Shown here: positions 1-64,000 of the stretch, piece after piece
Layout: every line of letters starts with the position of its first letter
Numbering within the stretch: the stretch's first letter is position 1
Sequence record: MT446407.1
Length of the DNA: 64,000 nucleotides
Reading direction: 5' to 3' (one strand)
DNA from: Escherichia virus TH34
Notes under the pieces: model-generated
Told to the model about the DNA's origin: nothing
Seen by the model: the letters and a program-made list of their open reading frames with translations, nothing else
The model's database searches: none
Translations under genes and position numbers: made by a program

Positions 1-37
1 ACTAAAGCACCACCAGGTCTCCCAATACCAAAATCAC

Positions 38-1795
38 CTACCTTAAGAACGTTTCACTATTTGTTCCAGTGTTCATTGTGGCTGAGTTGCCTAATCCAAG
101 ATTAGTTCTTGCTCCAGCTGCATTAGTTGCACCTGTACCACCACTAGCAACAGGGACGTTATTTAGTGTAGAGATGTTCCCTAATCCAAGATTAGTTCTT
201 GCTCCAGCTGCATTAGTTGCACCTGTACCACCACTAGCAACAGGGACGTTATTTAGTGTAGAGATGTTCCCTAATCCAAGATTAGTTCTTGCTCCAGCTG
301 CATTAGTTGCACCTGTACCACCCTGAGAAACAGAGAGAGCAGTCGTAAGTCCTGTAATAGAGGTTATGTCTGAGTTTGCACCAGAAGAAGCAGCTCCTAG
401 AGTAGTTCTAGAAATAGTAACATTACCTGTAGCTTCATCAGGAGCTTGATTGTTAACAGTAACCACATAAGGTTTCTGAGATTGAACAGACCCGTCATAT
501 TGAGAATCTTTGTCAGCGTCTGGAGCACGAATAGCTTCCCCACCAGTCCAATCTGGAAGTCGGATCCTGATGAAGTTGCTAGAGTCTGCATCAGTAAAAC
601 CATCAGCCAGTTTACCCCAAGAGAAATACTGCTTAGCACCGGACTGCCATTCAGTTTCACTAACTACTGGTAATTGGCCACTGACCAAAGATGGACCTAA
701 ATCTAAAGCACTTTCCTTAGAAACCAAGCGACCATCAGCAGGTAGTACACCGGGGTAAGAGATATTCTTAGCTGGGTCATATGGGAACATAACCATCTCA
801 CCGAGATACAAAGAAGGGTTCCCTGTAGGAATAGTAATATCAATGTTGCCAGATGAGTCAGGAGGTCGTGAGTTAACTGTAATAATACGACCTTCGGTTT
901 TAGCTGGAATTAGTGTTTTATTAGCTGAAACGGTGTAGAAAACATATTGAGTGTTTTCCCAAACCATAACAGATTCGCCTGTTTGACGATATTGAGCATT
1001 TGCATCAGCATCAGCTTTAGTTTGATATATTTTAATAGGTTTATCGAATTTGTCATTAATCTCTTGACGACTATATTGAGCAACGTTCAGAACGTTACCT
1101 AGGCCAACAACGTTCTTATCAAGAGTAAGGGCTACATCTCCAGTTTGTTCTGGACCATCATTAACTTTGATAGAACGAACAGAAGGGATTAAGTTAGCGA
1201 TATTACTGAGGCTGGTTTTATACACTTTGTTGTCATCAGGGTCAACATAAAAACCAATATCCCCTGCTTCTGGAACCCCCGTTGGGGCAGTGTTTAAGTC
1301 GGTTACAGAACCATCACGACCCGGCTCACCTTCAGGAATACCTAGCTTGATTTCACCAGTTTGGTTATTGAAAGAACCAGTAGCTTCAGAACCCGGAGGA
1401 AGAGTGGTCACTGTAACTTTCATAGCCAACAGGATATCAAGTTGCTGATCGACTTCAATCAGTTTTTGGTTAATCAAAGCAATAGAGTTGTTAGCATTAG
1501 CAACAGCTGCGTTAGTCTGTGCAATCAGTTGCATCAGTCGAGCATCTTGATCTTTAAAGTCCTGTTTCAGATCTTCAATATCTTGCTGTAATAGAATACC
1601 TTGCTTATAAAGTTTCTCTACTTCAGCAACAAGATCATCAACTGTACCAAACTTAGACTCAGCTAAAAGTGCCCAATATTTAGAATCAGCAGCATACTCA
1701 GCTGCTTGTTTATAGGCTCCGATAGAGCCTTCTGTTGCACCAAATTGGCCTACATTATTTACTGTAGTAGGTTCTTGGTTGTTATAAACGATCAT
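38..1795 (-). CDS. tail fibre / tail spike-like protein
   Basis: 585-aa ORF; heptad-rich coiled-coil N-terminus; Gly/Thr/Asn-rich C-terminus with 2.6 tandem copies of GGTGATNAAGARTNLGLGNISTLNNVPVAS; sits in structural block. Confidence 0.55.
   Translation of the reverse strand: MIVYNNQEPTTVNNVGQFGATEGSIGAYKQAAEYAADSKYWALLAESKFGTVDDLVAEVEKLYKQGILLQQDIEDLKQDFKDQDARLMQLIAQTNAAVANANNSIALINQKLIEVDQQLDILLAMKVTVTTLPPGSEATGSFNNQTGEIKLGIPEGEPGRDGSVTDLNTAPTGVPEAGDIGFYVDPDDNKVYKTSLSNIANLIPSVRSIKVNDGPEQTGDVALTLDKNVVGLGNVLNVAQYSRQEINDKFDKPIKIYQTKADADANAQYRQTGESVMVWENTQYVFYTVSANKTLIPAKTEGRIITVNSRPPDSSGNIDITIPTGNPSLYLGEMVMFPYDPAKNISYPGVLPADGRLVSKESALDLGPSLVSGQLPVVSETEWQSGAKQYFSWGKLADGFTDADSSNFIRIRLPDWTGGEAIRAPDADKDSQYDGSVQSQKPYVVTVNNQAPDEATGNVTISRTTLGAASSGANSDITSITGLTTALSVSQGGTGATNAAGARTNLGLGNISTLNNVPVASGGTGATNAAGARTNLGLGNISTLNNVPVASGGTGATNAAGARTNLGLGNSATMNTGTNSETFLR
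86..322. repeat. in-frame 90-bp tandem repeat, about 2.6 copies, inside the tail fibre gene
   Basis: near-identical units starting at about 90, 180 and 270 (cctaatccaagattagttcttgctccagctgcattagttgcacctgtaccacc...). Confidence 0.85.
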
Positions 1796-1804
1796 ATGTT
1801 CTCC

Positions 1805-2551
1805 TTATCTGTATCTACGAATGCCGTACACTTCTCGTGAGCTATTAAGACGGCTAATAGTATTAGGGATTACTAGAGGGGAACCTGAGTATTCTGCTTT
1901 CTTACTCTGCTCCACAATCTCGTCAAGGATTGCTTTACCAAGTGCTGACCACTTTTGAACTCCATTATCATCTTGAACGAATAAAGAAGCATGACGCAGA
2001 GTAAAATATAGAAGCAGCTCAGGAGCAATAGTTAGAATAGCACTGGTATCTTCATCAGAGTGGAACTCCGGTGGGTCTGCATAATAACTTAAAACTACAG
2101 CATTCTCAGCAGGGATTTCAGGTGCTCCATCATCAGGATAAACAGGAGTATCTGCATCAATTAGAGGGTAGAACATAAACCGACTACCTAAACGAGCAAA
2201 AACAACTTCCCCTTGATTCCAATTGGATGGGTTGACTGAGTTATTTCTCTTCAACCAGTCAAGTTCTTCAGGAGAGGTTACTCTGAACATCATTCCATTT
2301 GAAGCTCTCATAATCCACTGTGCTTCTAAAAAGTCAGGAGGGATAAAAGCAATACCATCCTTGATATCTAAATATACTTCTTTTTCCAGAGGAGGGATTC
2401 GTAAGTTACGATAGATTTCTTTCTCTGCAAAGTTAATAAAGTTTGGAATCTGATTAACAAATTCATCATCATCCCTATCGGCCCAGAGCGACACAGCCTT
2501 TTTAAGCCAGCCATAGGTATTGATAGGGTAAGCCACTTCAGGCATCGCCAT
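1805..2551 (-). CDS. hypothetical virion protein (position suggests head-tail joining or tail component)
   Basis: 248-aa ORF between tail fibre and capsid genes; no recognisable motif. Confidence 0.4.
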   Translation of the reverse strand: MAMPEVAYPINTYGWLKKAVSLWADRDDDEFVNQIPNFINFAEKEIYRNLRIPPLEKEVYLDIKDGIAFIPPDFLEAQWIMRASNGMMFRVTSPEELDWLKRNNSVNPSNWNQGEVVFARLGSRFMFYPLIDADTPVYPDDGAPEIPAENAVVLSYYADPPEFHSDEDTSAILTIAPELLLYFTLRHASLFVQDDNGVQKWSALGKAILDEIVEQSKKAEYSGSPLVIPNTISRLNSSREVYGIRRYR

Positions 2552-2611
2552 AATTGTGTCCTCCTAGTTGTGTATAGACAAAGAGAATACATTACACTTG
2601 GTCGTGTATAG

Positions 2612-2645
2612 GTCTTAAAGCAAGAAAAGCCGCCCGAAGGCAGCT
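2612..2645 (-). terminator. rho-independent terminator after the capsid/Ig gene (minus strand)
   Basis: minus-strand hairpin gctgcc-ttcg-ggcggc followed by ttttcttgcttt. Confidence 0.5.
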
Positions 2646-2855
2646 TAGGTTTATGCACCAGACTTGACAATATAAGTACGGAATATTGCGGAGGCTGGGT
2701 TAGTTCTGATTGAGATTTTAGTATCTTCACTGGTAATCGGAGCTGATAAAGTGATTGTCAACACCTGACCTGTTAAATCAACTTCCATCAAACCTACATC
2801 AGTGCCTTCTGTGTCATAAGTCAAAGCACCAACTACCGAACCCTGAGGTACACCA

Positions 2856-3515
2856 TCAAAAACGGACTACACCCGGTTGAGTGGAGTCAGTGATTGTGAT
2901 AGAGTCTGTAGCAAGAGGGTTCTCTGGAGCACCTACGACCACAGTGTTAGAAACAGTAGAAGCAACAAGGCCCGTAAGTTTCGGAGTAGCTGTGATTGTA
3001 GTGGTTGCTGTTACAGAAGTTTGAGTTTTATGAGTTGCTTTAACTGTAACTGTACCAGATGTGTTATCACCTAGGGTAAAAACTCCTGATGGGTTAAAAG
3101 ACCCCGCTGATGGAGGAGTTATCAAAAACTCATAATCAGAGAACGTTGAGTTAGTTGCTGTAAACATTGTGGTGAACGCTGTAGTGCTACCACCGATCTT
3201 ACCGGTGATTGGACCTCTTGTTACAATAGTAGCGGGCTCAAAAACAGATTGGACTGTAGCAGTACCTGTCTTACCACCTTTAGTTGCCGTAATAGTTGCT
3301 GGGGTTTCTTGCGACGCACTCGGTGCAGTATATAGCCCAGAAACAGAAACAGCCCCACCGCCTTCAACGGACCAACTAAATCCGGTTGTGCTTGTGGAGC
3401 CGTCGCTCATTTCTGCTGTAGCTGTAAACTGCTGAGTAGCCCCCGTCGGAAGGCTTGCAACCGACGAAGGACTAACAGTTACGGTATCTACTGTTACGCC
3501 GCCACTACCTTTCCC
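2856..3515 (-). CDS. Ig-like (BIG2-type) C-terminal extension of the major capsid protein, probably made by -1 frameshift
   Basis: about 220 aa Thr/Ser/Gly-rich with Ig-like repeats; reading frame is -1 relative to the capsid ORF and overlaps its 3' end; first in-frame ATG lies inside the capsid gene. Confidence 0.5.
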   Translation of the reverse strand, partial: GKGSGGVTVDTVTVSPSSVASLPTGATQQFTATAEMSDGSTSTTGFSWSVEGGGAVSVSGLYTAPSASQETPATITATKGGKTGTATVQSVFEPATIVTRGPITGKIGGSTTAFTTMFTATNSTFSDYEFLITPPSAGSFNPSGVFTLGDNTSGTVTVKATHKTQTSVTATTTITATPKLTGLVASTVSNTVVVGAPENPLATDSITITDSTQPGVVRF

Positions 3516-4555
3516 GCAGCAGTGAACAGAACACCGGAAGCGTATGGGTTGCGGTGACGCAGACCAACTTCCATTTCGATCATCCACTTCTCGTAAGAAC
3601 CGTCTTTAGCCAGTTCAGTACGCTTCGGTGCACGAAGAACCATCTGAGTCCAATCAGAGCTACGGAAGAAGTAAACTGCATCAGTAGGCATCCAACGGTT
3701 AACGATGATTTTATAGCTCTGACCCAGCGGGTCGGTGATGCTATTAACTTCGTAGATGAATTGTTTAGTGTTCTCAAAGATACGCTGACGAGAACCAACA
3801 GAGTTTTCCTGAAGCTTAGCGAAAACGCTAGCGTGAGCAGGGTTAATCATGATGATATCAGCTTCAGAACCTGCGGTATACAGCTGAAGAGTCATATCAA
3901 AGATATCTGCTTCATCAAAGCCTACGTTAGTGGTAGGGTTAGATGCGTTCTGTGCAACTTTAACAGTTACTGCACCGGTATCCGGGTCAGCAGGACCGTT
4001 CTTAGTCTTATCAACAACGCTACCAGACAGACCGCCATGAGCACACAGGAACTGGAAAGCACCAGTCTTACGAGCTGCATGAGTATCATTCAGACCAGCC
4101 AGAGCAGGATCAGCTGCTGAGTTAGTTAGATACTGGTCAGCCAGAACGTCGGTACGAGCCTGACCGGACAGCAAGATTTTCTCGAGGTCACGTTTAATCT
4201 CTTTACCTTTCTTCTCCAGCTGATACATCAGTTCACGACCACGACCGTAGTTAGCGGTGGTGTTAGCAGTATCAGAAACACGAACTACTTTACGCAGGAT
4301 CTGAGTTACGTTAGATTTGATAACAGTCGGTTGCATTTCACCGTCATCAGCGCGAGAGCCTTCAACGTGTGCGTTGTTAGCATCAACACTTGCCAGTGCA
4401 TCGGTCTGCCAGCTGAAAATAGTCTGGTTGATAGACTCTTTACCAGTCATAGACACAAACGGAGTATCTTGCGGAGAGAGGACAGAAATCCAGTTAGCAA
4501 AAGAAAGTTTTTTACCGTTCTGGTCGTAAGATACAAATAAAGTTGGATTTGCCAT
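3494..4555 (-). CDS. major capsid protein
   Basis: 353-aa ORF immediately downstream of the scaffold gene, upstream of the Ig-like extension and a terminator; strong RBS; assignment by position and size. Confidence 0.6.
   Translation of the reverse strand: MANPTLFVSYDQNGKKLSFANWISVLSPQDTPFVSMTGKESINQTIFSWQTDALASVDANNAHVEGSRADDGEMQPTVIKSNVTQILRKVVRVSDTANTTANYGRGRELMYQLEKKGKEIKRDLEKILLSGQARTDVLADQYLTNSAADPALAGLNDTHAARKTGAFQFLCAHGGLSGSVVDKTKNGPADPDTGAVTVKVAQNASNPTTNVGFDEADIFDMTLQLYTAGSEADIIMINPAHASVFAKLQENSVGSRQRIFENTKQFIYEVNSITDPLGQSYKIIVNRWMPTDAVYFFRSSDWTQMVLRAPKRTELAKDGSYEKWMIEMEVGLRHRNPYASGVLFTAAGKVVAA
3509..3515 (-). other. candidate -1 slippery heptamer G_GGA_AAG (minus-strand sense)
   Basis: capsid frame reads gcG GGA AAG gta gtg gcg gcg TAA; -1 frame reads GGG AAA GGT AGT GGC ... 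continuing into the Ig-like ORF. Confidence 0.5.
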
Positions 4556-4595
4556 GTTATGTTAGCTCCTATACTATTTAAAAATAATTTGTCGA

Positions 4596-5675
4596 TTAAT
4601 CTACGAGATACTTAAATGCATCTTCGTGACGAATGCGACCCTCTGAAAATGCCTTGGCAACCTTAGCGTTGTCTGGCGTATTGGAAGTACGAGACTTAGA
4701 AGAGTCGGACTTCACAACCTTACGTGGAGAACCCGGACGTTTAATCTTAGCCATTACCTGTTGCTTACCTTTATCAAATTGGTATGCTTTATGCAAAGCT
4801 AGGAAAATAGACGGACGATTCTCTTTCAAGACTTCTTCTTCTGTAGCACCGAGATCAATTGCATATTGCATCAGATTCTGATAAACACTGTCATCCCAAT
4901 TAGGAATTTCACGTTTCAATACATTAACACATTCGGTACATTTAGCTTGGAAGGCTTGCTGTTCTTTTGCTGCTGCATCTTGCTTGATCTTAACTTGCGC
5001 TTGTTCAAGCTGCTGACGACGAGCAGTGTACTTCTCTAAAAAGCGTTTGTTTTCAACATAGGCTTGTGGATCTTCAACTGCTAGCTTGTCCCAATCAAAA
5101 CCGTTATAATCTTCAATTACTCGGTCTGCTTCTAAGGACGCTAATTCTAATACATCCGCTAAACCACCTACACGCTCTTCAAAAGCTTCAACATGACGCT
5201 GAAGAACAGCTTCCCGTTCAGTCATATCGGAGCCAGTAACATAGCCATTTGATAACTCTTCAATAGTCATCTCACGACCATCAGGAAGGGTGATAACAGT
5301 TTCATAATCTACGTCGAAAGCATCACCTTCTTCGTATTCACTGTCAGTAGAATCATCGTGATCTACATCACTTGGTTCTTCATCTTCAACAACTTCATCA
5401 GAGTCGTCGTCTGAATCACCTTCATCGTCTTCTCCTTCCTCTTCTGAATCATCCCATCCTTCTTCATCTTCGAACGTGAGTTCATCACCCTTACCAAGAA
5501 GGTCGGAATCAAAGTCAAAGTTATCTCCAGTATCTTCTGGAAACTCACTGTCAATGTCCACTTCTGGTTCTTGTTCAGATTCTAATCGACTTAGGTCTTC
5601 TTTAAAAGATCCTTTCAAGTCATCAAGTTGGAGGAATGATTTAAAATCGTTTGGGTCTAAAAATTCATTTGCCAT
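4596..5675 (-). CDS. scaffolding protein
   Basis: 359 aa; highly acidic D/E-rich central part and helical C-terminus; located between portal and capsid genes. Confidence 0.55.
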   Translation of the reverse strand: MANEFLDPNDFKSFLQLDDLKGSFKEDLSRLESEQEPEVDIDSEFPEDTGDNFDFDSDLLGKGDELTFEDEEGWDDSEEEGEDDEGDSDDDSDEVVEDEEPSDVDHDDSTDSEYEEGDAFDVDYETVITLPDGREMTIEELSNGYVTGSDMTEREAVLQRHVEAFEERVGGLADVLELASLEADRVIEDYNGFDWDKLAVEDPQAYVENKRFLEKYTARRQQLEQAQVKIKQDAAAKEQQAFQAKCTECVNVLKREIPNWDDSVYQNLMQYAIDLGATEEEVLKENRPSIFLALHKAYQFDKGKQQVMAKIKRPGSPRKVVKSDSSKSRTSNTPDNAKVAKAFSEGRIRHEDAFKYLVD

Positions 5676-5911
5676 TAGGAATTATCTCCTGCACTATTGA
5701 TAGCAGCTTTTATGACCTCTTTTAAGCTACCAACCATTTTATACTTTTGATAACACTCTTCGCGTTTCTTTGACTCATGCACATCAGTTAAAACTATGTC
5801 TTTCATGAGGGTTTCTTTTAATGCCTCTAATGCTGCGTCAAGAATGCCGTTATGATTGAGAGCCGCCAAAGCGGCGGCATGCTCTTTATTGAATTGTTGT
5901 CTAGTATTCAT
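5675..5911 (-). CDS. hypothetical small protein
   Basis: 78-aa ORF between portal and scaffold genes. Confidence 0.35.
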   Translation of the reverse strand: MNTRQQFNKEHAAALAALNHNGILDAALEALKETLMKDIVLTDVHESKKREECYQKYKMVGSLKEVIKAAINSAGDNS

Positions 5912-5920
5912 TTAGTGTCC

Positions 5921-8164
5921 TTATTTTCTACTACCAAGCTTTCTATTAGGAATCCTAGAATCTTTGAGAGAACTCTGTTGTTCTTTCTTAGTTTCATTTG
6001 CTTCTTTCTTTTGGAGTTCCAAAGTCTTATCTTGAATTTTAGCTTGCTGGTCTACCTTCTCAAGATCAACCTGATGATTCATGGTCATCTGGAGTTCTTT
6101 CAGTATAGATTCATATTGACGAACCTGTTGCTGAAGGAGAGAAAGCTTATGCTTAGCTTGTTCAAGAGTAGCTGAGTTATCTTCCTTACGATTTTCGAGA
6201 GTCATCTGATCAGCAGCATTCTCTTGCTTGAATTGCAATTCTTCTTGACGCAAGCTGAACTCGTCCGCAGCTTTCTGCTGTTCAAACGTAGTACGTTCAC
6301 GCTGGTCGAATGCATCAGCAATCATCTTCTGAGAAGAAGCCTGTACGTTCTCAACCTGAGCTTTAGTCATCTCGAGCTGGAGGATTTCCATCGGAGAAGG
6401 CTGAGGAGGTTGATACTGTTCAAGAGGCATAAGATATTTATGAGTGTCTTTAATACCCATCAACTCAAAGATCTGTGCAGTCATATAACGATCTTGCTCC
6501 AGAGTAAAGAGAGGTGCAAGCTGAGCATCAGCAGCAATCAATTGCTTCAGGCTAATCAGTTTCTGTGCACGTTCTGATTTCTCAGTAGGAGAGATAGCTA
6601 CAACAACTTGTAAATTATGACGAGCTGGTAATTGTTTAGGATTTACTTCAACCATACCACGAGGGGTTTGAACCTGTAAAGGAACTTCACCATTTTCTCT
6701 GATAAGGTTGTAAATACCACGCATTAATTCAACCATACCATTATGAGCAATGTTACGACAAACCATACGGAGACGGTTCTGTGCAGCATTCATCATTAGA
6801 CCTACGGTTGCATATGCGTTATCATTCTTAAATACATCAGGGTTAATACCCATACCAAGTTTAGTAACACCTGTACGAGTTTCTTTCAACTCTTCAGACA
6901 TTCCTAACAGACCATCAATACCTTGAGGTAGATTGTGGTAAGGGAAGAGATCAATCGCATCCTGACGCTCCATTTCAACTACACCACCCGGACGGTTGTC
7001 TAGTAAAGAACGACGGTCATAGGCTCCTACAATGGCTTTATATCGACCATAGTTTGCGTTGTTAACGTTATCAATGTAACCACGGACAAGTGCTGTACGT
7101 AGGTCTTGAATATCTTTAGTAATGTCATACACGGATTGACCATAGAAGGAACCCGGAATAGGATAAGGACAGAAAGTAACAAACGGAATGCTAGTTACTT
7201 CTTCACAAGAGAGAATATGCTCACCTGCTTGGATTACTTGATAGAGTTTAGATTCTTTGTTATTATCCAATACACCTGTACGGATGTAATGTTCATAAAC
7301 CCAAACCATGCAAGCCACATCTTCAGTGTCCACACCAATGTCTGCATCAATGTCCTGTCTCCAGTCAGTACGTGACCAAGCAACTGTAGACTGAGTGGTG
7401 TCCATTGTATCAGTCCAGTCGTTAAACGCTTCGATCTCGTCTTTAGGGAAGCCCATTGCTAATAAATCATCTTTAGATTTACGTGTGCGATGACAGAAAT
7501 ACTGAGCATCTGCAAAAGAGGTAGCATGTTCGTCAACAAAGATTTGCTCTGAAGGAACATATTCTACTTTAACACGTTTTACTGTTTGTTTGTAAGTTAC
7601 TTTAACATCCACTGTTCCATCATCGTTTTCAGTGGTAAAGATTTCTAAATCTTGAAGTCCACCTGCTTCCATACCTTGTACGTATGCAGCCAAAGCTTCT
7701 GGAGGTACGCCCTCAGCCTCTTCTGTTTGGGTAGAGGTTTGTTCATCCCAATAGTATTTGATAAAAGAGTTACGTGTAACCAGACATTCCTGAGCCGCTG
7801 AGGAAATGATGTTATATCCCGGATTATCACGAAGCAAGATTTGGTTTACAAGCTTAGTTGCTACATCAGCTGCATCCGAATCTGCTTGGTTGTCCGCAAC
7901 AAACGTCACCGCTTCATCGCCTGAACAGAATACGTTAATGATATCTTGGAGAGTTCCGTTAACAGACTCCCATACTGTACGATCTACCCAACTAGAGCTT
8001 CCAGCAGTTACTGGAGCTGGTAAGTTTCCGTAGAAATATTCCCATGCTTCACGAGAATAACCTTTTACAGCGATGTCTACATAACCCTGTGCATAATTGA
8101 ATCGACGTTGAAGGTCAACGCGTAATTCATCCAAAATATCTTCACTAAATTTCTTCTTAGCCAT
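5921..8164 (-). CDS. portal protein with long C-terminal helical (barrel-like) extension
   Basis: 747 aa; directly downstream of large terminase; C-terminal about 150 aa Q/E/K-rich coiled coil as in P22-type portals. Confidence 0.65.
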   Translation of the reverse strand: MAKKKFSEDILDELRVDLQRRFNYAQGYVDIAVKGYSREAWEYFYGNLPAPVTAGSSSWVDRTVWESVNGTLQDIINVFCSGDEAVTFVADNQADSDAADVATKLVNQILLRDNPGYNIISSAAQECLVTRNSFIKYYWDEQTSTQTEEAEGVPPEALAAYVQGMEAGGLQDLEIFTTENDDGTVDVKVTYKQTVKRVKVEYVPSEQIFVDEHATSFADAQYFCHRTRKSKDDLLAMGFPKDEIEAFNDWTDTMDTTQSTVAWSRTDWRQDIDADIGVDTEDVACMVWVYEHYIRTGVLDNNKESKLYQVIQAGEHILSCEEVTSIPFVTFCPYPIPGSFYGQSVYDITKDIQDLRTALVRGYIDNVNNANYGRYKAIVGAYDRRSLLDNRPGGVVEMERQDAIDLFPYHNLPQGIDGLLGMSEELKETRTGVTKLGMGINPDVFKNDNAYATVGLMMNAAQNRLRMVCRNIAHNGMVELMRGIYNLIRENGEVPLQVQTPRGMVEVNPKQLPARHNLQVVVAISPTEKSERAQKLISLKQLIAADAQLAPLFTLEQDRYMTAQIFELMGIKDTHKYLMPLEQYQPPQPSPMEILQLEMTKAQVENVQASSQKMIADAFDQRERTTFEQQKAADEFSLRQEELQFKQENAADQMTLENRKEDNSATLEQAKHKLSLLQQQVRQYESILKELQMTMNHQVDLEKVDQQAKIQDKTLELQKKEANETKKEQQSSLKDSRIPNRKLGSRK

Positions 8165-8231
8165 CTAATCTCTCCCTCGGTTGATAGCTTGGAGTAAACT
8201 ACTAAAGGGAGGACTAGCCTCCCCACTATAT

Positions 8232-9773
8232 TTAGTAGCTTTGATTCCATCTGTTAATATTTTCTTGATAAAGCGACGAGCTACCATAGCTAGCGTCATG
8301 CTTAGACCGACCTCTGTGTGTAACAGAACAAGCTGAATATCGCATTGCGTCCATAAGGTCATCGTGTTCTTTAATAATCTTCCCAACTTTTCGATGGTAA
8401 CGTGCTTTCTCTTCAAAGAGCTTAGCACATGCGGTAGTATTAAAGACTTTGAATCGACCTGACATCATACGCTCACGAATATCAGTAATTCCTGGCTCCA
8501 CAAAGAAGTTCTTCTTACTATCCATTCCGATCTTGTTGTGGAAGGTATCATTTTGTACGTTTACTCCTGCATTTTTATAGAATTGTGCTACAGAAGCACC
8601 ACTTCCCTTCTCAATGTTATCAGCATCGTGAGGAAGAATGACTGGAATCCACTGACCACGACCATTAATAGCTGGTGCATGATACACTGGAGTAAAGCCA
8701 CTTTCTTTATAGCAGTCATAAATGTAGATTGTATCGGTGTTAGCATCATAAGCTGACCATACAGCTGCCGTCGGGTGATCAATACCAATATCAATGGCAC
8801 AAACACGTTTCCACGTATCAGGAATTTCAAACGGGTCACACTTAATTGAATCATCAGATACATCGTAAATCAAACCTGAACCCAACAGAGGCATACCTTT
8901 AGAGCGCATCTCTAGCTGCCATGCCGGAATACCTTCTGTCATATCCTTTATATCTTGGTCAGAGATGTGACCACCTAGGTCCACATGAGCATCCCACCAA
9001 GAAGCATTTTGGAAATACAGAGAACCTGTGTTCTCGTCCCCTTCACCTTTCATAAACTTGTCCACCAGCTCTGTTAATCCGTTCTCTGGTGTAGCTGTAA
9101 TCGTAACTAAACCTTTAGTAGTAAGTGTACGTGTTACGCACTGAGAGAAGATTGCCATACTTTCATAAGGATCTTCTTCGTCCAGCCAAATGTAATCCAC
9201 TGTAGCACCCATTAATGTGTGTTCACCCTGTTGGGTAGAACGAAACTCTAACGTACTCAGCCCATCAAATTCGCCTCTAGCATTTTGGTGCTTGATTTGT
9301 ACGATCTGTAATTTGTTTCCATCTCGTTCTATCGTGTCAATGACGATAGCGTCACGAGGAATAACACCCGTCCCTAATAAGTTTGTATCCTTTCCGATAG
9401 GTGTTCCAAATAATTCCTTTTGCAATACCTTTCTTGTAGAGTCCCCTGTAATCCCTACTGCCCAAGCCAATATGGGTCGATTAAATCTATATCCTGTCCA
9501 CCAAGTTGGGTAGCGACCTGTGACATGACAAGCAAACTCGTATGCCTCGCTGTAAGATTTACCAACACGGTTAGCTGCACACAGGAATCTAAAGCGATGC
9601 TTCAGTCCCGCTGCATAAAAGTCTTTCTGAAACTGGTATGCTTTAAAAGAAAGAATCCTATTATACTTTCTCCATTGATCTCTATCCTTCAGCATTTCAA
9701 GCAGAGCCTTCTTCTCCTCTACCGATAGCTTGTCTCCAGTTAGTGCTTCATATATTTCTTTATCTAATGACAT
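8232..9773 (-). CDS. terL: terminase large subunit
   Basis: 513 aa; Walker-A-like LCAANRVGKS near N-terminus; acidic residues consistent with a C-terminal nuclease domain; position upstream of portal. Confidence 0.8.
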   Translation of the reverse strand: MSLDKEIYEALTGDKLSVEEKKALLEMLKDRDQWRKYNRILSFKAYQFQKDFYAAGLKHRFRFLCAANRVGKSYSEAYEFACHVTGRYPTWWTGYRFNRPILAWAVGITGDSTRKVLQKELFGTPIGKDTNLLGTGVIPRDAIVIDTIERDGNKLQIVQIKHQNARGEFDGLSTLEFRSTQQGEHTLMGATVDYIWLDEEDPYESMAIFSQCVTRTLTTKGLVTITATPENGLTELVDKFMKGEGDENTGSLYFQNASWWDAHVDLGGHISDQDIKDMTEGIPAWQLEMRSKGMPLLGSGLIYDVSDDSIKCDPFEIPDTWKRVCAIDIGIDHPTAAVWSAYDANTDTIYIYDCYKESGFTPVYHAPAINGRGQWIPVILPHDADNIEKGSGASVAQFYKNAGVNVQNDTFHNKIGMDSKKNFFVEPGITDIRERMMSGRFKVFNTTACAKLFEEKARYHRKVGKIIKEHDDLMDAMRYSACSVTHRGRSKHDASYGSSSLYQENINRWNQSY

Positions 9774-9861
9774 GTTTCCTCCAATTAAAATAGAAAAGGG
9801 AGAGATCCCTCGCGAAAAGAACCCTCCCCTCTATTTACAGAATATGCTATCCTGTCTTCCT

Positions 9862-10338
9862 TTATTTGCTCTCGTCCGCTCCCTCCCCCTTTTCAGCGTC
9901 CTCAGAGTTGTCTTCTTCTGGAGGTAGCACATCTGCACCTAATGCTCCAGTCAAGAAGTCCTTGATTTGTGCGTTCAATGAATCTTCATTAATTACATTC
10001 TCTTCCTCAATCTTAATCTCAACAGAAGCTGCCTTCGGATATACCAGATCTGCAACTTTACTTGCAGCCTTGAATCTAAGATCAGGTGGAATATTTGGAT
10101 CTTCATAAATTTGAATCAACACTTCATCAGGGGACAGATGACTTGAAGCAACTCGGTCCAACATGAGCTGTGTCAACTTACCTCTACTACCTTTGGGTCG
10201 TCCGAACTTATTTCCCTTTTGGAACTTCCCTGTGCTTGGCTCCATACCACGGTTTTCCAATTCATCAGTTACACCGGGTAATCTTCCTGTAACCTCAGCT
10301 ACCTGTGCAGGCGTGAGTTCTCCTTTTTCTCCAAACAT
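9862..10338 (-). CDS. putative terminase small subunit
   Basis: 158 aa immediately upstream of terL; basic GRPKGSRG DNA-binding-like motif; acidic C-terminus. Confidence 0.4.
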   Translation of the reverse strand: MFGEKGELTPAQVAEVTGRLPGVTDELENRGMEPSTGKFQKGNKFGRPKGSRGKLTQLMLDRVASSHLSPDEVLIQIYEDPNIPPDLRFKAASKVADLVYPKAASVEIKIEEENVINEDSLNAQIKDFLTGALGADVLPPEEDNSEDAEKGEGADESK

Positions 10339-10403
10339 CTTATACTCCTTCTACATTATCGTTATAACAAAAAGCCTCCCACTAGAGGAGGCAACACCTT
10401 TTA

Positions 10404-11063
10404 TTAATCTACATTACCTACGTGTAGGTTGAACAAAGTCTGGAGAGCTACAGTTTCACCTTCCCAAGTCACTGGAACAGATTTGTCATTCTCTACATCA
10501 AAAGAAGAGGACGCCAAAAATTTTTTGTATTCTTCAAGCTCGGGGTCCAGAGCTTGTTCACTAGCATGTACCCACGTAACTACTTCATTACCTTCTTCAT
10601 CAATTACTACATTACGTGACCATTGATCTTTTGAATTTAAATAATTATTCAGAGCTTCATACTCGGCTTCTTCAATCATCTCAATCATTTCACGGGCATA
10701 GTCCGGTAGGTGTGCATGTTTGTCAGCTACATACGGAACAACTTCTAAATTGGATGGACACTTGCGTTTAACTTCTTTTGCTACAGTGAAATAATCTTTC
10801 ACATCTTTAGCTTCTGTACGAGGAATCAAACCTTCCCATAGTTCACGGGTTGAAGGAGCATGACCATACACAGAACCATGAGCCAGTTGTTTTACCATCT
10901 CAACTCGGGATTTACCTCCAGTAGTTTCATGAACACGATTCAGATAGAGAGTGTCCTCTGATAAAGGACGGAGATTACCATTGTAAACAACCTCGCCTTT
11001 ACATCCCATGTTCTCGTAGATTGCATTCAGTGTAGTAGTTCCTGTCATATTGTTATTCATCAT
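10404..11063 (-). CDS. hypothetical protein
   Basis: 219-aa ORF with good coding character; no confident motif. Confidence 0.45.
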   Translation of the reverse strand: MMNNNMTGTTTLNAIYENMGCKGEVVYNGNLRPLSEDTLYLNRVHETTGGKSRVEMVKQLAHGSVYGHAPSTRELWEGLIPRTEAKDVKDYFTVAKEVKRKCPSNLEVVPYVADKHAHLPDYAREMIEMIEEAEYEALNNYLNSKDQWSRNVVIDEEGNEVVTWVHASEQALDPELEEYKKFLASSSFDVENDKSVPVTWEGETVALQTLFNLHVGNVD

Positions 11064-11346
11064 TCTCTCCTTCAGTATTTACGTTATCACTATAACGATA
11101 ATCTTTAAACGTTTCAGCCTTGTAACTCACAAAGCATCTCATGTACAACCAGCCCAATGAACTAATGTCCATCGTAGCATCAAAATCTTCATCATCGTCT
11201 AGGTCTACTAATCTACCCAAACAACTCAATACCTCCTCCCCTTCATCAAATACAAATGCACATCTTTCAGTGCGGAAGTAAGGAAGCAGCTCTGATAAAA
11301 AGTCTAGAATCATTTTATATCTCCTCTGATATAAGAGAGTGATCAA
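11053..11346 (-). CDS. hypothetical acidic protein
   Basis: 97-aa ORF with a run of acidic residues (DLDDDEDFD). Confidence 0.35.
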   Translation of the reverse strand: MITLLYQRRYKMILDFLSELLPYFRTERCAFVFDEGEEVLSCLGRLVDLDDDEDFDATMDISSLGWLYMRCFVSYKAETFKDYRYSDNVNTEGENDE

Positions 11347-12450
11347 CCCATAAAGGCTTACTCATCTAAAGGCCCACCCATCTAATCTCTGAAGTAAAGG
11401 GGACTCCATAAAGGCTACCCCACATTAAGGCATACCCATAAAGGCCATGTCATGTTAAGGCCTATCCACCCATTTACTATTCCTCACCTTACCACAGTCT
11501 GCACATCTCCATGTACTCTTGTAATAAGCGTGTAATCGTTCATCACCTCTTGATATCCGGATTGGATAGTATTCGTGATTACATTTGAATTGCTTAACTA
11601 GTAACTTAATCTTCCACATAAAGTTGTTCCTCATACTTAAATCCACAACTAACGTTGGGGCATATAGTTATATATAAGAGTTTAAAATTCTGATTTGACC
11701 GAGTGGGGCTAGCCCCTCCGAGAGTGTTTTGGTAAAAAGGGGAGTCCTCATTTAAAAAAGGGTTATTACCGATGCAATCGCCTTTAGGAAATCAATCAGC
11801 CTTTAAGCTCTAAGCCTTGCCCTACCTGCTATCAGTGGCATGCCTACCCATAAATACCCTACCCATTGATATTAGACATGCATTATTTACCCATGTATAT
11901 CTAACCAGTGATTTCCTACCCGTATTTCTCTTACTCATGTTGAGAAGGGATGAAAGGCTAGACTCTGATGTACTGTACAGGCATACTAATAGAAGACTAT
12001 AACTAACCGGTATTAATAGTAACATAAGCATTAGTAACCTATATAAACTATATCGTTGATGACAATCCCCCAAGTGCTGACCAACTGCTTTGCAGGTTGG
12101 CCACGGTTTAATAGTAATAACTTATGTTAATGTTTCATGAGTGGATTATTGATGTATGTATCATTAGACTGGTATTAGTTTCTTTTATCATTCTTTTAGG
12201 TCTGTTTCTTTTTCAGCGTGTCTTTATTCTTTTTCTTTTAGTTGTTTGAGTAAATTATTTGACTGGTAATTAACTCCCGCATGGTCTGGTCTGTCATCTG
12301 TAACTAACTTACATTATACCCTACCCGTTTCCCCTTCCTCGTTAGGCTTCTTACCCATTGGCTAACCTATGCGGCACGTTCTACCCATCTGTCGTTGCCG
12401 TTGGTCTGCTACCCGTTCTATAAGTGTTATTAAGTAGTAAGCTGTATCTC
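11345..12450. repeat. repeat-rich divergent intergenic region (candidate genome terminus, pac site or regulatory hub)
   Basis: multiple short direct repeats: ccataaaggc x3 (11347-11450), (C)TACCC(A/G)T about 10 copies (11820-11960 and 12290-12420); AT/T-rich stretch 12100-12260; separates leftward late genes from rightward early genes. Confidence 0.35.
11455..11646 (-). CDS. small Cys/His zinc-finger-like protein
   Basis: 63 aa; C-x-H ... C-x2-C pattern shared with three small + strand ORFs at 22806-23383. Confidence 0.4.
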   Translation of the reverse strand: MDLSMRNNFMWKIKLLVKQFKCNHEYYPIRISRGDERLHAYYKSTWRCADCGKVRNSKWVDRP

Positions 12451-12522
12451 TGAATAAGAAAGTTTAGTAAATTAAATTCCTTTTAGATTCAGTGAGTTAT
12501 GAAATAGTTTGAAAATAAGTGG

Positions 12523-12550
12523 TTGACAAGTTTTTCCTTTAATATATAGT
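12523..12550 (+). promoter_or_regulatory. sigma70-type early promoter
   Basis: TTGACA (12523-12528), 16-nt spacer, TATAGT (12545-12550); upstream of the first early gene. Confidence 0.5.
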
Positions 12551-12595
12551 TGCGACTGTAATTTGTAGTTCACATCAACCGAAAGGATTAATGAA

Positions 12596-13459
12596 ATGTC
12601 AAAGTTAGCAATTAAATACTTGAATCAAGCAAATGATGTACTTTCTCCGTTAGGTCTTTCCGTTGGTGTGCCTTCTCAATGGATGGATAACCAGCAAGCT
12701 CGTACCAGCTTTAAAAACTCTGTCATTCTGGCTTGTCTTATCATAGATTCCGCTGCGAACGCCTTACAGTGTGAAGATGAGCAGTCAATGAAAGAGAATG
12801 GTTTTACAGATATGCAAGATGCTATCAACTGTTACATTCAGGCTAATTTAGATAGTTGGACTCAGAATGATTGGCCTGAATCTTGCCGCGATGTTAACGC
12901 AGTATTATCCCGCTTGTCTGCTATGGTTGAAGCTATTCAGAACAAGAAGAAGAAAGATAGTAAGCCTTCTATTGCAAGTAAGATTATGAAGTCTGTCAAC
13001 CTTGCAAGTTATGCGCTGGTTGCAGCTATCAGTGTTAGTGCTATCGCTACCAATGTGCAGGCAAAAGACTCTCTTTCTACAGGTCTGCAATCCTTTGTTA
13101 GCACGTTTAAGAATGCTCCTGATATGGCTTGCCGTGACGTTGGCAGTGATGGTAATGATTCATTTTGGAAGGTGCATTTTAACTCTGTAACCGTAAAAGA
13201 TGTGCGTGTCACTCTTACCCCGTTAAGTGAGAAATCAGGCATTCAGTCGGTTATTAATTTAAAGCGTGCTGATAGTGATCATGACATGGTTACATACTCT
13301 CTATATCAGAAGGTTGAGAAAGAGAAATTACAGTTCGTGACTAATCTCGTTAGCTATGGTGATGTTAGTGAAACTGTACTCGCTACCACTGCTTACAATG
13401 ACGGTGTAGCAGTTTATACAACCTTTATTAACTTTGCTAATTGTGAGGCTATCCAGTGA
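12596..13459 (+). CDS. early hypothetical protein
   Basis: 287-aa ORF with RBS aaaggatta upstream; first gene after the early promoter. Confidence 0.55.
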   Translation: MSKLAIKYLNQANDVLSPLGLSVGVPSQWMDNQQARTSFKNSVILACLIIDSAANALQCEDEQSMKENGFTDMQDAINCYIQANLDSWTQNDWPESCRDVNAVLSRLSAMVEAIQNKKKKDSKPSIASKIMKSVNLASYALVAAISVSAIATNVQAKDSLSTGLQSFVSTFKNAPDMACRDVGSDGNDSFWKVHFNSVTVKDVRVTLTPLSEKSGIQSVINLKRADSDHDMVTYSLYQKVEKEKLQFVTNLVSYGDVSETVLATTAYNDGVAVYTTFINFANCEAIQ

Positions 13460-13704
13460 ACGAATCATTTGCAACCGTAATAAACTCCCATATGTGCATC
13501 CAGCATGGTGATTTGGTTATCAGCGGTAAATATGGGCTTGTACTGATTCCTATCCGTGCTTTGGCTTCCTTGTCTTCAGCACATGCACGCATGACTATTG
13601 CCCGGTTGTCCGGCCTTGATCCGATGGATGCTAACGAATATCGTGATTTGCTGGTTAAATCCGGTCTATCACTGGAAGAACTGTTAACCGTCGAGGATCG
13701 TTAA
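13456..13704 (+). CDS. hypothetical small protein
   Basis: 82-aa ORF; start overlaps the upstream stop (translational coupling). Confidence 0.4.
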   Translation: MNESFATVINSHMCIQHGDLVISGKYGLVLIPIRALASLSSAHARMTIARLSGLDPMDANEYRDLLVKSGLSLEELLTVEDR

Positions 13705-13816
13705 TGGTGATTCATAAATACTTTTTGCATTGCCTGATTGCTTTCTGTATCATGTTATTTACCTATGACATGATTTCTTATGTTGCACGTTCTTTTTAAG
13801 GATTGCCCCAATCGTA

Positions 13817-14158
13817 TTGGAGGATTGGATTATGAAAATTAAATTAGCTGTATGTGCTGCCTTGTTCGCTGTTTCTTCCGTGTCTTATGCTGCCGTATTC
13901 AATGAGGCTAATCTCGATGGCCTGCAATGTACCTACCTTATGGAAAATTACGACACTGGCAAGAAGTCCAGCAAGGTAGTATTGATTGACCTGAATGACT
14001 ACGACAACAAGGTTGTTGATAGCAAATATGCGATGCTTGTTAACGAAGCTACAGGCAAACAAATTACTATTGATCACATGATGCGGTCTAGTATGACGTT
14101 GTTCGATGAGTCGATGAACGAAATATCATCCGGTAACGGCACTTGCACCAATCCGTAA
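13817..14158 (+). CDS. small secreted/periplasmic protein
   Basis: 113 aa; N-terminal signal peptide MKIKLAVCAALFAVSSVSYAAV; RBS ggagg upstream. Confidence 0.5.
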   Translation: MEDWIMKIKLAVCAALFAVSSVSYAAVFNEANLDGLQCTYLMENYDTGKKSSKVVLIDLNDYDNKVVDSKYAMLVNEATGKQITIDHMMRSSMTLFDESMNEISSGNGTCTNP

Positions 14159-14177
14159 CCAACCCGTAAGACTTCCT

Positions 14178-14204
14178 AAGCGCCCTTTTGAGGCGCTTTT
14201 TTCA
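14178..14204 (+). terminator. rho-independent terminator
   Basis: aagcgccc-tttt-gaggcgctt followed by a T-run. Confidence 0.6.
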
Positions 14205-14705
14205 TTTCTAAGGTGATTGCACATCTTGCCCCTGTTTAGCTCGTTAGAACGCCTCCTGTATGCCTTATTTTCGATTATAAGGCTTGTTTTCTTCCTCCCC
14301 TGATGTTATTCGTGCGCGTGCTCATCTATACCTAAAAGAAAGTGAAATTATTTTAGAAAAAGGTATTGCTTTCTTTGCTTGATAGATTTATATTTGAATC
14401 TCAGGTTTAGTTATGCAGTCGGTAACAAGCCTGATAGGCTAGACTTTTAGCCTTGCTCTTTAAAAACAAGGTTTGCTTAGGAGTGGTGCTAACAAGCGTC
14501 ATTACTATAAGGCACTTAGTTGATTATCCTAGTCGATTCCTCTTTCATGCGTGGATTTGGCGGCCTATAAGGTCGATACTTCAAAGAAATCAGCGTTTAA
14601 CAGTGTACTAGATTCTCTCAAGGCAAACTTTGTTTACTAGCTCTTTAAAAATTCGATTAGTGTATCTTGATAAACTCCCAACCATGCCATAATGAGGATT
14701 TATCC

Positions 14706-14906
14706 ATGAACATTTACACCTTCTCAAGCAAAGACACGCAAATCACTTGCACTAGCATTAACGTTACTAACATGATTATGAGAATAGTCGGTAGCACGTT
14801 ACAGCAAGCGAAAGAAATGATAGCTGATGCCGACAATGGCAAATCTATCGCGGTGTTATCGCTGGTAAGTACGGATAAAGATTTAACCTTTAAACGTATG
14901 AACTAA
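14706..14906 (+). CDS. hypothetical small protein
   Basis: ATG at 14706 preceded by gagga RBS; 66 aa; lies inside the ORF-poor region. Confidence 0.3.
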   Translation: MNIYTFSSKDTQITCTSINVTNMIMRIVGSTLQQAKEMIADADNGKSIAVLSLVSTDKDLTFKRMN

Positions 14907-14967
14907 GGTAGGTTAGCGGCCTCAATGGTCGCTAGTTTATCAAGATGCATTAATCGAAAAATAGTTG

Positions 14968-14995
14968 TTGACACGTCGAATCACTATGATAAGAT
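14968..14995 (+). promoter_or_regulatory. sigma70-type promoter
   Basis: TTGACA (14968-14973), 16-nt spacer, TAAGAT; A-rich upstream. Confidence 0.45.
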
Positions 14996-15002
14996 GTGAT
15001 CT

Positions 15003-15127
15003 CAGCAGTACAGAACACTTCCAGATAGATGATTAGCATCATGTAAAAAGGCTTAAACTGGAAGGAGTGGGAACACTCAAGGCACGACGCCGAGGAAGAC
15101 GGCGACATATTTAACGCTCTTTAACAA
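15003..15127 (+). ncRNA. candidate short transcript (promoter to hairpin + GCTCTTTAACAA element)
   Basis: no ORF; bounded by the promoter at 14968 and a cgccg/cggcg hairpin followed by the conserved motif at 15116-15127. Confidence 0.25.
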
Positions 15128-15199
15128 ATTATCATCTTGCCCTTTCGCATAGATTCAAGCGAGATAAGGGAATAGAATAAAAGAAGATGATAAAAAGAG

Positions 15200-15227
15200 T
15201 TGACAAGGTGAAACACTCTGTTAGAAT
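15200..15227 (+). promoter_or_regulatory. sigma70-type promoter
   Basis: TTGACA (15200-15205), 16-nt spacer, TAGAAT (15222-15227). Confidence 0.55.
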
Positions 15228-15234
15228 GTTCACT

Positions 15235-15394
15235 AAGCAAGGCAACTTGCTAAACAGTTCCCTAAGTGACGTAGCGCGGGAAAGGTGGCACATAGTGCAG
15301 CGCGTAGGTCGGGTATAGCCGCCCCGTTAGTGCATAAGTAGGCTTAAAAATGAAATGTTTGCGGAGTCATGAAAACCGCACCGCTCTTTAAAAA
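15235..15394 (+). ncRNA. candidate short transcript
   Basis: no ORF; ends with hairpin gcgg...ccgc followed by CCGCTCTTTAAAAA (15383-15394). Confidence 0.25.
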
Positions 15395-15497
15395 TATGAA
15401 TCAGAAAGTTAAGCGCAACCGCTTACAATCTTGTTAATCCAATGCGTGATTAACTAGTCATTCGAAAGAATAGACGAGAAAAAGATTTAAAAAGTGG

Positions 15498-15526
15498 TTG
15501 ACACGCTAAACGGGATGATTCATAAT
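15498..15526 (+). promoter_or_regulatory. sigma70-type promoter
   Basis: TTGACA (15498-15503), 17-nt spacer, CATAAT (15521-15526). Confidence 0.55.
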
Positions 15527-15532
15527 GAGCAC

Positions 15533-15620
15533 TCACTAGGCAACTAGTGAAACGCGAAACCACGGCGAACGGTGGCGGGAGGTGAGAAAGCACCTCGATA
15601 GATTTACCGCTCTTTAACAA
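15533..15620 (+). ncRNA. candidate short transcript
   Basis: no ORF; ends with CCGCTCTTTAACAA (15609-15620). Confidence 0.25.
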
Positions 15621-16437
15621 TTTAAACTTCTTCCTATATCGGTTGAACATGATGAGCAATAATAACCATTGCAAGTCATGCCAGATAAAACGATGTAAGG
15701 CGCTCTAGAGTATCAGAGAAAACGGCCTTGCAATCCCTTACTGGAAACGATGCCACTGATAAACGAAGTTATCGAGTACATGCAATGCTTAAGCTAATCA
15801 CCTACGGTTAAAGGGTAGCGGCGGCGGGGCTAGTAAAGTGCTACGGTAATAGACGTTAATCAGGGTAATCAATCCCGACTAATTTAGCTCAATAGCGAGC
15901 GACGGAATGAAGGTTAAAGAGTAGCAAATTGCTATTTAATAATAAGGTTTAAGTGTGAGTGTTTACTGAGCAAGTTGTTTGATGCACATCAATATGATGT
16001 GAGTACATAACAATGCAATGTAGTAAACCGTGAGAGAGATAATCAAACGCCAATTTATCAGGCGGTTAATGACTCTTTGCCATATACTTTCCCGTAGTAG
16101 GTGATAAGTCGGCTTAGAGAGTTAATATAAAAGGGTATCGCGGAGCGAACGTAAAGTAAACAGTAATGCTATCGGCTAGAAGGTTAGCTAATTAGAGATA
16201 GACACACTGCCTTATTATGATGATTAATCATCGCTGGCAAATCGGCTTCGTTTATAGCGATTAATAGAATCCACCGGATGAAACATCATGGCAAGTTAGG
16301 CGGCAAGGTTAACTCCTGATAAGTCCGCCTGATTTACCACTGATTACTAATAGTTAGTGATTAGTGTTAAGTCATTGTGACTTGAATAGCTCATAGAGAG
16401 CGGCGCATAGAGCGTTTCAATTAAAAGGTAAATTATC

Positions 16438-17340
16438 ATGGCTAAATCTTTCAATCTGGTTAATGAATCCGGTTTTAACGCACTGGCTAACAACATTCGC
16501 AGCAATAACGCAGCAATTAAGCAAGATGTTTCTAACTTCCTGTTAGGTCACTTACAGCACTTCCGTGCTAACGGTAAGAAGTTAGACGTGTTACAGGCGG
16601 CGGTAGACTTCCTGTTAACTGAACGTTACCGTGATTTAGATGTGATTGCAGTTGCAATTTCTTTCCTAACTCCTGTTAAGTACAACAGCGACGCGGCGAA
16701 CGGTAAAAAGAAATGGATTAATCTGGAAGGTGAAGCGAAAGCGAAAGAAGACGCTAAACCTGAACAAGTTAAGGCCAAAATGGAACAAAACCGTGCCCGC
16801 TGGTCTAACTCCTTTGAACGCTTTGCGAAAGGCGAAGACGTGCAGGTTGATAACCCAGCATTTTATAAAGGTTGCAACGACAACGTTCCGGTAGCAAATC
16901 AGATTAACCAGAAGGTTAACGAAAACTTTAATCAGGACATTTACGCTTTAACTGATCGTTTGGCTGCAATCCGTATTGAAGCGGCACTACTGGCCGATGA
17001 ACGCAACGGAGCATCTTCTGATAACACTATCGCATTGAGTGAAGAAGTAGGCAAAGTTAAGAAAACTTTCGATTCACTCCTTAAGAAAGTAACCGCATCA
17101 ACTGTATCTATCAGCGATGACTACTTGATTAACGCATCTTCAAAAGAGCTTGAATCTCTGGACTCATACGCTGATGAAATGGAAAAGGCGATCAACGAAA
17201 TGACCGAAAAATTGTCTAACCTTCGCGGTCGTATCTCAAATGCTTCAACTGTCAAAGCGAACGAGAAAGCGGCGGCAGACGAGGAAGAAGTATTGCGTAA
17301 AGCTGCCGAGATCATGGCAGCACGCCAACAAGCTGCATAA
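16438..17340 (+). CDS. early hypothetical protein (300 aa), predicted helical
   Basis: long ORF with RBS; followed by a strong terminator; no recognisable motif. Confidence 0.6.
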   Translation: MAKSFNLVNESGFNALANNIRSNNAAIKQDVSNFLLGHLQHFRANGKKLDVLQAAVDFLLTERYRDLDVIAVAISFLTPVKYNSDAANGKKKWINLEGEAKAKEDAKPEQVKAKMEQNRARWSNSFERFAKGEDVQVDNPAFYKGCNDNVPVANQINQKVNENFNQDIYALTDRLAAIRIEAALLADERNGASSDNTIALSEEVGKVKKTFDSLLKKVTASTVSISDDYLINASSKELESLDSYADEMEKAINEMTEKLSNLRGRISNASTVKANEKAAADEEEVLRKAAEIMAARQQAA

Positions 17341-17360
17341 CCTACAATAAAGAACATATA

Positions 17361-17394
17361 AGGCGCTATTCGAAAGGGTAGCGCCTTTTCTTTT
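17361..17394 (+). terminator. rho-independent terminator
   Basis: aggcgctat-tcgaaagg-gtagcgcct followed by tttcttttact. Confidence 0.6.
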
Positions 17395-17448
17395 ACTAGT
17401 GCATTGATTCAGTGTACTAATCAAAGAAACTAAAAAGAGATAAACACC

Positions 17449-17673
17449 ATGCCAAAATTGAAAACAGAAGTTAAGATGTATCGTAACGTCATCAACAACA
17501 TGACCTATCGAAAAACCGATAAATATGGAATCGAGTGTAAGTGCATTCTTACCGGTGAATGGTATCCGTCGCCGATTCAAGAACAAGCGTTAATTGAAAA
17601 CTCTGTTACTTACACTATCACGCAGGAAACTAAGCTAGGCCGATTCCTTCGTAAGTTAGGGCTACGCAAATGA
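17449..17673 (+). CDS. hypothetical small protein
   Basis: 74-aa ORF with RBS. Confidence 0.4.
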   Translation: MPKLKTEVKMYRNVINNMTYRKTDKYGIECKCILTGEWYPSPIQEQALIENSVTYTITQETKLGRFLRKLGLRK

Positions 17674-17891
17674 TCTTAACTCAATCCCATTTGTGTCCTA
17701 TCTGTAAGAAAGCGCGTGCTAATAACAATCATCGCAAGTGTAGCAGAATCCTACAGCGTCGTCGTAATGATGCCGAGATGGATAAAATGCACAAAAACCA
17801 GCATGAGCACGAAAGAAAACAAGCGGCGATCAATGCATCTTCTGTAATGTATCGTCGTGTAAGATCACTCCAATATAAGGATGCTATCTAA
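17670..17891 (+). CDS. small basic Cys-containing protein
   Basis: 73 aa; CPICKK...HRKC motif; very basic. Confidence 0.4.
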   Translation: MILTQSHLCPICKKARANNNHRKCSRILQRRRNDAEMDKMHKNQHEHERKQAAINASSVMYRRVRSLQYKDAI

Positions 17892-18100
17892 TGACCAGTT
17901 TAAGCACGTTAGAGAAGAAAGCTACTCGACTGCTAGGGCGTCGTGTCCGCTATCACTACCTGAATAAAGGTAAGGCATTAACCGGACGTATTACCACGGT
18001 GTCCAGTCGCTGCGGTAAGTTAATATCTGTAAGTGTCCTCTTTGATGGCGAACGTGTAGCAATTACACGTAGTTGGAAGTCGTTTAGTTTAATTGATTAA
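17891..18100 (+). CDS. small KOW/SH3-like protein, paralog group with 19807 and 19984
   Basis: 69 aa; LLGRRVRY...GRITTV pattern resembling the two ORFs at 19807-20169. Confidence 0.4.
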   Translation: MTSLSTLEKKATRLLGRRVRYHYLNKGKALTGRITTVSSRCGKLISVSVLFDGERVAITRSWKSFSLID

Positions 18101-18170
18101 GTTATTTGGTTAAGCCTTGCTATGTGGTAAGGCTTGCACGATATAATTTATCAGCGAAAGGAATAAAGCA

Positions 18171-18614
18171 ATGGCTAAATCTAAAATCAGCATGAAAGGC
18201 GGGCGTGTGTTCTCGATGAGTGAACTGGAAAAAGATAAGCCAGTCGCTACTAACCACATTAGCAAACGTAGCCTTAAACGTAGAGCTATCAAACAAACCG
18301 CTCAAGAACATAAACCCTCTACCGTAGCAAAGGTGTTAGGTCGTCGTGTTCATCGTGCTGATGCGCTTCTTAAAGCTGATCATAACCGTTCACTGTTAAC
18401 CAACGGTGCAGCGAAAACAGAAGAAGAGAAACGTTTAGAAATCTATTGCAACGGTCGCACTAAAGGTAAGCAGAAGAATAAAGGTAGCACTAAGCCACCG
18501 AAAGCTTTCCCTACTACTAGTCAATGTGCACCGGATGTTTTCTACGCTGACAGTCAGCATAAGTGGGGAGTCGAAAAATACATTGACCCCATCAAGGAAG
18601 CGAGAGTAAAGTAA
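18171..18614 (+). CDS. highly basic protein (possible nucleic-acid-binding)
   Basis: 147 aa, Lys/Arg-rich throughout. Confidence 0.45.
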   Translation: MAKSKISMKGGRVFSMSELEKDKPVATNHISKRSLKRRAIKQTAQEHKPSTVAKVLGRRVHRADALLKADHNRSLLTNGAAKTEEEKRLEIYCNGRTKGKQKNKGSTKPPKAFPTTSQCAPDVFYADSQHKWGVEKYIDPIKEARVK

Positions 18615-18855
18615 GCCTCTTCTCTGTACCAGTAGTCAACTACTATGACGCTCTTCTTGAGCGTCTTTGTGTCTGCCGCCTTTGTGCGGCTTTTTGCGTA
18701 GCTAGTGATGCCTAAAGGGCACTCCCTTTGTGAATCATTGGCATGGTTCAATCCCTATTGGATGGTCATTTGACCGGGCCTTTAACGAGGCCGCTTTTTT
18801 AAGAGTCTTTACGAGGATTCTTAAATGAGTGAGGTCATGTTCACTCTTTCAGGTC

Positions 18856-18882
18856 GCCCCGTCTTCGGATGGGGCTTTTTTA
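18856..18882 (+). terminator. rho-independent terminator
   Basis: gccccgtc-ttcg-gatggggc followed by ttttttat. Confidence 0.6.
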
Positions 18883-18909
18883 TGCCCGTAAAACAGGAGG
18901 TAGTAAGTT

Positions 18910-19320
18910 CTGATAACGACAGCCCAGCTACTTTTGACATTGACTATTTATTATGAGGCAGGGAATCAGCCAACCGCTTGCAAAGCATTAGTAGCGGATA
19001 CCGTAATAAACAGAATGTCACAACGAAAACTGACTGCCGAGCAGGTTATAAACCAACGAAACCAGTTCGAGTGGATACCCGTCTTATTAAAGAAGGAGAA
19101 ACCTTTCAAACGTTATGTAAAGCTAATTCGTGATGATAATCCCCTGATAAAGAAGTCAATCAGAGAGAGCGAGCGGCTTGCAAGGCGTGCACTGAAGAAA
19201 AGTTATGTGCCTTTATACAGTGGTACATACTTTCAGAGTAAGAGCGAAGGGGTGCCAAAGTGGTATACCAATCCAATGTATTGTGGTGATTTAGTGTTCA
19301 ATAATAGTGCCCGTGACTGA
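18910..19320 (+). CDS. SleB/CwlJ-like cell wall hydrolase (start codon uncertain, non-ATG)
   Basis: YYEAGNQ, VADTVINRM, NQRNQFEWI, SERLARRAL, PKWY segments match the CwlJ/SleB family pattern; no in-frame ATG or GTG after stop at 18904; AGGAGG at 18895-18900 is 9 nt upstream of CTG 18910. Confidence 0.55.
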   Translation: MITTAQLLLTLTIYYEAGNQPTACKALVADTVINRMSQRKLTAEQVINQRNQFEWIPVLLKKEKPFKRYVKLIRDDNPLIKKSIRESERLARRALKKSYVPLYSGTYFQSKSEGVPKWYTNPMYCGDLVFNNSARD

Positions 19321-19521
19321 TTCATAGGTGCCAAGATTGACAAACTAAATTTCCTTATAAATCACCTACTTATGATTTTCTCTGCAAAAAGTGGTAGTGA
19401 TTCGGAACCAGAGGTAATGACTGTATATAGACCTCTGAAAATTATTGATAGAAATTAAGTTTAGAAATAATAAATTCTAAATAATATTTCTTATAATATC
19501 TTACTTTAAGAGGATAAAGAT

Positions 19522-27490: not shown

Positions 27491-28708
27491 ATGTTCCCTG
27501 TAACACTTCAAAGCTGGAAAGAATCAGAAGACGTTGTAACCGTCTGGCCCCCTTGTTATGGTTTCCTGAAAGCAGGTTACTATCAGGGTGGTGATTATGA
27601 CGAAGATGAAGATGGTGATCCTGATTACTATAATACATACGATAGTAATTTCGGCTGGAATATCCGCATCAAGGTGTGGAGTGGAAATATGATGGTTCGT
27701 CAAGGCACTGCTGAAGAGAACGTTCTTGAGAATATGTTGCCTATGTCTGAAATCAAGTATATCTGGAACTCCGGAACACATCTTCCAGCTCACGGTGTAA
27801 GACGTTATGGTGATACTGAATATATCGCTACTCAGTATTTCCGTGAAGGGTTAGAAAATGAAGACCCTCGTCCTCCTTCTCATGTGGAAACATGGGCAGA
27901 AGAAAACAACCGTCCTGATATCACTGATCGTGTTGTTATGGAAACCTTTGCAGCATTCATGGATAAAGACCTTGACTCATGTCTGGTATGGCATGAAGTA
28001 GGGTTCATGGGTGTTTGTACTGATGGCTGTCCCGCTGATCGTGCTCTGTTCTATCTGATGTTGAATCGCACATTCTATACAGATGATGAAAAATCTGCTG
28101 TGTATGAAATGTTGAACAAGATGTATAAGAAGGGCTGGTCTCCTTTAGCCTCTCTTGCATTCAGCCGACTGATCAACTCTTCAGTGGATGTGTTCGGTAA
28201 CGAACGTGTTGCTTTAACAGGGAATGATTACGATTCCTGTATCTTCCAAGCATCTCTGTATACAGTGGGTGTTGGTAGTACGATGATTGAGCCTCGCCAG
28301 ACCAAATGGCGACAGTGTGAATACACTGAAGGTGAAGGTCATCTTCGTGATGAAGACTTCTCCAGTCTGATCTATCGCGGTGAAGGTGTTCGTGATTGTC
28401 GAGTGAACAACTCGATGTTCTTGCCAATCCTTTTGCCTCAATATTGCCATCTGTCGGAAGATACCCGCCCAATCATCACAGAAAAGTCACTCTTGGTTGA
28501 ATTTATCCGAGAGGTGGCTGAATCTGAAACATCTTTTGCTAAAATTGTGTTCGGTTATAACTGGAACAATGAAACAGCTTCAGCTCGAAGCTACAACATG
28601 TATAACATTATCAGTAGTATGTCCAATGGACTGACAGGTAGTAATTATACAGTACGTCCCTCAGAAGAGTGGGAAAACATTTTGGAAAAATTATTCTTCA
28701 ATAAATAG
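27491..28708 (+). CDS. hypothetical protein (cluster member, unknown function)
   Basis: 405-aa ORF with an acidic N-terminal patch; tightly packed with downstream cluster genes. Confidence 0.55.
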   Translation: MFPVTLQSWKESEDVVTVWPPCYGFLKAGYYQGGDYDEDEDGDPDYYNTYDSNFGWNIRIKVWSGNMMVRQGTAEENVLENMLPMSEIKYIWNSGTHLPAHGVRRYGDTEYIATQYFREGLENEDPRPPSHVETWAEENNRPDITDRVVMETFAAFMDKDLDSCLVWHEVGFMGVCTDGCPADRALFYLMLNRTFYTDDEKSAVYEMLNKMYKKGWSPLASLAFSRLINSSVDVFGNERVALTGNDYDSCIFQASLYTVGVGSTMIEPRQTKWRQCEYTEGEGHLRDEDFSSLIYRGEGVRDCRVNNSMFLPILLPQYCHLSEDTRPIITEKSLLVEFIREVAESETSFAKIVFGYNWNNETASARSYNMYNIISSMSNGLTGSNYTVRPSEEWENILEKLFFNK

Positions 28709-28716
28709 AGGCGAAT

Positions 28717-29667
28717 ATGTCAATCTCCGCATCGACTGCTCCGGTAACACCAGCAGAGAACTTTGGTGAGTCAGTGTTCAGAGGGCGAGCTTGTTTTGGT
28801 ACTTTCAACTGTCAGCATATGTATTCTGTTACAGACATTAATGGCGACAGTATCAATCTCTCAAGCCTTCGTGATAGAACTTCAGAAATTGGAGTTATTA
28901 ACTTCTGGCCTCACAATTTTTATGGCGTACCAGCTAAAGATATCGAAAGAGCTTTAGTTGAAGCAACAGACATTTTTAACTCAATGTCTTGCTATAAAAA
29001 CATGTTCTCTGTCACTTCGGTGAACTCAGTTGCCGTGAACCTTCGAGACCACCCAGCAGACAAGGTGTTTACTGGATTAATGACCCTCCGGAGTTATCTG
29101 GATGGGGATTTTATGGGAATGGAGTTCCTTCAGGAAGGCGTTCAAGACAAGGAAGAGTTGCTCAAGCGACAACGAATCGGCTTAGCTTTACGCTTGGCTG
29201 GTTTAAGTCGTAACTTCTTTGGTCGTTGGGATTATTCACATGATGTGGATACTGATGATGAATCAGCAGCGACCTATTTTACCGGTGAAATGAGTGCAAT
29301 CGCATTCTTGCCACTGGTCTGTTCAACTGATGAATTTTCTGAAAACGTATGGGTTCAGAATGTATTTGGTGTTGACGATAACAGAGATGGTTATGTACGA
29401 AACCATAATGACGGAGTTCTCCGCCGTATGGCTCGTCGTCGTGACCAAGACCCTGACTATTACGAGAGTATGAGTGAGTGGTTGCGTCTCTGGTCAATGT
29501 GTGCAGGCCATAAACGTGAAGTATTAGATCAGCGTATGGACAGAATTACTGTTCACAGTTTTATTGAACGCTTGATGCAAGCAGTACCTTCCTCAATGAC
29601 ACCAGAAGAAGCTGGTGCCCGTGTTGTTTCCCTTTTTGATGAACTTGTGGAGTATTACAATGACTAA
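28717..29667 (+). CDS. hypothetical protein (cluster member, unknown function)
   Basis: 316-aa ORF; overlaps the next start by 8 nt. Confidence 0.55.
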   Translation: MSISASTAPVTPAENFGESVFRGRACFGTFNCQHMYSVTDINGDSINLSSLRDRTSEIGVINFWPHNFYGVPAKDIERALVEATDIFNSMSCYKNMFSVTSVNSVAVNLRDHPADKVFTGLMTLRSYLDGDFMGMEFLQEGVQDKEELLKRQRIGLALRLAGLSRNFFGRWDYSHDVDTDDESAATYFTGEMSAIAFLPLVCSTDEFSENVWVQNVFGVDDNRDGYVRNHNDGVLRRMARRRDQDPDYYESMSEWLRLWSMCAGHKREVLDQRMDRITVHSFIERLMQAVPSSMTPEEAGARVVSLFDELVEYYND

Positions 29668-30466
29668 GCGTGCTTTCCTTATTGGTTCTGACCCTGAAAT
29701 GTTTGTTCGTACTGCTTCTGGTGTTATCACCTCTGTGGCTGGTAAGCTGGGCTGTTCTAAAGATAACAAAATCGATCTGGCCCCTGATGTTCGTCTTCAA
29801 GAAGACAACGTTCTGGCTGAATTTGATATTAACCCACAGAAAGGGTTCGAAGCGTTTGATGATAACATCCAGCGTGGTATTGATCTGACCAACAAAGTTC
29901 TTAATGAACGTGGTATGGAAGCTGCACTTGGGATTAGTTCTCATGTGTACACTTCTGAAGAGCTGCAATCATTCCATCCATCAGCCTTTGTGTTTGGCTG
30001 TACTCCTGATTTCAACGCCTTCACTGGTCAGAAAAACCCATCTCCGGTAGCGACAGACAAAGGTCTGCGTACTGCTGGCGGTCACGTACACCTCGGTGTT
30101 GCAGGGTCTTTGGAAGTAACTCGACAGACTCAGATGATGCTGGGTGTTCTCTGTGATTACTTCCTGTCACTTCCAGCAGTAATTATGGATAAGGACACTC
30201 GTCGTAAAGAGCTTTACGGCAAGGCATCTGCTATTCGTTATAAAGATTATGGTATTGAATACCGTTCTCTGTCGAACTTCTGGATTGGTGAACAGTCCAC
30301 TCGTAAGTTTGTTTACGATCAAGTTGATAAGGTTATTCAGGGCTGTGATATGGAAATTCTCATGTCTCTGCACTCCCGTCTGCCTATCGAAAAGCTTCAC
30401 AACATCATCAATAGCAATGATGTTAAAGAAGCGGATAAGTTCTCCTCTAAACTCCAGATTATCTAA
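29660..30466 (+). CDS. amidoligase-like protein (glutamine-synthetase-like COOH-NH2 ligase fold), paralog 1
   Basis: about 268 aa from ATG 29660; acidic motifs GSDPEMF and EFDINP, GGHVHLG (H-x-H) and GIEYRSL, the last two echoed in ORF 31099 (STHVHMD, VEFRIS). Confidence 0.4.
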   Translation: MTKRAFLIGSDPEMFVRTASGVITSVAGKLGCSKDNKIDLAPDVRLQEDNVLAEFDINPQKGFEAFDDNIQRGIDLTNKVLNERGMEAALGISSHVYTSEELQSFHPSAFVFGCTPDFNAFTGQKNPSPVATDKGLRTAGGHVHLGVAGSLEVTRQTQMMLGVLCDYFLSLPAVIMDKDTRRKELYGKASAIRYKDYGIEYRSLSNFWIGEQSTRKFVYDQVDKVIQGCDMEILMSLHSRLPIEKLHNIINSNDVKEADKFSSKLQII

Positions 30467-30475
30467 GGTGTTATC

Positions 30476-31102
30476 GTGAGCCTGTTAAGAGATTTTCAGC
30501 ATTATTATTGCGGAACATGGATTGCCCAACGTGCAGAACGAGGGATTAATTTACCTCTTTATGTACTCAACGTGAACCAAGCAAACCGCTTTGGAGAAGA
30601 TGACTTCTCTCACGAAGCAGAAATGGCCTTAACTTTTGAAGTTGAACGCTGGTCTAAGAACGCCGAAGGGCAGTTTGAACGACAGGTTGTTCAGGGCATT
30701 CCTGTGTTTGATCAAAGCCTTATTCTGGAATCTCCAGATGTGGGATACTTACAACACGGCAACAACATGGTAAGCTGGACTCATATCAACCCTGTTCGTC
30801 AGCGAGCTAAGGGTCTGATGGGGAACAAATTACGTGGTGCACCTCCTTCAATGGGTCGTTCGATTCCGGGAGAGCTGGTGTATAATCTGTTTAATCCTGA
30901 CTTCGAAGGTCTGGTTACTCGCTTCATCTACATCAACCCTGTCGATGGTAAAGTTTATTACAAAGGGGCACTTGTAGGTCAAGTTGATCTTTCTGCTGGT
31001 TACGGCGACAATGGTCGTCAATCTTTAAATCTTCTGGAGAAGTTCAAGCATATTTCTTCAGATCTGTCATCATATAATGTAGAGTTGGTGGAAACGTTAT
31101 GA
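30476..31102 (+). CDS. hypothetical protein (cluster member)
   Basis: 208-aa ORF; stop overlaps the next start. Confidence 0.5.
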   Translation: MSLLRDFQHYYCGTWIAQRAERGINLPLYVLNVNQANRFGEDDFSHEAEMALTFEVERWSKNAEGQFERQVVQGIPVFDQSLILESPDVGYLQHGNNMVSWTHINPVRQRAKGLMGNKLRGAPPSMGRSIPGELVYNLFNPDFEGLVTRFIYINPVDGKVYYKGALVGQVDLSAGYGDNGRQSLNLLEKFKHISSDLSSYNVELVETL

Positions 31103-32199
31103 CAACCGTAGCACAAGTTTTTGGATACCGTAATGCTCGTCTGGCTGAGCCGCACCCAAGCATCGCTTTTCAGTGTGGTATTGGCATCGAGCTGGAAGTT
31201 GAAGGAACCTCTGAAATTGATGCAGACCTTTGGGTTTGTACTGAAGATGGTTCACTTCGTGATGGCTGTGAGATGGTTTGTGCACGGCCTTACAACGGTG
31301 TAGAATTGCTTAGTGCTATTAACAATCTGAGTGAAGCAGTACAAGACTCTGAAGCTGAAGGGACTTGGCGCTGCTCTACTCACGTTCATATGGATATGCG
31401 TGACGCTGATAGTAACATCCTGAAGAAAGTAATTCTTGGATGGACGTTCTATGAAAAGATGATGTTCAAATGTTCTGGATACCATCGCTATCGTAGCAAC
31501 TTCTGTCCTGCCTTTGCTGTTGTTCAAGCACAGGTAATGAATGCTTCCGCAGCGTTCAACCGAGATGGTGAAGCCTTCTTCAATACTCTTGTTAATAGCT
31601 GGGACAAGTACACCTCCCTTAACCTATTACCTCTGGCTCAGTTTGGTTCTGTTGAATTTCGTATCTCAGAGCCAAAGTGGAAGAAAAGCCAACTCCTTAA
31701 TCTGGTCAACCGCTTCTTAGTTCTCAAGAAACTGGCTGTTGAGTATGCAGATTTGGATAATGAAGCATATGTTGAGAAACTGAATGAGCTACGCTTCGCT
31801 CCTATGATTCAGTATCTGCCTCTGGACTACACACCTAATGATGATGACCTGACTGGTGGTTATCGTTTGGCTCGTGATATTCTGTTCTGTCGTGAACATT
31901 CTGTTACTCTGGTTGGTCGTGTTCGTGTACAGCAGACCGGACCTGATGGTGAAATCCTTATCAACTTGCGTGATATGGGTGACTTCTACGGTTTCTTGGG
32001 ATATGTACGTGGTAATGCCAACTCTATTTATGAAGAGATCATGACCTATTACACCCCTCAGATTGAAAACACTCGAATCGCAACGGTTCGTGAAATTCGT
32101 CACATGTTTGCTCTGATGCGTGAATCAGGTAGCAGTGATGATAACGTCACTGGTTACATTCCAGACCATCTGGAAATGCAATTAGAACGACTGCTGTAA
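31099..32199 (+). CDS. amidoligase-like protein, paralog 2
   Basis: 366 aa; GIGIELEVEG (E-x-E), EDGSLRDGCEMV, STHVHMD, VEFRISEP motifs consistent with glutamine-synthetase-like amidoligases. Confidence 0.5.
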   Translation: MTTVAQVFGYRNARLAEPHPSIAFQCGIGIELEVEGTSEIDADLWVCTEDGSLRDGCEMVCARPYNGVELLSAINNLSEAVQDSEAEGTWRCSTHVHMDMRDADSNILKKVILGWTFYEKMMFKCSGYHRYRSNFCPAFAVVQAQVMNASAAFNRDGEAFFNTLVNSWDKYTSLNLLPLAQFGSVEFRISEPKWKKSQLLNLVNRFLVLKKLAVEYADLDNEAYVEKLNELRFAPMIQYLPLDYTPNDDDLTGGYRLARDILFCREHSVTLVGRVRVQQTGPDGEILINLRDMGDFYGFLGYVRGNANSIYEEIMTYYTPQIENTRIATVREIRHMFALMRESGSSDDNVTGYIPDHLEMQLERLL

Positions 32200-32276
32200 C
32201 ACAATGGGCGCTCTGATAAAGGGCGCATTTAAAGGTTAATTAGATGAAAGGGTTTACCCTTCAGGTGGATTAGAAA

Positions 32277-34310
32277 ATTTGTGGTATCGTATTAGCTGGG
32301 GGCAACATGACCTCCACAGACTTAGACGTATTCAACCAGCTTCTGTATGCTGGAGTCTTCCGTGGTCAGCACTCAACTGGTGTGTTCGGTCAGCGTAAAG
32401 GTGATGAAAAAGTATTTTCTTATAAAGAAGCACTTCCTTCCTATGCCTTCATGCTCCAGACAGGGTACACGAATCTTACTAAGGGGCTTACGAACTATGT
32501 AGTTCCTCCATCGTGGATTGTTGGTCATAGCCGACATGCCACACGTGGTGCGGTCAATGCTCGAAATGCTCACCCATTCTCTCATGGTGACATTACTCTG
32601 GTTCATAATGGTACACTGTTAGATCAGGAACTGTTACCAGATCATAAGAATTTCGAAGTTGATAGCGAAAACATCTGTCATTCAATCAACACCATCGGTG
32701 CAGCAGAGACTATCCAGAAGTTGGATGGTGCGTTCACTTTAATCTGGCATGACGCCAAAGACAATACTCTGCATATCATTCGTAACGATGAACGTCCTTT
32801 CCATCTGGCCCGTTGTGGTCTAGATTGGTTTGGTGCTTCTGAAGAAGATATGTTGATGTGGATTCTTAATCGTTCCAAGTCACACAAGAACCGTATCAAT
32901 GATCACTTTGAGTGTAAAGTGGGAACTGAATACATCTTTGATTTGTCTGGCAACCGTATGACTCTGACTCAAGAGGTGGAGCACAAGCTTCCGGTTTTTA
33001 CGGTAACGAGTCGCTGGGGCGGCTATTACTCGAACTCTTCTCTGTATCAGAACCAACAGACAAACAAATCAAGCAGCAGCACAAGCGACATTTACGGAAA
33101 CAAAGACGACAAGCCCGGCGTGACAAGCGGAGACATTCGTCGTCGTAAAGCGATTGAAGATCAGAATAAACTGGCTGCCGATCGTGGTCTTCCGTATCGT
33201 CGTGACGGTCGTGTGGATATCATTCCTCATGAGTTCCACGCTTATAACAACACTGACCGTGGTAAGATGGTTGGTTATATTTATGATGATGCTGCTCAAG
33301 AGTATGTTGAGGGTGATGTTCATAATGTAGCCAAGAGTGAATACTTGAAGGCTCTCGAAAACCCAAAGGTAGTGTATCGCGGGACAGTTGCTTGTATCTC
33401 CGAAGTGGACAGTATGATTCGCCTCGTACTCACTTCAGGGCTGTTTGTTGATGCTACCGATAAGGAGCCTCAAAGCACTACCGCTGATTTTGATGATGAT
33501 ATCCCTTTTGATTTAGAAGACTCCTTCATCACTAAGAATGGTGTGGAAGTCACCCGTAAGTTCTGGGAATCACATTCTCATGGTGATTGTGGCGGTTGTG
33601 ACAAGCATATTGAATGGAAAGATGCTAAGAAAGCTGTGTTCGCTTACCAAGCATATTGGCATCCGGCCTGTTTCGAAGCATTGTCCAAACCGTCTGAAGA
33701 AGATGAAGACATTCCTTTGGGTGTCTGTGCTGTATGTGGCAATGTTAAAACTGATTTCGAGTTTGATAACGAAATGAGTAAACTTCGTGGTGAAGATATT
33801 TGTTATGTCTGTGCCAAAGAGATCAAAGACAAAGTGACTAACACTACATTGTCTGAAGGTTACATTTGGACTAAAGCAGTTGACACAACCAACCCACGTC
33901 GCCCTGAAGTAGCAGTTCGTGTTGATCAGCGTATGCTTAGCCGGATGATTGTAATGGTCAGCTCAGCTAAACGTTCTGGTGACATTGAATTGTCTGATGT
34001 TCCAAATTCTTATTTGGAAAAACGTGGTGGTGATACCTATGCCATCTCTGTTTATGGTCCAAAGAATGCCCCAAAGGAGGTGCCCGCTGAGAAAGCGGAA
34101 ACATTTCCAGAAAAGCAAACAACTCTCCGAAAAACAGTTGTCAGTTACGACGGACAACGAACAGCTGAGTTCACAAAAGCCCTCTGGACTTCAATTGGGT
34201 TTTGTGCGGTCTGTTATAAACAAATTCCGTGGCGTGATGCAGAAATTTGCTCACTGAACAAAGAAAACAGGGTGATCTGTAATTCAGATTACTGTAAAGG
34301 TAAACATTAA
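32277..34310 (+). CDS. class-II glutamine amidotransferase (Ntn-hydrolase)-like protein with C-terminal zinc-ribbon region
   Basis: GAT-II motifs RGQHSTG, LVHNGTL, DGAFTLIWHD, IRNDERPFHL; the canonical N-terminal C-G-I-V is encoded at 32280 just upstream of the first ATG (32307), preceded by ATT (32277) and SD AGGTGG (32263-32268); C-terminal half has several C-x2-C pairs. Confidence 0.7.
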   Translation: MCGIVLAGGNMTSTDLDVFNQLLYAGVFRGQHSTGVFGQRKGDEKVFSYKEALPSYAFMLQTGYTNLTKGLTNYVVPPSWIVGHSRHATRGAVNARNAHPFSHGDITLVHNGTLLDQELLPDHKNFEVDSENICHSINTIGAAETIQKLDGAFTLIWHDAKDNTLHIIRNDERPFHLARCGLDWFGASEEDMLMWILNRSKSHKNRINDHFECKVGTEYIFDLSGNRMTLTQEVEHKLPVFTVTSRWGGYYSNSSLYQNQQTNKSSSSTSDIYGNKDDKPGVTSGDIRRRKAIEDQNKLAADRGLPYRRDGRVDIIPHEFHAYNNTDRGKMVGYIYDDAAQEYVEGDVHNVAKSEYLKALENPKVVYRGTVACISEVDSMIRLVLTSGLFVDATDKEPQSTTADFDDDIPFDLEDSFITKNGVEVTRKFWESHSHGDCGGCDKHIEWKDAKKAVFAYQAYWHPACFEALSKPSEEDEDIPLGVCAVCGNVKTDFEFDNEMSKLRGEDICYVCAKEIKDKVTNTTLSEGYIWTKAVDTTNPRRPEVAVRVDQRMLSRMIVMVSSAKRSGDIELSDVPNSYLEKRGGDTYAISVYGPKNAPKEVPAEKAETFPEKQTTLRKTVVSYDGQRTAEFTKALWTSIGFCAVCYKQIPWRDAEICSLNKENRVICNSDYCKGKH

Positions 34311-34321
34311 GAGGTGAAGTT

Positions 34322-34555
34322 ATGGAAGTTCGTAAATTGATGTTGGATAACGTTGTAACCACTCGACGTATCCCAATGACAAGCACAGGATGTGATAACC
34401 TTCGAGCTATTCAGAAATGGATGCAAGAAGGTATTGGGGGACTGGTTAACTCTCCAGTTGAAATCCCTTTCCCAACCGTTATCAATAACGTGTTGGCTGA
34501 CTATGTGAAATTGAAGGGGATTAAAGTTGAGCCTCATGTCAAGCAAGGGAGCTAA
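34322..34555 (+). CDS. hypothetical small protein
   Basis: 77-aa ORF with RBS gaggtgaag. Confidence 0.4.
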   Translation: MEVRKLMLDNVVTTRRIPMTSTGCDNLRAIQKWMQEGIGGLVNSPVEIPFPTVINNVLADYVKLKGIKVEPHVKQGS

Positions 34556-34757
34556 GCCTCACCTGACAATGCTGGAGTATCAACAACTCCGACTTCAACA
34601 ACTGGTAACGGAGCAGCGAAAGCTGTATCCGTTTGCTTTTAACCTAATTGATTCACCAAGCGATGACCAAGAAGACGAGATGTTCTCCAAGTATTGGGAA
34701 ATCGAAGTTAAAATTCAATCCTGTCGTAACGAAATTCTTAAACTAAAAGGTATCTAA
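34527..34757 (+). CDS. hypothetical small protein (start uncertain)
   Basis: 76-aa ORF overlapping the previous one; alternative start near 34569. Confidence 0.3.
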   Translation: MSLMSSKGAKPHLTMLEYQQLRLQQLVTEQRKLYPFAFNLIDSPSDDQEDEMFSKYWEIEVKIQSCRNEILKLKGI

Positions 34758-34759
34758 AA

Positions 34760-36007
34760 ATGACTACTCGTATCCGTGTTCTTCCGTATGGCCCTTCTGA
34801 TTCTGTTAACGCTCTGGTAACTGCCATTAGTGATACTATCCGTGATGAACGTATCAACGCTAACGTAATGGGTCTTCTTTCTGAGAACAGTCGCTGGCGT
34901 TCTCGTGAGGGTGATGTGGTTGTGAACTACGGGAACCGCCGCTATCCTGAATCCTTCTTTGGTTCTGCAACTGTTCTTAACCGTACCGCAGCCTTACACA
35001 TGGCAGCGAACAAACGTCGTGCTTTCAGCGTGATGGACCAAGCAGGTGTTAAAACTGTTGAGTATACAGATGTTCAAGAGATTGCTCAGGAGTGGTCAAA
35101 CTCTGGCAACATTGTGTATGAACGTCATGAACTGACTGGTCACTCTGGTTCGGGTATTATTGTTGTTGAGCCTCGTGATTCAGTTGGTCAAGCTGAACTG
35201 TACACCAAAGGTATTCAAGGCCCACGTCGTGAATGGCGTGTCCATGTGTTCAAAGGTGCAATCACCTATGTTCAGAAGAAAATTCGTCGTAATGGTTATC
35301 GTGAAGACCCTAACTATCGTGAAGATGTTCGTAACCATCACACTGGTTGGGTTTACTCAAGCTCTTTTACGGATGTTCCGAACGATGCATCTCTGATCAA
35401 CGCAGTGAAGGCCGTTGAATCGATGGGTCTGGATTTTGGTGCAGTTGATATCATTACTAAAGGTCGAGAAGCATGGGTACTGGAAGTTAATACAGCACCG
35501 GGCCTGACTGGTACAACTCTGGATACCTACCGTCACAACATCCTTGAGTTTGTTAAAGCTCAAAACCCTCTCTATACTCCTCAGTATAAAGTGGTTTACC
35601 AGACTCCTGTTGAAGCTCCAATTGAAGATGGAGATGGTGAATTGGTTGCTGACAGTGAAAGTGCTGATGATGAAAACTTCGCACTGGAAGGCCAAGTCGC
35701 ACAGCCGGTTGATTCAGTGGATGTAGTTCCTGAAGAAATGCAACTGGAAGGTCAGATGAATACTCAGACAATCCGTAATGCACCTACTGGTTATGTGTTG
35801 TCTCGTGGTTACTGGATTGCAGATATTCGTCATGTTCATAACAACCTGCAACCTAATGCAATGTCTGCCAATGTCATTCTGTTCTGCGATGGTCGTAACT
35901 TCTACCGCAGTGGCTGGAACGTTCCGGTTCATCCGCAACAAGTCCACAACCCTCGTAAGTTAGAGTCTGTAACTGTTGAAGGTAGTGAAGTGGCAGTAAC
36001 TCTGTAA
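34760..36007 (+). CDS. ATP-grasp superfamily ligase
   Basis: 415 aa; GHSGSGIIVVEP (Gly-rich loop), EWRVHVFKG, DFGAVDIITKGREAWVLEVNTAPGLTG motifs typical of RimK/glutathione-synthetase-like ATP-grasp enzymes. Confidence 0.7.
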   Translation: MTTRIRVLPYGPSDSVNALVTAISDTIRDERINANVMGLLSENSRWRSREGDVVVNYGNRRYPESFFGSATVLNRTAALHMAANKRRAFSVMDQAGVKTVEYTDVQEIAQEWSNSGNIVYERHELTGHSGSGIIVVEPRDSVGQAELYTKGIQGPRREWRVHVFKGAITYVQKKIRRNGYREDPNYREDVRNHHTGWVYSSSFTDVPNDASLINAVKAVESMGLDFGAVDIITKGREAWVLEVNTAPGLTGTTLDTYRHNILEFVKAQNPLYTPQYKVVYQTPVEAPIEDGDGELVADSESADDENFALEGQVAQPVDSVDVVPEEMQLEGQMNTQTIRNAPTGYVLSRGYWIADIRHVHNNLQPNAMSANVILFCDGRNFYRSGWNVPVHPQQVHNPRKLESVTVEGSEVAVTL

Positions 36008-36027
36008 TTAAACAAAAGGAATTTGTA

Positions 36028-36270
36028 ATGTTGTCTATCGAAGATTTGATCAGTCGTGGAATGACCGAACAAAAAGAACCTCTGATTGTTGGTTCTCGTA
36101 AAGCTATTAACCAACTCTGTGAAGAGTTTGGAATCACAAACAAGAGAATGATTGGTAATCAGTTCTCTGCAATTGTCACCTTCCTTAAACGAGGTGATAA
36201 ATATTCAATGGAATGTGTTGAGCGTATCATCGCAATTGCACAAGAAGATAAGGGAGTAACAACTCTGTGA
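36028..36270 (+). CDS. hypothetical small protein
   Basis: 80-aa ORF. Confidence 0.4.
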   Translation: MLSIEDLISRGMTEQKEPLIVGSRKAINQLCEEFGITNKRMIGNQFSAIVTFLKRGDKYSMECVERIIAIAQEDKGVTTL

Positions 36271-36452
36271 ATAAATACACAATCATGTTTCGTACAGTAA
36301 ACTCAGAAGGTAATATTCAATCTCTAGATATTCAAGCAGATCGCTTTGAATCACTTGGAACAAGTGTTAACTTCTTCCGAGGAGTAGAGTTGGTAGGTAC
36401 ATTCCAATCTGACGTGTTGACTGGTGTGATCAAACACTTCGAAGTAGAATAA
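36267..36452 (+). CDS. hypothetical small protein
   Basis: 61-aa ORF. Confidence 0.35.
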   Translation: MNKYTIMFRTVNSEGNIQSLDIQADRFESLGTSVNFFRGVELVGTFQSDVLTGVIKHFEVE

Positions 36453-36517
36453 TTTGCTTTAGCCTCTTCGGAAGAGGGGGCTAGTTCAAATTTAACTGAA
36501 ACACAAAAGGTAATATA

Positions 36518-36949
36518 ATGTCTGATAAAGTATTAGTAGCAACTTACGGCAGCTTGAGAAAAGGTCAACACAACCACGCTATCAATGCTCGTGCCGGTGG
36601 TGTGTCTATTGGTGAGGGTTGGACAGTGAACAACTGTAACCTGTATCAGTATTGCACAGCATACTTCCCAAGTGTGTCTCTGGAGCACGACAGCAATGGC
36701 AAGCCTGTTCGTGTGGAAGTATTTGAAACAACTCAAGCTGGTTTGGAAGGTCCGTATGACGGTCTGGAAGGTTATCGTGGTAAAGACAATCCATACACTT
36801 TCTACAATCGTACACTAATTCCAGTAGTGCTGGATAGTGGTGAAACTGTGGAAGCATGGATTTATCATATCGACGAAGAACAAGATGTTCTGGTTGAATC
36901 TGGCGACTGGACAGCGTATCTGGCAGGTGATCAGGATGACAGTAACTGA
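36518..36949 (+). CDS. gamma-glutamyl cyclotransferase-like (AIG2/GGCT fold) protein
   Basis: 143 aa; N-terminal ATYGSLRKGQHNH (YGSL motif) and downstream DGLEGY with a candidate catalytic Glu. Confidence 0.7.
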   Translation: MSDKVLVATYGSLRKGQHNHAINARAGGVSIGEGWTVNNCNLYQYCTAYFPSVSLEHDSNGKPVRVEVFETTQAGLEGPYDGLEGYRGKDNPYTFYNRTLIPVVLDSGETVEAWIYHIDEEQDVLVESGDWTAYLAGDQDDSN

Positions 36950-37142
36950 GCGACAGAAGCTGAGAAAGCTCGAGTCTGACTACTTAAAGTTACGGTGGAA
37001 GATTAACCGCTATGACAAGTTTGTCAGTATGCTTGACCGCAATAAACATTCTGAAGATTTTATCATGAGAACCCAATCAGCTTTACAGGGTTTTAAAAGT
37101 CTTCAAGATGATGTGTGGGAAGAAATACGTTCGTTTTATTGA
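36936..37142 (+). CDS. hypothetical small protein
   Basis: 68 aa from ATG 36936 with RBS aggtga. Confidence 0.35.
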   Translation: MTVTERQKLRKLESDYLKLRWKINRYDKFVSMLDRNKHSEDFIMRTQSALQGFKSLQDDVWEEIRSFY

Positions 37143-37178
37143 AGAAGTCTGCTCAAGGAATTCCAAGGAGGATAGAGC

Positions 37179-38969
37179 ATGTCAAAGATCATTTTAGGGG
37201 ATACAGGTTGTAAAGAATGTATCTCTCATGGTCGTGATAAGACCCACAATCACATGATTCTCTTCCGAAACGAAGAGTCCGGTGAAGAGTGGGGCAGTTG
37301 TAATCGTTGTGGTAGTTATGAAGTTTTCGAAAAGGGAACAACTCCTACACCGAATGAAAAGAAAGAACTATCCCCTGAAGAACTCCGAGAGATCTTAGAC
37401 GATTGCTTAGAGCTGCCTCAGGGTGAGCTTACTCGTCGTTTGATTCCTAAAGCTGTCTCTGAACGGTATGAATGCCGTATTGGTTTGAGTCAGACAGATG
37501 GGCAAACTCCTGATAGTTACTTCTTCCCTCGTGAACGTGATGGAAACATTGTTGGTTATGAAGTTAAGCTTCTAGACAGCAAGAAATTCTATTACATCGG
37601 CAGTGTTAAAGAAGCTGACCTATTCGGTATGGCTCAAGCACAACGCGGGGACGTGTACAACAAGAAGCTCTTCATCTTTGAAGACCCACTCTCTTGTATG
37701 TCTGGCTTCCATGTGCTCACTGCGTTCACGAACGCTACAAACATCAAACCTGCGTGTGTATCTCTACCGTTTGGTGCAGGTTCAATCTCTTCCGTTCTCT
37801 CACGTAACCGTGACTTCTTGAATGGTTTTGAGGAGATTGTGCTCTGCATGGACAATGATGATGCAGGTGAGATTGCATTAACTAAAGGTCGTGCATTATA
37901 TCCCCATGTTAAATTTGCTCGTATTCCGAAAGGAACCTTCACTTACAATGGTCAAGAGAAGGAAATCAAAGATGCAAATGACATGTTACTCGCTGGTCGA
38001 GGTCAAGAGCTATTCAACAATCTGAAATATTCAGCGAAGCGGGAATCACCTGCTGGTGCTGTTACTGTCTTTGATTGTTTAGAAGACGCTCTGAAGAAAG
38101 CGGAATGGGGTATTCCTTATCCGTGGAAAACTCTGAATGAAATGACCTTCGGCATTCGTTGGGGAGAGATGGTTGCAATCGGTGGTGGTGTTGGTTCAGG
38201 TAAAACCTTAATCGCACACGAACTGGTAGCATGGCTTTGCCTTGAGCATGGTTTTAATGGTGGTGGCTTCTTCTTGGAAGAGAAGGTAGGCATGTCTGTT
38301 AAAAACATTGCAGGTAAATCAGCATCTGTACCTTTCCACCGACCTGATGTTGAATATGAGGAATCTCAGCTACGTGACGAAGCACTCCGTTACGCTGACA
38401 AGTTCTTCTTGTATGACAACTTCGGACAGAATGAGTGGGATGATATTAAGCAGTGTATTCGCTTCTGGGTAGTTGAGAATCAGTGTAAGTTTATCATTCT
38501 TGATAACATCACTGCATTAGTTTCTCACCTAACTCCATCTGAGGTGAATACAGAAATCAGTAAGATTGCTTCAGAGCTTGCTGGTATGTGTAAGGAATTA
38601 GACTTCACTGCTTTTGTATTATCTCACTTGAATGCTCCGGCAGGTGGTGCTCCTCACGAAGAAGGTGGGCAGGTGAAAGAAGTTCAGTTCACTGGTTCAC
38701 GTTCACTGATGCGTTGGTGTCAGTGCATCATCGGTTTTGAGCGAGATAAGCAAGCGGATGGGTTAGGCAAGAACTTGTCAATCATACGACTTCTCAAGGA
38801 GCGTAACTACGGTCAGACAGGTGTTTGCTACACCAAGTATATCAATGAAACAGGTCGACTTGTAGAACGAGAAGATCACGAAGTTGATGAAGCTAATCCG
38901 TTTGTCTTGACCAATGGTGAGGATGCAGCTTCTCTGCTCACACAAGACGGGGAGGCACGACCTTGGTAA
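37179..38969 (+). CDS. DNA primase-helicase (T7 gp4-like)
   Basis: 596 aa; N-terminal Cys4 zinc ribbon (CKECISHG...CNRCG), TOPRIM-like [10 protein letters not shown], DnaB-type Walker [10 protein letters not shown]. Confidence 0.85.
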
Positions 38970-39511
38970 AGAAAATATTCGCCTTCGATATCGAGGGTGA
39001 TAATCTCTATGAGGGCATCCAAAATGTCTGGTGTATCTGGATATTTGATGTTCTTACAGGTGAACGGTGGGGGTATCGCCCTCACCAAATTGAAGAAGCT
39101 CTTCACAAACTGAAGGAAGCTGATATAGTTGTAGGACACAACATCATAGATTTTGACCTACCAGCTCTCTTTAAATTCTACTCTCATGTAATACCTTTCC
39201 ACTTCAATGTCTTTGATACACTTTGCCTGAGTCGTTATCTCAAGCCTGACCGTATTGGAGATAATCCAGAATATCCCAAAGGCGACCCTAGACATGGCCC
39301 TCGTGGTCATGGCCTCAAGCAATGGGGCGAATTTCTGGGTGAACTGAAGGGTGATTATGGTGAGCAGGAAGAAGCATGGGATGCATTCACTGAAGACATG
39401 TTCACATATTGTGAGCAAGACGTTAACTTAACAGTTAAGGTTTACATGTGTCTTTGCCAAATGGCAGGATTTGATTATAAGAATCCCCCATCTCTCAACT
39501 GGAAAATGTAG
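38963..39511 (+). CDS. stand-alone 3'-5' exonuclease (DnaQ/DEDD), probable proofreading subunit of a split family-A DNA polymerase
   Basis: 182 aa; Exo I FDIEGD, Exo [14 protein letters not shown], Exo III YCEQDV. Confidence 0.7.
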
Positions 39512-39513
39512 AA

Positions 39514-40950
39514 ATGATTAAGATTCCATTGTCTGAATTAAACCTTCAAGAAGGAGAAGCCCTCAGTGTAGGGCTTGACCTGATTCGTAATTTGATCAGA
39601 GATAACGTAGTCCCTGATGGTATCTATCCTGTTATTGCGGGTGGTGCTATCCGTGATACGTTCTTCCAAAATCGAACTCCGAATGACGTTGATATCTTCC
39701 TAGTTCAAGGAGGATTTCGTTGGAACACTCGTCAGGAAAACAGCCCTGCTAACGTGGGTAATGCTGCACTGTTCCTTGACAACTTCTTGTCTTGGACAGA
39801 GAGTAAAGGGCTTCAAACTACATCTCGCCTAGTTCAGCCTGTTAGTGGGACAAATTACGCTGAAGCACTTTTCACTTTCCAAGAGATTTTGGAAGTGGAG
39901 ATTGACGAAGTGAAGATTCAGATGATGATTAACCTCCCTCTGGATATGGATACTCTGAGAGGTCGCTTCCCTATGATTTGTCAAGGGTTTATGACTCTCG
40001 ATGATATGTATGTGTCGAACGAAGGTATGTTTGCAATGGCATATACTAATGATATCCCTGTGGTGACAAGTCGTGACATGAAGTATGTCCACAAAAAGTG
40101 GCCTGAAGCAACAGTTGCAGTTTACAGCAGTTCTACTGAGTATATGCACCTTGCAATGGGAGCTTTTGGTGAACCAGAAGTTCATCTGATCAGTGATTTA
40201 GTTGGGCCTATGGCTGGTGTAAACTTGTATCAGAATCAACGTCGCCACTACACCTTGAAGATGATGGAAACTGTATTAAATATTCCTCAGGAAGCGGGTC
40301 GTAACTATCTGGATGAAGAGGTTAACCTACAGACAGATTGGTCTAGTGAATTAACCACTATTGGTGTTGAAGCAATTACGCAGCCTTGGACTCCGGGAAC
40401 TGACAGACGTGACTCTTGGCAACAGACAAGATTCGCAGCACCTGCTACAGAGGCACCTCGTGATACTTTCACTGGTAGTTTTGGTAGTGCCCGTTCTTCT
40501 GGAATGGGTACTCGTACATGGCACGTCACTCATGATACAGGTGGAGTAACTGTTCGACCTGCTTCTTCTCCATCTATGGGTGATTTGCAGCGTTCCCGTC
40601 GTTCATGGGAAACAGTTAGCTCTGTTGTTCAGGGTCTACGTTCTAGTGATATAGAACGTGTAGAAGTTGGTGATTTGCCAACCCCTACAGAAGATCGGGT
40701 AGCAGCTATAGCGGCTCGTGAAGCTGCTCGTACTGGCTTTGCATCTTTAGCTAACGACGCTCGACCTGTTGGTCGTCGTAATGGTCTGGCTCATTCTAAC
40801 ACTGCACTTGGTGCAGAACTCCGAGCAACAGCTCGTGAATTAGTTGGTGAACTTGATAGTAACTTAGCAGGTGTTACGCTGACTCGTGAAACAGCTCGTA
40901 ACATGATTAACAATTTGACATCATCTGTACAAGGAAACAGAAACTCATGA
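39514..40950 (+). CDS. Pol-beta superfamily nucleotidyltransferase (CCA-adding / poly(A)-polymerase-like head) with low-complexity C-terminal half
   Basis: 478 aa; GGAIRD...DVD signature near N-terminus; C-terminal about 200 aa rich in S/T/R/A. Confidence 0.5.
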   Translation: MIKIPLSELNLQEGEALSVGLDLIRNLIRDNVVPDGIYPVIAGGAIRDTFFQNRTPNDVDIFLVQGGFRWNTRQENSPANVGNAALFLDNFLSWTESKGLQTTSRLVQPVSGTNYAEALFTFQEILEVEIDEVKIQMMINLPLDMDTLRGRFPMICQGFMTLDDMYVSNEGMFAMAYTNDIPVVTSRDMKYVHKKWPEATVAVYSSSTEYMHLAMGAFGEPEVHLISDLVGPMAGVNLYQNQRRHYTLKMMETVLNIPQEAGRNYLDEEVNLQTDWSSELTTIGVEAITQPWTPGTDRRDSWQQTRFAAPATEAPRDTFTGSFGSARSSGMGTRTWHVTHDTGGVTVRPASSPSMGDLQRSRRSWETVSSVVQGLRSSDIERVEVGDLPTPTEDRVAAIAAREAARTGFASLANDARPVGRRNGLAHSNTALGAELRATARELVGELDSNLAGVTLTRETARNMINNLTSSVQGNRNS

Positions 40951-41480
40951 GTCTTTTAGGTTCTCAAGAACTACACAACGTTATTGATAATGGCTTTTTA
41001 GATGCGGAGCATAAATATGTTAACGCTGCTAGCGTGGATATCCGTATTGGTGATACTATCCTTGTTGAAGAACAGGCTGACGGCATTGTTGACATTGATG
41101 CTAAAGAAAATCTCAAGTGGAAAGAAGTGAAAATCCCTGAAGATGGTATTGTCATCACTCCGGGACAATTCTTCTTAGCTCACTCAATGGAAGAGTTTAA
41201 CCTTCCAGATAACATCTCAAGTCTGTTTGTACTTCGCTCCTCAATGGCTCGTTGTGGTTTGAACCACTTACATGCTGGTTGGGCTGATGCAGGGTTTAAC
41301 AGCAGTAAGCTGACCTTTGAATTCCATAACGTTACCCACAACCACAGCTTACGAGTTCGTGCTGGGATGCGTGTTGGTCAGATGGTTATGTTTGAACACT
41401 CTCACGCTGGTGATGATTCCTATGCAGTGAAGGGTCGTTACAATGGCAGCAATGGGGTAGTTGCATCTAAAGGTGTATAA
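40947..41480 (+). CDS. dCTP deaminase / dUTPase-superfamily protein
   Basis: 177 aa; N-terminal LGSQELHNVIDNGFL and SVDIRIG pattern resembling Dcd-type enzymes. Confidence 0.5.
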   Translation: MSLLGSQELHNVIDNGFLDAEHKYVNAASVDIRIGDTILVEEQADGIVDIDAKENLKWKEVKIPEDGIVITPGQFFLAHSMEEFNLPDNISSLFVLRSSMARCGLNHLHAGWADAGFNSSKLTFEFHNVTHNHSLRVRAGMRVGQMVMFEHSHAGDDSYAVKGRYNGSNGVVASKGV

Positions 41481-41485
41481 CCAAG

Positions 41486-41677
41486 ATGAAAGAAGAAAAA
41501 GCTACTTACTTAGCTATTGGTTTTGTAGTTGGGGCATTTGCTATGGGAGTATTTATATCTAACGTTGGTCCAGATTCTAGCGTTAAGATTGAGACGAGAA
41601 GAGCCGCTTGTGAAATAAATCTCCCTCGTAATCAGGTCTGTGTAATGCAGTTTGTCCCTAAATCGGTTGACAGATAA
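41486..41677 (+). CDS. small membrane protein
   Basis: 63 aa with one TM segment (YLAIGFVVGAFAMGVFI). Confidence 0.4.
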   Translation: MKEEKATYLAIGFVVGAFAMGVFISNVGPDSSVKIETRRAACEINLPRNQVCVMQFVPKSVDR

Positions 41678-41889
41678 TGGAGTTTGGAACAATGAAAAGA
41701 CGTTGGGTAGTTCGTATTCACTGGAGCAGTGGTACAGAGTCAATGGGTATTAGGAATACCCGTCAAGAAGCTCGCGCTCATAAGAAGTTCTTGTTAAGTT
41801 GTGAAAGCACAATTAATAAGATCACTATCCACAAAGCTCAAGACTTTAAATCAGGTCGTTTCTATATCAGCGGAAAGGTACATTACTAA
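41677..41889 (+). CDS. TRQEAR-family small protein, paralog 1
   Basis: 70 aa; W..R..W....G....NTRQEARAHKK ... ending ...Y; shared with 41889 and 43752 ORFs. Confidence 0.45.
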   Translation: MEFGTMKRRWVVRIHWSSGTESMGIRNTRQEARAHKKFLLSCESTINKITIHKAQDFKSGRFYISGKVHY

Positions 41890-42104
41890 TGGATAAATTA
41901 TGGGCAGTTCGTACTAAATGGGCTAACAAAGCTCTTGGTGGTGATTGTATTCAATTATTCAACACAAGACAAGAGGCTCGTCTTGCTAAGAAAACTATAA
42001 AAGCTACAAAAGCTTTAGGAATCGCTGAAAAGGTGGAGATTCATCGTTGGATTGAAAATATCCAGAACAGTGCTGGATTCATATCCAGCAAGGTTTATTA
42101 CTAG
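41889..42104 (+). CDS. TRQEAR-family small protein, paralog 2
   Basis: 71 aa; WAVRTKW...NTRQEARLAKK. Confidence 0.45.
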   Translation: MDKLWAVRTKWANKALGGDCIQLFNTRQEARLAKKTIKATKALGIAEKVEIHRWIENIQNSAGFISSKVYY

Positions 42105-42156
42105 TTGGTAGTAGATATGATAACTCTCAAATGTATATACAGTATAAGAATATTGT

Positions 42157-42504
42157 ATGAAACAGGAGAGAGTTATGTTAGATTTGAGTAAAGTGGCCCC
42201 GCCATCTGAAGAGATTAGCAAAGCTAAAGTTATGCAGCAGTTCTATCATCGTGATATGCTTGGTCGTTATATCAAGAATCGTGATGTTGTTGCATGGTCT
42301 ATTGGAAATCAAGGTTATCTTCTCAAAGTGTTGCAAGTTACTGGCTCAACAGCCAAGCGAGTCAAAGTCTATGACCCTGAAATGGGGCGTTCTAAGTCTG
42401 TAGACCCACAGAATTGCATTGTTATTACCCAGCAGGTCATGGACAACATTGCTCGTAACGTAGCCAATTCAACCAATTTAGAAGGAGAGACTCCTAATGC
42501 ATAA
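42157..42504 (+). CDS. hypothetical protein
   Basis: 115-aa ORF. Confidence 0.4.
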   Translation: MKQERVMLDLSKVAPPSEEISKAKVMQQFYHRDMLGRYIKNRDVVAWSIGNQGYLLKVLQVTGSTAKRVKVYDPEMGRSKSVDPQNCIVITQQVMDNIARNVANSTNLEGETPNA

Positions 42505-43063
42505 TAATGTCTTCGACTTACCTGAACTAACACGAGTGGGTTCTAGTAACCCATTCTCTACAACTGACTCCTCTATCTCTCGTCTTGAGGGAATGAATAA
42601 ACTGATCAGCGGTAACAGTCTAGAGCACATCCTATGCGGTGTGCAGGCTAACCTTGAGCTTCTACACATCAAAGCAAAGAATTACCACTGGAACGTCTCT
42701 GGAGCTGGTTTCCAAGGTGTTCATGGTATGTTCGATGAATTAGAAGACTATGCTCGTGAAACAGGAGACCGAGTAGCTGAGCGAATGCGTTATCACTGTA
42801 TCAAAGTGGATGCAACAGCTAGTAGCTATCTTAGTTGTGCTTGGTTCAGAGAAGGTAGTGCTGATCTCGACATGGACGGTATGCTTTCCGACATGTGCAT
42901 GACTCTGATGTGTATCATTGAAAAGATGGACGAGTTTGATTCAGACTTGTGCACTTATCCAGTAGACCAGAGTATGCTTCAAGAAATTAATGAAGGTCTT
43001 GGCAAGTTCTGTTACTTCGTCAAGAGCAACATGTCCCACTCTAGTGGCGATGTGTCTTACTAA
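42497..43063 (+). CDS. Dps/ferritin-like protein
   Basis: 188 aa; LELLHIKAKNYHWNVSGAGFQGVHGMFDELEDYARETGDRVAERM closely follows the Dps helix pattern (HW..G..F...H..FDE....D..AER). Confidence 0.55.
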   Translation: MHNNVFDLPELTRVGSSNPFSTTDSSISRLEGMNKLISGNSLEHILCGVQANLELLHIKAKNYHWNVSGAGFQGVHGMFDELEDYARETGDRVAERMRYHCIKVDATASSYLSCAWFREGSADLDMDGMLSDMCMTLMCIIEKMDEFDSDLCTYPVDQSMLQEINEGLGKFCYFVKSNMSHSSGDVSY

Positions 43064-43084
43064 TCAAACCTCCGCCCTGTCTCT

Positions 43085-43306
43085 TTGTTTAAGAGGTGGG
43101 GCGAACTTCTTTATAAGGATGTGAATATGTTTTCAGCAATCGTATGGTCTGTGTGGGCAATTCTTGTTGGTGGTATTGTTTATCTGGCTCAAAAGCAAAT
43201 GCTTAAAGAAAATCCAAATGATGCCAAACCTATTAAACATGGTAGCATTGCTCTGGTAGTTTTCTCTGTTGTTATTCCTTTCCTTCTCCACCTGTGGACT
43301 GCATAA
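43085..43306 (+). CDS. small membrane protein (2 TM), holin-like topology
   Basis: 73 aa with two hydrophobic helices separated by a charged loop. Confidence 0.4.
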   Translation: MFKRWGELLYKDVNMFSAIVWSVWAILVGGIVYLAQKQMLKENPNDAKPIKHGSIALVVFSVVIPFLLHLWTA

Positions 43307-43483
43307 TGAAATTAAACCTCCCTGAAGAATTACAAGCACATGCCATTATCATTAGTGGCTGTGTGATGGGTCTTGGTCAGACAAAGAAGATTGCTCATGA
43401 CTTAGCAAAAGGTCAGTATAAATCTTTTATTGTTGTTCCTGCTACCCAGCGTCATATCAACCTGTTTATTAACAAGGAATAGA

Positions 43484-43759
43484 ATGAGTAAAGTAATTAA
43501 GTTTTATAGTAATTCATGTGCTCCATGTGCAGCTATGGCTCCTGTGTTTAAGAAGGTTGTGGCTGACTACAGTGTAGAAGTTGAAGAAGTAAATATCTCT
43601 GAAGGTGATGGTCGAGAGCGAGCCATTGAATATGGTGTTCGCAGTATCCCAGCCTTTGTCGTCCCTGATAAGAATAGTGGCGCTCATTACAGCTTATCAG
43701 GTATTCAAACTGAATCTAATCTCCGTGCATTTTTAGACACGGCTCTGAAAGGTGTTTAA
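43484..43759 (+). CDS. thioredoxin-like protein
   Basis: about 91 aa from ATG 43484 (RBS aaggaa); CAPC active-site motif in FYSNSCAPCAAMAP. Confidence 0.6.
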   Translation: MSKVIKFYSNSCAPCAAMAPVFKKVVADYSVEVEEVNISEGDGRERAIEYGVRSIPAFVVPDKNSGAHYSLSGIQTESNLRAFLDTALKGV

Positions 43760-43976
43760 TATGGAAAAGAAACCTTGGACTACTTTTTGGGTAGTTAAGT
43801 GGTTTAATTTTGATAGCACAATCCCTAGCTTCTCCTCATACACAACACGGAGAGAGGCTCGCCGCTTTAAGCGAGCTTTAAAAATTGCTAACACTGGCGC
43901 TTCTAAGATTACAATTCAGAAAGGGATTGAAACAGAAAGTGGAAGCAACATGATTTATAAAAAGATTCATTATTAA
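43752..43976 (+). CDS. TRQEAR-family small protein, paralog 3
   Basis: 74 aa; WVVKWF...TTRREARRFKR. Confidence 0.4.
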   Translation: MFNMEKKPWTTFWVVKWFNFDSTIPSFSSYTTRREARRFKRALKIANTGASKITIQKGIETESGSNMIYKKIHY

Positions 43977-43980
43977 GGAA

Positions 43981-44454
43981 GTGATGTTATACGGTAATTT
44001 GGAATACAACCCTGAAACTGGAGACTTCTTTAGGAATAGCAAAAAGCTAGGAGGAAAGAGGAGCAAGTATGCAACCCTTCGGTTTCAAGGTAAAGTAAGA
44101 AAAGCACATGTGGTTGCTTGGTTTATTTATTATGGGGAGTGGCCTACTTCTCAAATAGACCATGAAGATGGTAATAAGAGGAACAACTCAATCTCTAATC
44201 TTCGATTAGTAGACACCTCTACTAACTGTCACAATCAGTTTGGTGCAAGATCTTCAAACATACAATCAGGTTTTCAAGGGGTTAAAGTTGTTAAGTACAA
44301 ATCAGGCACTATTCGATATAGAGCAGTTATTTGTATTAATGGCAAAGATATACACCTAGGGATGTATGGAACTCCTGAAGAAGCACATCAAGTCTATATA
44401 GAACGGAAAAAGGAACTTTTACGTGAACGAACAACTAACAGCAACATTGATTGA
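43981..44454 (+). CDS. HNH homing endonuclease
   Basis: 157 aa; H-x-(D/E)-G-(N/D)-x-x-N-N motif DHEDGNKRNNSISNLRLV. Confidence 0.65.
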   Translation: MMLYGNLEYNPETGDFFRNSKKLGGKRSKYATLRFQGKVRKAHVVAWFIYYGEWPTSQIDHEDGNKRNNSISNLRLVDTSTNCHNQFGARSSNIQSGFQGVKVVKYKSGTIRYRAVICINGKDIHLGMYGTPEEAHQVYIERKKELLRERTTNSNID

Positions 44455-45073
44455 ACATATGGGAAGCGATAAATCCGTTGTGAATGCGGCAAGGGTTTCT
44501 TTTGGTGTTGTACGAGAAGGTGATTTAAATGAACGTGATGAAAGACTCATTAAATTCTTGGCAAGGGAAAAACACTGTACACCATTTCGTCATCCAACAA
44601 TTAGCTTCCGATGCAAAGCGCCAATCGCAATTGCACGACAACTTGGAAAACATCAAGTGGGGTTCTCGTGGAACGAAATGTCCCGGCGGTATAAAGATGG
44701 AGCAGTTGAACTCTTCATCCCTAAAGAGATTTTTGAAAGACCTTCGGACCTCCATGCAGGTGCAGGGAATCTCCTCACCACAGGAGCACAAAACTCTGCA
44801 CTAGTTCTGATTAACCGAGCATATGAAACAGCTCTTGAGTCGTACGATGAATTGATTAAGTTCATTGCTCCAGAACAAGCTCGATTCGTATTACCTCAGG
44901 GTATGATCACTGAGTGGGTATGGACTGGTTCTCTATATGGTTGGTCAGAGTTGTGTCGTCAGCGACTGTCAGACCATGCTCAGTATGAGGTGCGTTTGTT
45001 CGCATCAACAATTGATGAAGAGCTTCGTAAAATATATCCAATCTCTTGGGATGCATTACGTGAAGCCCACTAA
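44423..45073 (+). CDS. ThyX-like (flavin-dependent thymidylate synthase family) protein with divergent signature
   Basis: 216 aa; H..PF.H...SF......IARQL followed by GKHQ in the position of the canonical RHR, then SWNEMSRRY (ThyX S-x-x-x-S-x-R-Y-like). Confidence 0.5.
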   Translation: MNEQLTATLIEHMGSDKSVVNAARVSFGVVREGDLNERDERLIKFLAREKHCTPFRHPTISFRCKAPIAIARQLGKHQVGFSWNEMSRRYKDGAVELFIPKEIFERPSDLHAGAGNLLTTGAQNSALVLINRAYETALESYDELIKFIAPEQARFVLPQGMITEWVWTGSLYGWSELCRQRLSDHAQYEVRLFASTIDEELRKIYPISWDALREAH

Positions 45074-45245
45074 AGTATGTAGCTTCTGTCGAAAGCAGAA
45101 GCTTCTTATCAATTTCAAACTGAACGAGGAAACAGGTTTGGGTCATGCTTTTTGTCATGATTGCAGGCACTACCTCGAACAGAAGCAATACATAAACTGG
45201 TTGCATTACTACAACCCTAACATCTATAAGCACAAGGTTATCTAA

Positions 45246-45725
45246 ATGAAAGCTATTTTTGAAGGAAGGGAGTATGATGTTCCTGATTGGGTTAAATACA
45301 TAGCCCGTGACTATGATAATCTGGTTTGGGCATATGGAGACGTAAGACCTGTGTTTAATGAAAACACTGGTAGTTGGTCTAACATGTCAAAATTACCAGG
45401 ATTTATTCGGGCACTTGGCTCTTCTAGTCGTCCTGTAGGTTTCGCTGCTGACTCACTTGTTGAGGTTGGTGTTGAAAAGGAAATAGACAAGCCAGAAACA
45501 ATTTGGGTTCTATCTTCAAGCACCCCAATTAAAGGAAGTCGTGGGATTTCCTTCTATGTTGAGCCTGTCGCTTACTTCAAAAACAAGCCGACCATTAATG
45601 CTCTGATGTTAAAGAACATTCCTTATTCACAAGTTGCTACTTTGTTAGATAACGGAACAGTGCTTGTTGAGAATAATGGGACAAATCAAATCTTTTATGA
45701 TTTAGAAGAAAGGGTTTTAGAATGA
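45246..45725 (+). CDS. hypothetical protein
   Basis: 159-aa ORF. Confidence 0.45.
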   Translation: MKAIFEGREYDVPDWVKYIARDYDNLVWAYGDVRPVFNENTGSWSNMSKLPGFIRALGSSSRPVGFAADSLVEVGVEKEIDKPETIWVLSSSTPIKGSRGISFYVEPVAYFKNKPTINALMLKNIPYSQVATLLDNGTVLVENNGTNQIFYDLEERVLE

Positions 45726-45934
45726 AAGGTTTAGTGTTAGGAAAACACCGTTTTACTTTCCGCATCTCCGACAGGAACCCATACCCTACCAAGATTGAAC
45801 CTTACGAGATCATCTCTGAAGTGTTTATCTGGCCTTGGCAGAGTATCTATGATGTTGCTCTTAAGTCCAAGAAGAAGCTGATACCTGTTGGTATTTGGGC
45901 TGATGTTGATTTAGTTAAAATCGAAAAGGTTTAA
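45722..45934 (+). CDS. hypothetical small protein
   Basis: 70-aa ORF. Confidence 0.35.
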   Translation: MKGLVLGKHRFTFRISDRNPYPTKIEPYEIISEVFIWPWQSIYDVALKSKKKLIPVGIWADVDLVKIEKV

Positions 45935-45935
45935 A

Positions 45936-46166
45936 ATGAAAGTTTGGATATTGACACGAGAGATTAACCAGTATGACCAAGATGGTGCATATTTTGAAGC
46001 AGTCTTTCTGAATAAACCAACAGCTGAGCAATTAGCAGAAGCTGGTGTATCTTCCTATTGTATTGACTATACGTTAAAACAAACCCACTCTGATGGCTCT
46101 TGTGGTGGTCGGTCTGAACACATGGAAGATGAATGGTGGCTTTTAGAAGAGATTGAGGTTAAATAA
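45936..46166 (+). CDS. hypothetical small protein
   Basis: 76-aa ORF. Confidence 0.35.
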   Translation: MKVWILTREINQYDQDGAYFEAVFLNKPTAEQLAEAGVSSYCIDYTLKQTHSDGSCGGRSEHMEDEWWLLEEIEVK

Positions 46167-46487
46167 ATGATCAACGATAATACATTTAGGACTGGTAACG
46201 GAAACGAGATTAGTCCTGCTGAAGTGATTAAACGACACAGAACGCAGATGCTTATCCATTCCTATTTGTATTATTGGTTGGATGACCCAATCTGGTCTGA
46301 TGACAAATGGCAACAAGTGGCTGATGACTTAACCACTTTACAAGAGATGTATCCTGAGCCTATTGAATTCTTTGATTCAGAGTTCAATGGATGGAATGGC
46401 TCTACTGGTATGCACCTCCCTCATGACGAGCGTATAGCTTGTATGGCTACCGAAGTATATCGTTTACATAAGGACAAATCTATCTGA
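46167..46487 (+). CDS. stand-alone NAD-dependent DNA ligase domain-Ia-like protein
   Basis: 106 aa; LIHSYLYYWLDDPIWSDDKWQQVADDLTTLQEMYPEP resembles the LigA N-terminal Ia segment (YY.LD.P.ISD.EYD.L...L..LE...PE); no adenylation domain. Confidence 0.45.
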   Translation: MINDNTFRTGNGNEISPAEVIKRHRTQMLIHSYLYYWLDDPIWSDDKWQQVADDLTTLQEMYPEPIEFFDSEFNGWNGSTGMHLPHDERIACMATEVYRLHKDKSI

Positions 46488-46665
46488 AATGTTTTAAATG
46501 TGAATCCACACTTCTCCATCTGGACTCGAAAGTAATACGAGAGCTTGCTAAAGGCTCTCCGACGAAAGGGAAGAATAAGAAATTTGTCGAAGTTAAGGTT
46601 ACAGGTACTCATTGTTCAGAGTGTAAATCCTGTAGCTACACGTATGAAGAACTTGGAGGTAGAAA

Positions 46666-47403
46666 ATGAATCGCAGAGAAACTCGTAGAGAAGCACGGAA
46701 AGCAGCTCGTCGTGGTGAACAGGTGACTAATAAAGGTAAACGTGAGTATCAAGAAGTTGTTCTCGCTAAGCCTGTAGTTCCTCAGAATCAGTTTCAATCT
46801 GAACTGCTCAATGCTATCAAGACTAAACAAGTAGTCTTTACGGATGCTCCTGCTGGATGTGGTAAGACTTATGTTATCACAACAACTGTTATTGATGCTC
46901 TGAAAAGTGGGAAGATTCAAAAGATCATCCTAAGCCGTCCTGCTGTTGGTATGGGTAATTCACTTGGGTTACTTCCCGGTGGGTTGCGTGAGAAGTTCGA
47001 ACCATACCTGATGCCAATCGTTGATGTTATCACTCAGCGTTACGGTAAAGGCTTCTACGAGTGTCAAATTGGTAATGGTAACATTGAGTTCGTACCTCTG
47101 GAATACCTCCGTGGTCGTTCATTCAATGACGCTATTGTGATTGTTGATGAGTTCCAGAACACTACTCCTGATGAAGCATATTCAATCATGACCCGTCTTG
47201 GTGAAACCTCTCAGATGTTCTGTATGGGTGATACTAACCAGCATGACATGCGTGGTGAGAGTGGTTTGGAATGGGCTACTGACTTCATTGATCGTCATGA
47301 CTTATTTGAGTTTGCTGCTTTGGTTGACGGTGAGTCAGATGATATTGTTCGTTCAGGTTTCTGTAAAGCTATTGTTAAAGCAATGGAATCTGAAAAATCC
47401 TAA
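46666..47403 (+). CDS. phoH: PhoH-like ATPase
   Basis: 245 aa; Walker A DAPAGCGKTYV and ILSRPAVGMGNSLGLLPGGLREKFEPYL matching the PhoH core. Confidence 0.85.
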   Translation: MNRRETRREARKAARRGEQVTNKGKREYQEVVLAKPVVPQNQFQSELLNAIKTKQVVFTDAPAGCGKTYVITTTVIDALKSGKIQKIILSRPAVGMGNSLGLLPGGLREKFEPYLMPIVDVITQRYGKGFYECQIGNGNIEFVPLEYLRGRSFNDAIVIVDEFQNTTPDEAYSIMTRLGETSQMFCMGDTNQHDMRGESGLEWATDFIDRHDLFEFAALVDGESDDIVRSGFCKAIVKAMESEKS

Positions 47404-47469
47404 ACATAATGTATACTCCTTAGTGTACACTGATATATTAAGGAGTTATGATGACTGATAAGGCAAAAC

Positions 47470-47763
47470 GTGATTATGCACAAGAAAGACGTACCGCAAT
47501 CAAACGTGGGGAGACAGGTGTTGGTAGCAAGAGCGGAGATGCTCAGCGCCACCGTGCACGTCGCATCGTTGAAAAGCGCGATGGAAAAGCTGCTGTCCGA
47601 GGTAAAGATGTTGGACATAAACGATCAATCAAGTCGGGAGGTTCTAATGCGTCAAGTAACTTACGTGTTGAATCAGTCTCTGGAAATCGCTCGAACGGCG
47701 GCAAAAGTGGAGATCGTGCTGGAAAATCAGCAGGAGGAGTCAAATCGAGAAAAGGCGCTCTAA
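47470..47763 (+). CDS. hypothetical helical protein (alternative overlapping frame 47448-47771 encodes a low-complexity basic peptide)
   Basis: two overlapping ORFs; the 97-aa frame has more protein-like composition. Confidence 0.3.
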   Translation: MIMHKKDVPQSNVGRQVLVARAEMLSATVHVASLKSAMEKLLSEVKMLDINDQSSREVLMRQVTYVLNQSLEIARTAAKVEIVLENQQEESNREKAL

Positions 47764-47767
47764 GTCA

Positions 47768-48262
47768 ATGATTCCGATTTCCGACTACTTGTCATACGAC
47801 CTGGATACTGTTTTATTGATTTTTACCGAATCTAGCTCTAAAGGTAAGAAATGGAATAAATCACATCCGGGAAAAGTGGCAGGGGCTGTTGATGAAAAAG
47901 GGTATATCAGAGTTTACTTTGAAGAGAGGAGATGGAAAGCTCACAGACTTATAGCTTCTGTGCTCATACCTAACCCTGAAAATAAACCACAAATTAACCA
48001 CATCAATGGTAACAAAAGTGATAATAGGTTAGAGAACCTAGAGTGGGTCACTGGTCATGAAAATATGCAACATGCTTTTTCAACAGGTCTTAATGTTGGT
48101 AAAGAGAGGGATGCTAATGGAATGACTAAAATCAACACATTGGATGTGGAGAAGATCAAGAGTTTATATGTTAAAGGCTCTACCACTCATGGAACAAGAG
48201 CACTAGGTAAGATGTTTGGCGTAAGTCACACAGCTATCCGACATGCTTTAAGCTCAAGTTAA
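47768..48262 (+). CDS. HNH homing endonuclease with AP2-like DNA-binding region
   Basis: 164 aa; NHINGNKSDNRLENLEWVTGHENMQH. Confidence 0.65.
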   Translation: MIPISDYLSYDLDTVLLIFTESSSKGKKWNKSHPGKVAGAVDEKGYIRVYFEERRWKAHRLIASVLIPNPENKPQINHINGNKSDNRLENLEWVTGHENMQHAFSTGLNVGKERDANGMTKINTLDVEKIKSLYVKGSTTHGTRALGKMFGVSHTAIRHALSSS

Positions 48263-48267
48263 TATAA

Positions 48268-48297
48268 GGCTACCCATTTCGGGTGGCCTTTTCTTTT
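48268..48297 (+). terminator. rho-independent terminator
   Basis: ggctaccc-atttc-gggtggcc followed by ttttctttta. Confidence 0.55.
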
Positions 48298-48318
48298 ATA
48301 TAATCTAAGGTAATAAAT

Positions 48319-48570
48319 ATGTCTAAAGTAACTTATATCACTGTAACTGATTTCTTTCCTTTTCTGGATGTAACTGAAAGCTACACCTTCCCCGTGAGCA
48401 ATGTTACAAGCTCTGTTGAGATGATTCAATTTAACCCAACAACAGCTCGTACTAACGTGGCTCTTCGTGGTCCTGATGGCAAGTTCATCTCCTTCCGCGA
48501 TAAGGCTGTTCCTAAGCGTATTGCTAAGTCTATTGAAAATCTGAAACCTTTCCCTAACTTTGGTGCATAA
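48319..48570 (+). CDS. small protein, paralog pair member 1
   Basis: 83 aa; shares TARTNV.(L/I)RG.DGKF(I/L)S(F/Y)RD ... NLKPFP with the next ORF. Confidence 0.45.
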   Translation: MSKVTYITVTDFFPFLDVTESYTFPVSNVTSSVEMIQFNPTTARTNVALRGPDGKFISFRDKAVPKRIAKSIENLKPFPNFGA

Positions 48571-48829
48571 TATGAAGATTAGCTTAATCCAAATTCGTGA
48601 TCATCTCTTTAACGGTGACGCTCAGACTCATGATTACAAGGTTAATCAAGGACAACACCCTACCAATCATCTTATTGGAGGGATTTCTCTATTACCTAAT
48701 AAAACAGCACGGACGAATGTAATGATTCGTGGTAAGGATGGTAAATTCCTTTCTTATCGTGATCTTGAAATCTGTGCTGATGTTCGTACAGCTATGAACA
48801 ATCTGAAACCTTTCCCGACAGTGGAGTAA
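48560..48829 (+). CDS. small protein, paralog pair member 2
   Basis: 89 aa; same conserved core. Confidence 0.45.
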   Translation: MVHNMKISLIQIRDHLFNGDAQTHDYKVNQGQHPTNHLIGGISLLPNKTARTNVMIRGKDGKFLSYRDLEICADVRTAMNNLKPFPTVE

Positions 48830-48832
48830 GTT

Positions 48833-49186
48833 ATGCCAGTACCTCAACGCCTAGAACGTCACTGCGTTCTCAAATGGGACAATATTCATGACAACCTCTC
48901 CATTCAAGAGTTTCGTCAGTTTATTGAATTAACAGCGAAGATTAACCGAAACCAACCAGCTCGAAACTTTGTAGTGGTTAGTGATAAGTATCCTGAGTTG
49001 TATGAGCAGGTGTGGGGTATGAAACTTGCACAGGTTCAGAGAAACAGCAATGAACGAAGAGAAACTCGTAGACAGCGAGCAGAAGATATTCCAGCAGTCT
49101 TTTATGTGGATGAATTAACGGAATCCTATGAACAGTTAGATATTGTCGAGGATAACCAAGCGTTCACTGATTTAATATACCAATAA
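48833..49186 (+). CDS. hypothetical protein
   Basis: 117-aa ORF directly upstream of the polymerase gene. Confidence 0.4.
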   Translation: MPVPQRLERHCVLKWDNIHDNLSIQEFRQFIELTAKINRNQPARNFVVVSDKYPELYEQVWGMKLAQVQRNSNERRETRRQRAEDIPAVFYVDELTESYEQLDIVEDNQAFTDLIYQ

Positions 49187-49199
49187 TTATAAGGAGTGG

Positions 49200-51047
49200 G
49201 TGATGGATAACCCTGATAAGTTACCTTTCATAACGGAGATGACAGTCGCTGATATAATCTCAAAGCAGGCGAAGCATGGCGTCAACTTCCACAGAAGAAA
49301 CGCTCGGTGGTTTGTTCACCTTCTCAAAGAGATTATTGTCAATATTGATAAAGAACTGATTCCTCTCCTCCCCAAAATGCGGGTGGATGGTTCAACTTAT
49401 TCGAAACCTTTTAAGAAGTCAGGTTCTTTACAGAAGTGGCCTCAGCTCTATTGTGACAGAGTTGGTCTTAAAAGGGAAGATATCGGTGGGGCGTTTACTT
49501 GCGTTGAGTATGTAGACTTCGACCCATCGAAAGATGCACGTATCAAAGAAGCCTTGATGGACGAAGGCTTTATTCCTCCAGAGTGGAACACATCCAAGAA
49601 ACCTTGGAATACTTACGAAATCCGTAAAGCGATGAAGAAGTATGGCACATATGCTGCTTGGTATTCTGCTTGGATGCGGGGAAACGCTAAAGAAAAACAG
49701 ACAGCTGAGATGATTGACGCTGACATTCGTCGGTTCTTGGATAAACACTTCCGTTATCACACTGTCAATTACATGAAAGCGTACGTTAGTGGTTTAGGCT
49801 TGAATCCGAACAGGAAGAAGCCTGTAACCTTTGATGAAATTAAGAAAGCTTTAGCCATGTCAAACAAGTGGCCTACAGCTCCTACAAACCTCGAGGAGAC
49901 GCTTGAAGAAGGTCTTGGGGGTGAGCTAGGGGGTGTGGGAGGTTTGCTTAAGAGACGTGTTGTAGCGGCTCACAGGCTTGGCTTGATTAATGGTCTTATA
50001 GACAAGGAACGAGAAGATGGTAAGTTGTCCGCCGAAGCTAATAGCTGCGCTACTCCGACATTTCGTTTTAAACACCGTATTGTTGTTAATATTCCTTCTC
50101 GCGGTTTGTTTGGTCACGAGTGCCGCAGTCTATTTCAGTCTGACTGTACCTCAAGTGATAGTAATCACAATCCTATCATCATTACCAACCATATCCCTGA
50201 TGGGTGTTACGTACGAAAAGGTACAAACACTATCTACGAAGTGGGAAAACCGGGCAAGAAAGACAAACCGATAGGTGCTCTGAAATATTACATACCTTCT
50301 GGTCATGAAGTATTTCTTGGTTATGATGGTTCAGGGTTAGAACTGCGTATGCTGGCTCACTACCTTATTAAAGAGTGTCGTGAGATGTTGGCAGAGGCAG
50401 AACAAGAGAATAACCCAGCTAAGAAACGAGAAGCTGAACGCGGTTTAGCATCTGCCGTATTGTACAGAGATATTCTCTTACAGGGTGATATTCACTCCCA
50501 TAACCAGAAACTTGCTGGCTTGCCTACCCGTGATAATGCTAAGACGTTTATCTACGCATTCAACTACGGAGCTGGTGATGCTAAGCTAGGTAGTATTGTT
50601 GGTGGTGGGGCTGATGAAGGTTCTATAATGAGAGCTAGATTCTTAGCAGAGAACCCTTGTATTGCAATCCTTATTGAACGTATGACAGAGAAAGCACAAA
50701 GTGGATACATCTACGGTGTTGACGGTCGTCGTATTACAATGAGACGTGACGGTACAGGAAAGGTCATGACACACAAAGCCTTAAATACGCTCTTACAGAG
50801 CGCTGGGGCGATTGTTATGAAGTATGCAATGCTATTCCTCAATAAATGGATTGAGCGTGATGGTGTTCGTTGTGCGAAGGTTATCGACATGCATGATGAA
50901 GGTCAGTTCACTGTACATCGTGATGATGTTAACAAACTTCGCACTCTCACTGAGGAATGTGTTCGTAAAGCGGGTGAATACCTCAAGATGGAATGCCCTC
51001 TTGCATCAGATTGTAAGATTGGACTGAATTGGCAGCATACGCACTAA
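49200..51047 (+). CDS. family-A DNA polymerase, polymerase domain only
   Basis: 615 aa; motif A LGYDGSGLELRMLAHY, motif B RDNAKTFIYAFNYGAG, motif C MHDEGQF; no exonuclease motifs in this ORF. Confidence 0.8.
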   Translation: MMDNPDKLPFITEMTVADIISKQAKHGVNFHRRNARWFVHLLKEIIVNIDKELIPLLPKMRVDGSTYSKPFKKSGSLQKWPQLYCDRVGLKREDIGGAFTCVEYVDFDPSKDARIKEALMDEGFIPPEWNTSKKPWNTYEIRKAMKKYGTYAAWYSAWMRGNAKEKQTAEMIDADIRRFLDKHFRYHTVNYMKAYVSGLGLNPNRKKPVTFDEIKKALAMSNKWPTAPTNLEETLEEGLGGELGGVGGLLKRRVVAAHRLGLINGLIDKEREDGKLSAEANSCATPTFRFKHRIVVNIPSRGLFGHECRSLFQSDCTSSDSNHNPIIITNHIPDGCYVRKGTNTIYEVGKPGKKDKPIGALKYYIPSGHEVFLGYDGSGLELRMLAHYLIKECREMLAEAEQENNPAKKREAERGLASAVLYRDILLQGDIHSHNQKLAGLPTRDNAKTFIYAFNYGAGDAKLGSIVGGGADEGSIMRARFLAENPCIAILIERMTEKAQSGYIYGVDGRRITMRRDGTGKVMTHKALNTLLQSAGAIVMKYAMLFLNKWIERDGVRCAKVIDMHDEGQFTVHRDDVNKLRTLTEECVRKAGEYLKMECPLASDCKIGLNWQHTH

Positions 51048-51398
51048 TTGAAAATGAACTAGTCTTATTGATTAGTTCTTTTTAAGGAGACAAGGAAGTG
51101 GAAGAAGTAAAAAGTTCTGAATGGTGCTTGAAGCAACAAAAGCTCGCACAGGATGAAGGTCGTTTTGAAGACGCTAAAGCTTATGGTGAATTATTTCAAA
51201 CATGGGTAGAACGAGAGGAGAAAGCTAAATGATGGACCTGATTCGTAAACCCGCCCCAAAGTGGAACATCTATTACCAAGATTCCACTGGTAAATTTCAT
51301 AACCAACTGGTTTATACTGATGAAGAGCGAGATGAAGTCGTTGCTCAGATTGAAGCAGATGGTGGTACAGTTCTCAAAATCTACGAAAGGAATTAATA

Positions 51399-51641
51399 GT
51401 GACTCTAACCTCTAAAGAATTAAAAGAAACTCTGGAAACAACCGAAGGTAAACAACATCTCCTTGCACAGATTCACTCTATGGGTAAGGATACCTTACGT
51501 CAAGCTTTGTATGAACTGACTACTGCTGTTATCCAGATTGAAGCTAACGCTGAAGAAAGTTTGATTAAGTTAGAAGCTGCTAATGCAGAAATCAATGGAT
51601 TGAAGGTTCGTATTATCGAGCTGGAAACACAAAATAAATAA
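51399..51641 (+). CDS. small coiled-coil protein
   Basis: 80-aa helical ORF followed by a terminator. Confidence 0.4.
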   Translation: MTLTSKELKETLETTEGKQHLLAQIHSMGKDTLRQALYELTTAVIQIEANAEESLIKLEAANAEINGLKVRIIELETQNK

Positions 51642-51668
51642 GCTACCTTCGGGTGGCTTTTCTTGTCT
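51640..51668 (+). terminator. rho-independent terminator
   Basis: aagctacc-ttcg-ggtggctt followed by ttcttg. Confidence 0.55.
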
Positions 51669-51679
51669 AAGGAGCTGGT

Positions 51680-52072
51680 ATGAAGATTGGCTTAGATTAT
51701 GACGACACTTTTACAGCGGACAAAGAGATGTGGACACACATCGTAGGACTTATGAAGTCCCGTGGTCATGATGTTCGTATCGTGACTTACCGATTCGCTG
51801 AACCTAATGGGTATACAAATGAAGAACTACTGGCAGATGCTGCTAGTCTAGATATCCCGGTTATCTTTTGCAATGGTGTTCAGAAGGATTCTGTTACTCA
51901 GAGCTTAGGTTTCTTTGTGGATGTTTGGATTGATGACTTCCCTGTTGGTATTCCTAAAATGGACCACCTAGAAGGGATGCTGAAGGGCGTAAGACTTAAC
52001 GACCTTAGAGCAGCACCTCCAGTAGAAATAACCTCTCCTGTGTACTCTGAAGAGCCTCTGGTGATACGATGA
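51680..52072 (+). CDS. HAD-superfamily phosphatase-like (possible nucleotidase)
   Basis: 130 aa; N-terminal GLDYDDTF fits HAD motif I (D-x-D-x-T). Confidence 0.4.
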   Translation: MKIGLDYDDTFTADKEMWTHIVGLMKSRGHDVRIVTYRFAEPNGYTNEELLADAASLDIPVIFCNGVQKDSVTQSLGFFVDVWIDDFPVGIPKMDHLEGMLKGVRLNDLRAAPPVEITSPVYSEEPLVIR

Positions 52073-52251
52073 AGAAGTTCCTATGCTGGTCTATTGCCAT
52101 TGCTTTATTTCTTTGGGTGATGGATGCTCTTGGAGATTATAGTAAAGAAGATTGCGAGACTCGAATCTCAAAAGAGTTTAATGCACCTACTAAGTTTGTA
52201 GGTGGTCGCTGTTACGTTGAGGGTTGGAGTCGTACTAACACCCGTTACTAA
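52069..52251 (+). CDS. small membrane/secreted protein
   Basis: 60 aa with N-terminal hydrophobic segment. Confidence 0.35.
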   Translation: MKKFLCWSIAIALFLWVMDALGDYSKEDCETRISKEFNAPTKFVGGRCYVEGWSRTNTRY

Positions 52252-52259
52252 GGATTAAA

Positions 52260-52484
52260 ATGATTTACGTTCACACTTATAAGATTGGAAAGAAGACAGT
52301 TGACCGAGTTCATACTGATGAAGCCGAAGCTCAGGCTTCTTTAGCGGTTCTAGGTGGTAAGGTTAAAAATTATGTAGAGGCTGGTAAACCAGCTAGTAGC
52401 CCACCTGTTCTAGAGTATCTCGGAACAAATAATCCAGTCACAGCGATGACTGTCATCAATAATAAACAGAGAGAATTGTTGTAA
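52260..52484 (+). CDS. hypothetical small protein
   Basis: 74-aa ORF. Confidence 0.35.
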   Translation: MIYVHTYKIGKKTVDRVHTDEAEAQASLAVLGGKVKNYVEAGKPASSPPVLEYLGTNNPVTAMTVINNKQRELL

Positions 52485-52684
52485 TGTCTAACGAATATAT
52501 CATAAAGAATGCATCCCAAAGTGATTACAAATACCAAGTGATTGCTGACCGGAATGAACTACTAACTTTTGTTGACCTTATGGCTCTGAAAGAAGAGGTT
52601 GATAAGCTGGTGTCAGATGAACAATCCCGACTCTTACAAGAGTCTCTCAGCGGAGATTATATCTGCGATGGTTGTACTATCTAA
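52484..52684 (+). CDS. hypothetical small protein
   Basis: 66-aa ORF. Confidence 0.35.
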   Translation: MSNEYIIKNASQSDYKYQVIADRNELLTFVDLMALKEEVDKLVSDEQSRLLQESLSGDYICDGCTI

Positions 52685-52827
52685 AAGGTTTAAAGTCTGG
52701 CTAGACGAAGGAGCTGAATATCCTGAAAGTTCTGGCTGGAGAGTGATTCTGGAAACAGATGATAGGGAAGAGGCTGAAACGAAAGCTGAATCCTTCAACT
52801 ACTCATATTACGAGGACACGTACGAGA

Positions 52828-53448
52828 ATGGCTGAAGTTTACTTTGCAGGTGATGGTCACCTAGGCCATCGTAACATCTGTAATTTTAGAAAGAAGTTTA
52901 GCAGTATTGAAGAACATGACAAAGCTATCCTAGCAGCTTTTGACCATGTTACTAAACGTGATAAAACTTTCTTTACAGGTGATTGGGTGTTTGAGAGATA
53001 TGCACTTGATGTTATCGCTGAAGTAAAAGGAGAGAAACATCTTGTCCTAGGAAACCATGACAGATTAGAACTTCTCCCTGATATGATGAAAGTCTTTAGA
53101 CACATCAGTGGTGATTATAAATACAAAGAGTTTTGGGTAACTCATATTCCTATTCACTCTGATGAAATGAGAGGAAAGTATAATATCTATGCTCATACTC
53201 ATAACTCTACTATTAAAGATTGGAGATACTTTTGTACTTCTATGGAACAAATTGATTATAGAGCTGTGTCTCTGCAAGAGATTAGAAAAGAACTGGAAAG
53301 TAGGAAAGAGTGGGTAGCTTCTTTATTACAAAAAGATTATCCAATTACCAGCGAAGTACAAGAGATGTTAAGCAAGCAAGCTGAATCTAACTTACCTTTT
53401 CAGAGAACAGTAGAACAAACTAGCTTTAAAGGTCTTTTAGAATGGTAG
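52828..53448 (+). CDS. calcineurin-like metallophosphoesterase
   Basis: about 206 aa from ATG 52828; motifs YFAGDGHLGH, GDW and LGNHD. Confidence 0.65.
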   Translation: MAEVYFAGDGHLGHRNICNFRKKFSSIEEHDKAILAAFDHVTKRDKTFFTGDWVFERYALDVIAEVKGEKHLVLGNHDRLELLPDMMKVFRHISGDYKYKEFWVTHIPIHSDEMRGKYNIYAHTHNSTIKDWRYFCTSMEQIDYRAVSLQEIRKELESRKEWVASLLQKDYPITSEVQEMLSKQAESNLPFQRTVEQTSFKGLLEW

Positions 53449-53459
53449 AAGTTATTGTT

Positions 53460-53790
53460 TTTAAGTTAAGTTAATTAGTTTTCTTTTGATTTTAATAGAG
53501 AATCAAAGTCCTAGGAGTCCTCAACCTAAATCAAGGATTTCCTTAATTCTCTATTTTTATCTCGCAGGTGTCTCCTGCCCTTCGGTACTTGCAAGGGTTA
53601 CGATGATTGCCCAATATACAAGCCTGCAATAGCTTTACTAGCTATACCATATATACATTACTACTTACTATTATCTACTACCAAAAAGGTTATAGTATAA
53701 TAGAACCTTATCTGTATAGGTGTAATGTATATAGTATACCAACCGCTCAAAGAGAGCAACAATCTTGAATTTATATAAGGAAATATTAAT
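53460..53790. promoter_or_regulatory. structured AT-rich intergenic region (candidate replication origin or phage-specific promoter)
   Basis: inverted repeat tagagaat...attctcta around palindrome tcctagga (53506-53554); GC hairpin ctcgcaggtgtctcctgcccttcgg; iterated tacta/tatag words; TATAAT at 53696. Confidence 0.3.
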
Positions 53791-54531
53791 ATGTCTATGA
53801 TCCCTGAACTGTCTGTATCCCGTAAATCCAACTACGATGTAATCCCTGATGGCGAGTACGAAGCACGCATTGTTCGTGTAGTAGGTTTAGGTGTTCACAA
53901 TCGTGACCCTTGGATTGACCCTAAGACCAAAGCAGTTACTCCTAAGAACCCAGCTTTCCGTATGGACTTGGCATTTGAACTGATTGGTGTTGATGCTACT
54001 GGCACAGATAATGATGGTAAGGCATTGGACCCACGTCCTGCTTGTCAGTTTAAATCCTTCGATGTAAACCCACGAGCTAAGAACTCTGGTATTCTGAACC
54101 TAATTAAAATGATCGACCCAAGTGTTCAAGCACTGAAAGGTGATTTGGGTTGGTTCAAAGATATGCTGCTTGGTCAGCCTGTCAACATTCTGGTTAACTC
54201 TTACACCAACAAAGCTGGTGAGAAGAAAAACTCTATCAAGAGCATCACTCCAATCCCAACTAAGTATCGTGATGCTGTAGGTGCTCCTCGTAGTGAGTTG
54301 ATCTTCTTCGAACCGTATGCTGAAACTGACGCTAACTTGGCTGCTTATCAAGCTATGTTTCCATTCCAACGTAACCTTCTGACCCAAGCTAATGATGCTA
54401 AAAACATCCCTCTGGCTGGTCGTGAAGTTACTCGCGCTTCTGACACTGAACAGAAAGACGCGACTCCAAGTATCCCTACTATTAATGAAGAGCCGCAATC
54501 TACCTTTGAAGAAGATGACAGCCCTTTCTAA
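53791..54531 (+). CDS. single-stranded DNA-binding protein (T7 gp2.5-like)
   Basis: 246 aa; ITPIPTKYRDAVGAP resembles the gp2.5 core as recalled; acidic C-terminal tail ending FEEDDSPF. Confidence 0.55.
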   Translation: MSMIPELSVSRKSNYDVIPDGEYEARIVRVVGLGVHNRDPWIDPKTKAVTPKNPAFRMDLAFELIGVDATGTDNDGKALDPRPACQFKSFDVNPRAKNSGILNLIKMIDPSVQALKGDLGWFKDMLLGQPVNILVNSYTNKAGEKKNSIKSITPIPTKYRDAVGAPRSELIFFEPYAETDANLAAYQAMFPFQRNLLTQANDAKNIPLAGREVTRASDTEQKDATPSIPTINEEPQSTFEEDDSPF

Positions 54532-54552
54532 TGAATCTCTCCTTGTAATAGC

Positions 54553-54578
54553 TTAGCCACCTTCGGGTGGCTTTTTTC
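54553..54578 (+). terminator. rho-independent terminator
   Basis: tagccacc-ttcg-ggtggctt followed by ttttcg. Confidence 0.6.
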
Positions 54579-54590
54579 GTTGGAGTTAAA

Positions 54591-54938
54591 ATGGAAAAGC
54601 TTCAAAACAATATCGGCTTCTTAGTCTTTACAGCCCTTGTATTCTTTGGTGGGATGAAGTTTGAGCAATATCGAAATGATAGTAACACTCTTGACCAAGA
54701 GAAGAAACAACAAGAGATTGAGATTGAGAGAGCTAAGGCTGCTGATGAAGTAGCTCAGAAAGTTCTTACCAGTATAACCAACTGGAAGAAGAACACAGAA
54801 ACTATTTATAAAGAGATGCATTATGAAAAGACTAAGCCAGTTTTTTACAATGTGTGCGCTAGCGATGAGTATGTCAGCTTGTTCAACGAGCGACAACAGC
54901 AGGCAGCTAATGCCCTTACCAACAAACCTAAAAGCTGA
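54591..54938 (+). CDS. i-spanin (Rz-like)
   Basis: N-terminal TM (IGFLVFTALVFFGG) then charged coiled coil; contains the embedded o-spanin start in another frame. Confidence 0.6.
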   Translation: MEKLQNNIGFLVFTALVFFGGMKFEQYRNDSNTLDQEKKQQEIEIERAKAADEVAQKVLTSITNWKKNTETIYKEMHYEKTKPVFYNVCASDEYVSLFNERQQQAANALTNKPKS

Positions 54939-55083
54939 GTGTGATGTTGATCTCCCTTTGCTTCAGAGTGCACAGGGAGTGGCATTTGCAACAACATTAG
55001 AGTGGTATCAGGACAACTACACAACCTGTGCTGCTAACCATAATGGTTTACTGAAAGCTCTCAAGGAGAGAGGAATACAATGA
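54823..55083 (+). CDS. o-spanin (Rz1-like lipoprotein)
   Basis: signal peptide with lipobox MSAC; Pro-rich mature region; overlaps the 3' end of the i-spanin gene. Confidence 0.6.
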   Translation: MKRLSQFFTMCALAMSMSACSTSDNSRQLMPLPTNLKAECDVDLPLLQSAQGVAFATTLEWYQDNYTTCAANHNGLLKALKERGIQ

Positions 55084-55304
55084 TCAGAGCGGAACTTACA
55101 ATACCAGAAGGTGTTACTCAACTTCATGCAGTATGGGAATATAATAATCAGGTTTGGGGACGAACTTTTAAATTCTTTGTAGATGGAGATCAATCCTATT
55201 GGGCCTATTACGACCCTGAAGAAGATATGTGGATTAAGGTAAGTGGTATTCAGACAGCCATCCCTTGTCCTGACACAGCAATGTATTTGTTCTGTGTAGT
55301 TTAA
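55080..55304 (+). CDS. hypothetical small protein
   Basis: 74-aa ORF. Confidence 0.4.
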   Translation: MIRAELTIPEGVTQLHAVWEYNNQVWGRTFKFFVDGDQSYWAYYDPEEDMWIKVSGIQTAIPCPDTAMYLFCVV

Positions 55305-55328
55305 TATAAAGTAAGTTAAGGACGACTT

Positions 55329-55979
55329 ATGAAGAAGAAGACAACACCCACACGCTATCGTATTCATGGCATTCCTATTAAATATTATCCAACCTTCGAT
55401 GAATTCTATCGAGAGAACTGGAAAGTTGTGCATCGCTATTTTATGTATGACATTAAAGATTATCACGAAGCAGAGGATGTTGCTCAGGAAGTATTACTGA
55501 ACGCTTGGCGTTTTGTGTTTGCAAAGCAAGAAGAACTTCTGCTCGCTGATGAAAAAGATATTGAACACATGACTTATCGTGTTAAGAATATCATCTGGTC
55601 TATTCGTTCTAACCGTCAGACAGTTGGAGATCGACGTATCTACTCTATTCCAGAGGCTGATATGTTTAGACCTCCTGAGATGAACTCATGGGAAAGTCCT
55701 TTAGAGATTGCGATGGATAAGCATGACTCTACTGGAGACCCCTTCTTGGAATCTAGAATCTTTTTCTTCTTCCAAGACTTAAGTGATATTATGGATACCA
55801 AGAAAATGGCAAGCATGTTCTCTATGCTCTTCCTTGGAATACCTCACGATCACATCCAGCAAGAGCTGGGAATTTCACACGGAACTTTCTATCGCCGATA
55901 TGCAGAGAATCGTGATCTGTACGAAGCTGTAGTAGAGAAGCACTTTGATAAAGAAGATCTTCAAGGGATGATTCAATAA
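55329..55979 (+). CDS. phage-encoded ECF-like sigma factor
   Basis: 216 aa; region-2-like [20 protein letters not shown] and C-terminal HTH-like [19 protein letters not shown]. Confidence 0.55.
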
Positions 55980-56575
55980 TGAGTAAACCATTAGTAGTAA
56001 TTCTGAATGGACCACCGGGTTGTGGTAAAGATACAATCGCTAATGCTTGGTTAGAGAAGACCGTCGGTAACACTGAGTTTAGGCCGCATGTAAAGGCTTT
56101 TAAGGAGCCTATGTATCGAGTGGCTGCTGCTGCATTAGGACTTCCTCTTTATGAGTTCATGGAGCTATACAACGATCGTGAGTGGAAAGAATATAGCCGT
56201 CCTGAATGGGGCGGTAAGACAGTTCGAGATTTAATGATTGCGACTAGTGAGAACTACCTGAAACCAATGTTTGGTGACACCTGCATGGGTAAGCTTGCTG
56301 TTAGCAGTATTCAACAACGCATCCCAACACAGAATGATGTTATTGTATTCTCTGATGGTGGATTTAAAGCAGAAGTTGAAGAACTGGAAAAACATTTCCA
56401 TGTTCGAGTAATTCAGATTCATCGTGATGGCTGTACTTTTGAAGGAGACTCTCGTTCCTATATTGAAGGCGCGAACCTTTCAACCTACCTTCTCTTTAAT
56501 GATTGTTCTATAGAAGAGGCGGTGGAGTATTTAGAATACAGTATTGCACAGACACGGAGAGATCTCTATGCCTGA
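55979..56575 (+). CDS. P-loop kinase (deoxynucleoside monophosphate kinase-like)
   Basis: 198 aa; N-terminal Walker A VVILNGPPGCGKDT. Confidence 0.5.
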   Translation: MSKPLVVILNGPPGCGKDTIANAWLEKTVGNTEFRPHVKAFKEPMYRVAAAALGLPLYEFMELYNDREWKEYSRPEWGGKTVRDLMIATSENYLKPMFGDTCMGKLAVSSIQQRIPTQNDVIVFSDGGFKAEVEELEKHFHVRVIQIHRDGCTFEGDSRSYIEGANLSTYLLFNDCSIEEAVEYLEYSIAQTRRDLYA

Positions 56576-57389
56576 TGTAATCTATCCTGAAGTAGCAATT
56601 GTGGATGCAGATGTTCTTAGGTATGAAGTTGGTGCTCTTACACAAGAGCATCCTTTCCTAGACACAGGTCGTGTTCCAGTTGATTATGGATTCTTGATTG
56701 AACGTCTCCAACATAAGATTGATGTAATCATCTCAAGAACTGGTTGTGAAAGAACAATCTTTTATTTCAGCGAAGGTGGTAACTTCCGCTTCGATGTTGC
56801 CAAGCAGCAAGGTTATAAAGCTAACCGACCTCCGGGAGAAAGGCCACATCACTGGCAGAACGTTAGTGATTATATCAAAGAACATTACCAGTATGTTGAA
56901 GTGTTTGGCAGAGAAGCAGATGATGCACTCGCTGAACGACAGCGTATAGAAAAGAACACAATCATCTGTACTCGTGATAAGGATTTGTTAATCACTCCCG
57001 GATGGCATTACCGCTGGGCTTGCGGTGAACGACAGAAAGAAGTACCCCCTCATTACGTATCAGAGGAAGTAGCATGGCAGAACTTCTTCTATCAGATGTT
57101 GATTGGAGACAGTACAGATAACATCCCCGGATGTGGTGAGAAAGTTGAAATGATGTGGGGCGGTAACTTAGTTATGCGTCGTAAGGGTATTGGTAGCAAA
57201 GCTGCTATCAAACTTATTGAGAAGGTATTCGATAAGTGGACTCTTTATCATATTATACGAATGGAATACTATAAGAGGTTCGAGGAAGAAGCAGAAGCTA
57301 AGATGTTAGAAAATGCTCGATTGCTCTTCGTTGGACAAGCTGAAGGCGACCTCTTTGATTGGTCGTGGTTAGATAAATCTTGGGAATAA
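56568..57389 (+). CDS. 5'-3' exonuclease / flap endonuclease (T7 gp6-like)
   Basis: YKANRPP, READDALA, ICTRDKDL and H3TH signature GDSTDNIPG. Confidence 0.8.
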   Translation: MPDVIYPEVAIVDADVLRYEVGALTQEHPFLDTGRVPVDYGFLIERLQHKIDVIISRTGCERTIFYFSEGGNFRFDVAKQQGYKANRPPGERPHHWQNVSDYIKEHYQYVEVFGREADDALAERQRIEKNTIICTRDKDLLITPGWHYRWACGERQKEVPPHYVSEEVAWQNFFYQMLIGDSTDNIPGCGEKVEMMWGGNLVMRRKGIGSKAAIKLIEKVFDKWTLYHIIRMEYYKRFEEEAEAKMLENARLLFVGQAEGDLFDWSWLDKSWE

Positions 57390-57399
57390 GGATATTATA

Positions 57400-57591
57400 A
57401 TGGGTAAATTTGACTATCGTTCGTATGATGAAAATTCCTCTAATCGTGAGTCTCGTAAAGACCAGAAGATTAAACACCAAGCATTTGATCGTCGTACAGG
57501 ACGTATCCCTCGTGCTGAAAAAGAATCACATCGTATTAACAAACGTATTTGGGAAGATGCTGACATGGATGTAGGTTATGGAGAAAGCTGA
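57400..57591 (+). CDS. hypothetical small basic protein
   Basis: 63-aa ORF. Confidence 0.35.
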   Translation: MGKFDYRSYDENSSNRESRKDQKIKHQAFDRRTGRIPRAEKESHRINKRIWEDADMDVGYGES

Positions 57592-58030
57592 GAAAACTAG
57601 ATGCTCTTTTAGTTATAACCCGGAGACTGGATTGTTCTCCGGACTTTCTATATACACTGACAGAGATGGTTATCTGTACACTTTTATTGATAGAAAGAAT
57701 TTCCGCTTGCACCGATTGGTTTTTCTTTTAGAAGGTGAAGATATTTCTGGAAAACTTATAGATCACATTGATGGTGATAGGCAGAATAATAAAAGAAATA
57801 ACTTAAGGCTTGTAAACTCTCAAGAGAATACCTACAATAAAAGAGTAGGAAGAAACAATACTACCGGACATAAGGGAATTACTCAAGAGCCAAATGGTAA
57901 GTGGAGAGCTAGGATTTCTGCAAACAAGAAAAGATATTCTCTAGGAGTGTTTGATTCTTTAGAAGAAGCTGTTGCTGCTTTAAGTGAAGAGAGACAAAAA
58001 CTACATGGAGAATATGCAAATGAAGGCTGA
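57578..58030 (+). CDS. HNH homing endonuclease with AP2-like region
   Basis: 150 aa; DHIDGDRQNNKRNNLRLV and GKWRARI. Confidence 0.65.
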   Translation: MEKAEKTRCSFSYNPETGLFSGLSIYTDRDGYLYTFIDRKNFRLHRLVFLLEGEDISGKLIDHIDGDRQNNKRNNLRLVNSQENTYNKRVGRNNTTGHKGITQEPNGKWRARISANKKRYSLGVFDSLEEAVAALSEERQKLHGEYANEG

Positions 58031-58421
58031 AAAAACCAGATGTTCAAATCAGTGGACTGAAGCACGATACAATTCCTTCATCAAGTCAGGGATTCGTTCT
58101 CTCACTAGAAAGTGGAAGCCTATGTTTGACTCTCTTAAAGAGGCTCAGACAGAGCGTAAGATCAACCCCAAAACTGGTAAACTGGCAATGCACTATAAGT
58201 GTGCCATGTGCGGTAATGACTCTCCTCTTAAAGAGGTAGCTGTTGACCATATCAACCCTATTGTTCCAGTGGACCATGCAGCTTCTTGGGATGAAATCAT
58301 CGAGAGAGCTTTGGTTGAAGTAGATGGCTTTCAAGTCTTGTGTAAAGAGCCTTGTCATAAGATTAAAACTAAGGAAGAGAATGATGCAAGACGAGAATTT
58401 AAAAAATCTAGAGACTCCTGA
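58020..58421 (+). CDS. HNH endonuclease (start uncertain, 58005-58020)
   Basis: Cys-rich CAMCGN...DHINP...CHK HNH core; N-terminus shares KAEKTRCS with the upstream HNH gene. Confidence 0.55.
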   Translation: MKAEKTRCSNQWTEARYNSFIKSGIRSLTRKWKPMFDSLKEAQTERKINPKTGKLAMHYKCAMCGNDSPLKEVAVDHINPIVPVDHAASWDEIIERALVEVDGFQVLCKEPCHKIKTKEENDARREFKKSRDS

Positions 58422-58683
58422 AGAAAGAGAAGTCTTTGAATCTATGAATAAGGAAAACACCTATGATCAAGTATCTACGAAACAAGTTCTTCGCTTTAGC
58501 TATCGTAATTGGAGAGGTGAAATTGCAGACCGCTCCGTTGTTCCTATACGAACCTCAGTTGCTTCTTCCCGTTATCATAATGGGGGCAAACCTTGTTGGA
58601 TAATGACCGCTTGGGACAATGACAAGAATGACATTCGAGAGTTTAAGCTCTCTGATATTATTAAGTATTATGATCTAATCTAG
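58381..58683 (+). CDS. hypothetical protein
   Basis: about 100 aa from ATG 58381. Confidence 0.4.
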   Translation: MMQDENLKNLETPEEREVFESMNKENTYDQVSTKQVLRFSYRNWRGEIADRSVVPIRTSVASSRYHNGGKPCWIMTAWDNDKNDIREFKLSDIIKYYDLI

Positions 58684-58762
58684 GAGGTCTTATGATTGAC
58701 TTCGAAGAAGAAAATTGGGATGTATGATGAATTCGATGGATTCTAACATCTAGAAATAAAGA

Positions 58763-58792
58763 AGCCCCCTTCCTTTTCAGGTTGGGGGCTTT
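58763..58792. terminator. bidirectional rho-independent terminator between convergent gene blocks
   Basis: aagccccc...gggggctt hairpin with T-runs on both strands. Confidence 0.6.
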
Positions 58793-58798
58793 TCTCGT

Positions 58799-61700
58799 TT
58801 ACTCCTTAGCTCGAACTCTAACACGGAGTTTAGCTTGACGCTTACTTCTCTCCAACTTGTCAGACAGAGAACCACGTTTGACTTTCAACTCTCCCTCGTC
58901 ATTATACTTCTCCAAGAACTGTAAATACTCTTGTCGAGTAGTTGTCTTGTAAGAAGGAATCTTAACATCAGGATTCTCTTCAATCACACGTCTAATCTTC
59001 GCCACATCATCCCGCCCTAAAAGTTTCCCTTTAGCTTGTTCAGCAGTAGAACCAAAGATTTTCTCCAGTGCTCTAGATTTGTTACCACCCGCTGAAGCAG
59101 CACCAAGTTTCGCAATAGCAGAGTAATCATCAGCACTAAACCAAGCCACTGGATTATCTCCATATTGTTTCTTGTTCTCCGCAGCAGTTTGTAAAGCACG
59201 CACAAAGCGACGGTTGTTACCAGCCTTATCAGCACCATGAACTCTATCTAGAACCTCTGCTACACTAGCCAGTTCCTGCAAGTCTTTACCTTCGATAAAA
59301 GCTTTCTCTGCTTTGTTAGCAAAGTCATCTTCCTGCTTCTTAATGCTTTCCAGTATATCAGAGGAGGCTTGAGATCTTTCATCTTCCGGCAACGCCGAAC
59401 GAACTTTCTCCATTTCCAACTCTTCATCCTGAAGTTTCTTCAACTCAGAATCTACCTTCCTAGCATCTTCGATAGCTTTCGAAGTATCTGCATCTACCTC
59501 TACCTTCCCATCCATATCACCAGTTGCCTTAGCAATATCTTTCTCGATTGGTGTCATCTTCTCAAAATCCTTAGCAAACTTTGAAATATCCGACTCAATA
59601 CGAGAACGAGCATTCTGGTGCTCAGTAGGAGTCATAGGTTTCTCCAGAAGAGAGTAACGGTTATCCATATAAGAACCTGCAAAGATTTCTGCATCTTCTT
59701 TAGGAATCCCTTTATCCTCCATAGAACGCATCAGGCGCTTATGAATGTCATCACGTTGACGTTGTATTGCCATGCGATCGTTCTCTGCTTCCTGAGCTTC
59801 TTTGAGCTTCTTGTCACGTTGTACACGGGAATCAATGTCGTATTTACGGTTCATCTCTTCCGCCTGTTCGTACATCTTATTCCACTTAGCTTCTCGAGCA
59901 TCTTCTTCCGCTTCAGTGAGACGACGCTTACGGTCGATGTAATCACTTTCTGCGTTGTGGATACGTTCGATAATACTACGGAAACGCTCCGGTGGTACAG
60001 GAGAGTTTTTCTCGTGGTGAGCTGCTAACTGTTTCAGTGTACGACCTTCCTGAGCCTCACGTACCGACTCTGGTAAATCTTTCAACAGGTTCTCCATCTC
60101 CGATTTCTGAGCCGCTATAGCCTCGAGAGACTGTCTTTCTGTCTCTACTGCTGCCTTGGCATCACTACGAGCTTTAGCCCTGTTACGGAGCGTCTCAAGA
60201 CGTTCTTGACGTGCTTGCAAATGTTTAGCTGCTGCTTCGTACTGAGAGTTCTTATTAGCTTTGTTGAACATGTTAACTTCACGGTTATATGTGTTAATGA
60301 AGCCATCCCATATATCCTTCATCTGTCCCACTTCCAAAGCATCTTCCCTTCCAGCCTTCTCTGAAGCTTTAAACTTCCCATCTACAAAGTCTTCCATCAA
60401 CTTACGCATAGCATCTTTTTGAGCTGGACGTAATGGCTCTGCATCAAGAAGTAGATTGATTTCGCTGTGTAACTCTTTCTTCTGGTCAACCAGCTTAGGA
60501 GCATCAGCTTTATCAAGCTTTTTATTCTCTGCAAGAGCTTCTTCATACATCCTATTAAACTCATCATCACGTTGTTTCTGATACAGACGTTCAGACCTAC
60601 GCTTCAGTGAATCTAGACTAGTCACGTTTCCTCCAATACCTTTCTCCTCAGCACGTAATGCCTTGGTAGCAATATCAGAAGGTAGACCACGTTCCTTAAC
60701 CCAATCAGCAAACGAAGAACGAACACGTTGTGACTTAGCAGCAGCAATACCCTGTTGAGAAGCAAGCTGGTTACGAGCCATCTCAGCATGGCGTTCAGCA
60801 TTGTTAGCTTGGTCTTCCTGACGGATACGACGCATCAACTCTTTCGGGTCGCCTTTATAAGAAAGGAAGTTCTCAGCTGTGGCTTTAGCCTTAGCACCTG
60901 CCGTATACAGAGAACGAGCAAAGCGATCTGCACGATCTTTAGTAGCTTGACGGGCAGCACTTGACATAGCAGCCAGACGCTCTATTCCAGTAGCTGGTTT
61001 AACAGGCTCAGGCTCAATCTCAGGAGCTTTAGGAGCACGGGTAGGTAATGGCTCAGCTTGAACTGTAGGCTCCTCAGGAACGCTCTCAGCAGCCTTGCTA
61101 GCCTCTTCTGCTTCTTGACGTTTACGAGCTTCTGCAACAGCACGACGTTGGGCAACTAAATCCCTTGCGGTAGTAACTGGTTCTTGTGGAACTGGCTCTG
61201 GAGTTGGTTCTTCCTGAACCCTGTTAGCTTCGGCTTCTTGACGTCTAGCTTCAGCTTCCTTCAAAGCACGTCTCTGTGCGACCAAATCACGAGCAGTTAA
61301 AGGAGAGGTTTCTGGAGAGGAAATTTCTTCCGTCACAGTAGTAGCAGAAGGCTCCCGAACCGGTTCGATTTCCGTGTCATTTTGAGTCTTAAATTTAATG
61401 TCATCAACTTCAGGTTCTTTCTCCATCGCAGCACGGGCTTCATCAGCCTGAGCACGAGCACGAGTTACTTCCATATCACTACGAGCAAGAGAACGAATAG
61501 CTTCACTGTTAGCAGCCTGCTGGCTTTCGCGTTGAGAGCGAGCACGGTCAGAACGGAAACGGTTAAGAACATGCTTAGCAGCACCAAGAGGATTCTTAAT
61601 CAGAACTGGAGGAGCAGCTTCTTTAAAACCATCAGCAGTCAGAGAAGTCCAACCACGGTCTTGATTACTCATTAACTTAGCTGTATTATTCAGAGTGAAA

Positions 61701-63217
61701 GCATCTTGGATTGGGTTGAAACCTTCAGGCATTCCTTTAAGTTTCTTCAAACCACCAATAGCAGTTTTCATTTCTGGAGATACATTATCAGCCAGTTTCT
61801 GAAGCTCTGTAGCTTTCTCTATGAAGTTATTAAAGTCTTCACCATCACGAGCTTTGAATCGATTAGCTTCGTTATAGAAAGTTTTATAAGCATCAATGAA
61901 ATCACGATCTGCTTGGGTACGATTCTTAATGTCCATAGCACTACCAGTAAAATCACCACTGGCACGAGCAGCTATTAATTCACGATCAAGATTATCCAGA
62001 ACATCAGACAGAGATTTAGTGTTGTCTTTTGTATAATCAGCCATTGCATCTTTCATTGCCACAGCTTGTTTCTGGTTATGTTCGTTGTCTGCGTTAGCTT
62101 TACCTTGCTTTTTATTAGGAGCAGCAAGAGGATTTAAACCCGGAACATTAGAACGATCTTCCAGAATAGTAGCAGCCTTCTCAGCACGACTTTGATCAGT
62201 ATTAAGGATACGCTGAGCAGCAGGGGAGTCCATAGCCACAGCATCAGTAACACGGAAACCGTTCTCATCGAGGAGGTTAAGAGCGGAAGCTGTGTTAGCG
62301 TTATCAGCTTTAGAGTAAGCCTCTCTTAGTTCGTCTGCATTTTTAGCTGAGCGAATAGCTTCATCTTCAGCGGCAATGTCAGTCTTAACGTGTTCTGGAG
62401 TACGGTCAAAGACTTGAGGACTAGGACGACTTATCAATCCATGAACCCCACCGATAGCCCCACCGTAAGCAGCACCCATCGCACCTTCTTCTACAGCACC
62501 TTCAATAATGTTAGCAAGAGTAGTGTCATCACCATATTTGTTCTGTGCTTCAGCAGCACCTACAAGAGCACCACCTTTAGCACCAGCCACTGCGTTAGAT
62601 GCTACACTCTGACCAACACGACCTAGAGTAGTAGAAGCAGTTCCTGTCATCCCCGGAAGAATCTTCTGAGCTGCAAAGTTAGCACCACCAACTAGACCAG
62701 CATCAAGAACAGACTTCTCTTCACCCTCTTCTGGAGTTTGGTCCGCATAAGCCCTACCTGTTTCACGAGCTGCAATAACAGCAGCAGCTACAGCTGGGTT
62801 AGCGACCGTAAGACCGATATCAGCGGCAACGCCAGCATACTGACCTACAGATTTACCTACACCATCTTCGATTTGAGAAAGACGTTCTTCTAGTAAGTTT
62901 TTAGAGTTGTCTTGAATACGCTTACCATAACTTGTCTGTGTACCAGCTAGATTTTCTCCAATCTCAACTAATCCACCAATACCTCTAGCAGCACTAGCTG
63001 CAATGTTTGCACCACCTGATTGAATAGCGTTGGACACACCTTGGGCAAAATCACCAACCAACCCCGGTTGCTCTTCTTGTTTAGGAGCTGGAGCAGCCTC
63101 AGGAATCGTTCCACCCGCTGCTTTATACTGTTCTCGCATCTGAGACTGTTGCTCAGGGGAGGCATTCAAATACGCAGGGCTTTTAGAAGCTTCTTCCCAC
63201 GGTTTTAAGTTAGCCAT
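58799..63217 (-). CDS. large virion protein (tape-measure or internal ejection-protein-like)
   Basis: 1472 aa; Gly/Ala-rich N-terminal region, extensive coiled coil, internal duplicated segment TARDLVAQRRA...EAE. Confidence 0.5.
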   Translation of the reverse strand: MANLKPWEEASKSPAYLNASPEQQSQMREQYKAAGGTIPEAAPAPKQEEQPGLVGDFAQGVSNAIQSGGANIAASAARGIGGLVEIGENLAGTQTSYGKRIQDNSKNLLEERLSQIEDGVGKSVGQYAGVAADIGLTVANPAVAAAVIAARETGRAYADQTPEEGEEKSVLDAGLVGGANFAAQKILPGMTGTASTTLGRVGQSVASNAVAGAKGGALVGAAEAQNKYGDDTTLANIIEGAVEEGAMGAAYGGAIGGVHGLISRPSPQVFDRTPEHVKTDIAAEDEAIRSAKNADELREAYSKADNANTASALNLLDENGFRVTDAVAMDSPAAQRILNTDQSRAEKAATILEDRSNVPGLNPLAAPNKKQGKANADNEHNQKQAVAMKDAMADYTKDNTKSLSDVLDNLDRELIAARASGDFTGSAMDIKNRTQADRDFIDAYKTFYNEANRFKARDGEDFNNFIEKATELQKLADNVSPEMKTAIGGLKKLKGMPEGFNPIQDAFTLNNTAKLMSNQDRGWTSLTADGFKEAAPPVLIKNPLGAAKHVLNRFRSDRARSQRESQQAANSEAIRSLARSDMEVTRARAQADEARAAMEKEPEVDDIKFKTQNDTEIEPVREPSATTVTEEISSPETSPLTARDLVAQRRALKEAEARRQEAEANRVQEEPTPEPVPQEPVTTARDLVAQRRAVAEARKRQEAEEASKAAESVPEEPTVQAEPLPTRAPKAPEIEPEPVKPATGIERLAAMSSAARQATKDRADRFARSLYTAGAKAKATAENFLSYKGDPKELMRRIRQEDQANNAERHAEMARNQLASQQGIAAAKSQRVRSSFADWVKERGLPSDIATKALRAEEKGIGGNVTSLDSLKRRSERLYQKQRDDEFNRMYEEALAENKKLDKADAPKLVDQKKELHSEINLLLDAEPLRPAQKDAMRKLMEDFVDGKFKASEKAGREDALEVGQMKDIWDGFINTYNREVNMFNKANKNSQYEAAAKHLQARQERLETLRNRAKARSDAKAAVETERQSLEAIAAQKSEMENLLKDLPESVREAQEGRTLKQLAAHHEKNSPVPPERFRSIIERIHNAESDYIDRKRRLTEAEEDAREAKWNKMYEQAEEMNRKYDIDSRVQRDKKLKEAQEAENDRMAIQRQRDDIHKRLMRSMEDKGIPKEDAEIFAGSYMDNRYSLLEKPMTPTEHQNARSRIESDISKFAKDFEKMTPIEKDIAKATGDMDGKVEVDADTSKAIEDARKVDSELKKLQDEELEMEKVRSALPEDERSQASSDILESIKKQEDDFANKAEKAFIEGKDLQELASVAEVLDRVHGADKAGNNRRFVRALQTAAENKKQYGDNPVAWFSADDYSAIAKLGAASAGGNKSRALEKIFGSTAEQAKGKLLGRDDVAKIRRVIEENPDVKIPSYKTTTRQEYLQFLEKYNDEGELKVKRGSLSDKLERSKRQAKLRVRVRAKE

Positions 63218-63282
63218 AATTTCTCCTTATAAATAAAAATGTCCTACCTCCTATATACATTATAAGAGATAGGACTTAGGTC

Positions 63283-63936
63283 TTACTGAGTCATCCAATC
63301 AGTGTTAGAAGACAAAGCACCATTAAGTTTAGGATTGGTTGCTGAACCACCAACAGCTGCTTCAGACTCTGCTTCGAATACACCGAGAGGGTCATAGAAA
63401 CCAGCAGAAGGAATAGCTCGGTTAACAAGAGCAGTTGCACGTTTCTTGTCCATACCAGAACCAACATAAGCTTCAATAGTTGCTTTCTTAGAATCCTTAA
63501 CACCTTTCTCAGCAGAAGAAGCACCAACAGTTGCTTGCTTACGGGCATAGGAAAGAGCGGCATCGGATGGACGATAACCAGCTTTAAGAGACCAAGTGTT
63601 ACCTACCTTAACAAGAATGGATGGGTCTTCTGCGAAGTGTGACAAGTCATCAGCTTGCAGAGAACGGTTAGCGCCAATCTCAGCTCTTGCGGAGTTCATA
63701 ATAGCCTGCATGTAAGCAGAACGAGCAGTCTGATAATCACCATCCTTAACTGCTTTGTCTGCCAAATCCAAGTCTTTATGAGACTGGTTAAACAGTCCTG
63801 CCTTCTCTGCCCACTGTTTAGCAACCGTACCTTCAGCAGTGTTCTGAGCAAGACGAACTTCTTTCGGGTTAAAGTTAAAACTTTGAGCAGCTTGTTCTGC
63901 ACGGTCTGCCTTAACTTGATCACGATAACCAATCAA
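63283..63936 (-). CDS. virion-associated protein (may extend beyond the window)
   Basis: 217-aa ORF upstream of the large virion protein; minus-strand coding appears to continue to the window edge. Confidence 0.4.
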   Translation of the reverse strand: MIGYRDQVKADRAEQAAQSFNFNPKEVRLAQNTAEGTVAKQWAEKAGLFNQSHKDLDLADKAVKDGDYQTARSAYMQAIMNSARAEIGANRSLQADDLSHFAEDPSILVKVGNTWSLKAGYRPSDAALSYARKQATVGASSAEKGVKDSKKATIEAYVGSGMDKKRATALVNRAIPSAGFYDPLGVFEAESEAAVGGSATNPKLNGALSSNTDWMTQ

Positions 63937-64000
63937 CTCTTTCTGTTTCTCAAACTGAGCATCAGCACGTTGTTCAGCAGCACGACGAGTTTCAGCAGCA

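Follow-up and report, generated by a model that had tools for sequence, protein, structure and literature searches.

Phage phiEco32 has served as a model for how a phage re-programs the host RNA polymerase through its own sigma factor, gp36, and the co-factor gp79. In phage lambda, the OOP RNA is a 77-nt, sigma-70-dependent transcript that ends in a classic terminator. Transcription from phage promoters can also prime replication, as in T7 and T4, where the promoter precedes the unwinding element: the T7 primary origin is made of the phi1.1A/B promoters and an AT-rich region, and T4 oriF/oriG of a middle promoter with a downstream unwinding element.

Six gp36-dependent promoters have been detected experimentally in phiEco32, before genes 6, 13, 26, 40, 58 and 68 (PMC4281155, PMC4331800, PMC8948821 Table S3), and all six serve protein-coding genes (PMC4281155, PMC4331800, PMC8948821). 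They have in common the element tAATGTAtA, 6-8 nt ahead of the transcription start (PMC4281155, PMC4331800, PMC8948821), and the mapping of the promoter before gene 40, P40, is credited by the same papers to Pavlova et al. 2012 (PMC4331800, PMC8948821, PMC4281155). The promoter before gene 68, P68, was the one used for the cryo-EM structure of the gp79-gp36 open complex (PMC12276001). In the numbering of that structure, AATG corresponds to -14A to -11G and contacts the N-terminal domain of gp36, and the C-terminal domain contacts -37G and -34A, both of which are required for P68 activity according to cryo-EM and mutagenesis (PMC12276001).

Here we analyze the non-coding spacer upstream of the gene-40 orthologue in a 64,000-nt stretch of DNA from Escherichia virus TH34, referred to below as the window. 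Our favored reading, which we hold with moderate confidence, is that this region is a transcription-control module composed of P40, an antisense gp36-type promoter, and a non-coding RNA.

The locus and its non-coding spacer

A search with 53300-54000 matched 98 phage records. Every one of them is from a phiEco32-like podovirus of Escherichia or Shigella (Gordonclarkvirinae). Bas88 and TH43 come closest, with 98.7% identity, and phiEco32 itself stands at 85%. The window is from a phiEco32-like coliphage of the Gordonclarkvirinae, and the features that frame the spacer are as follows.

52759-53448: phosphoesterase gene, 229 aa, the left flank of the spacer
53449-53790, no strand assigned: non-coding spacer of 342 bp that separates the phosphoesterase gene from the gene-40 orthologue, from the ORF list
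53791-54531, plus strand: gene-40 orthologue, 246 aa, phrog_6599, annotated as of unknown function
54555-54572: terminator after gene 40, from the terminator scan
55329-55979: gene for the gp36 sigma factor (orthologue), downstream of gene 40, phrog_1740

A first-pass annotation of the window had described a non-coding stretch upstream of an SSB-like gene, and this was borne out. The spacer is conserved across the 98 phiEco32-like phage records, and the ORFs within it, of 48 aa and 53 aa, were rejected as coding because relatives carry indels of +1, +2 and -1 that break their frames. One of these two spurious ORFs is annotated in phage UKE3. A tRNA/tmRNA search of the region found none, and a sigma-70 promoter scan of the spacer gave no plus-strand site and minus-strand matches at chance level.

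The gene-40 product itself is probably, as modeled, an OB-fold protein with an acidic tail and an SSB. It has no Pfam match, and a Foldseek search against the PDB returned SSB-type matches that were all weak. The phage carries a T7-style replication gene set, and in one relative DNA_pol_A is found near gene 40.

The individual sequence elements that the first-pass annotation had picked out are also present. These are a nested inverted repeat (TAGAGAAT...TCCTAGGA...ATTCTCTA, within the arms 53494-53506 and 53543-53555), a GC-rich hairpin (GCAGG-TGTCT-CCTGC, 53564-53578), and iterated TACTA/TATAG words in the spacer. The spacer is only partly AT-rich, with 25-28% GC at 53640-53740 and 57% at 53560-53600, and the AT-rich iterated words are mostly parts of promoters. 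In addition to the repeats listed earlier, we found a perfect 12-nt inverted repeat at 53650-53661 and 53722-53733, whose length was matched in 1% of dinucleotide-preserving shuffles of the spacer. Its two arms are the -10-type elements of P40 on the plus strand and of a probable antisense promoter, anti40, on the minus strand. In some relatives the AT-rich DNA between the two promoters is expanded by 146 bp, an insertion that carries a small gene.

P40 and the gene-40 leader

The plus strand of the right-hand part of the spacer contains the following features.

53723-53731, plus strand: P40 -10-type element TAATGTATA, an exact motif match with orthology to phiEco32 P40
53745-53757, plus strand: leader stem-loop GCUC-AAAGA-GAGC, with compensatory versions in relatives
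53776-53784, plus strand: gene-40 ribosome-binding region TAAGGAAAT, invariant in the alignment

By its sequence and position, this copy of TAATGTATA is the orthologue of phiEco32 P40, a promoter that was already known, because the same sequence and the leader CCGCTCAAAGAGAGCAACAATC are given in the promoter table of SU10 for the orthologous spacer, upstream of the gene-40 orthologue (SU10 position 36247; PMC4281155 Table S2). The gene is syntenic with phi32_40 of phiEco32, and the window genome encodes gp36. The P40 element sits 68 nt before the gene-40 start codon and is invariant in 24 relatives. Since AATG is numbered -14 to -11 in the open complex, the start site is predicted at 53738, 7 nt past the last A of the element. 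For phiEco32, the literature reports a transcript 5' end about 7 nt past the element. The GG at -37/-36 of the P68-type, P58-type and antisense promoters is missing from P40 in the window. Downstream of the predicted start, the leader stem-loop is replaced in relatives by GUUC/GAAC (L036), GUCC/GGAC (L039) and GUUCA/UGAAC (L041).

A probable antisense gp36 promoter

Both elements of a gp36-type promoter are present on the opposite strand of the same spacer.

53652-53660, minus strand: anti40 -10-type element TAATGTATA, an exact match, -15 to -7
53672-53684, minus strand: anti40 -35-type element TTGGTAGTAGATA, -39 to -27, identical to the P68-type 13-mer

The -10-type element is part of a perfect 11-nt match to the extended consensus TAATGTATAtA (minus strand, 53660-53650), and TTGGTAGTAGATA lies 11 nt upstream of it. 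An identical copy of this 13-mer, with equal spacing, is found at 42105-42117 before AAATGTATA at 42129, which is the window's P68-type promoter. In the published numbering, the 13-mer of anti40 places a G at -37 and an A at -34, the positions described above for P68. A 12-mer that also occurs upstream of the P58-type promoter (47363-47374) was judged to be due to chance (E = 2). P40 and anti40 form the only divergent pair of phage-sigma promoters in the window, with anti40 about 60 bp upstream of P40 on the opposite strand. The direction of anti40 opposes the surrounding genes, and the ORF list contains no leftward gene that it would serve.

We found that TGGTAGTA and TAATGTATA of anti40 are kept in all 24 distinct relatives (24/24), and that the 11 nt between them are free in sequence and fixed in length, as is classic for a functional promoter with two elements. 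In more distant metagenome relatives, in which gp40 is 72-82% identical, TGGTAGT is found together with TAATGAATA or GAATGTATT, and the two elements are 1 nt closer. One observation counts against anti40: in the metagenome contig L164 its -11G is changed to A, at a base reported to be essential (PMC12276001).

The promoter lists in PMC4281155, PMC4331800 and PMC8948821 do not include anti40, which may have been tested and found silent, or already been reported, in the primary mapping study (Pavlova et al. 2012). A literature search for an antisense promoter or for transcriptomes of this phage group found nothing relevant. One paper, on svsR in Kuravirus infection, is unrelated to this region. 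From its sequence features, anti40 is a probable seventh gp36 promoter, antisense and new relative to the published lists of six.

A predicted antisense RNA with exchangeable cassettes

A transcript that starts from anti40 would read through the left part of the spacer, in which we distinguish the following parts.

53488-53645, minus strand: non-coding RNA predicted in antisense, with a length of about 150-190 nt in relatives, from promoter and structure evidence
53629-53645, minus strand: H1, a 5'-terminal hairpin that starts at the predicted +1 (53645), from covariation
53584-53624, minus strand: variable cassette, flanked by invariant UUGCA and GAAGGGC
53564-53578, minus strand: H3, a GC hairpin (GCAGG-loop-CCUGC), 100% paired in 19 sequences
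53494-53555, no strand assigned: H4, a long AU-rich hairpin (the nested inverted repeat described above), inverted repeat I2, folding energy -15.2 kcal/mol as plus RNA and -20.7 kcal/mol as minus RNA
53490-53585, no strand assigned: hyperconserved block composed of H4, a T-run and H3, from 24 relatives

From +1, the order of the parts is H1, the invariant UUGCA, the cassette, H3, an A-rich linker, and H4 as the 3' domain. H1 occurs in four versions (AUAGCU/AGCUAU, AGAGUU/AACUCU, ACAUC/GAUGU and AUCUCU/AGAGGU), and five of its six pairs have changes on both sides. The cassette has at least four unrelated versions, with lengths of 41-42 nt (A), 68 nt (B), 33 nt (C) and 34 nt (D), and the distribution of these types cuts across phage genera. 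The loop positions of H3 vary, and in L036 a single compensatory change in its stem turns A-U into U-A (GCUGG/CCAGC).

The structure composed of H1, H3 and the outer part of H4 was tested against 19 distinct sequences, aligned over their conserved parts. We found that it is 97.9% paired and that 6 pairs have double changes, 5 of them in H1. The observed covariation was reached in none of 500 shuffles, and partner columns that had been slid along the alignment pair at 35-45%. The covariation is concentrated in H1; H4 is near-invariant and hence uninformative on structure or on the functional strand. A long-range stem around the cassette (UUGCAGG/CCUGCGA), which appeared in several single-sequence folds, was dropped since it is not kept in L036.

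Several lines of evidence suggest that the functional RNA is the minus-strand one. In the alignment, 24 cells, at four independent positions, pair only when read as minus-strand RNA (G.U), versus 2 that pair only as plus-strand RNA. In the outer stem of H4, a U.G pair is formed only in the minus-strand reading, in 19/19 sequences. The RNAalifold energies are -30.9 on the minus strand versus -25.1 on the plus strand for the full alignment, and -39.1 versus -29.2 for cassette type A. Single-sequence folding, however, is equally good on the two strands (z = -2.7 each).

Coding potential is absent, with indels of +1, +2 and -1 nt in the block and cassettes that are unrelated to one another. The RNA has no Rfam family at gathering thresholds, only chance-level matches with E > 0.7, and neither the terminator scan nor folding revealed a hairpin-plus-U-tract terminator on the minus-strand RNA. 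Altogether, the comparative evidence suggests that a very highly conserved, structured non-coding RNA is probably driven by anti40. It is quite possible, if a little short of probable, that these parts define a new family of non-coding RNAs in which the seventh, antisense gp36 promoter is followed by a near-invariant scaffold of 5', GC and long 3' hairpins into which unrelated cassettes are swapped.

A hyperconserved block at the probable 3' end of the upstream operon

The mean pairwise difference in the block 53490-53585 is 0.020 among the 24 relatives, with 6 of 96 columns variable. The corresponding values are 0.23 for the adjacent cassette and 0.31 for the spacer between the two promoters, the most variable part, and in gene 40 they are 0.069, 0.039 and 0.232 at codon positions 1, 2 and 3, respectively. 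The block is thus more conserved than gene 40 is at its second codon positions, which points to strong selection for a partner. It is also nearly unchanged in the metagenome relatives with gp40 72-82% identical.

A scan of viral and metagenome contigs with 15-mers gave mostly chance matches and recovered the block only in phiEco32-like contigs, always in the same context. No further copy was found, either at another place in the window or among other groups of phages, and a host origin or host mimicry was rejected, there being no match in E. coli genomes. Distant gp40 homologues (those of 7-11, GAP52, J3S, LAh_9 and Vp_R1, and of metagenome relatives with 60-63% identity) have short spacers without the block and added no covariation.

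Read on the plus strand, H4 is followed by a conserved T-run, TTTTTATCT (53554-53562), the whole coming immediately past the upstream stop codon. H4 and the T-run are probably also, to judge from this arrangement, a terminator or 3'-end hairpin of the upstream operon. As a plus-strand terminator, H4 has an AU-rich stem base and was not called by the terminator scan. The loop bases of H4 are fixed as well, suggesting that it is more than a terminator; constraint acting on the two strands at once, or binding by a partner, would explain this.

A model for the spacer

We propose that P40 is read by the host RNA polymerase with gp36, starting near 53738 and yielding an mRNA whose leader contains the conserved stem-loop, and that anti40 would start at 53645 and run leftward against the surrounding genes. 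Once gp36 is made, polymerase would fire from both promoters. Transcription from anti40 would yield a non-coding RNA, about 150-190 nt long, that carries a protected hairpin at its 5' end. Since H4 is common to both strands, this antisense RNA would be fully complementary to the 3' ends of upstream mRNAs and to read-through transcripts. Our guess is that the RNA pairs with those 3' ends, either uncoupling gene 40 from upstream transcription or altering mRNA stability. The RNA could act in cis, much like the antisense OOP RNA of lambda; a trans mode, in which the conserved scaffold works with a protein partner, is equally open. That anti40 fires, that a discrete RNA accumulates, and what this RNA does, we infer from the sequence comparisons.

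Alternative explanations

The same conservation could be explained on the plus strand only, with the block acting as a terminator or 3'-UTR stability element and the minus-strand TAATGTATA as a site that is not used for transcription, for example a second site for gp36 holoenzyme that modulates P40. Such a block could possibly also engage in long-range anti-SD pairing with the gene-40 ribosome-binding site in read-through RNA, and ATTTCCTTA (53537-45) is indeed complementary to that site (inverted repeat I11), although the complementarity is down to 7 nt in the phiEco32-type phages. The conserved T-run after the hairpin would be expected of a terminator, as would the start of the block right past the upstream stop codon in every lineage, whichever gene lies upstream; the plus fold also has z = -2.7, and a substitution in Bas88 keeps a U.G pair only in the plus fold of the inner helix. 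However, a terminator does not need invariant loop bases, and both the GC hairpin and H1 lie downstream of the T-run, so that they would rarely be transcribed on the plus strand. Moreover, the plus-strand reading gives A.C mismatches, and the minus-strand reading G.U pairs, both in the outer stem of H4 and in H1 of the Kuravirus clade. The minus-strand motif is also accompanied, at the correct spacing, by a full -35 element, something that would not persist at a chance or passive site. We consider an explanation confined to the plus strand unlikely. It is very improbable that the block has no RNA or protein-binding role at all and is a recombination linker, an invariant module boundary that mediates homologous exchange among co-infecting phages. 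The block does lie between mosaic segments with distributions across genera (different upstream genes on one side and the four cassette types on the other), and several metagenome assemblies break at it. Yet near-identity persists where gp40 is only 72-82% identical, for which recombination alone is insufficient; the compensatory change in the GC hairpin is not predicted by such a role, and the complete promoter next to the block is left unexplained.

The first-pass annotation had read the region as origin or phage-specific promoter architecture. The promoter half of this proposal holds, in the form of the P40 orthologue and a second, opposed promoter; for the origin half, no test gave support. 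Under an origin, the divergent promoters would flank an AT-rich unwinding element and their transcripts would activate or prime bidirectional synthesis, as in the T7 primary origin and T4 oriF/oriG. The DNA with 25-28% GC at 53640-53740 is indeed located between the window's only divergent pair of phage-sigma promoters, and a leftward promoter without a leftward gene calls for some non-coding role. The T7-style replication genes, the DNA_pol_A near gene 40 in a relative and the SSB-like gp40 fit as well, and the searchable literature describes no origin for this phage group. Against this, the AT-rich spacer is the least conserved part of the region (0.31 pairwise difference) and tolerates the 146-bp insertion with its small gene, and the repeated words are not conserved iterons, the only one kept being the anti40 -35 element. 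The AT-rich DNA at 53640-53740 is also upstream of both predicted start sites, and past the antisense start the GC content is 40-57%. A scan of 53449-53790 that allowed up to 1 mismatch found no DnaA box. GC skew, which had been suggested as a check on the origin, shows no lasting switch at 53.5 kb: there is a local dip over gene 40, after which the skew is positive again, and its extremes at about 12 kb and 58.5 kb coincide with changes of gene orientation, this being a weak test for phages. Finally, an origin would leave the covarying 5' hairpin and the hyperconserved hairpin loops unexplained. Beyond the AT-rich DNA and the promoters themselves, the origin reading is unsupported, and we regard it as quite improbable.

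Significance

If the transcription-control module that we favor is real, a seventh promoter that faces backward and a conserved RNA would add an RNA layer to the temporal program of phiEco32-like phages, and anti40 would be a natural second template with P68-type -35 contacts. P40 was already known; what is new is probably this seventh gp36 promoter and, with it, a modular element of non-coding RNA or DNA that is hyperconserved. The analysis also bears on annotation, since in about 100 deposited genomes the spacer is either blank or carries spurious small ORFs. It further cautions that AT-rich, repeat-rich DNA beside an SSB gene need not mean an origin.

Comparison with known systems

P40 of phiEco32 has the same element at the same position upstream of gene 40, and nothing essential differs in the window. 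The T7 primary origin and T4 oriF/oriG resemble this locus in having phage-specific promoters beside AT-rich DNA in an early or middle region, with a T7-like replisome; here, in contrast, the AT-rich DNA is upstream of both starts, poorly conserved, and tolerant of an insertion. As in Rho-independent terminators, a stem-loop is present on the plus strand, here H4 followed by UUUUUAUCU right past the upstream stop codon. The stem of H4, however, spans 62 nt, has an AU-rich base, is branched, and was negative in the scan; H4 is also conserved base for base including its loops, which terminators normally are not.

Lambda OOP RNA and the predicted RNA are alike in that both are short non-coding RNAs with a promoter of their own, encoded within a major operon on its opposite strand; both lie beside replication genes and are complementary to the upstream message at its 3' end. 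The predicted RNA differs from OOP in its phage-sigma promoter, in being about twice as long, in its swappable cassette, in having no visible terminator, and in showing no sequence or Rfam similarity to it. For the promoter itself the nearest counterpart is P68 of phiEco32, which has in common with anti40 the 13-mer TTGGTAGTAGATA, the -37G, the -34A and the spacing. Anti40 differs from P68 in having T and not A at -15, which brings it nearer to the consensus, and in opposing the surrounding genes with no protein-coding gene downstream.

Implied horizontal exchange of a variable cassette

The putative minus-strand ncRNA (53488-53645) contains a variable segment, the cassette (window 53584-53624 and its equivalents in relatives), of which we find at least four unrelated versions. 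The distribution of cassette types crosses genera, with type B present in ECBP2 (Suseptimavirus) as well as in MN05 and myPSH2311 (Kuravirus), a spread which implies, from sequence comparison, that the cassette is exchanged horizontally. Type C carries compensatory changes of its own between two related sequences (L031 vs L036). Three independent assemblies from Logan metagenomes (contigs L037, L038 and L040) stop on the upstream side of the gp40 gene, 34-200 nt away from it, suggesting that assemblies break within the spacer. Such breaks would be consistent with mixed phage populations in which an invariant block adjoins a hypervariable cassette.

Outside the cassette, the long hairpin has a segment, ATTTCCTTA (window 53537-53545), complementary to TAAGGAAAT (53776-53784), the ribosome-binding sequence of gene 40, and the predicted minus-strand RNA therefore contains a copy of that site. 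This complementarity is reduced to 7 nt in phiEco32-type phages.

A probable small gene inserted between the divergent promoters

In myPSH2311 and EcM-vB1 (L024 and L025, about 651-800), and also in L006, L064 and L164, an insertion of ~146 bp lies between P40 and the predicted antisense promoter, at a point equivalent to window ~53690. The insertion encodes a 47-aa basic ORF, MKFNHKYAATEKARAYVTARQSRVYKRQSPTNNSKETFVWTKPTTFR. Since three copies of this ORF differ at synonymous sites only, the ORF probably represents a genuine small gene. The 3′ end of the insert also gives P40 a GGTAGT -35-type element at -37 in the phages that bear it.

Composition and existing annotations

GC skew is negative (about -0.08) over gene 40 and its leader (window 53500-54499), against +0.1 to +0.2 for same-strand neighbours. 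Two deposited features are at odds with the comparative evidence: a 53-aa CDS placed within the spacer of phage UKE3 (L013 555-716), and a 'promoter' in phage SU7 (L001 1982-2013) that covers the gene-40 RBS and start codon. A single tRNA gene, which is also the sole Rfam match, was found in the window:

23393-23468, tRNA-Arg (TCT) gene

Promoter elements related to those of phiEco32

Among the antisense -10 copies examined, the only one altered at a base reported as essential is that of metagenome contig ERZ1034915 NODE-75 (L164), which reads TAATATATA (-11G to A). The window counterpart of the gp36-dependent promoter before phiEco32 gene 68 has the following element:

42129-42137, P68-type promoter element, AAATGTATA

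The -10 region of this promoter is itself close to a palindrome: the minus strand reads TACTGTATA at 42136-42144. The 676 bp upstream of the promoter (41481-42156) are without any ORF of at least 100 aa. The sequence TAATGTATT at 2586-2594 (minus strand), which closely follows a terminator-like hairpin and precedes a ribosome-binding site, is probably a late promoter with one mismatch, corresponding to the one before phiEco32 gene 13 (P13-type).

Follow-up and report, generated by a model that had tools for sequence, protein, structure and literature searches.

An orthologue of the phiEco32 sigma factor gp36 and its predicted promoters in a Suseptimavirus-like coliphage

We analysed a 64,000-nucleotide stretch of Escherichia virus TH34 (MT446407.1), henceforth referred to as the window, and conclude that the open reading frame (ORF) at 55329-55979 (+) almost certainly encodes a gp36-type sigma factor of a phiEco32-like coliphage (Gordonclarkvirinae, Suseptimavirus lineage) that works by the mechanism proposed below. 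Our analysis established orthology to gp36, retained contact residues, a homologue of the partner protein gp79, the promoter motif at six syntenic sites and the lack of a phage RNA polymerase (RNAP). The binding of gp79 and the sigma factor, promoter recognition, the start sites at six promoters and the division into temporal classes come from work by others on phiEco32 (PMC8948821, PMC12276001), and we infer the same biochemistry for the phage analysed here. The window DNA is that of a Suseptimavirus/Kuravirus-like coliphage. It is 97-98% identical to phages TH42 and Bas88 and collinear with phiEco32 at 70-87% identity (typically ~77%).

An ORF with exactly these coordinates is present; it starts with ATG and encodes 216 amino acids. 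In phage Bas88, which is 97% identical, the gene at this position is annotated as 'RNA polymerase sigma factor'. The product is 81% identical to phiEco32 gp36 over 215 amino acids, and it matches PHROG 1740 ('RNA polymerase sigma factor', E = 3e-44). Using phmmer, we aligned its residues 1-215 with residues 1-213 of the solved phiEco32 gp36, chain F of PDB 9m7y, which bears the title 'RNA polymerase ECF sigma factor' (E = 4.7e-119). The Pfam model Sigma70_r2 matched residues 26-61 with 20.3 bits, below its gathering score of 24 (E = 4.9e-4), and there was no Pfam match to Sigma70_r4 or r4_2 even at E ≤ 10. The NCBIfam model TIGR02937 (sigma70-ECF) aligned over residues 23-191 and scored 20.5 bits against a cutoff of 42.9. 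The first-pass annotation had described regions 2 and 4 as recognisable; in the HMM search this holds marginally for region 2, below threshold, and region 4 can be seen in the solved structure only. Because the protein falls short of the curated Pfam and NCBIfam thresholds and there is no Sigma70_r4 match, the sigma status rests on the solved homologue, and the full-length match to the gp36 chain is the decisive evidence for the predicted sigma identity. The predicted domain layout is a sigma2-like N-terminal domain, a long linker and a sigma4-like C-terminal domain. Sigma2-like and sigma4-like folds, with a linker threading the active-site cleft, were reported for gp36 (PDB 9m7y; PMC12276001).

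With E. coli core RNAP, to which it binds, the phiEco32 protein initiates transcription at tAATGTAtA promoters (PMC12276001). We took the contact residues of gp36 and gp79 from the same study and read off their conservation in the window proteins. The acidic patch that contacts the clamp helices (D44, E47, E49, D50, E54) is identical between the two sigma factors, as are all of the residues that read the -10 element (E79, H80, Y83, R84, W90, S91, S94, N95). Y186 and R187, which contact positions -34 and -37, respectively, in the solved holoenzyme (PMC12276001), are also identical and are numbered Y188 and R189 in the window protein. Among the flap-tip-helix contacts, I142, F166, L167 and F204 are unchanged, the sole difference being Leu in place of M138. 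The groove that receives gp79 is retained as well, with identical residues at F146, M164, L167 and I169. The two proteins differ in 19% of residues, including M138L and a two-residue insertion in the linker.

By analogy with phiEco32, a second player that is probably essential, and that the first-pass annotation had left out, is the gp79 homologue encoded at 36028-36270 (+). This 80-residue protein is 80% identical to phiEco32 gp79, belongs to PHROG 8339 and matches the solved protein (PDB 9m7y_G/9m7z) with E = 9.7e-39. Its contact residues are kept or conservatively replaced (L6I, V10I, L29I, W36F); in the N-terminal helix, L9 and M14 are unchanged and both L6 and V10 are I. In phiEco32, gp79 displaces region 4 of sigma70 and sigmaS from RNAP and stabilises the C-terminal domain of gp36; the gp36 holoenzyme transcribes the promoter P26 in vitro, and gp79 stimulates this ~4-fold (PMC12276001).

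We searched the window for the published gp36 promoter motif, tAATGTAtA, centred at -11.5 (PMC8948821, PMC12276001). In the raw count, 9-mer matches allowing up to one mismatch were no more numerous than expected by chance (22 observed, 18.8 expected), and the AATGTA core was not enriched in the window (42 observed, 45 expected). Exact copies of TAATGTATA occurred four times in the window against 0.76 expected. Among the 9-mer matches, exactly six AATGTA-core sites are intergenic and co-oriented with the downstream gene, and they are syntenic with P6, P13, P26, P40, P58 and P68 of phiEco32. The gap at 53449-53790 was judged intergenic with the help of the Bas88 annotation. The promoter signal is carried by exact matches, position and synteny only. 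The AATGTA-core sites at 4918, 10408, 17845, 22301, 31075 and 61779 were rejected as chance occurrences, being inside coding sequence and unmatched in phiEco32. The same six gp36-type promoters were already predicted in print for ECBP2, a phage of the same genus (PMC8948821).

Three of the six correspond to late promoters. The P13 equivalent is TAATGTATT (-15 to -7) at 2586-2594 (-), syntenic with phiEco32 9101-9109, where the sequence is TAATGTATA; its predicted start site is 2579, it is intergenic with a start codon 34 nt further on, and an upstream box, TAAGACCTA, lies at 2609-2617. The P6 equivalent, TAATGTAGA at 10350-10358 (-), has the sequence and context of phiEco32 1677-1685, directly follows a terminator hairpin (10374-10392) and has a predicted start site (10343) 5 nt from the ATG of the gene at 9862-10338. 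P6 is entered as TAATGTAgA in Table S3 of PMC8948821. The P26 equivalent, TAATGTATA at 63254-63262 (-), is syntenic with phiEco32 26014-26022; with a predicted start site at 63247 and the upstream box TAAGACCTA at 63277-63285, it drives the 1472-residue gene at 58799-63217. The first-pass annotation had expected late promoters with a distinct, unidentified motif. A distinct motif is present, and it is the published one. Among the places proposed for such promoters, those at ~2560 (P13) and 58.8-64 kb (P26) were borne out and those at 11650, 5680 and 8170 were not; P6, the remaining late promoter, lies at 10350-10358. P13 and P26 have in common TAAGACC at -38 to -32. A literature text search for TAAGACC together with phiEco32 gave no match, the phiEco32 work being represented by PMC8948821, PMC4281155 and PMC12276001.

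The other three are middle promoters, and by analogy with phiEco32 the sigma factor would drive middle genes as well as late ones. The P68 equivalent is AAATGTATA at 42129-42137 (+), syntenic with phiEco32 46862-46870, with a predicted start site at 42144. Within its -35 box, TGGTAGTAGATA (42106-42117), lie -37G and -34A, the bases that R187 and Y186 of gp36, respectively, touch in the solved complex (PMC12276001). The P58 equivalent, TAATGTATA at 47407-47415 (+), is syntenic with phiEco32 42937-42945 and has a predicted start site at 47422. The P40 equivalent, TAATGTATA at 53723-53731 (+), is syntenic with phiEco32 36632-36640, has a predicted start site at 53738 and is invariant in seven genomes. 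It heads the unit that runs from the gp40 homologue through the spanins and a 74-residue ORF to the sigma gene.

Host-type promoters were also assessed. Sites resembling sigma70 promoters (≥10/12) were not enriched in the window (16 versus 19.2 ± 4.5 in shuffled sequences), so the many consensus early promoters claimed at first do not stand out overall. What remains of that claim is four plus-strand sites with a perfect TTGACA -35 element at the head of the early genes, with one-to-one counterparts in phiEco32, in which four early promoters head the early cluster (PMC8948821). The site at 12523-12550 (TTGACA-16-TATAGT) precedes the first early gene (12596-13459) and corresponds to phiEco32 76888. 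The other three, within 14968-15526 (+), start at 14968 (TTGACA-16-TAAGAT, with TG), 15200 (TTGACA-16-TAGAAT, with TG) and 15498 (TTGACA-17-CATAAT) and correspond to phiEco32 74426, 74226 and 73736.

The lack of a T7-like RNAP gene in the window was confirmed. A tblastn search with T7 RNAP gave a best E value of 1.3 in the window, 0.25 in complete Bas88 and 0.46 in complete phiEco32, and Pfam detected no RNAP domain in the eight largest unassigned ORFs. A diverged, cryptic phage RNAP could nevertheless be imagined to transcribe the late genes, leaving the sigma factor to the middle genes only. The candidate would be the 1472-residue protein (58799-63217), for which the N4 virion RNAP offers a parallel, and it has no Pfam family and no solved homologue in the PDB and belongs to a PHROG of unknown function. 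However, neither the window nor the two complete relatives show T7 RNAP similarity, the middle-promoter motif recurs in the late promoters P6, P13 and P26, and the candidate gene itself lies behind P26, the promoter that the gp36 holoenzyme transcribes in vitro with ~4-fold stimulation by gp79. We consider this explanation very improbable and rejected the 1472-residue protein, which has no Pfam, PDB or T7 RNAP similarity, as a hidden RNAP.

More improbable still is that the gene is a moron encoding an ordinary bacterial-type ECF sigma factor, which would use AAC/CGT-type ECF promoters and take no part in the phage temporal programme. The weak similarities of the protein are indeed to ECF models (TIGR02937, PRK09645 and SigL, PDB 6dv9; E from ~1e-6 to 0.15, mostly over residues 22-63), and they include region 2.1-2.2 of bacterial ECF sigma factors. 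Yet every ECF model is far below its cutoff, and the protein is below every curated ECF threshold (Pfam Sigma70_r2, TIGR02937). The gene belongs, moreover, to the core set: all 98 relatives found have it at ≥80% identity; its orthologue transcribes phage middle and late promoters (PMC8948821, PMC12276001), and the cognate motif is at six syntenic phage promoters in the window. Bacterial ECF (group 4) sigma factors such as M. tuberculosis SigL (PDB 6dv9) share the sigma2-linker-sigma4 layout without regions 1.1 and 3. In contrast to them, the gp36 type has a more compact C-terminal domain in which helix 4 is short, is turned by ~100 degrees where it binds the flap tip helix, recognises AATGTA as its -10-like element in place of an ECF-type motif and is paired with a stabilising co-activator instead of an anti-sigma factor (PMC12276001). 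We give just as little credence to a non-sigma helix-turn-helix (HTH) repressor or activator acting on the sigma70 holoenzyme, as the TetR-type matches that suggest it (Pfam TetR_N HTH, residues 176-201, E = 0.1; a TetR-family PDB entry, residues 164-204, E = 0.3) lack significance, the solved holoenzyme has the DNA-recognition helix of its sigma4-like domain in this very stretch, and the sigma2 clamp-helix contacts of the N-terminal domain are all kept.

The preferred reading, a gp36-type sigma factor acting together with gp79, would operate as follows. Early genes would be transcribed by the host sigma70 holoenzyme from the four strong promoters at 12.5-15.5 kb, and the gp79 homologue (36028-36270) and the sigma factor would be expressed via read-through. 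The gp79 protein would bind the RNAP clamp and insert its N-terminal helix into the RNA exit channel, displacing region 4 of sigma70 and sigmaS, and this displacement would shut off host and early transcription. The phage sigma factor would then occupy core RNAP: its N-terminal domain would contact the clamp helices, its C-terminal domain would sit on the flap tip helix, and the N-terminal helix of gp79 would hold the sigma factor there. The sigma factor would recognise tAATGTAtA (-15 to -7) together with a -35 region contact and drive the middle promoters at 42129, 47407 and 53723 and the late promoters at 2586, 10350 and 63254. As P40 lies upstream of the sigma gene, positive feedback would result. 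The first-pass proposal that an ECF-like phage sigma factor redirects host RNAP, with no phage RNAP and a separate late motif, describes what was demonstrated for phiEco32 (PMC8948821, PMC12276001), and the window protein, its 81%-identical orthologue with all DNA-contact residues kept, bears it out.

The neighbourhood of the sigma gene bears on its expression. Directly upstream is a 74-residue ORF in place of the macro-domain gene gp37 of phiEco32. In phiEco32 a sigma70-like promoter (TGGACA-18-TATAAT at 34861) lies in front of gp36; because the upstream cassette differs, the window lacks this promoter, and no sigma70-like site (≥10/12) was found on the plus strand between 52.5 and 56.2 kb. 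Since that promoter is missing, the first sigma molecules would be made by read-through. A terminator-like hairpin, AGCCACC-TTCG-GGTGGCT followed by T6, lies at 54555-54572 (+) between the gp40 homologue and the spanin and sigma genes, and transcription from P40 can get as far as the sigma gene only by passing this hairpin. We rejected as a chance match an apparent autoregulatory gp36 promoter, CAATGTATT at 55279-55287. It lies 41 nt upstream of the sigma ATG, has -37G and -34A, and falls in Ala-Met-Tyr codons of the upstream ORF; ECBP2 has CTATGTATT there, and such a site is missing in lineages with another cassette upstream of the sigma gene. The spanin pair (54567-55083) comprises an Rz-like i-spanin (54567-54938, +) and an overlapping second ORF (54823-55083, +) at the position annotated as O-spanin in SU7. 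Judged by eye from its translated sequence, the product of this second ORF has what we take to be a lipoprotein-type N-terminal signal. The spanin genes are the only lysis genes near the sigma gene, so the placement next to lysis genes proposed earlier applies to them and not to the holin and endolysin, which in Bas88 are encoded at 13724-14464, beyond the portion of the genome that the window covers.

The gp36-type system and its promoter motif are already known, and the present case is a rediscovery. Work on phiEco32 in 2008-2012 established the sigma factor gp36, its co-factor gp79, the tAATGTAtA promoters and a division into three temporal classes (Savalia 2008, Pavlova 2012, as cited in PMC8948821, PMC4281155 and PMC12276001), and the gp36/gp79 cryo-EM structure followed in 2025 (Xu 2025, PMC12276001). 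The phiEco32 system (PDB 9m7y, 9m7z; PMC12276001) resembles that of the window in its orthologous sigma factor of the same length class, all DNA contacts, the core contacts except M138 (Leu here), the gp79 partner, the promoter element at the same six positions, the four early sigma70 promoters, the genome architecture and the lack of a phage RNAP. It differs in that phiEco32 is a Kuravirus, whereas the window is Suseptimavirus-like and its sigma factor has the two-residue linker insertion. Salmonella phage 7-11, of the same broader group, also directs host core RNAP to late genes with a phage sigma factor, gp47, from promoters at equivalent genome positions (PMC8948821). However, gp47 is only ~15% identical to gp36 and uses a bipartite promoter, GTAAtg-(16)-aCTA, and phage 7-11 has no gp79 homologue, host shut-off or middle class (PMC8948821). 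The window is clearly of the gp36/gp79 type and not of the 7-11 type. Comparable redirecting logic is found in the phage late sigma factors T4 gp55 and SPO1 gp28 and gp33/34. In T4 AsiA/MotA, too, region 4 of sigma70 is put out of action by a small phage protein, and a specificity factor turns host RNAP towards the genes of the following temporal class (PMC12276001), but there sigma70 is remodelled, whereas here it would be replaced outright by the phage sigma factor, and there is no sequence or structural relationship.

The practical value of the result lies in annotation. The sigma gene is still labelled 'hypothetical protein' in the close relatives SU7, IME267, 4E8 and MLP3, and the SU7 genome paper states that the expected sigma factor was not found. 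The window allows the whole regulon to be annotated by transfer, including the sigma factor, gp79, the six promoters and the four early promoters.

Possibly new biology is limited to the two classes of upstream box and to a candidate for a seventh gp36-type promoter, which faces away from P40, is missing from the published promoter list and is accompanied by a conserved, structured non-coding region. The candidate (53652-53683, -) combines an exact TAATGTATA at 53652-53660 with TGGTAGTAGATA at 53672-53683 in the same register as in P68; its predicted start site is 53645 (-), and its orientation is opposite to the flow of the middle genes. It is kept in every relative examined. The TGGTAGTAGATA box is common to this site and P68, and in the window, Bas88 and phiEco32 the exact 12-mer occurs only at these two promoters. 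We suggest, tentatively and at a rather low probability, that this unlisted promoter starts a non-coding RNA at 53645, which could be a regulatory or antisense RNA dependent on the gp36-type sigma factor or could serve as the primer at a replication origin; independently of this, and just as tentatively, the two upstream boxes could encode the distinction between middle and late promoters or dependence on gp79. Downstream of the promoter, a highly conserved non-coding stretch at 53478-53645 (-) is a candidate structured RNA. An Rfam search of 53350-53850 returned only noise and no family for it; in the window as a whole, only the tRNA reached gathering level. The predicted fold (z = -2.8) consists of a 5' hairpin (+1 to +17), a GCAGG/CCUGC hairpin and a long 3' stem-loop. 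Pairing in the 5'-terminal hairpin is kept by compensatory changes among the 15 distinct sequences compared, and it includes G-U pairs that become C-A mismatches on the opposite strand. The 3' stem-loop is nearly invariant among genomes that are only ~77% identical overall.

We found that the ORF at 55329..55979 (+), which the first-pass annotation had placed exactly, has an ATG start and encodes a 216-aa protein; its stop codon overlaps the start of a dNMP kinase gene (55979-56575). The 216-aa protein shares 81% identity with the phiEco32 sigma factor gp36 along its full length. Among solved structures it hits the gp36 chain of the cryo-EM model 9m7y, whose deposited name is 'RNA polymerase ECF sigma factor' (E=4.7e-119), and among phage protein families PHROG 1740 (E=3e-44), named 'RNA polymerase sigma factor'. 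The earlier interpretation of a phage sigma factor redirecting host RNA polymerase (RNAP) was thus right in substance, given a gp36 orthologue and its cognate promoters. The claim that sigma regions 2 and 4 are recognizable held weakly for region 2 (Pfam Sigma70_r2, residues 26-61, 20.3 bits against a gathering score of 24) and failed for region 4: the Pfam search gave zero Sigma70_r4 matches in the protein, and the C-terminal signal consisted of a non-significant TetR-type helix-turn-helix alone (residues 176-201). NCBIfam TIGR02937 (ECF superfamily) aligned to residues 23-191 but scored 20.5 bits, below its cutoff of 42.9; all three curated sequence thresholds for sigma70/ECF family membership were missed. 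The label "ECF-like" is therefore owed to the architecture and the solved homologue structure and not to HMMs. Using tblastn, we detected the sigma factor in 98 phage records, exclusively of Escherichia or Shigella phages; as every one is at least 80% identical, we count it among the core genes of these phages. It is already annotated as a sigma factor in Bas88, ECBP2 (RefSeq) and EK010, and still as "hypothetical" in SU7, IME267, 4E8 and others. The gp36-type sigma system found here is already known.

Around the sigma gene, DNA identity is 98.3% with Escherichia virus TH42, 97.1% with phage StefiGeyer_Bas88 (Bas88) and 94.5% with ECBP2, which NCBI taxonomy assigns to Suseptimavirus, Gordonclarkvirinae. 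Bas88 is collinear with the whole window in reversed orientation, and phiEco32 (type Kuravirus) is also collinear, with 70-87% identity per aligned block and typically ~77%. The window comprises late structural genes (1-11.7 kb, -), early and then middle genes (12.5-58.7 kb, +) and a second block of late genes (58.8-64 kb, -). About 13.9 kb of the ~76.6-kb genome, equivalent to Bas88 10267-24169, lie outside it and include tail genes, the holin and the endolysin. The sigma gene had been described as next to the lysis genes; the spanins are indeed adjacent, but holin and endolysin belong to the late cluster, in the part of the genome that the window lacks. The physical genome ends map within 11760-12400, an interval flanked by the equivalents of phiEco32 144-465 and 76368-77029. 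Compared with phiEco32, the source assembly is thus a circular permutation. A tRNA gene at 23393-23465 (+; Rfam RF00005, 72.5 bits) sits where Bas88 and phiEco32 have an annotated tRNA-Arg.

In phiEco32-infected cells, gp36 and gp79 co-purify with RNAP. The sigma70 holoenzyme transcribes the early genes from four promoters heading the early cluster, and the gp36 holoenzyme transcribes the middle and late genes from six mapped promoters (middle, P40, P58 and P68; late, P6, P13 and P26) that have the motif tAATGTAtA in common, with AATGTA centred at -11.5; gp79 inhibits the sigma70 and sigmaS holoenzymes and increases gp36-dependent transcription 3- to 4-fold (PMC8948821, PMC12276001). In the 3.4 Å open complex, the sigma2-like N-terminal domain of gp36 binds the clamp helices via D44, E47, E49, D50 and E54 and reads the -10-like element with E79, H80, Y83, R84, W90, S91, S94 and N95; the linker runs through the cleft like sigma3.2, and the C-terminal domain, compact and sigma4-like in fold, sits on the flap tip helix, with R187 and Y186 contacting -37G and -34A (PMC12276001). 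The N-terminal helix of gp79 lies in the RNA exit channel, where without gp36 it drives out sigma70 region 4 and with gp36 sits in a hydrophobic groove of the C-terminal domain (F146, M164, L167, I169) (PMC12276001).

Residue mapping showed that all DNA-contact, clamp-contact and gp79-groove residues of the window protein are identical to those of gp36. The flap contacts contain a single change, M138 to Leu, and among other differences the linker is two residues longer than in gp36 through an insertion. Given this conservation, gp36-like promoter specificity and gp79 dependence are expected of the window protein, and by analogy we infer that the gp36 mode of action would carry over from phiEco32. 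The partner gene, integral to the switch and overlooked by the first-pass annotation, lies at 36028-36270 (+) and encodes an 80-aa homologue 80% identical to gp79 (E=9.7e-39 against 9m7y chain G and the 9m7z gp79 chain); its contact residues are kept or conservatively replaced (L6I, V10I, L29I, W36F). Judged by sequence, the window protein agrees with the gp36 family in every testable respect: it is homologous to gp36, keeps the contact residues and comes with the cognate promoters and the partner. The sigma factor of phage 7-11 is a different case, sharing ~15% identity with gp36, working without gp79 and recognizing the bipartite promoter GTAAtg-(16)-aCTA. The gp79/gp36 pair finds a functional parallel in T4 AsiA/MotA.

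The late-promoter motif, which had been called unidentified, is the published tAATGTAtA. Exact TAATGTATA occurs four times in the window against 0.76 expected. With one mismatch allowed, the 9-mer has 22 matches where 18.8 are expected; the raw match count is uninformative, and the signal lies in position. About 11% of the window is intergenic, and exactly six of the one-mismatch 9-mers have the AATGTA core, are intergenic and are co-oriented with the next gene; intergenic status was taken from the Bas88 annotation, as a mechanical gene map had treated the 53449-53790 gap as coding. Each of the six corresponds by synteny and sequence conservation to a mapped phiEco32 promoter, and the same six are listed for ECBP2 (Table S3 of PMC8948821). 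Start sites were predicted from the published register, in which the 9-mer spans -15..-7. On the minus strand are P13 (2586-2594, TAATGTATT; phiEco32 9101; predicted start 2579), P6 (10350-10358, TAATGTAGA; phiEco32 1677; predicted start 10343) and P26 (63254-63262, TAATGTATA; phiEco32 26014; predicted start 63247). On the plus strand are P40 (53723-53731, TAATGTATA; phiEco32 36632; predicted start 53738), P58 (47407-47415, TAATGTATA; phiEco32 42937; predicted start 47422) and P68 (42129-42137, AAATGTATA; phiEco32 46862; predicted start 42144). Late promoters with a distinct motif had been anticipated correctly, and P40, P58 and P68 extend sigma-driven transcription to middle genes, beyond that late-only scope. 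The proposed locations near 2560 and in the right-hand late block proved sound, but those at 11650, 5680 and 8170 did not (P6 is at 10350). Only 11 nt separate the end of P6 from the ATG of the gp6 homologue (10338-10358, -), and the predicted start would leave a 5-nt leader that excludes the AGGAG Shine-Dalgarno. P6 transcripts would therefore be nearly leaderless, or the true start codon would lie further downstream; the arrangement in phiEco32 is the same.

The abundance of consensus sigma70 early promoters previously described applies to the head of the early cluster, where four sites have a perfect TTGACA (12523, 14968, 15200 and 15498, +), but not to the window overall, in which 16 sites scored at least 10/12 against 19.2 ± 4.5 in shuffles. 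The phiEco32 counterparts (76888, 74426, 74226 and 73736) agree with the four early promoters reported for that phage. Three of the four window sites (14968, 15200, 15498) are near-consensus promoters within an ORF-poor early region of ~2.7 kb (13700-16440) that also contains several terminator-like hairpins (14178, 14262, 14436) and corresponds to a ~2-kb unannotated gap in Bas88 (70129-72280) and phiEco32 (72787-74730). The reported absence of a T7-like RNAP was confirmed: tblastn with T7 RNAP gave no match in the window, Bas88 or phiEco32 (best E=0.25 in the relatives and 1.3 in the window), and a domain scan of the eight largest unassigned ORFs turned up no RNAP domain. The product of 58799-63217, a late protein of 1472 aa, is without assignable function; its gene lies behind P26, which the gp36 holoenzyme transcribes in vitro (PMC12276001). 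Two phiEco32 RefSeq entries, 38784-38912 (phi32_50, 42 aa, 'RNA polymerase') and 35656-35919 (phi32_127, 87 aa, 'polymerase'), look like annotation artefacts and not polymerases, and their names could mislead searches for a phage RNAP.

The phosphoesterase gene and the gp40 homologue are separated by 342 bp (53449-53790), which hold, besides P40, an opposite-strand candidate promoter with exact TAATGTATA (53652-53660, -). Its upstream box TGGTAGTAGATA (53672-53683, -), at -38..-27, is identical in sequence and register to that of P68 (42106-42117, +) and contains -37G and -34A, the gp36 contacts in the structure. The window, Bas88 and phiEco32 each have two exact copies of this 12-mer, at P68 and at the divergent promoter. 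In IMG/VR the composite pattern was found in five contigs only, all as long as Kuravirus-like genomes, and in four of them it occurs twice on opposite strands. Element and box are kept in seven diverse relatives, even with ~150 bp inserted between the divergent promoters. The late promoters P13 and P26 have a box unlike the P68 type, TAAGACC(TA) at -38..-30 (2609-2617 and 63277-63285, -), whose TAAGACC (-38..-32) was common to both in all three genomes compared. Bas88 and phiEco32 keep both box classes in the same register; the classes may bear on whether a promoter is middle or late, or on its need for gp79. Set against the published phiEco32 work cited here, the divergent promoter, absent from the published list, may be new, and so may the box classes.

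Downstream of the divergent promoter is a conserved structured non-coding stretch (53478-53645, -). Across seven genomes that are ~77% identical overall, 85% of columns in 53480-53600 are invariant. The stretch folds somewhat better than shuffles (z=-2.8) and matches no Rfam family. Its 5' hairpin, which would start at the predicted +1, was compared across isolates and metagenomes, 15 distinct sequences in all. Compensatory changes at two of its six pairs (5 cells) keep the pairing, and in seven of the 15 sequences there is a G-U pair, which on the opposite strand would read C-A. This hairpin together with an invariant second hairpin had a covariation score above those of 500 of 500 shuffles and every slid control. 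The central module is swapped between lineages, and the nearly invariant 3' stem-loop has TAGGGACT twice with a 10-bp period in most relatives. We propose that the divergent promoter drives a candidate gp36-dependent non-coding transcript, on a small sample of 15 closely related sequences; the transcript might act in antisense regulation or prime an origin, and its (-) strand shows no evident terminator.

P40 is followed by the gp40 homologue, a terminator-like hairpin (54555-54572), the spanin pair, a 74-aa ORF and the sigma gene; once made, the sigma factor could thus reinforce its own expression. The gp40 homologue (53791-54531, +), the first gene behind P40, belongs to PHROG 6599 and has no Pfam match. 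Its C-terminus is acidic, with Phe as the last residue (...EEDDSPF), which recalls single-stranded DNA-binding proteins of the T7 gp2.5 type. Immediately before the sigma gene, 55080-55328 (+) carries a cassette that varies among relatives: the 74-aa ORF in the window, ECBP2 and SU7, gp37 with its macro domain in phiEco32 and, in EK010 and E20-1, an ORF of 112 aa. Whereas phiEco32 has a sigma70-like TGGACA-18-TATAAT at 34861, directly upstream of gp36 and in or beside gp37, the window has the 74-aa ORF in place of gp37 and has lost this promoter. Overlapping ORFs of 150 and 145 aa downstream of the exonuclease gene (57578-58421, +) include at least one HNH endonuclease homologue. HNH/homing endonuclease insertions around the sigma/spanin region vary among relatives, lying for instance between the spanin genes in SU7 and E20-1 and after the kinase gene in ECBP2.
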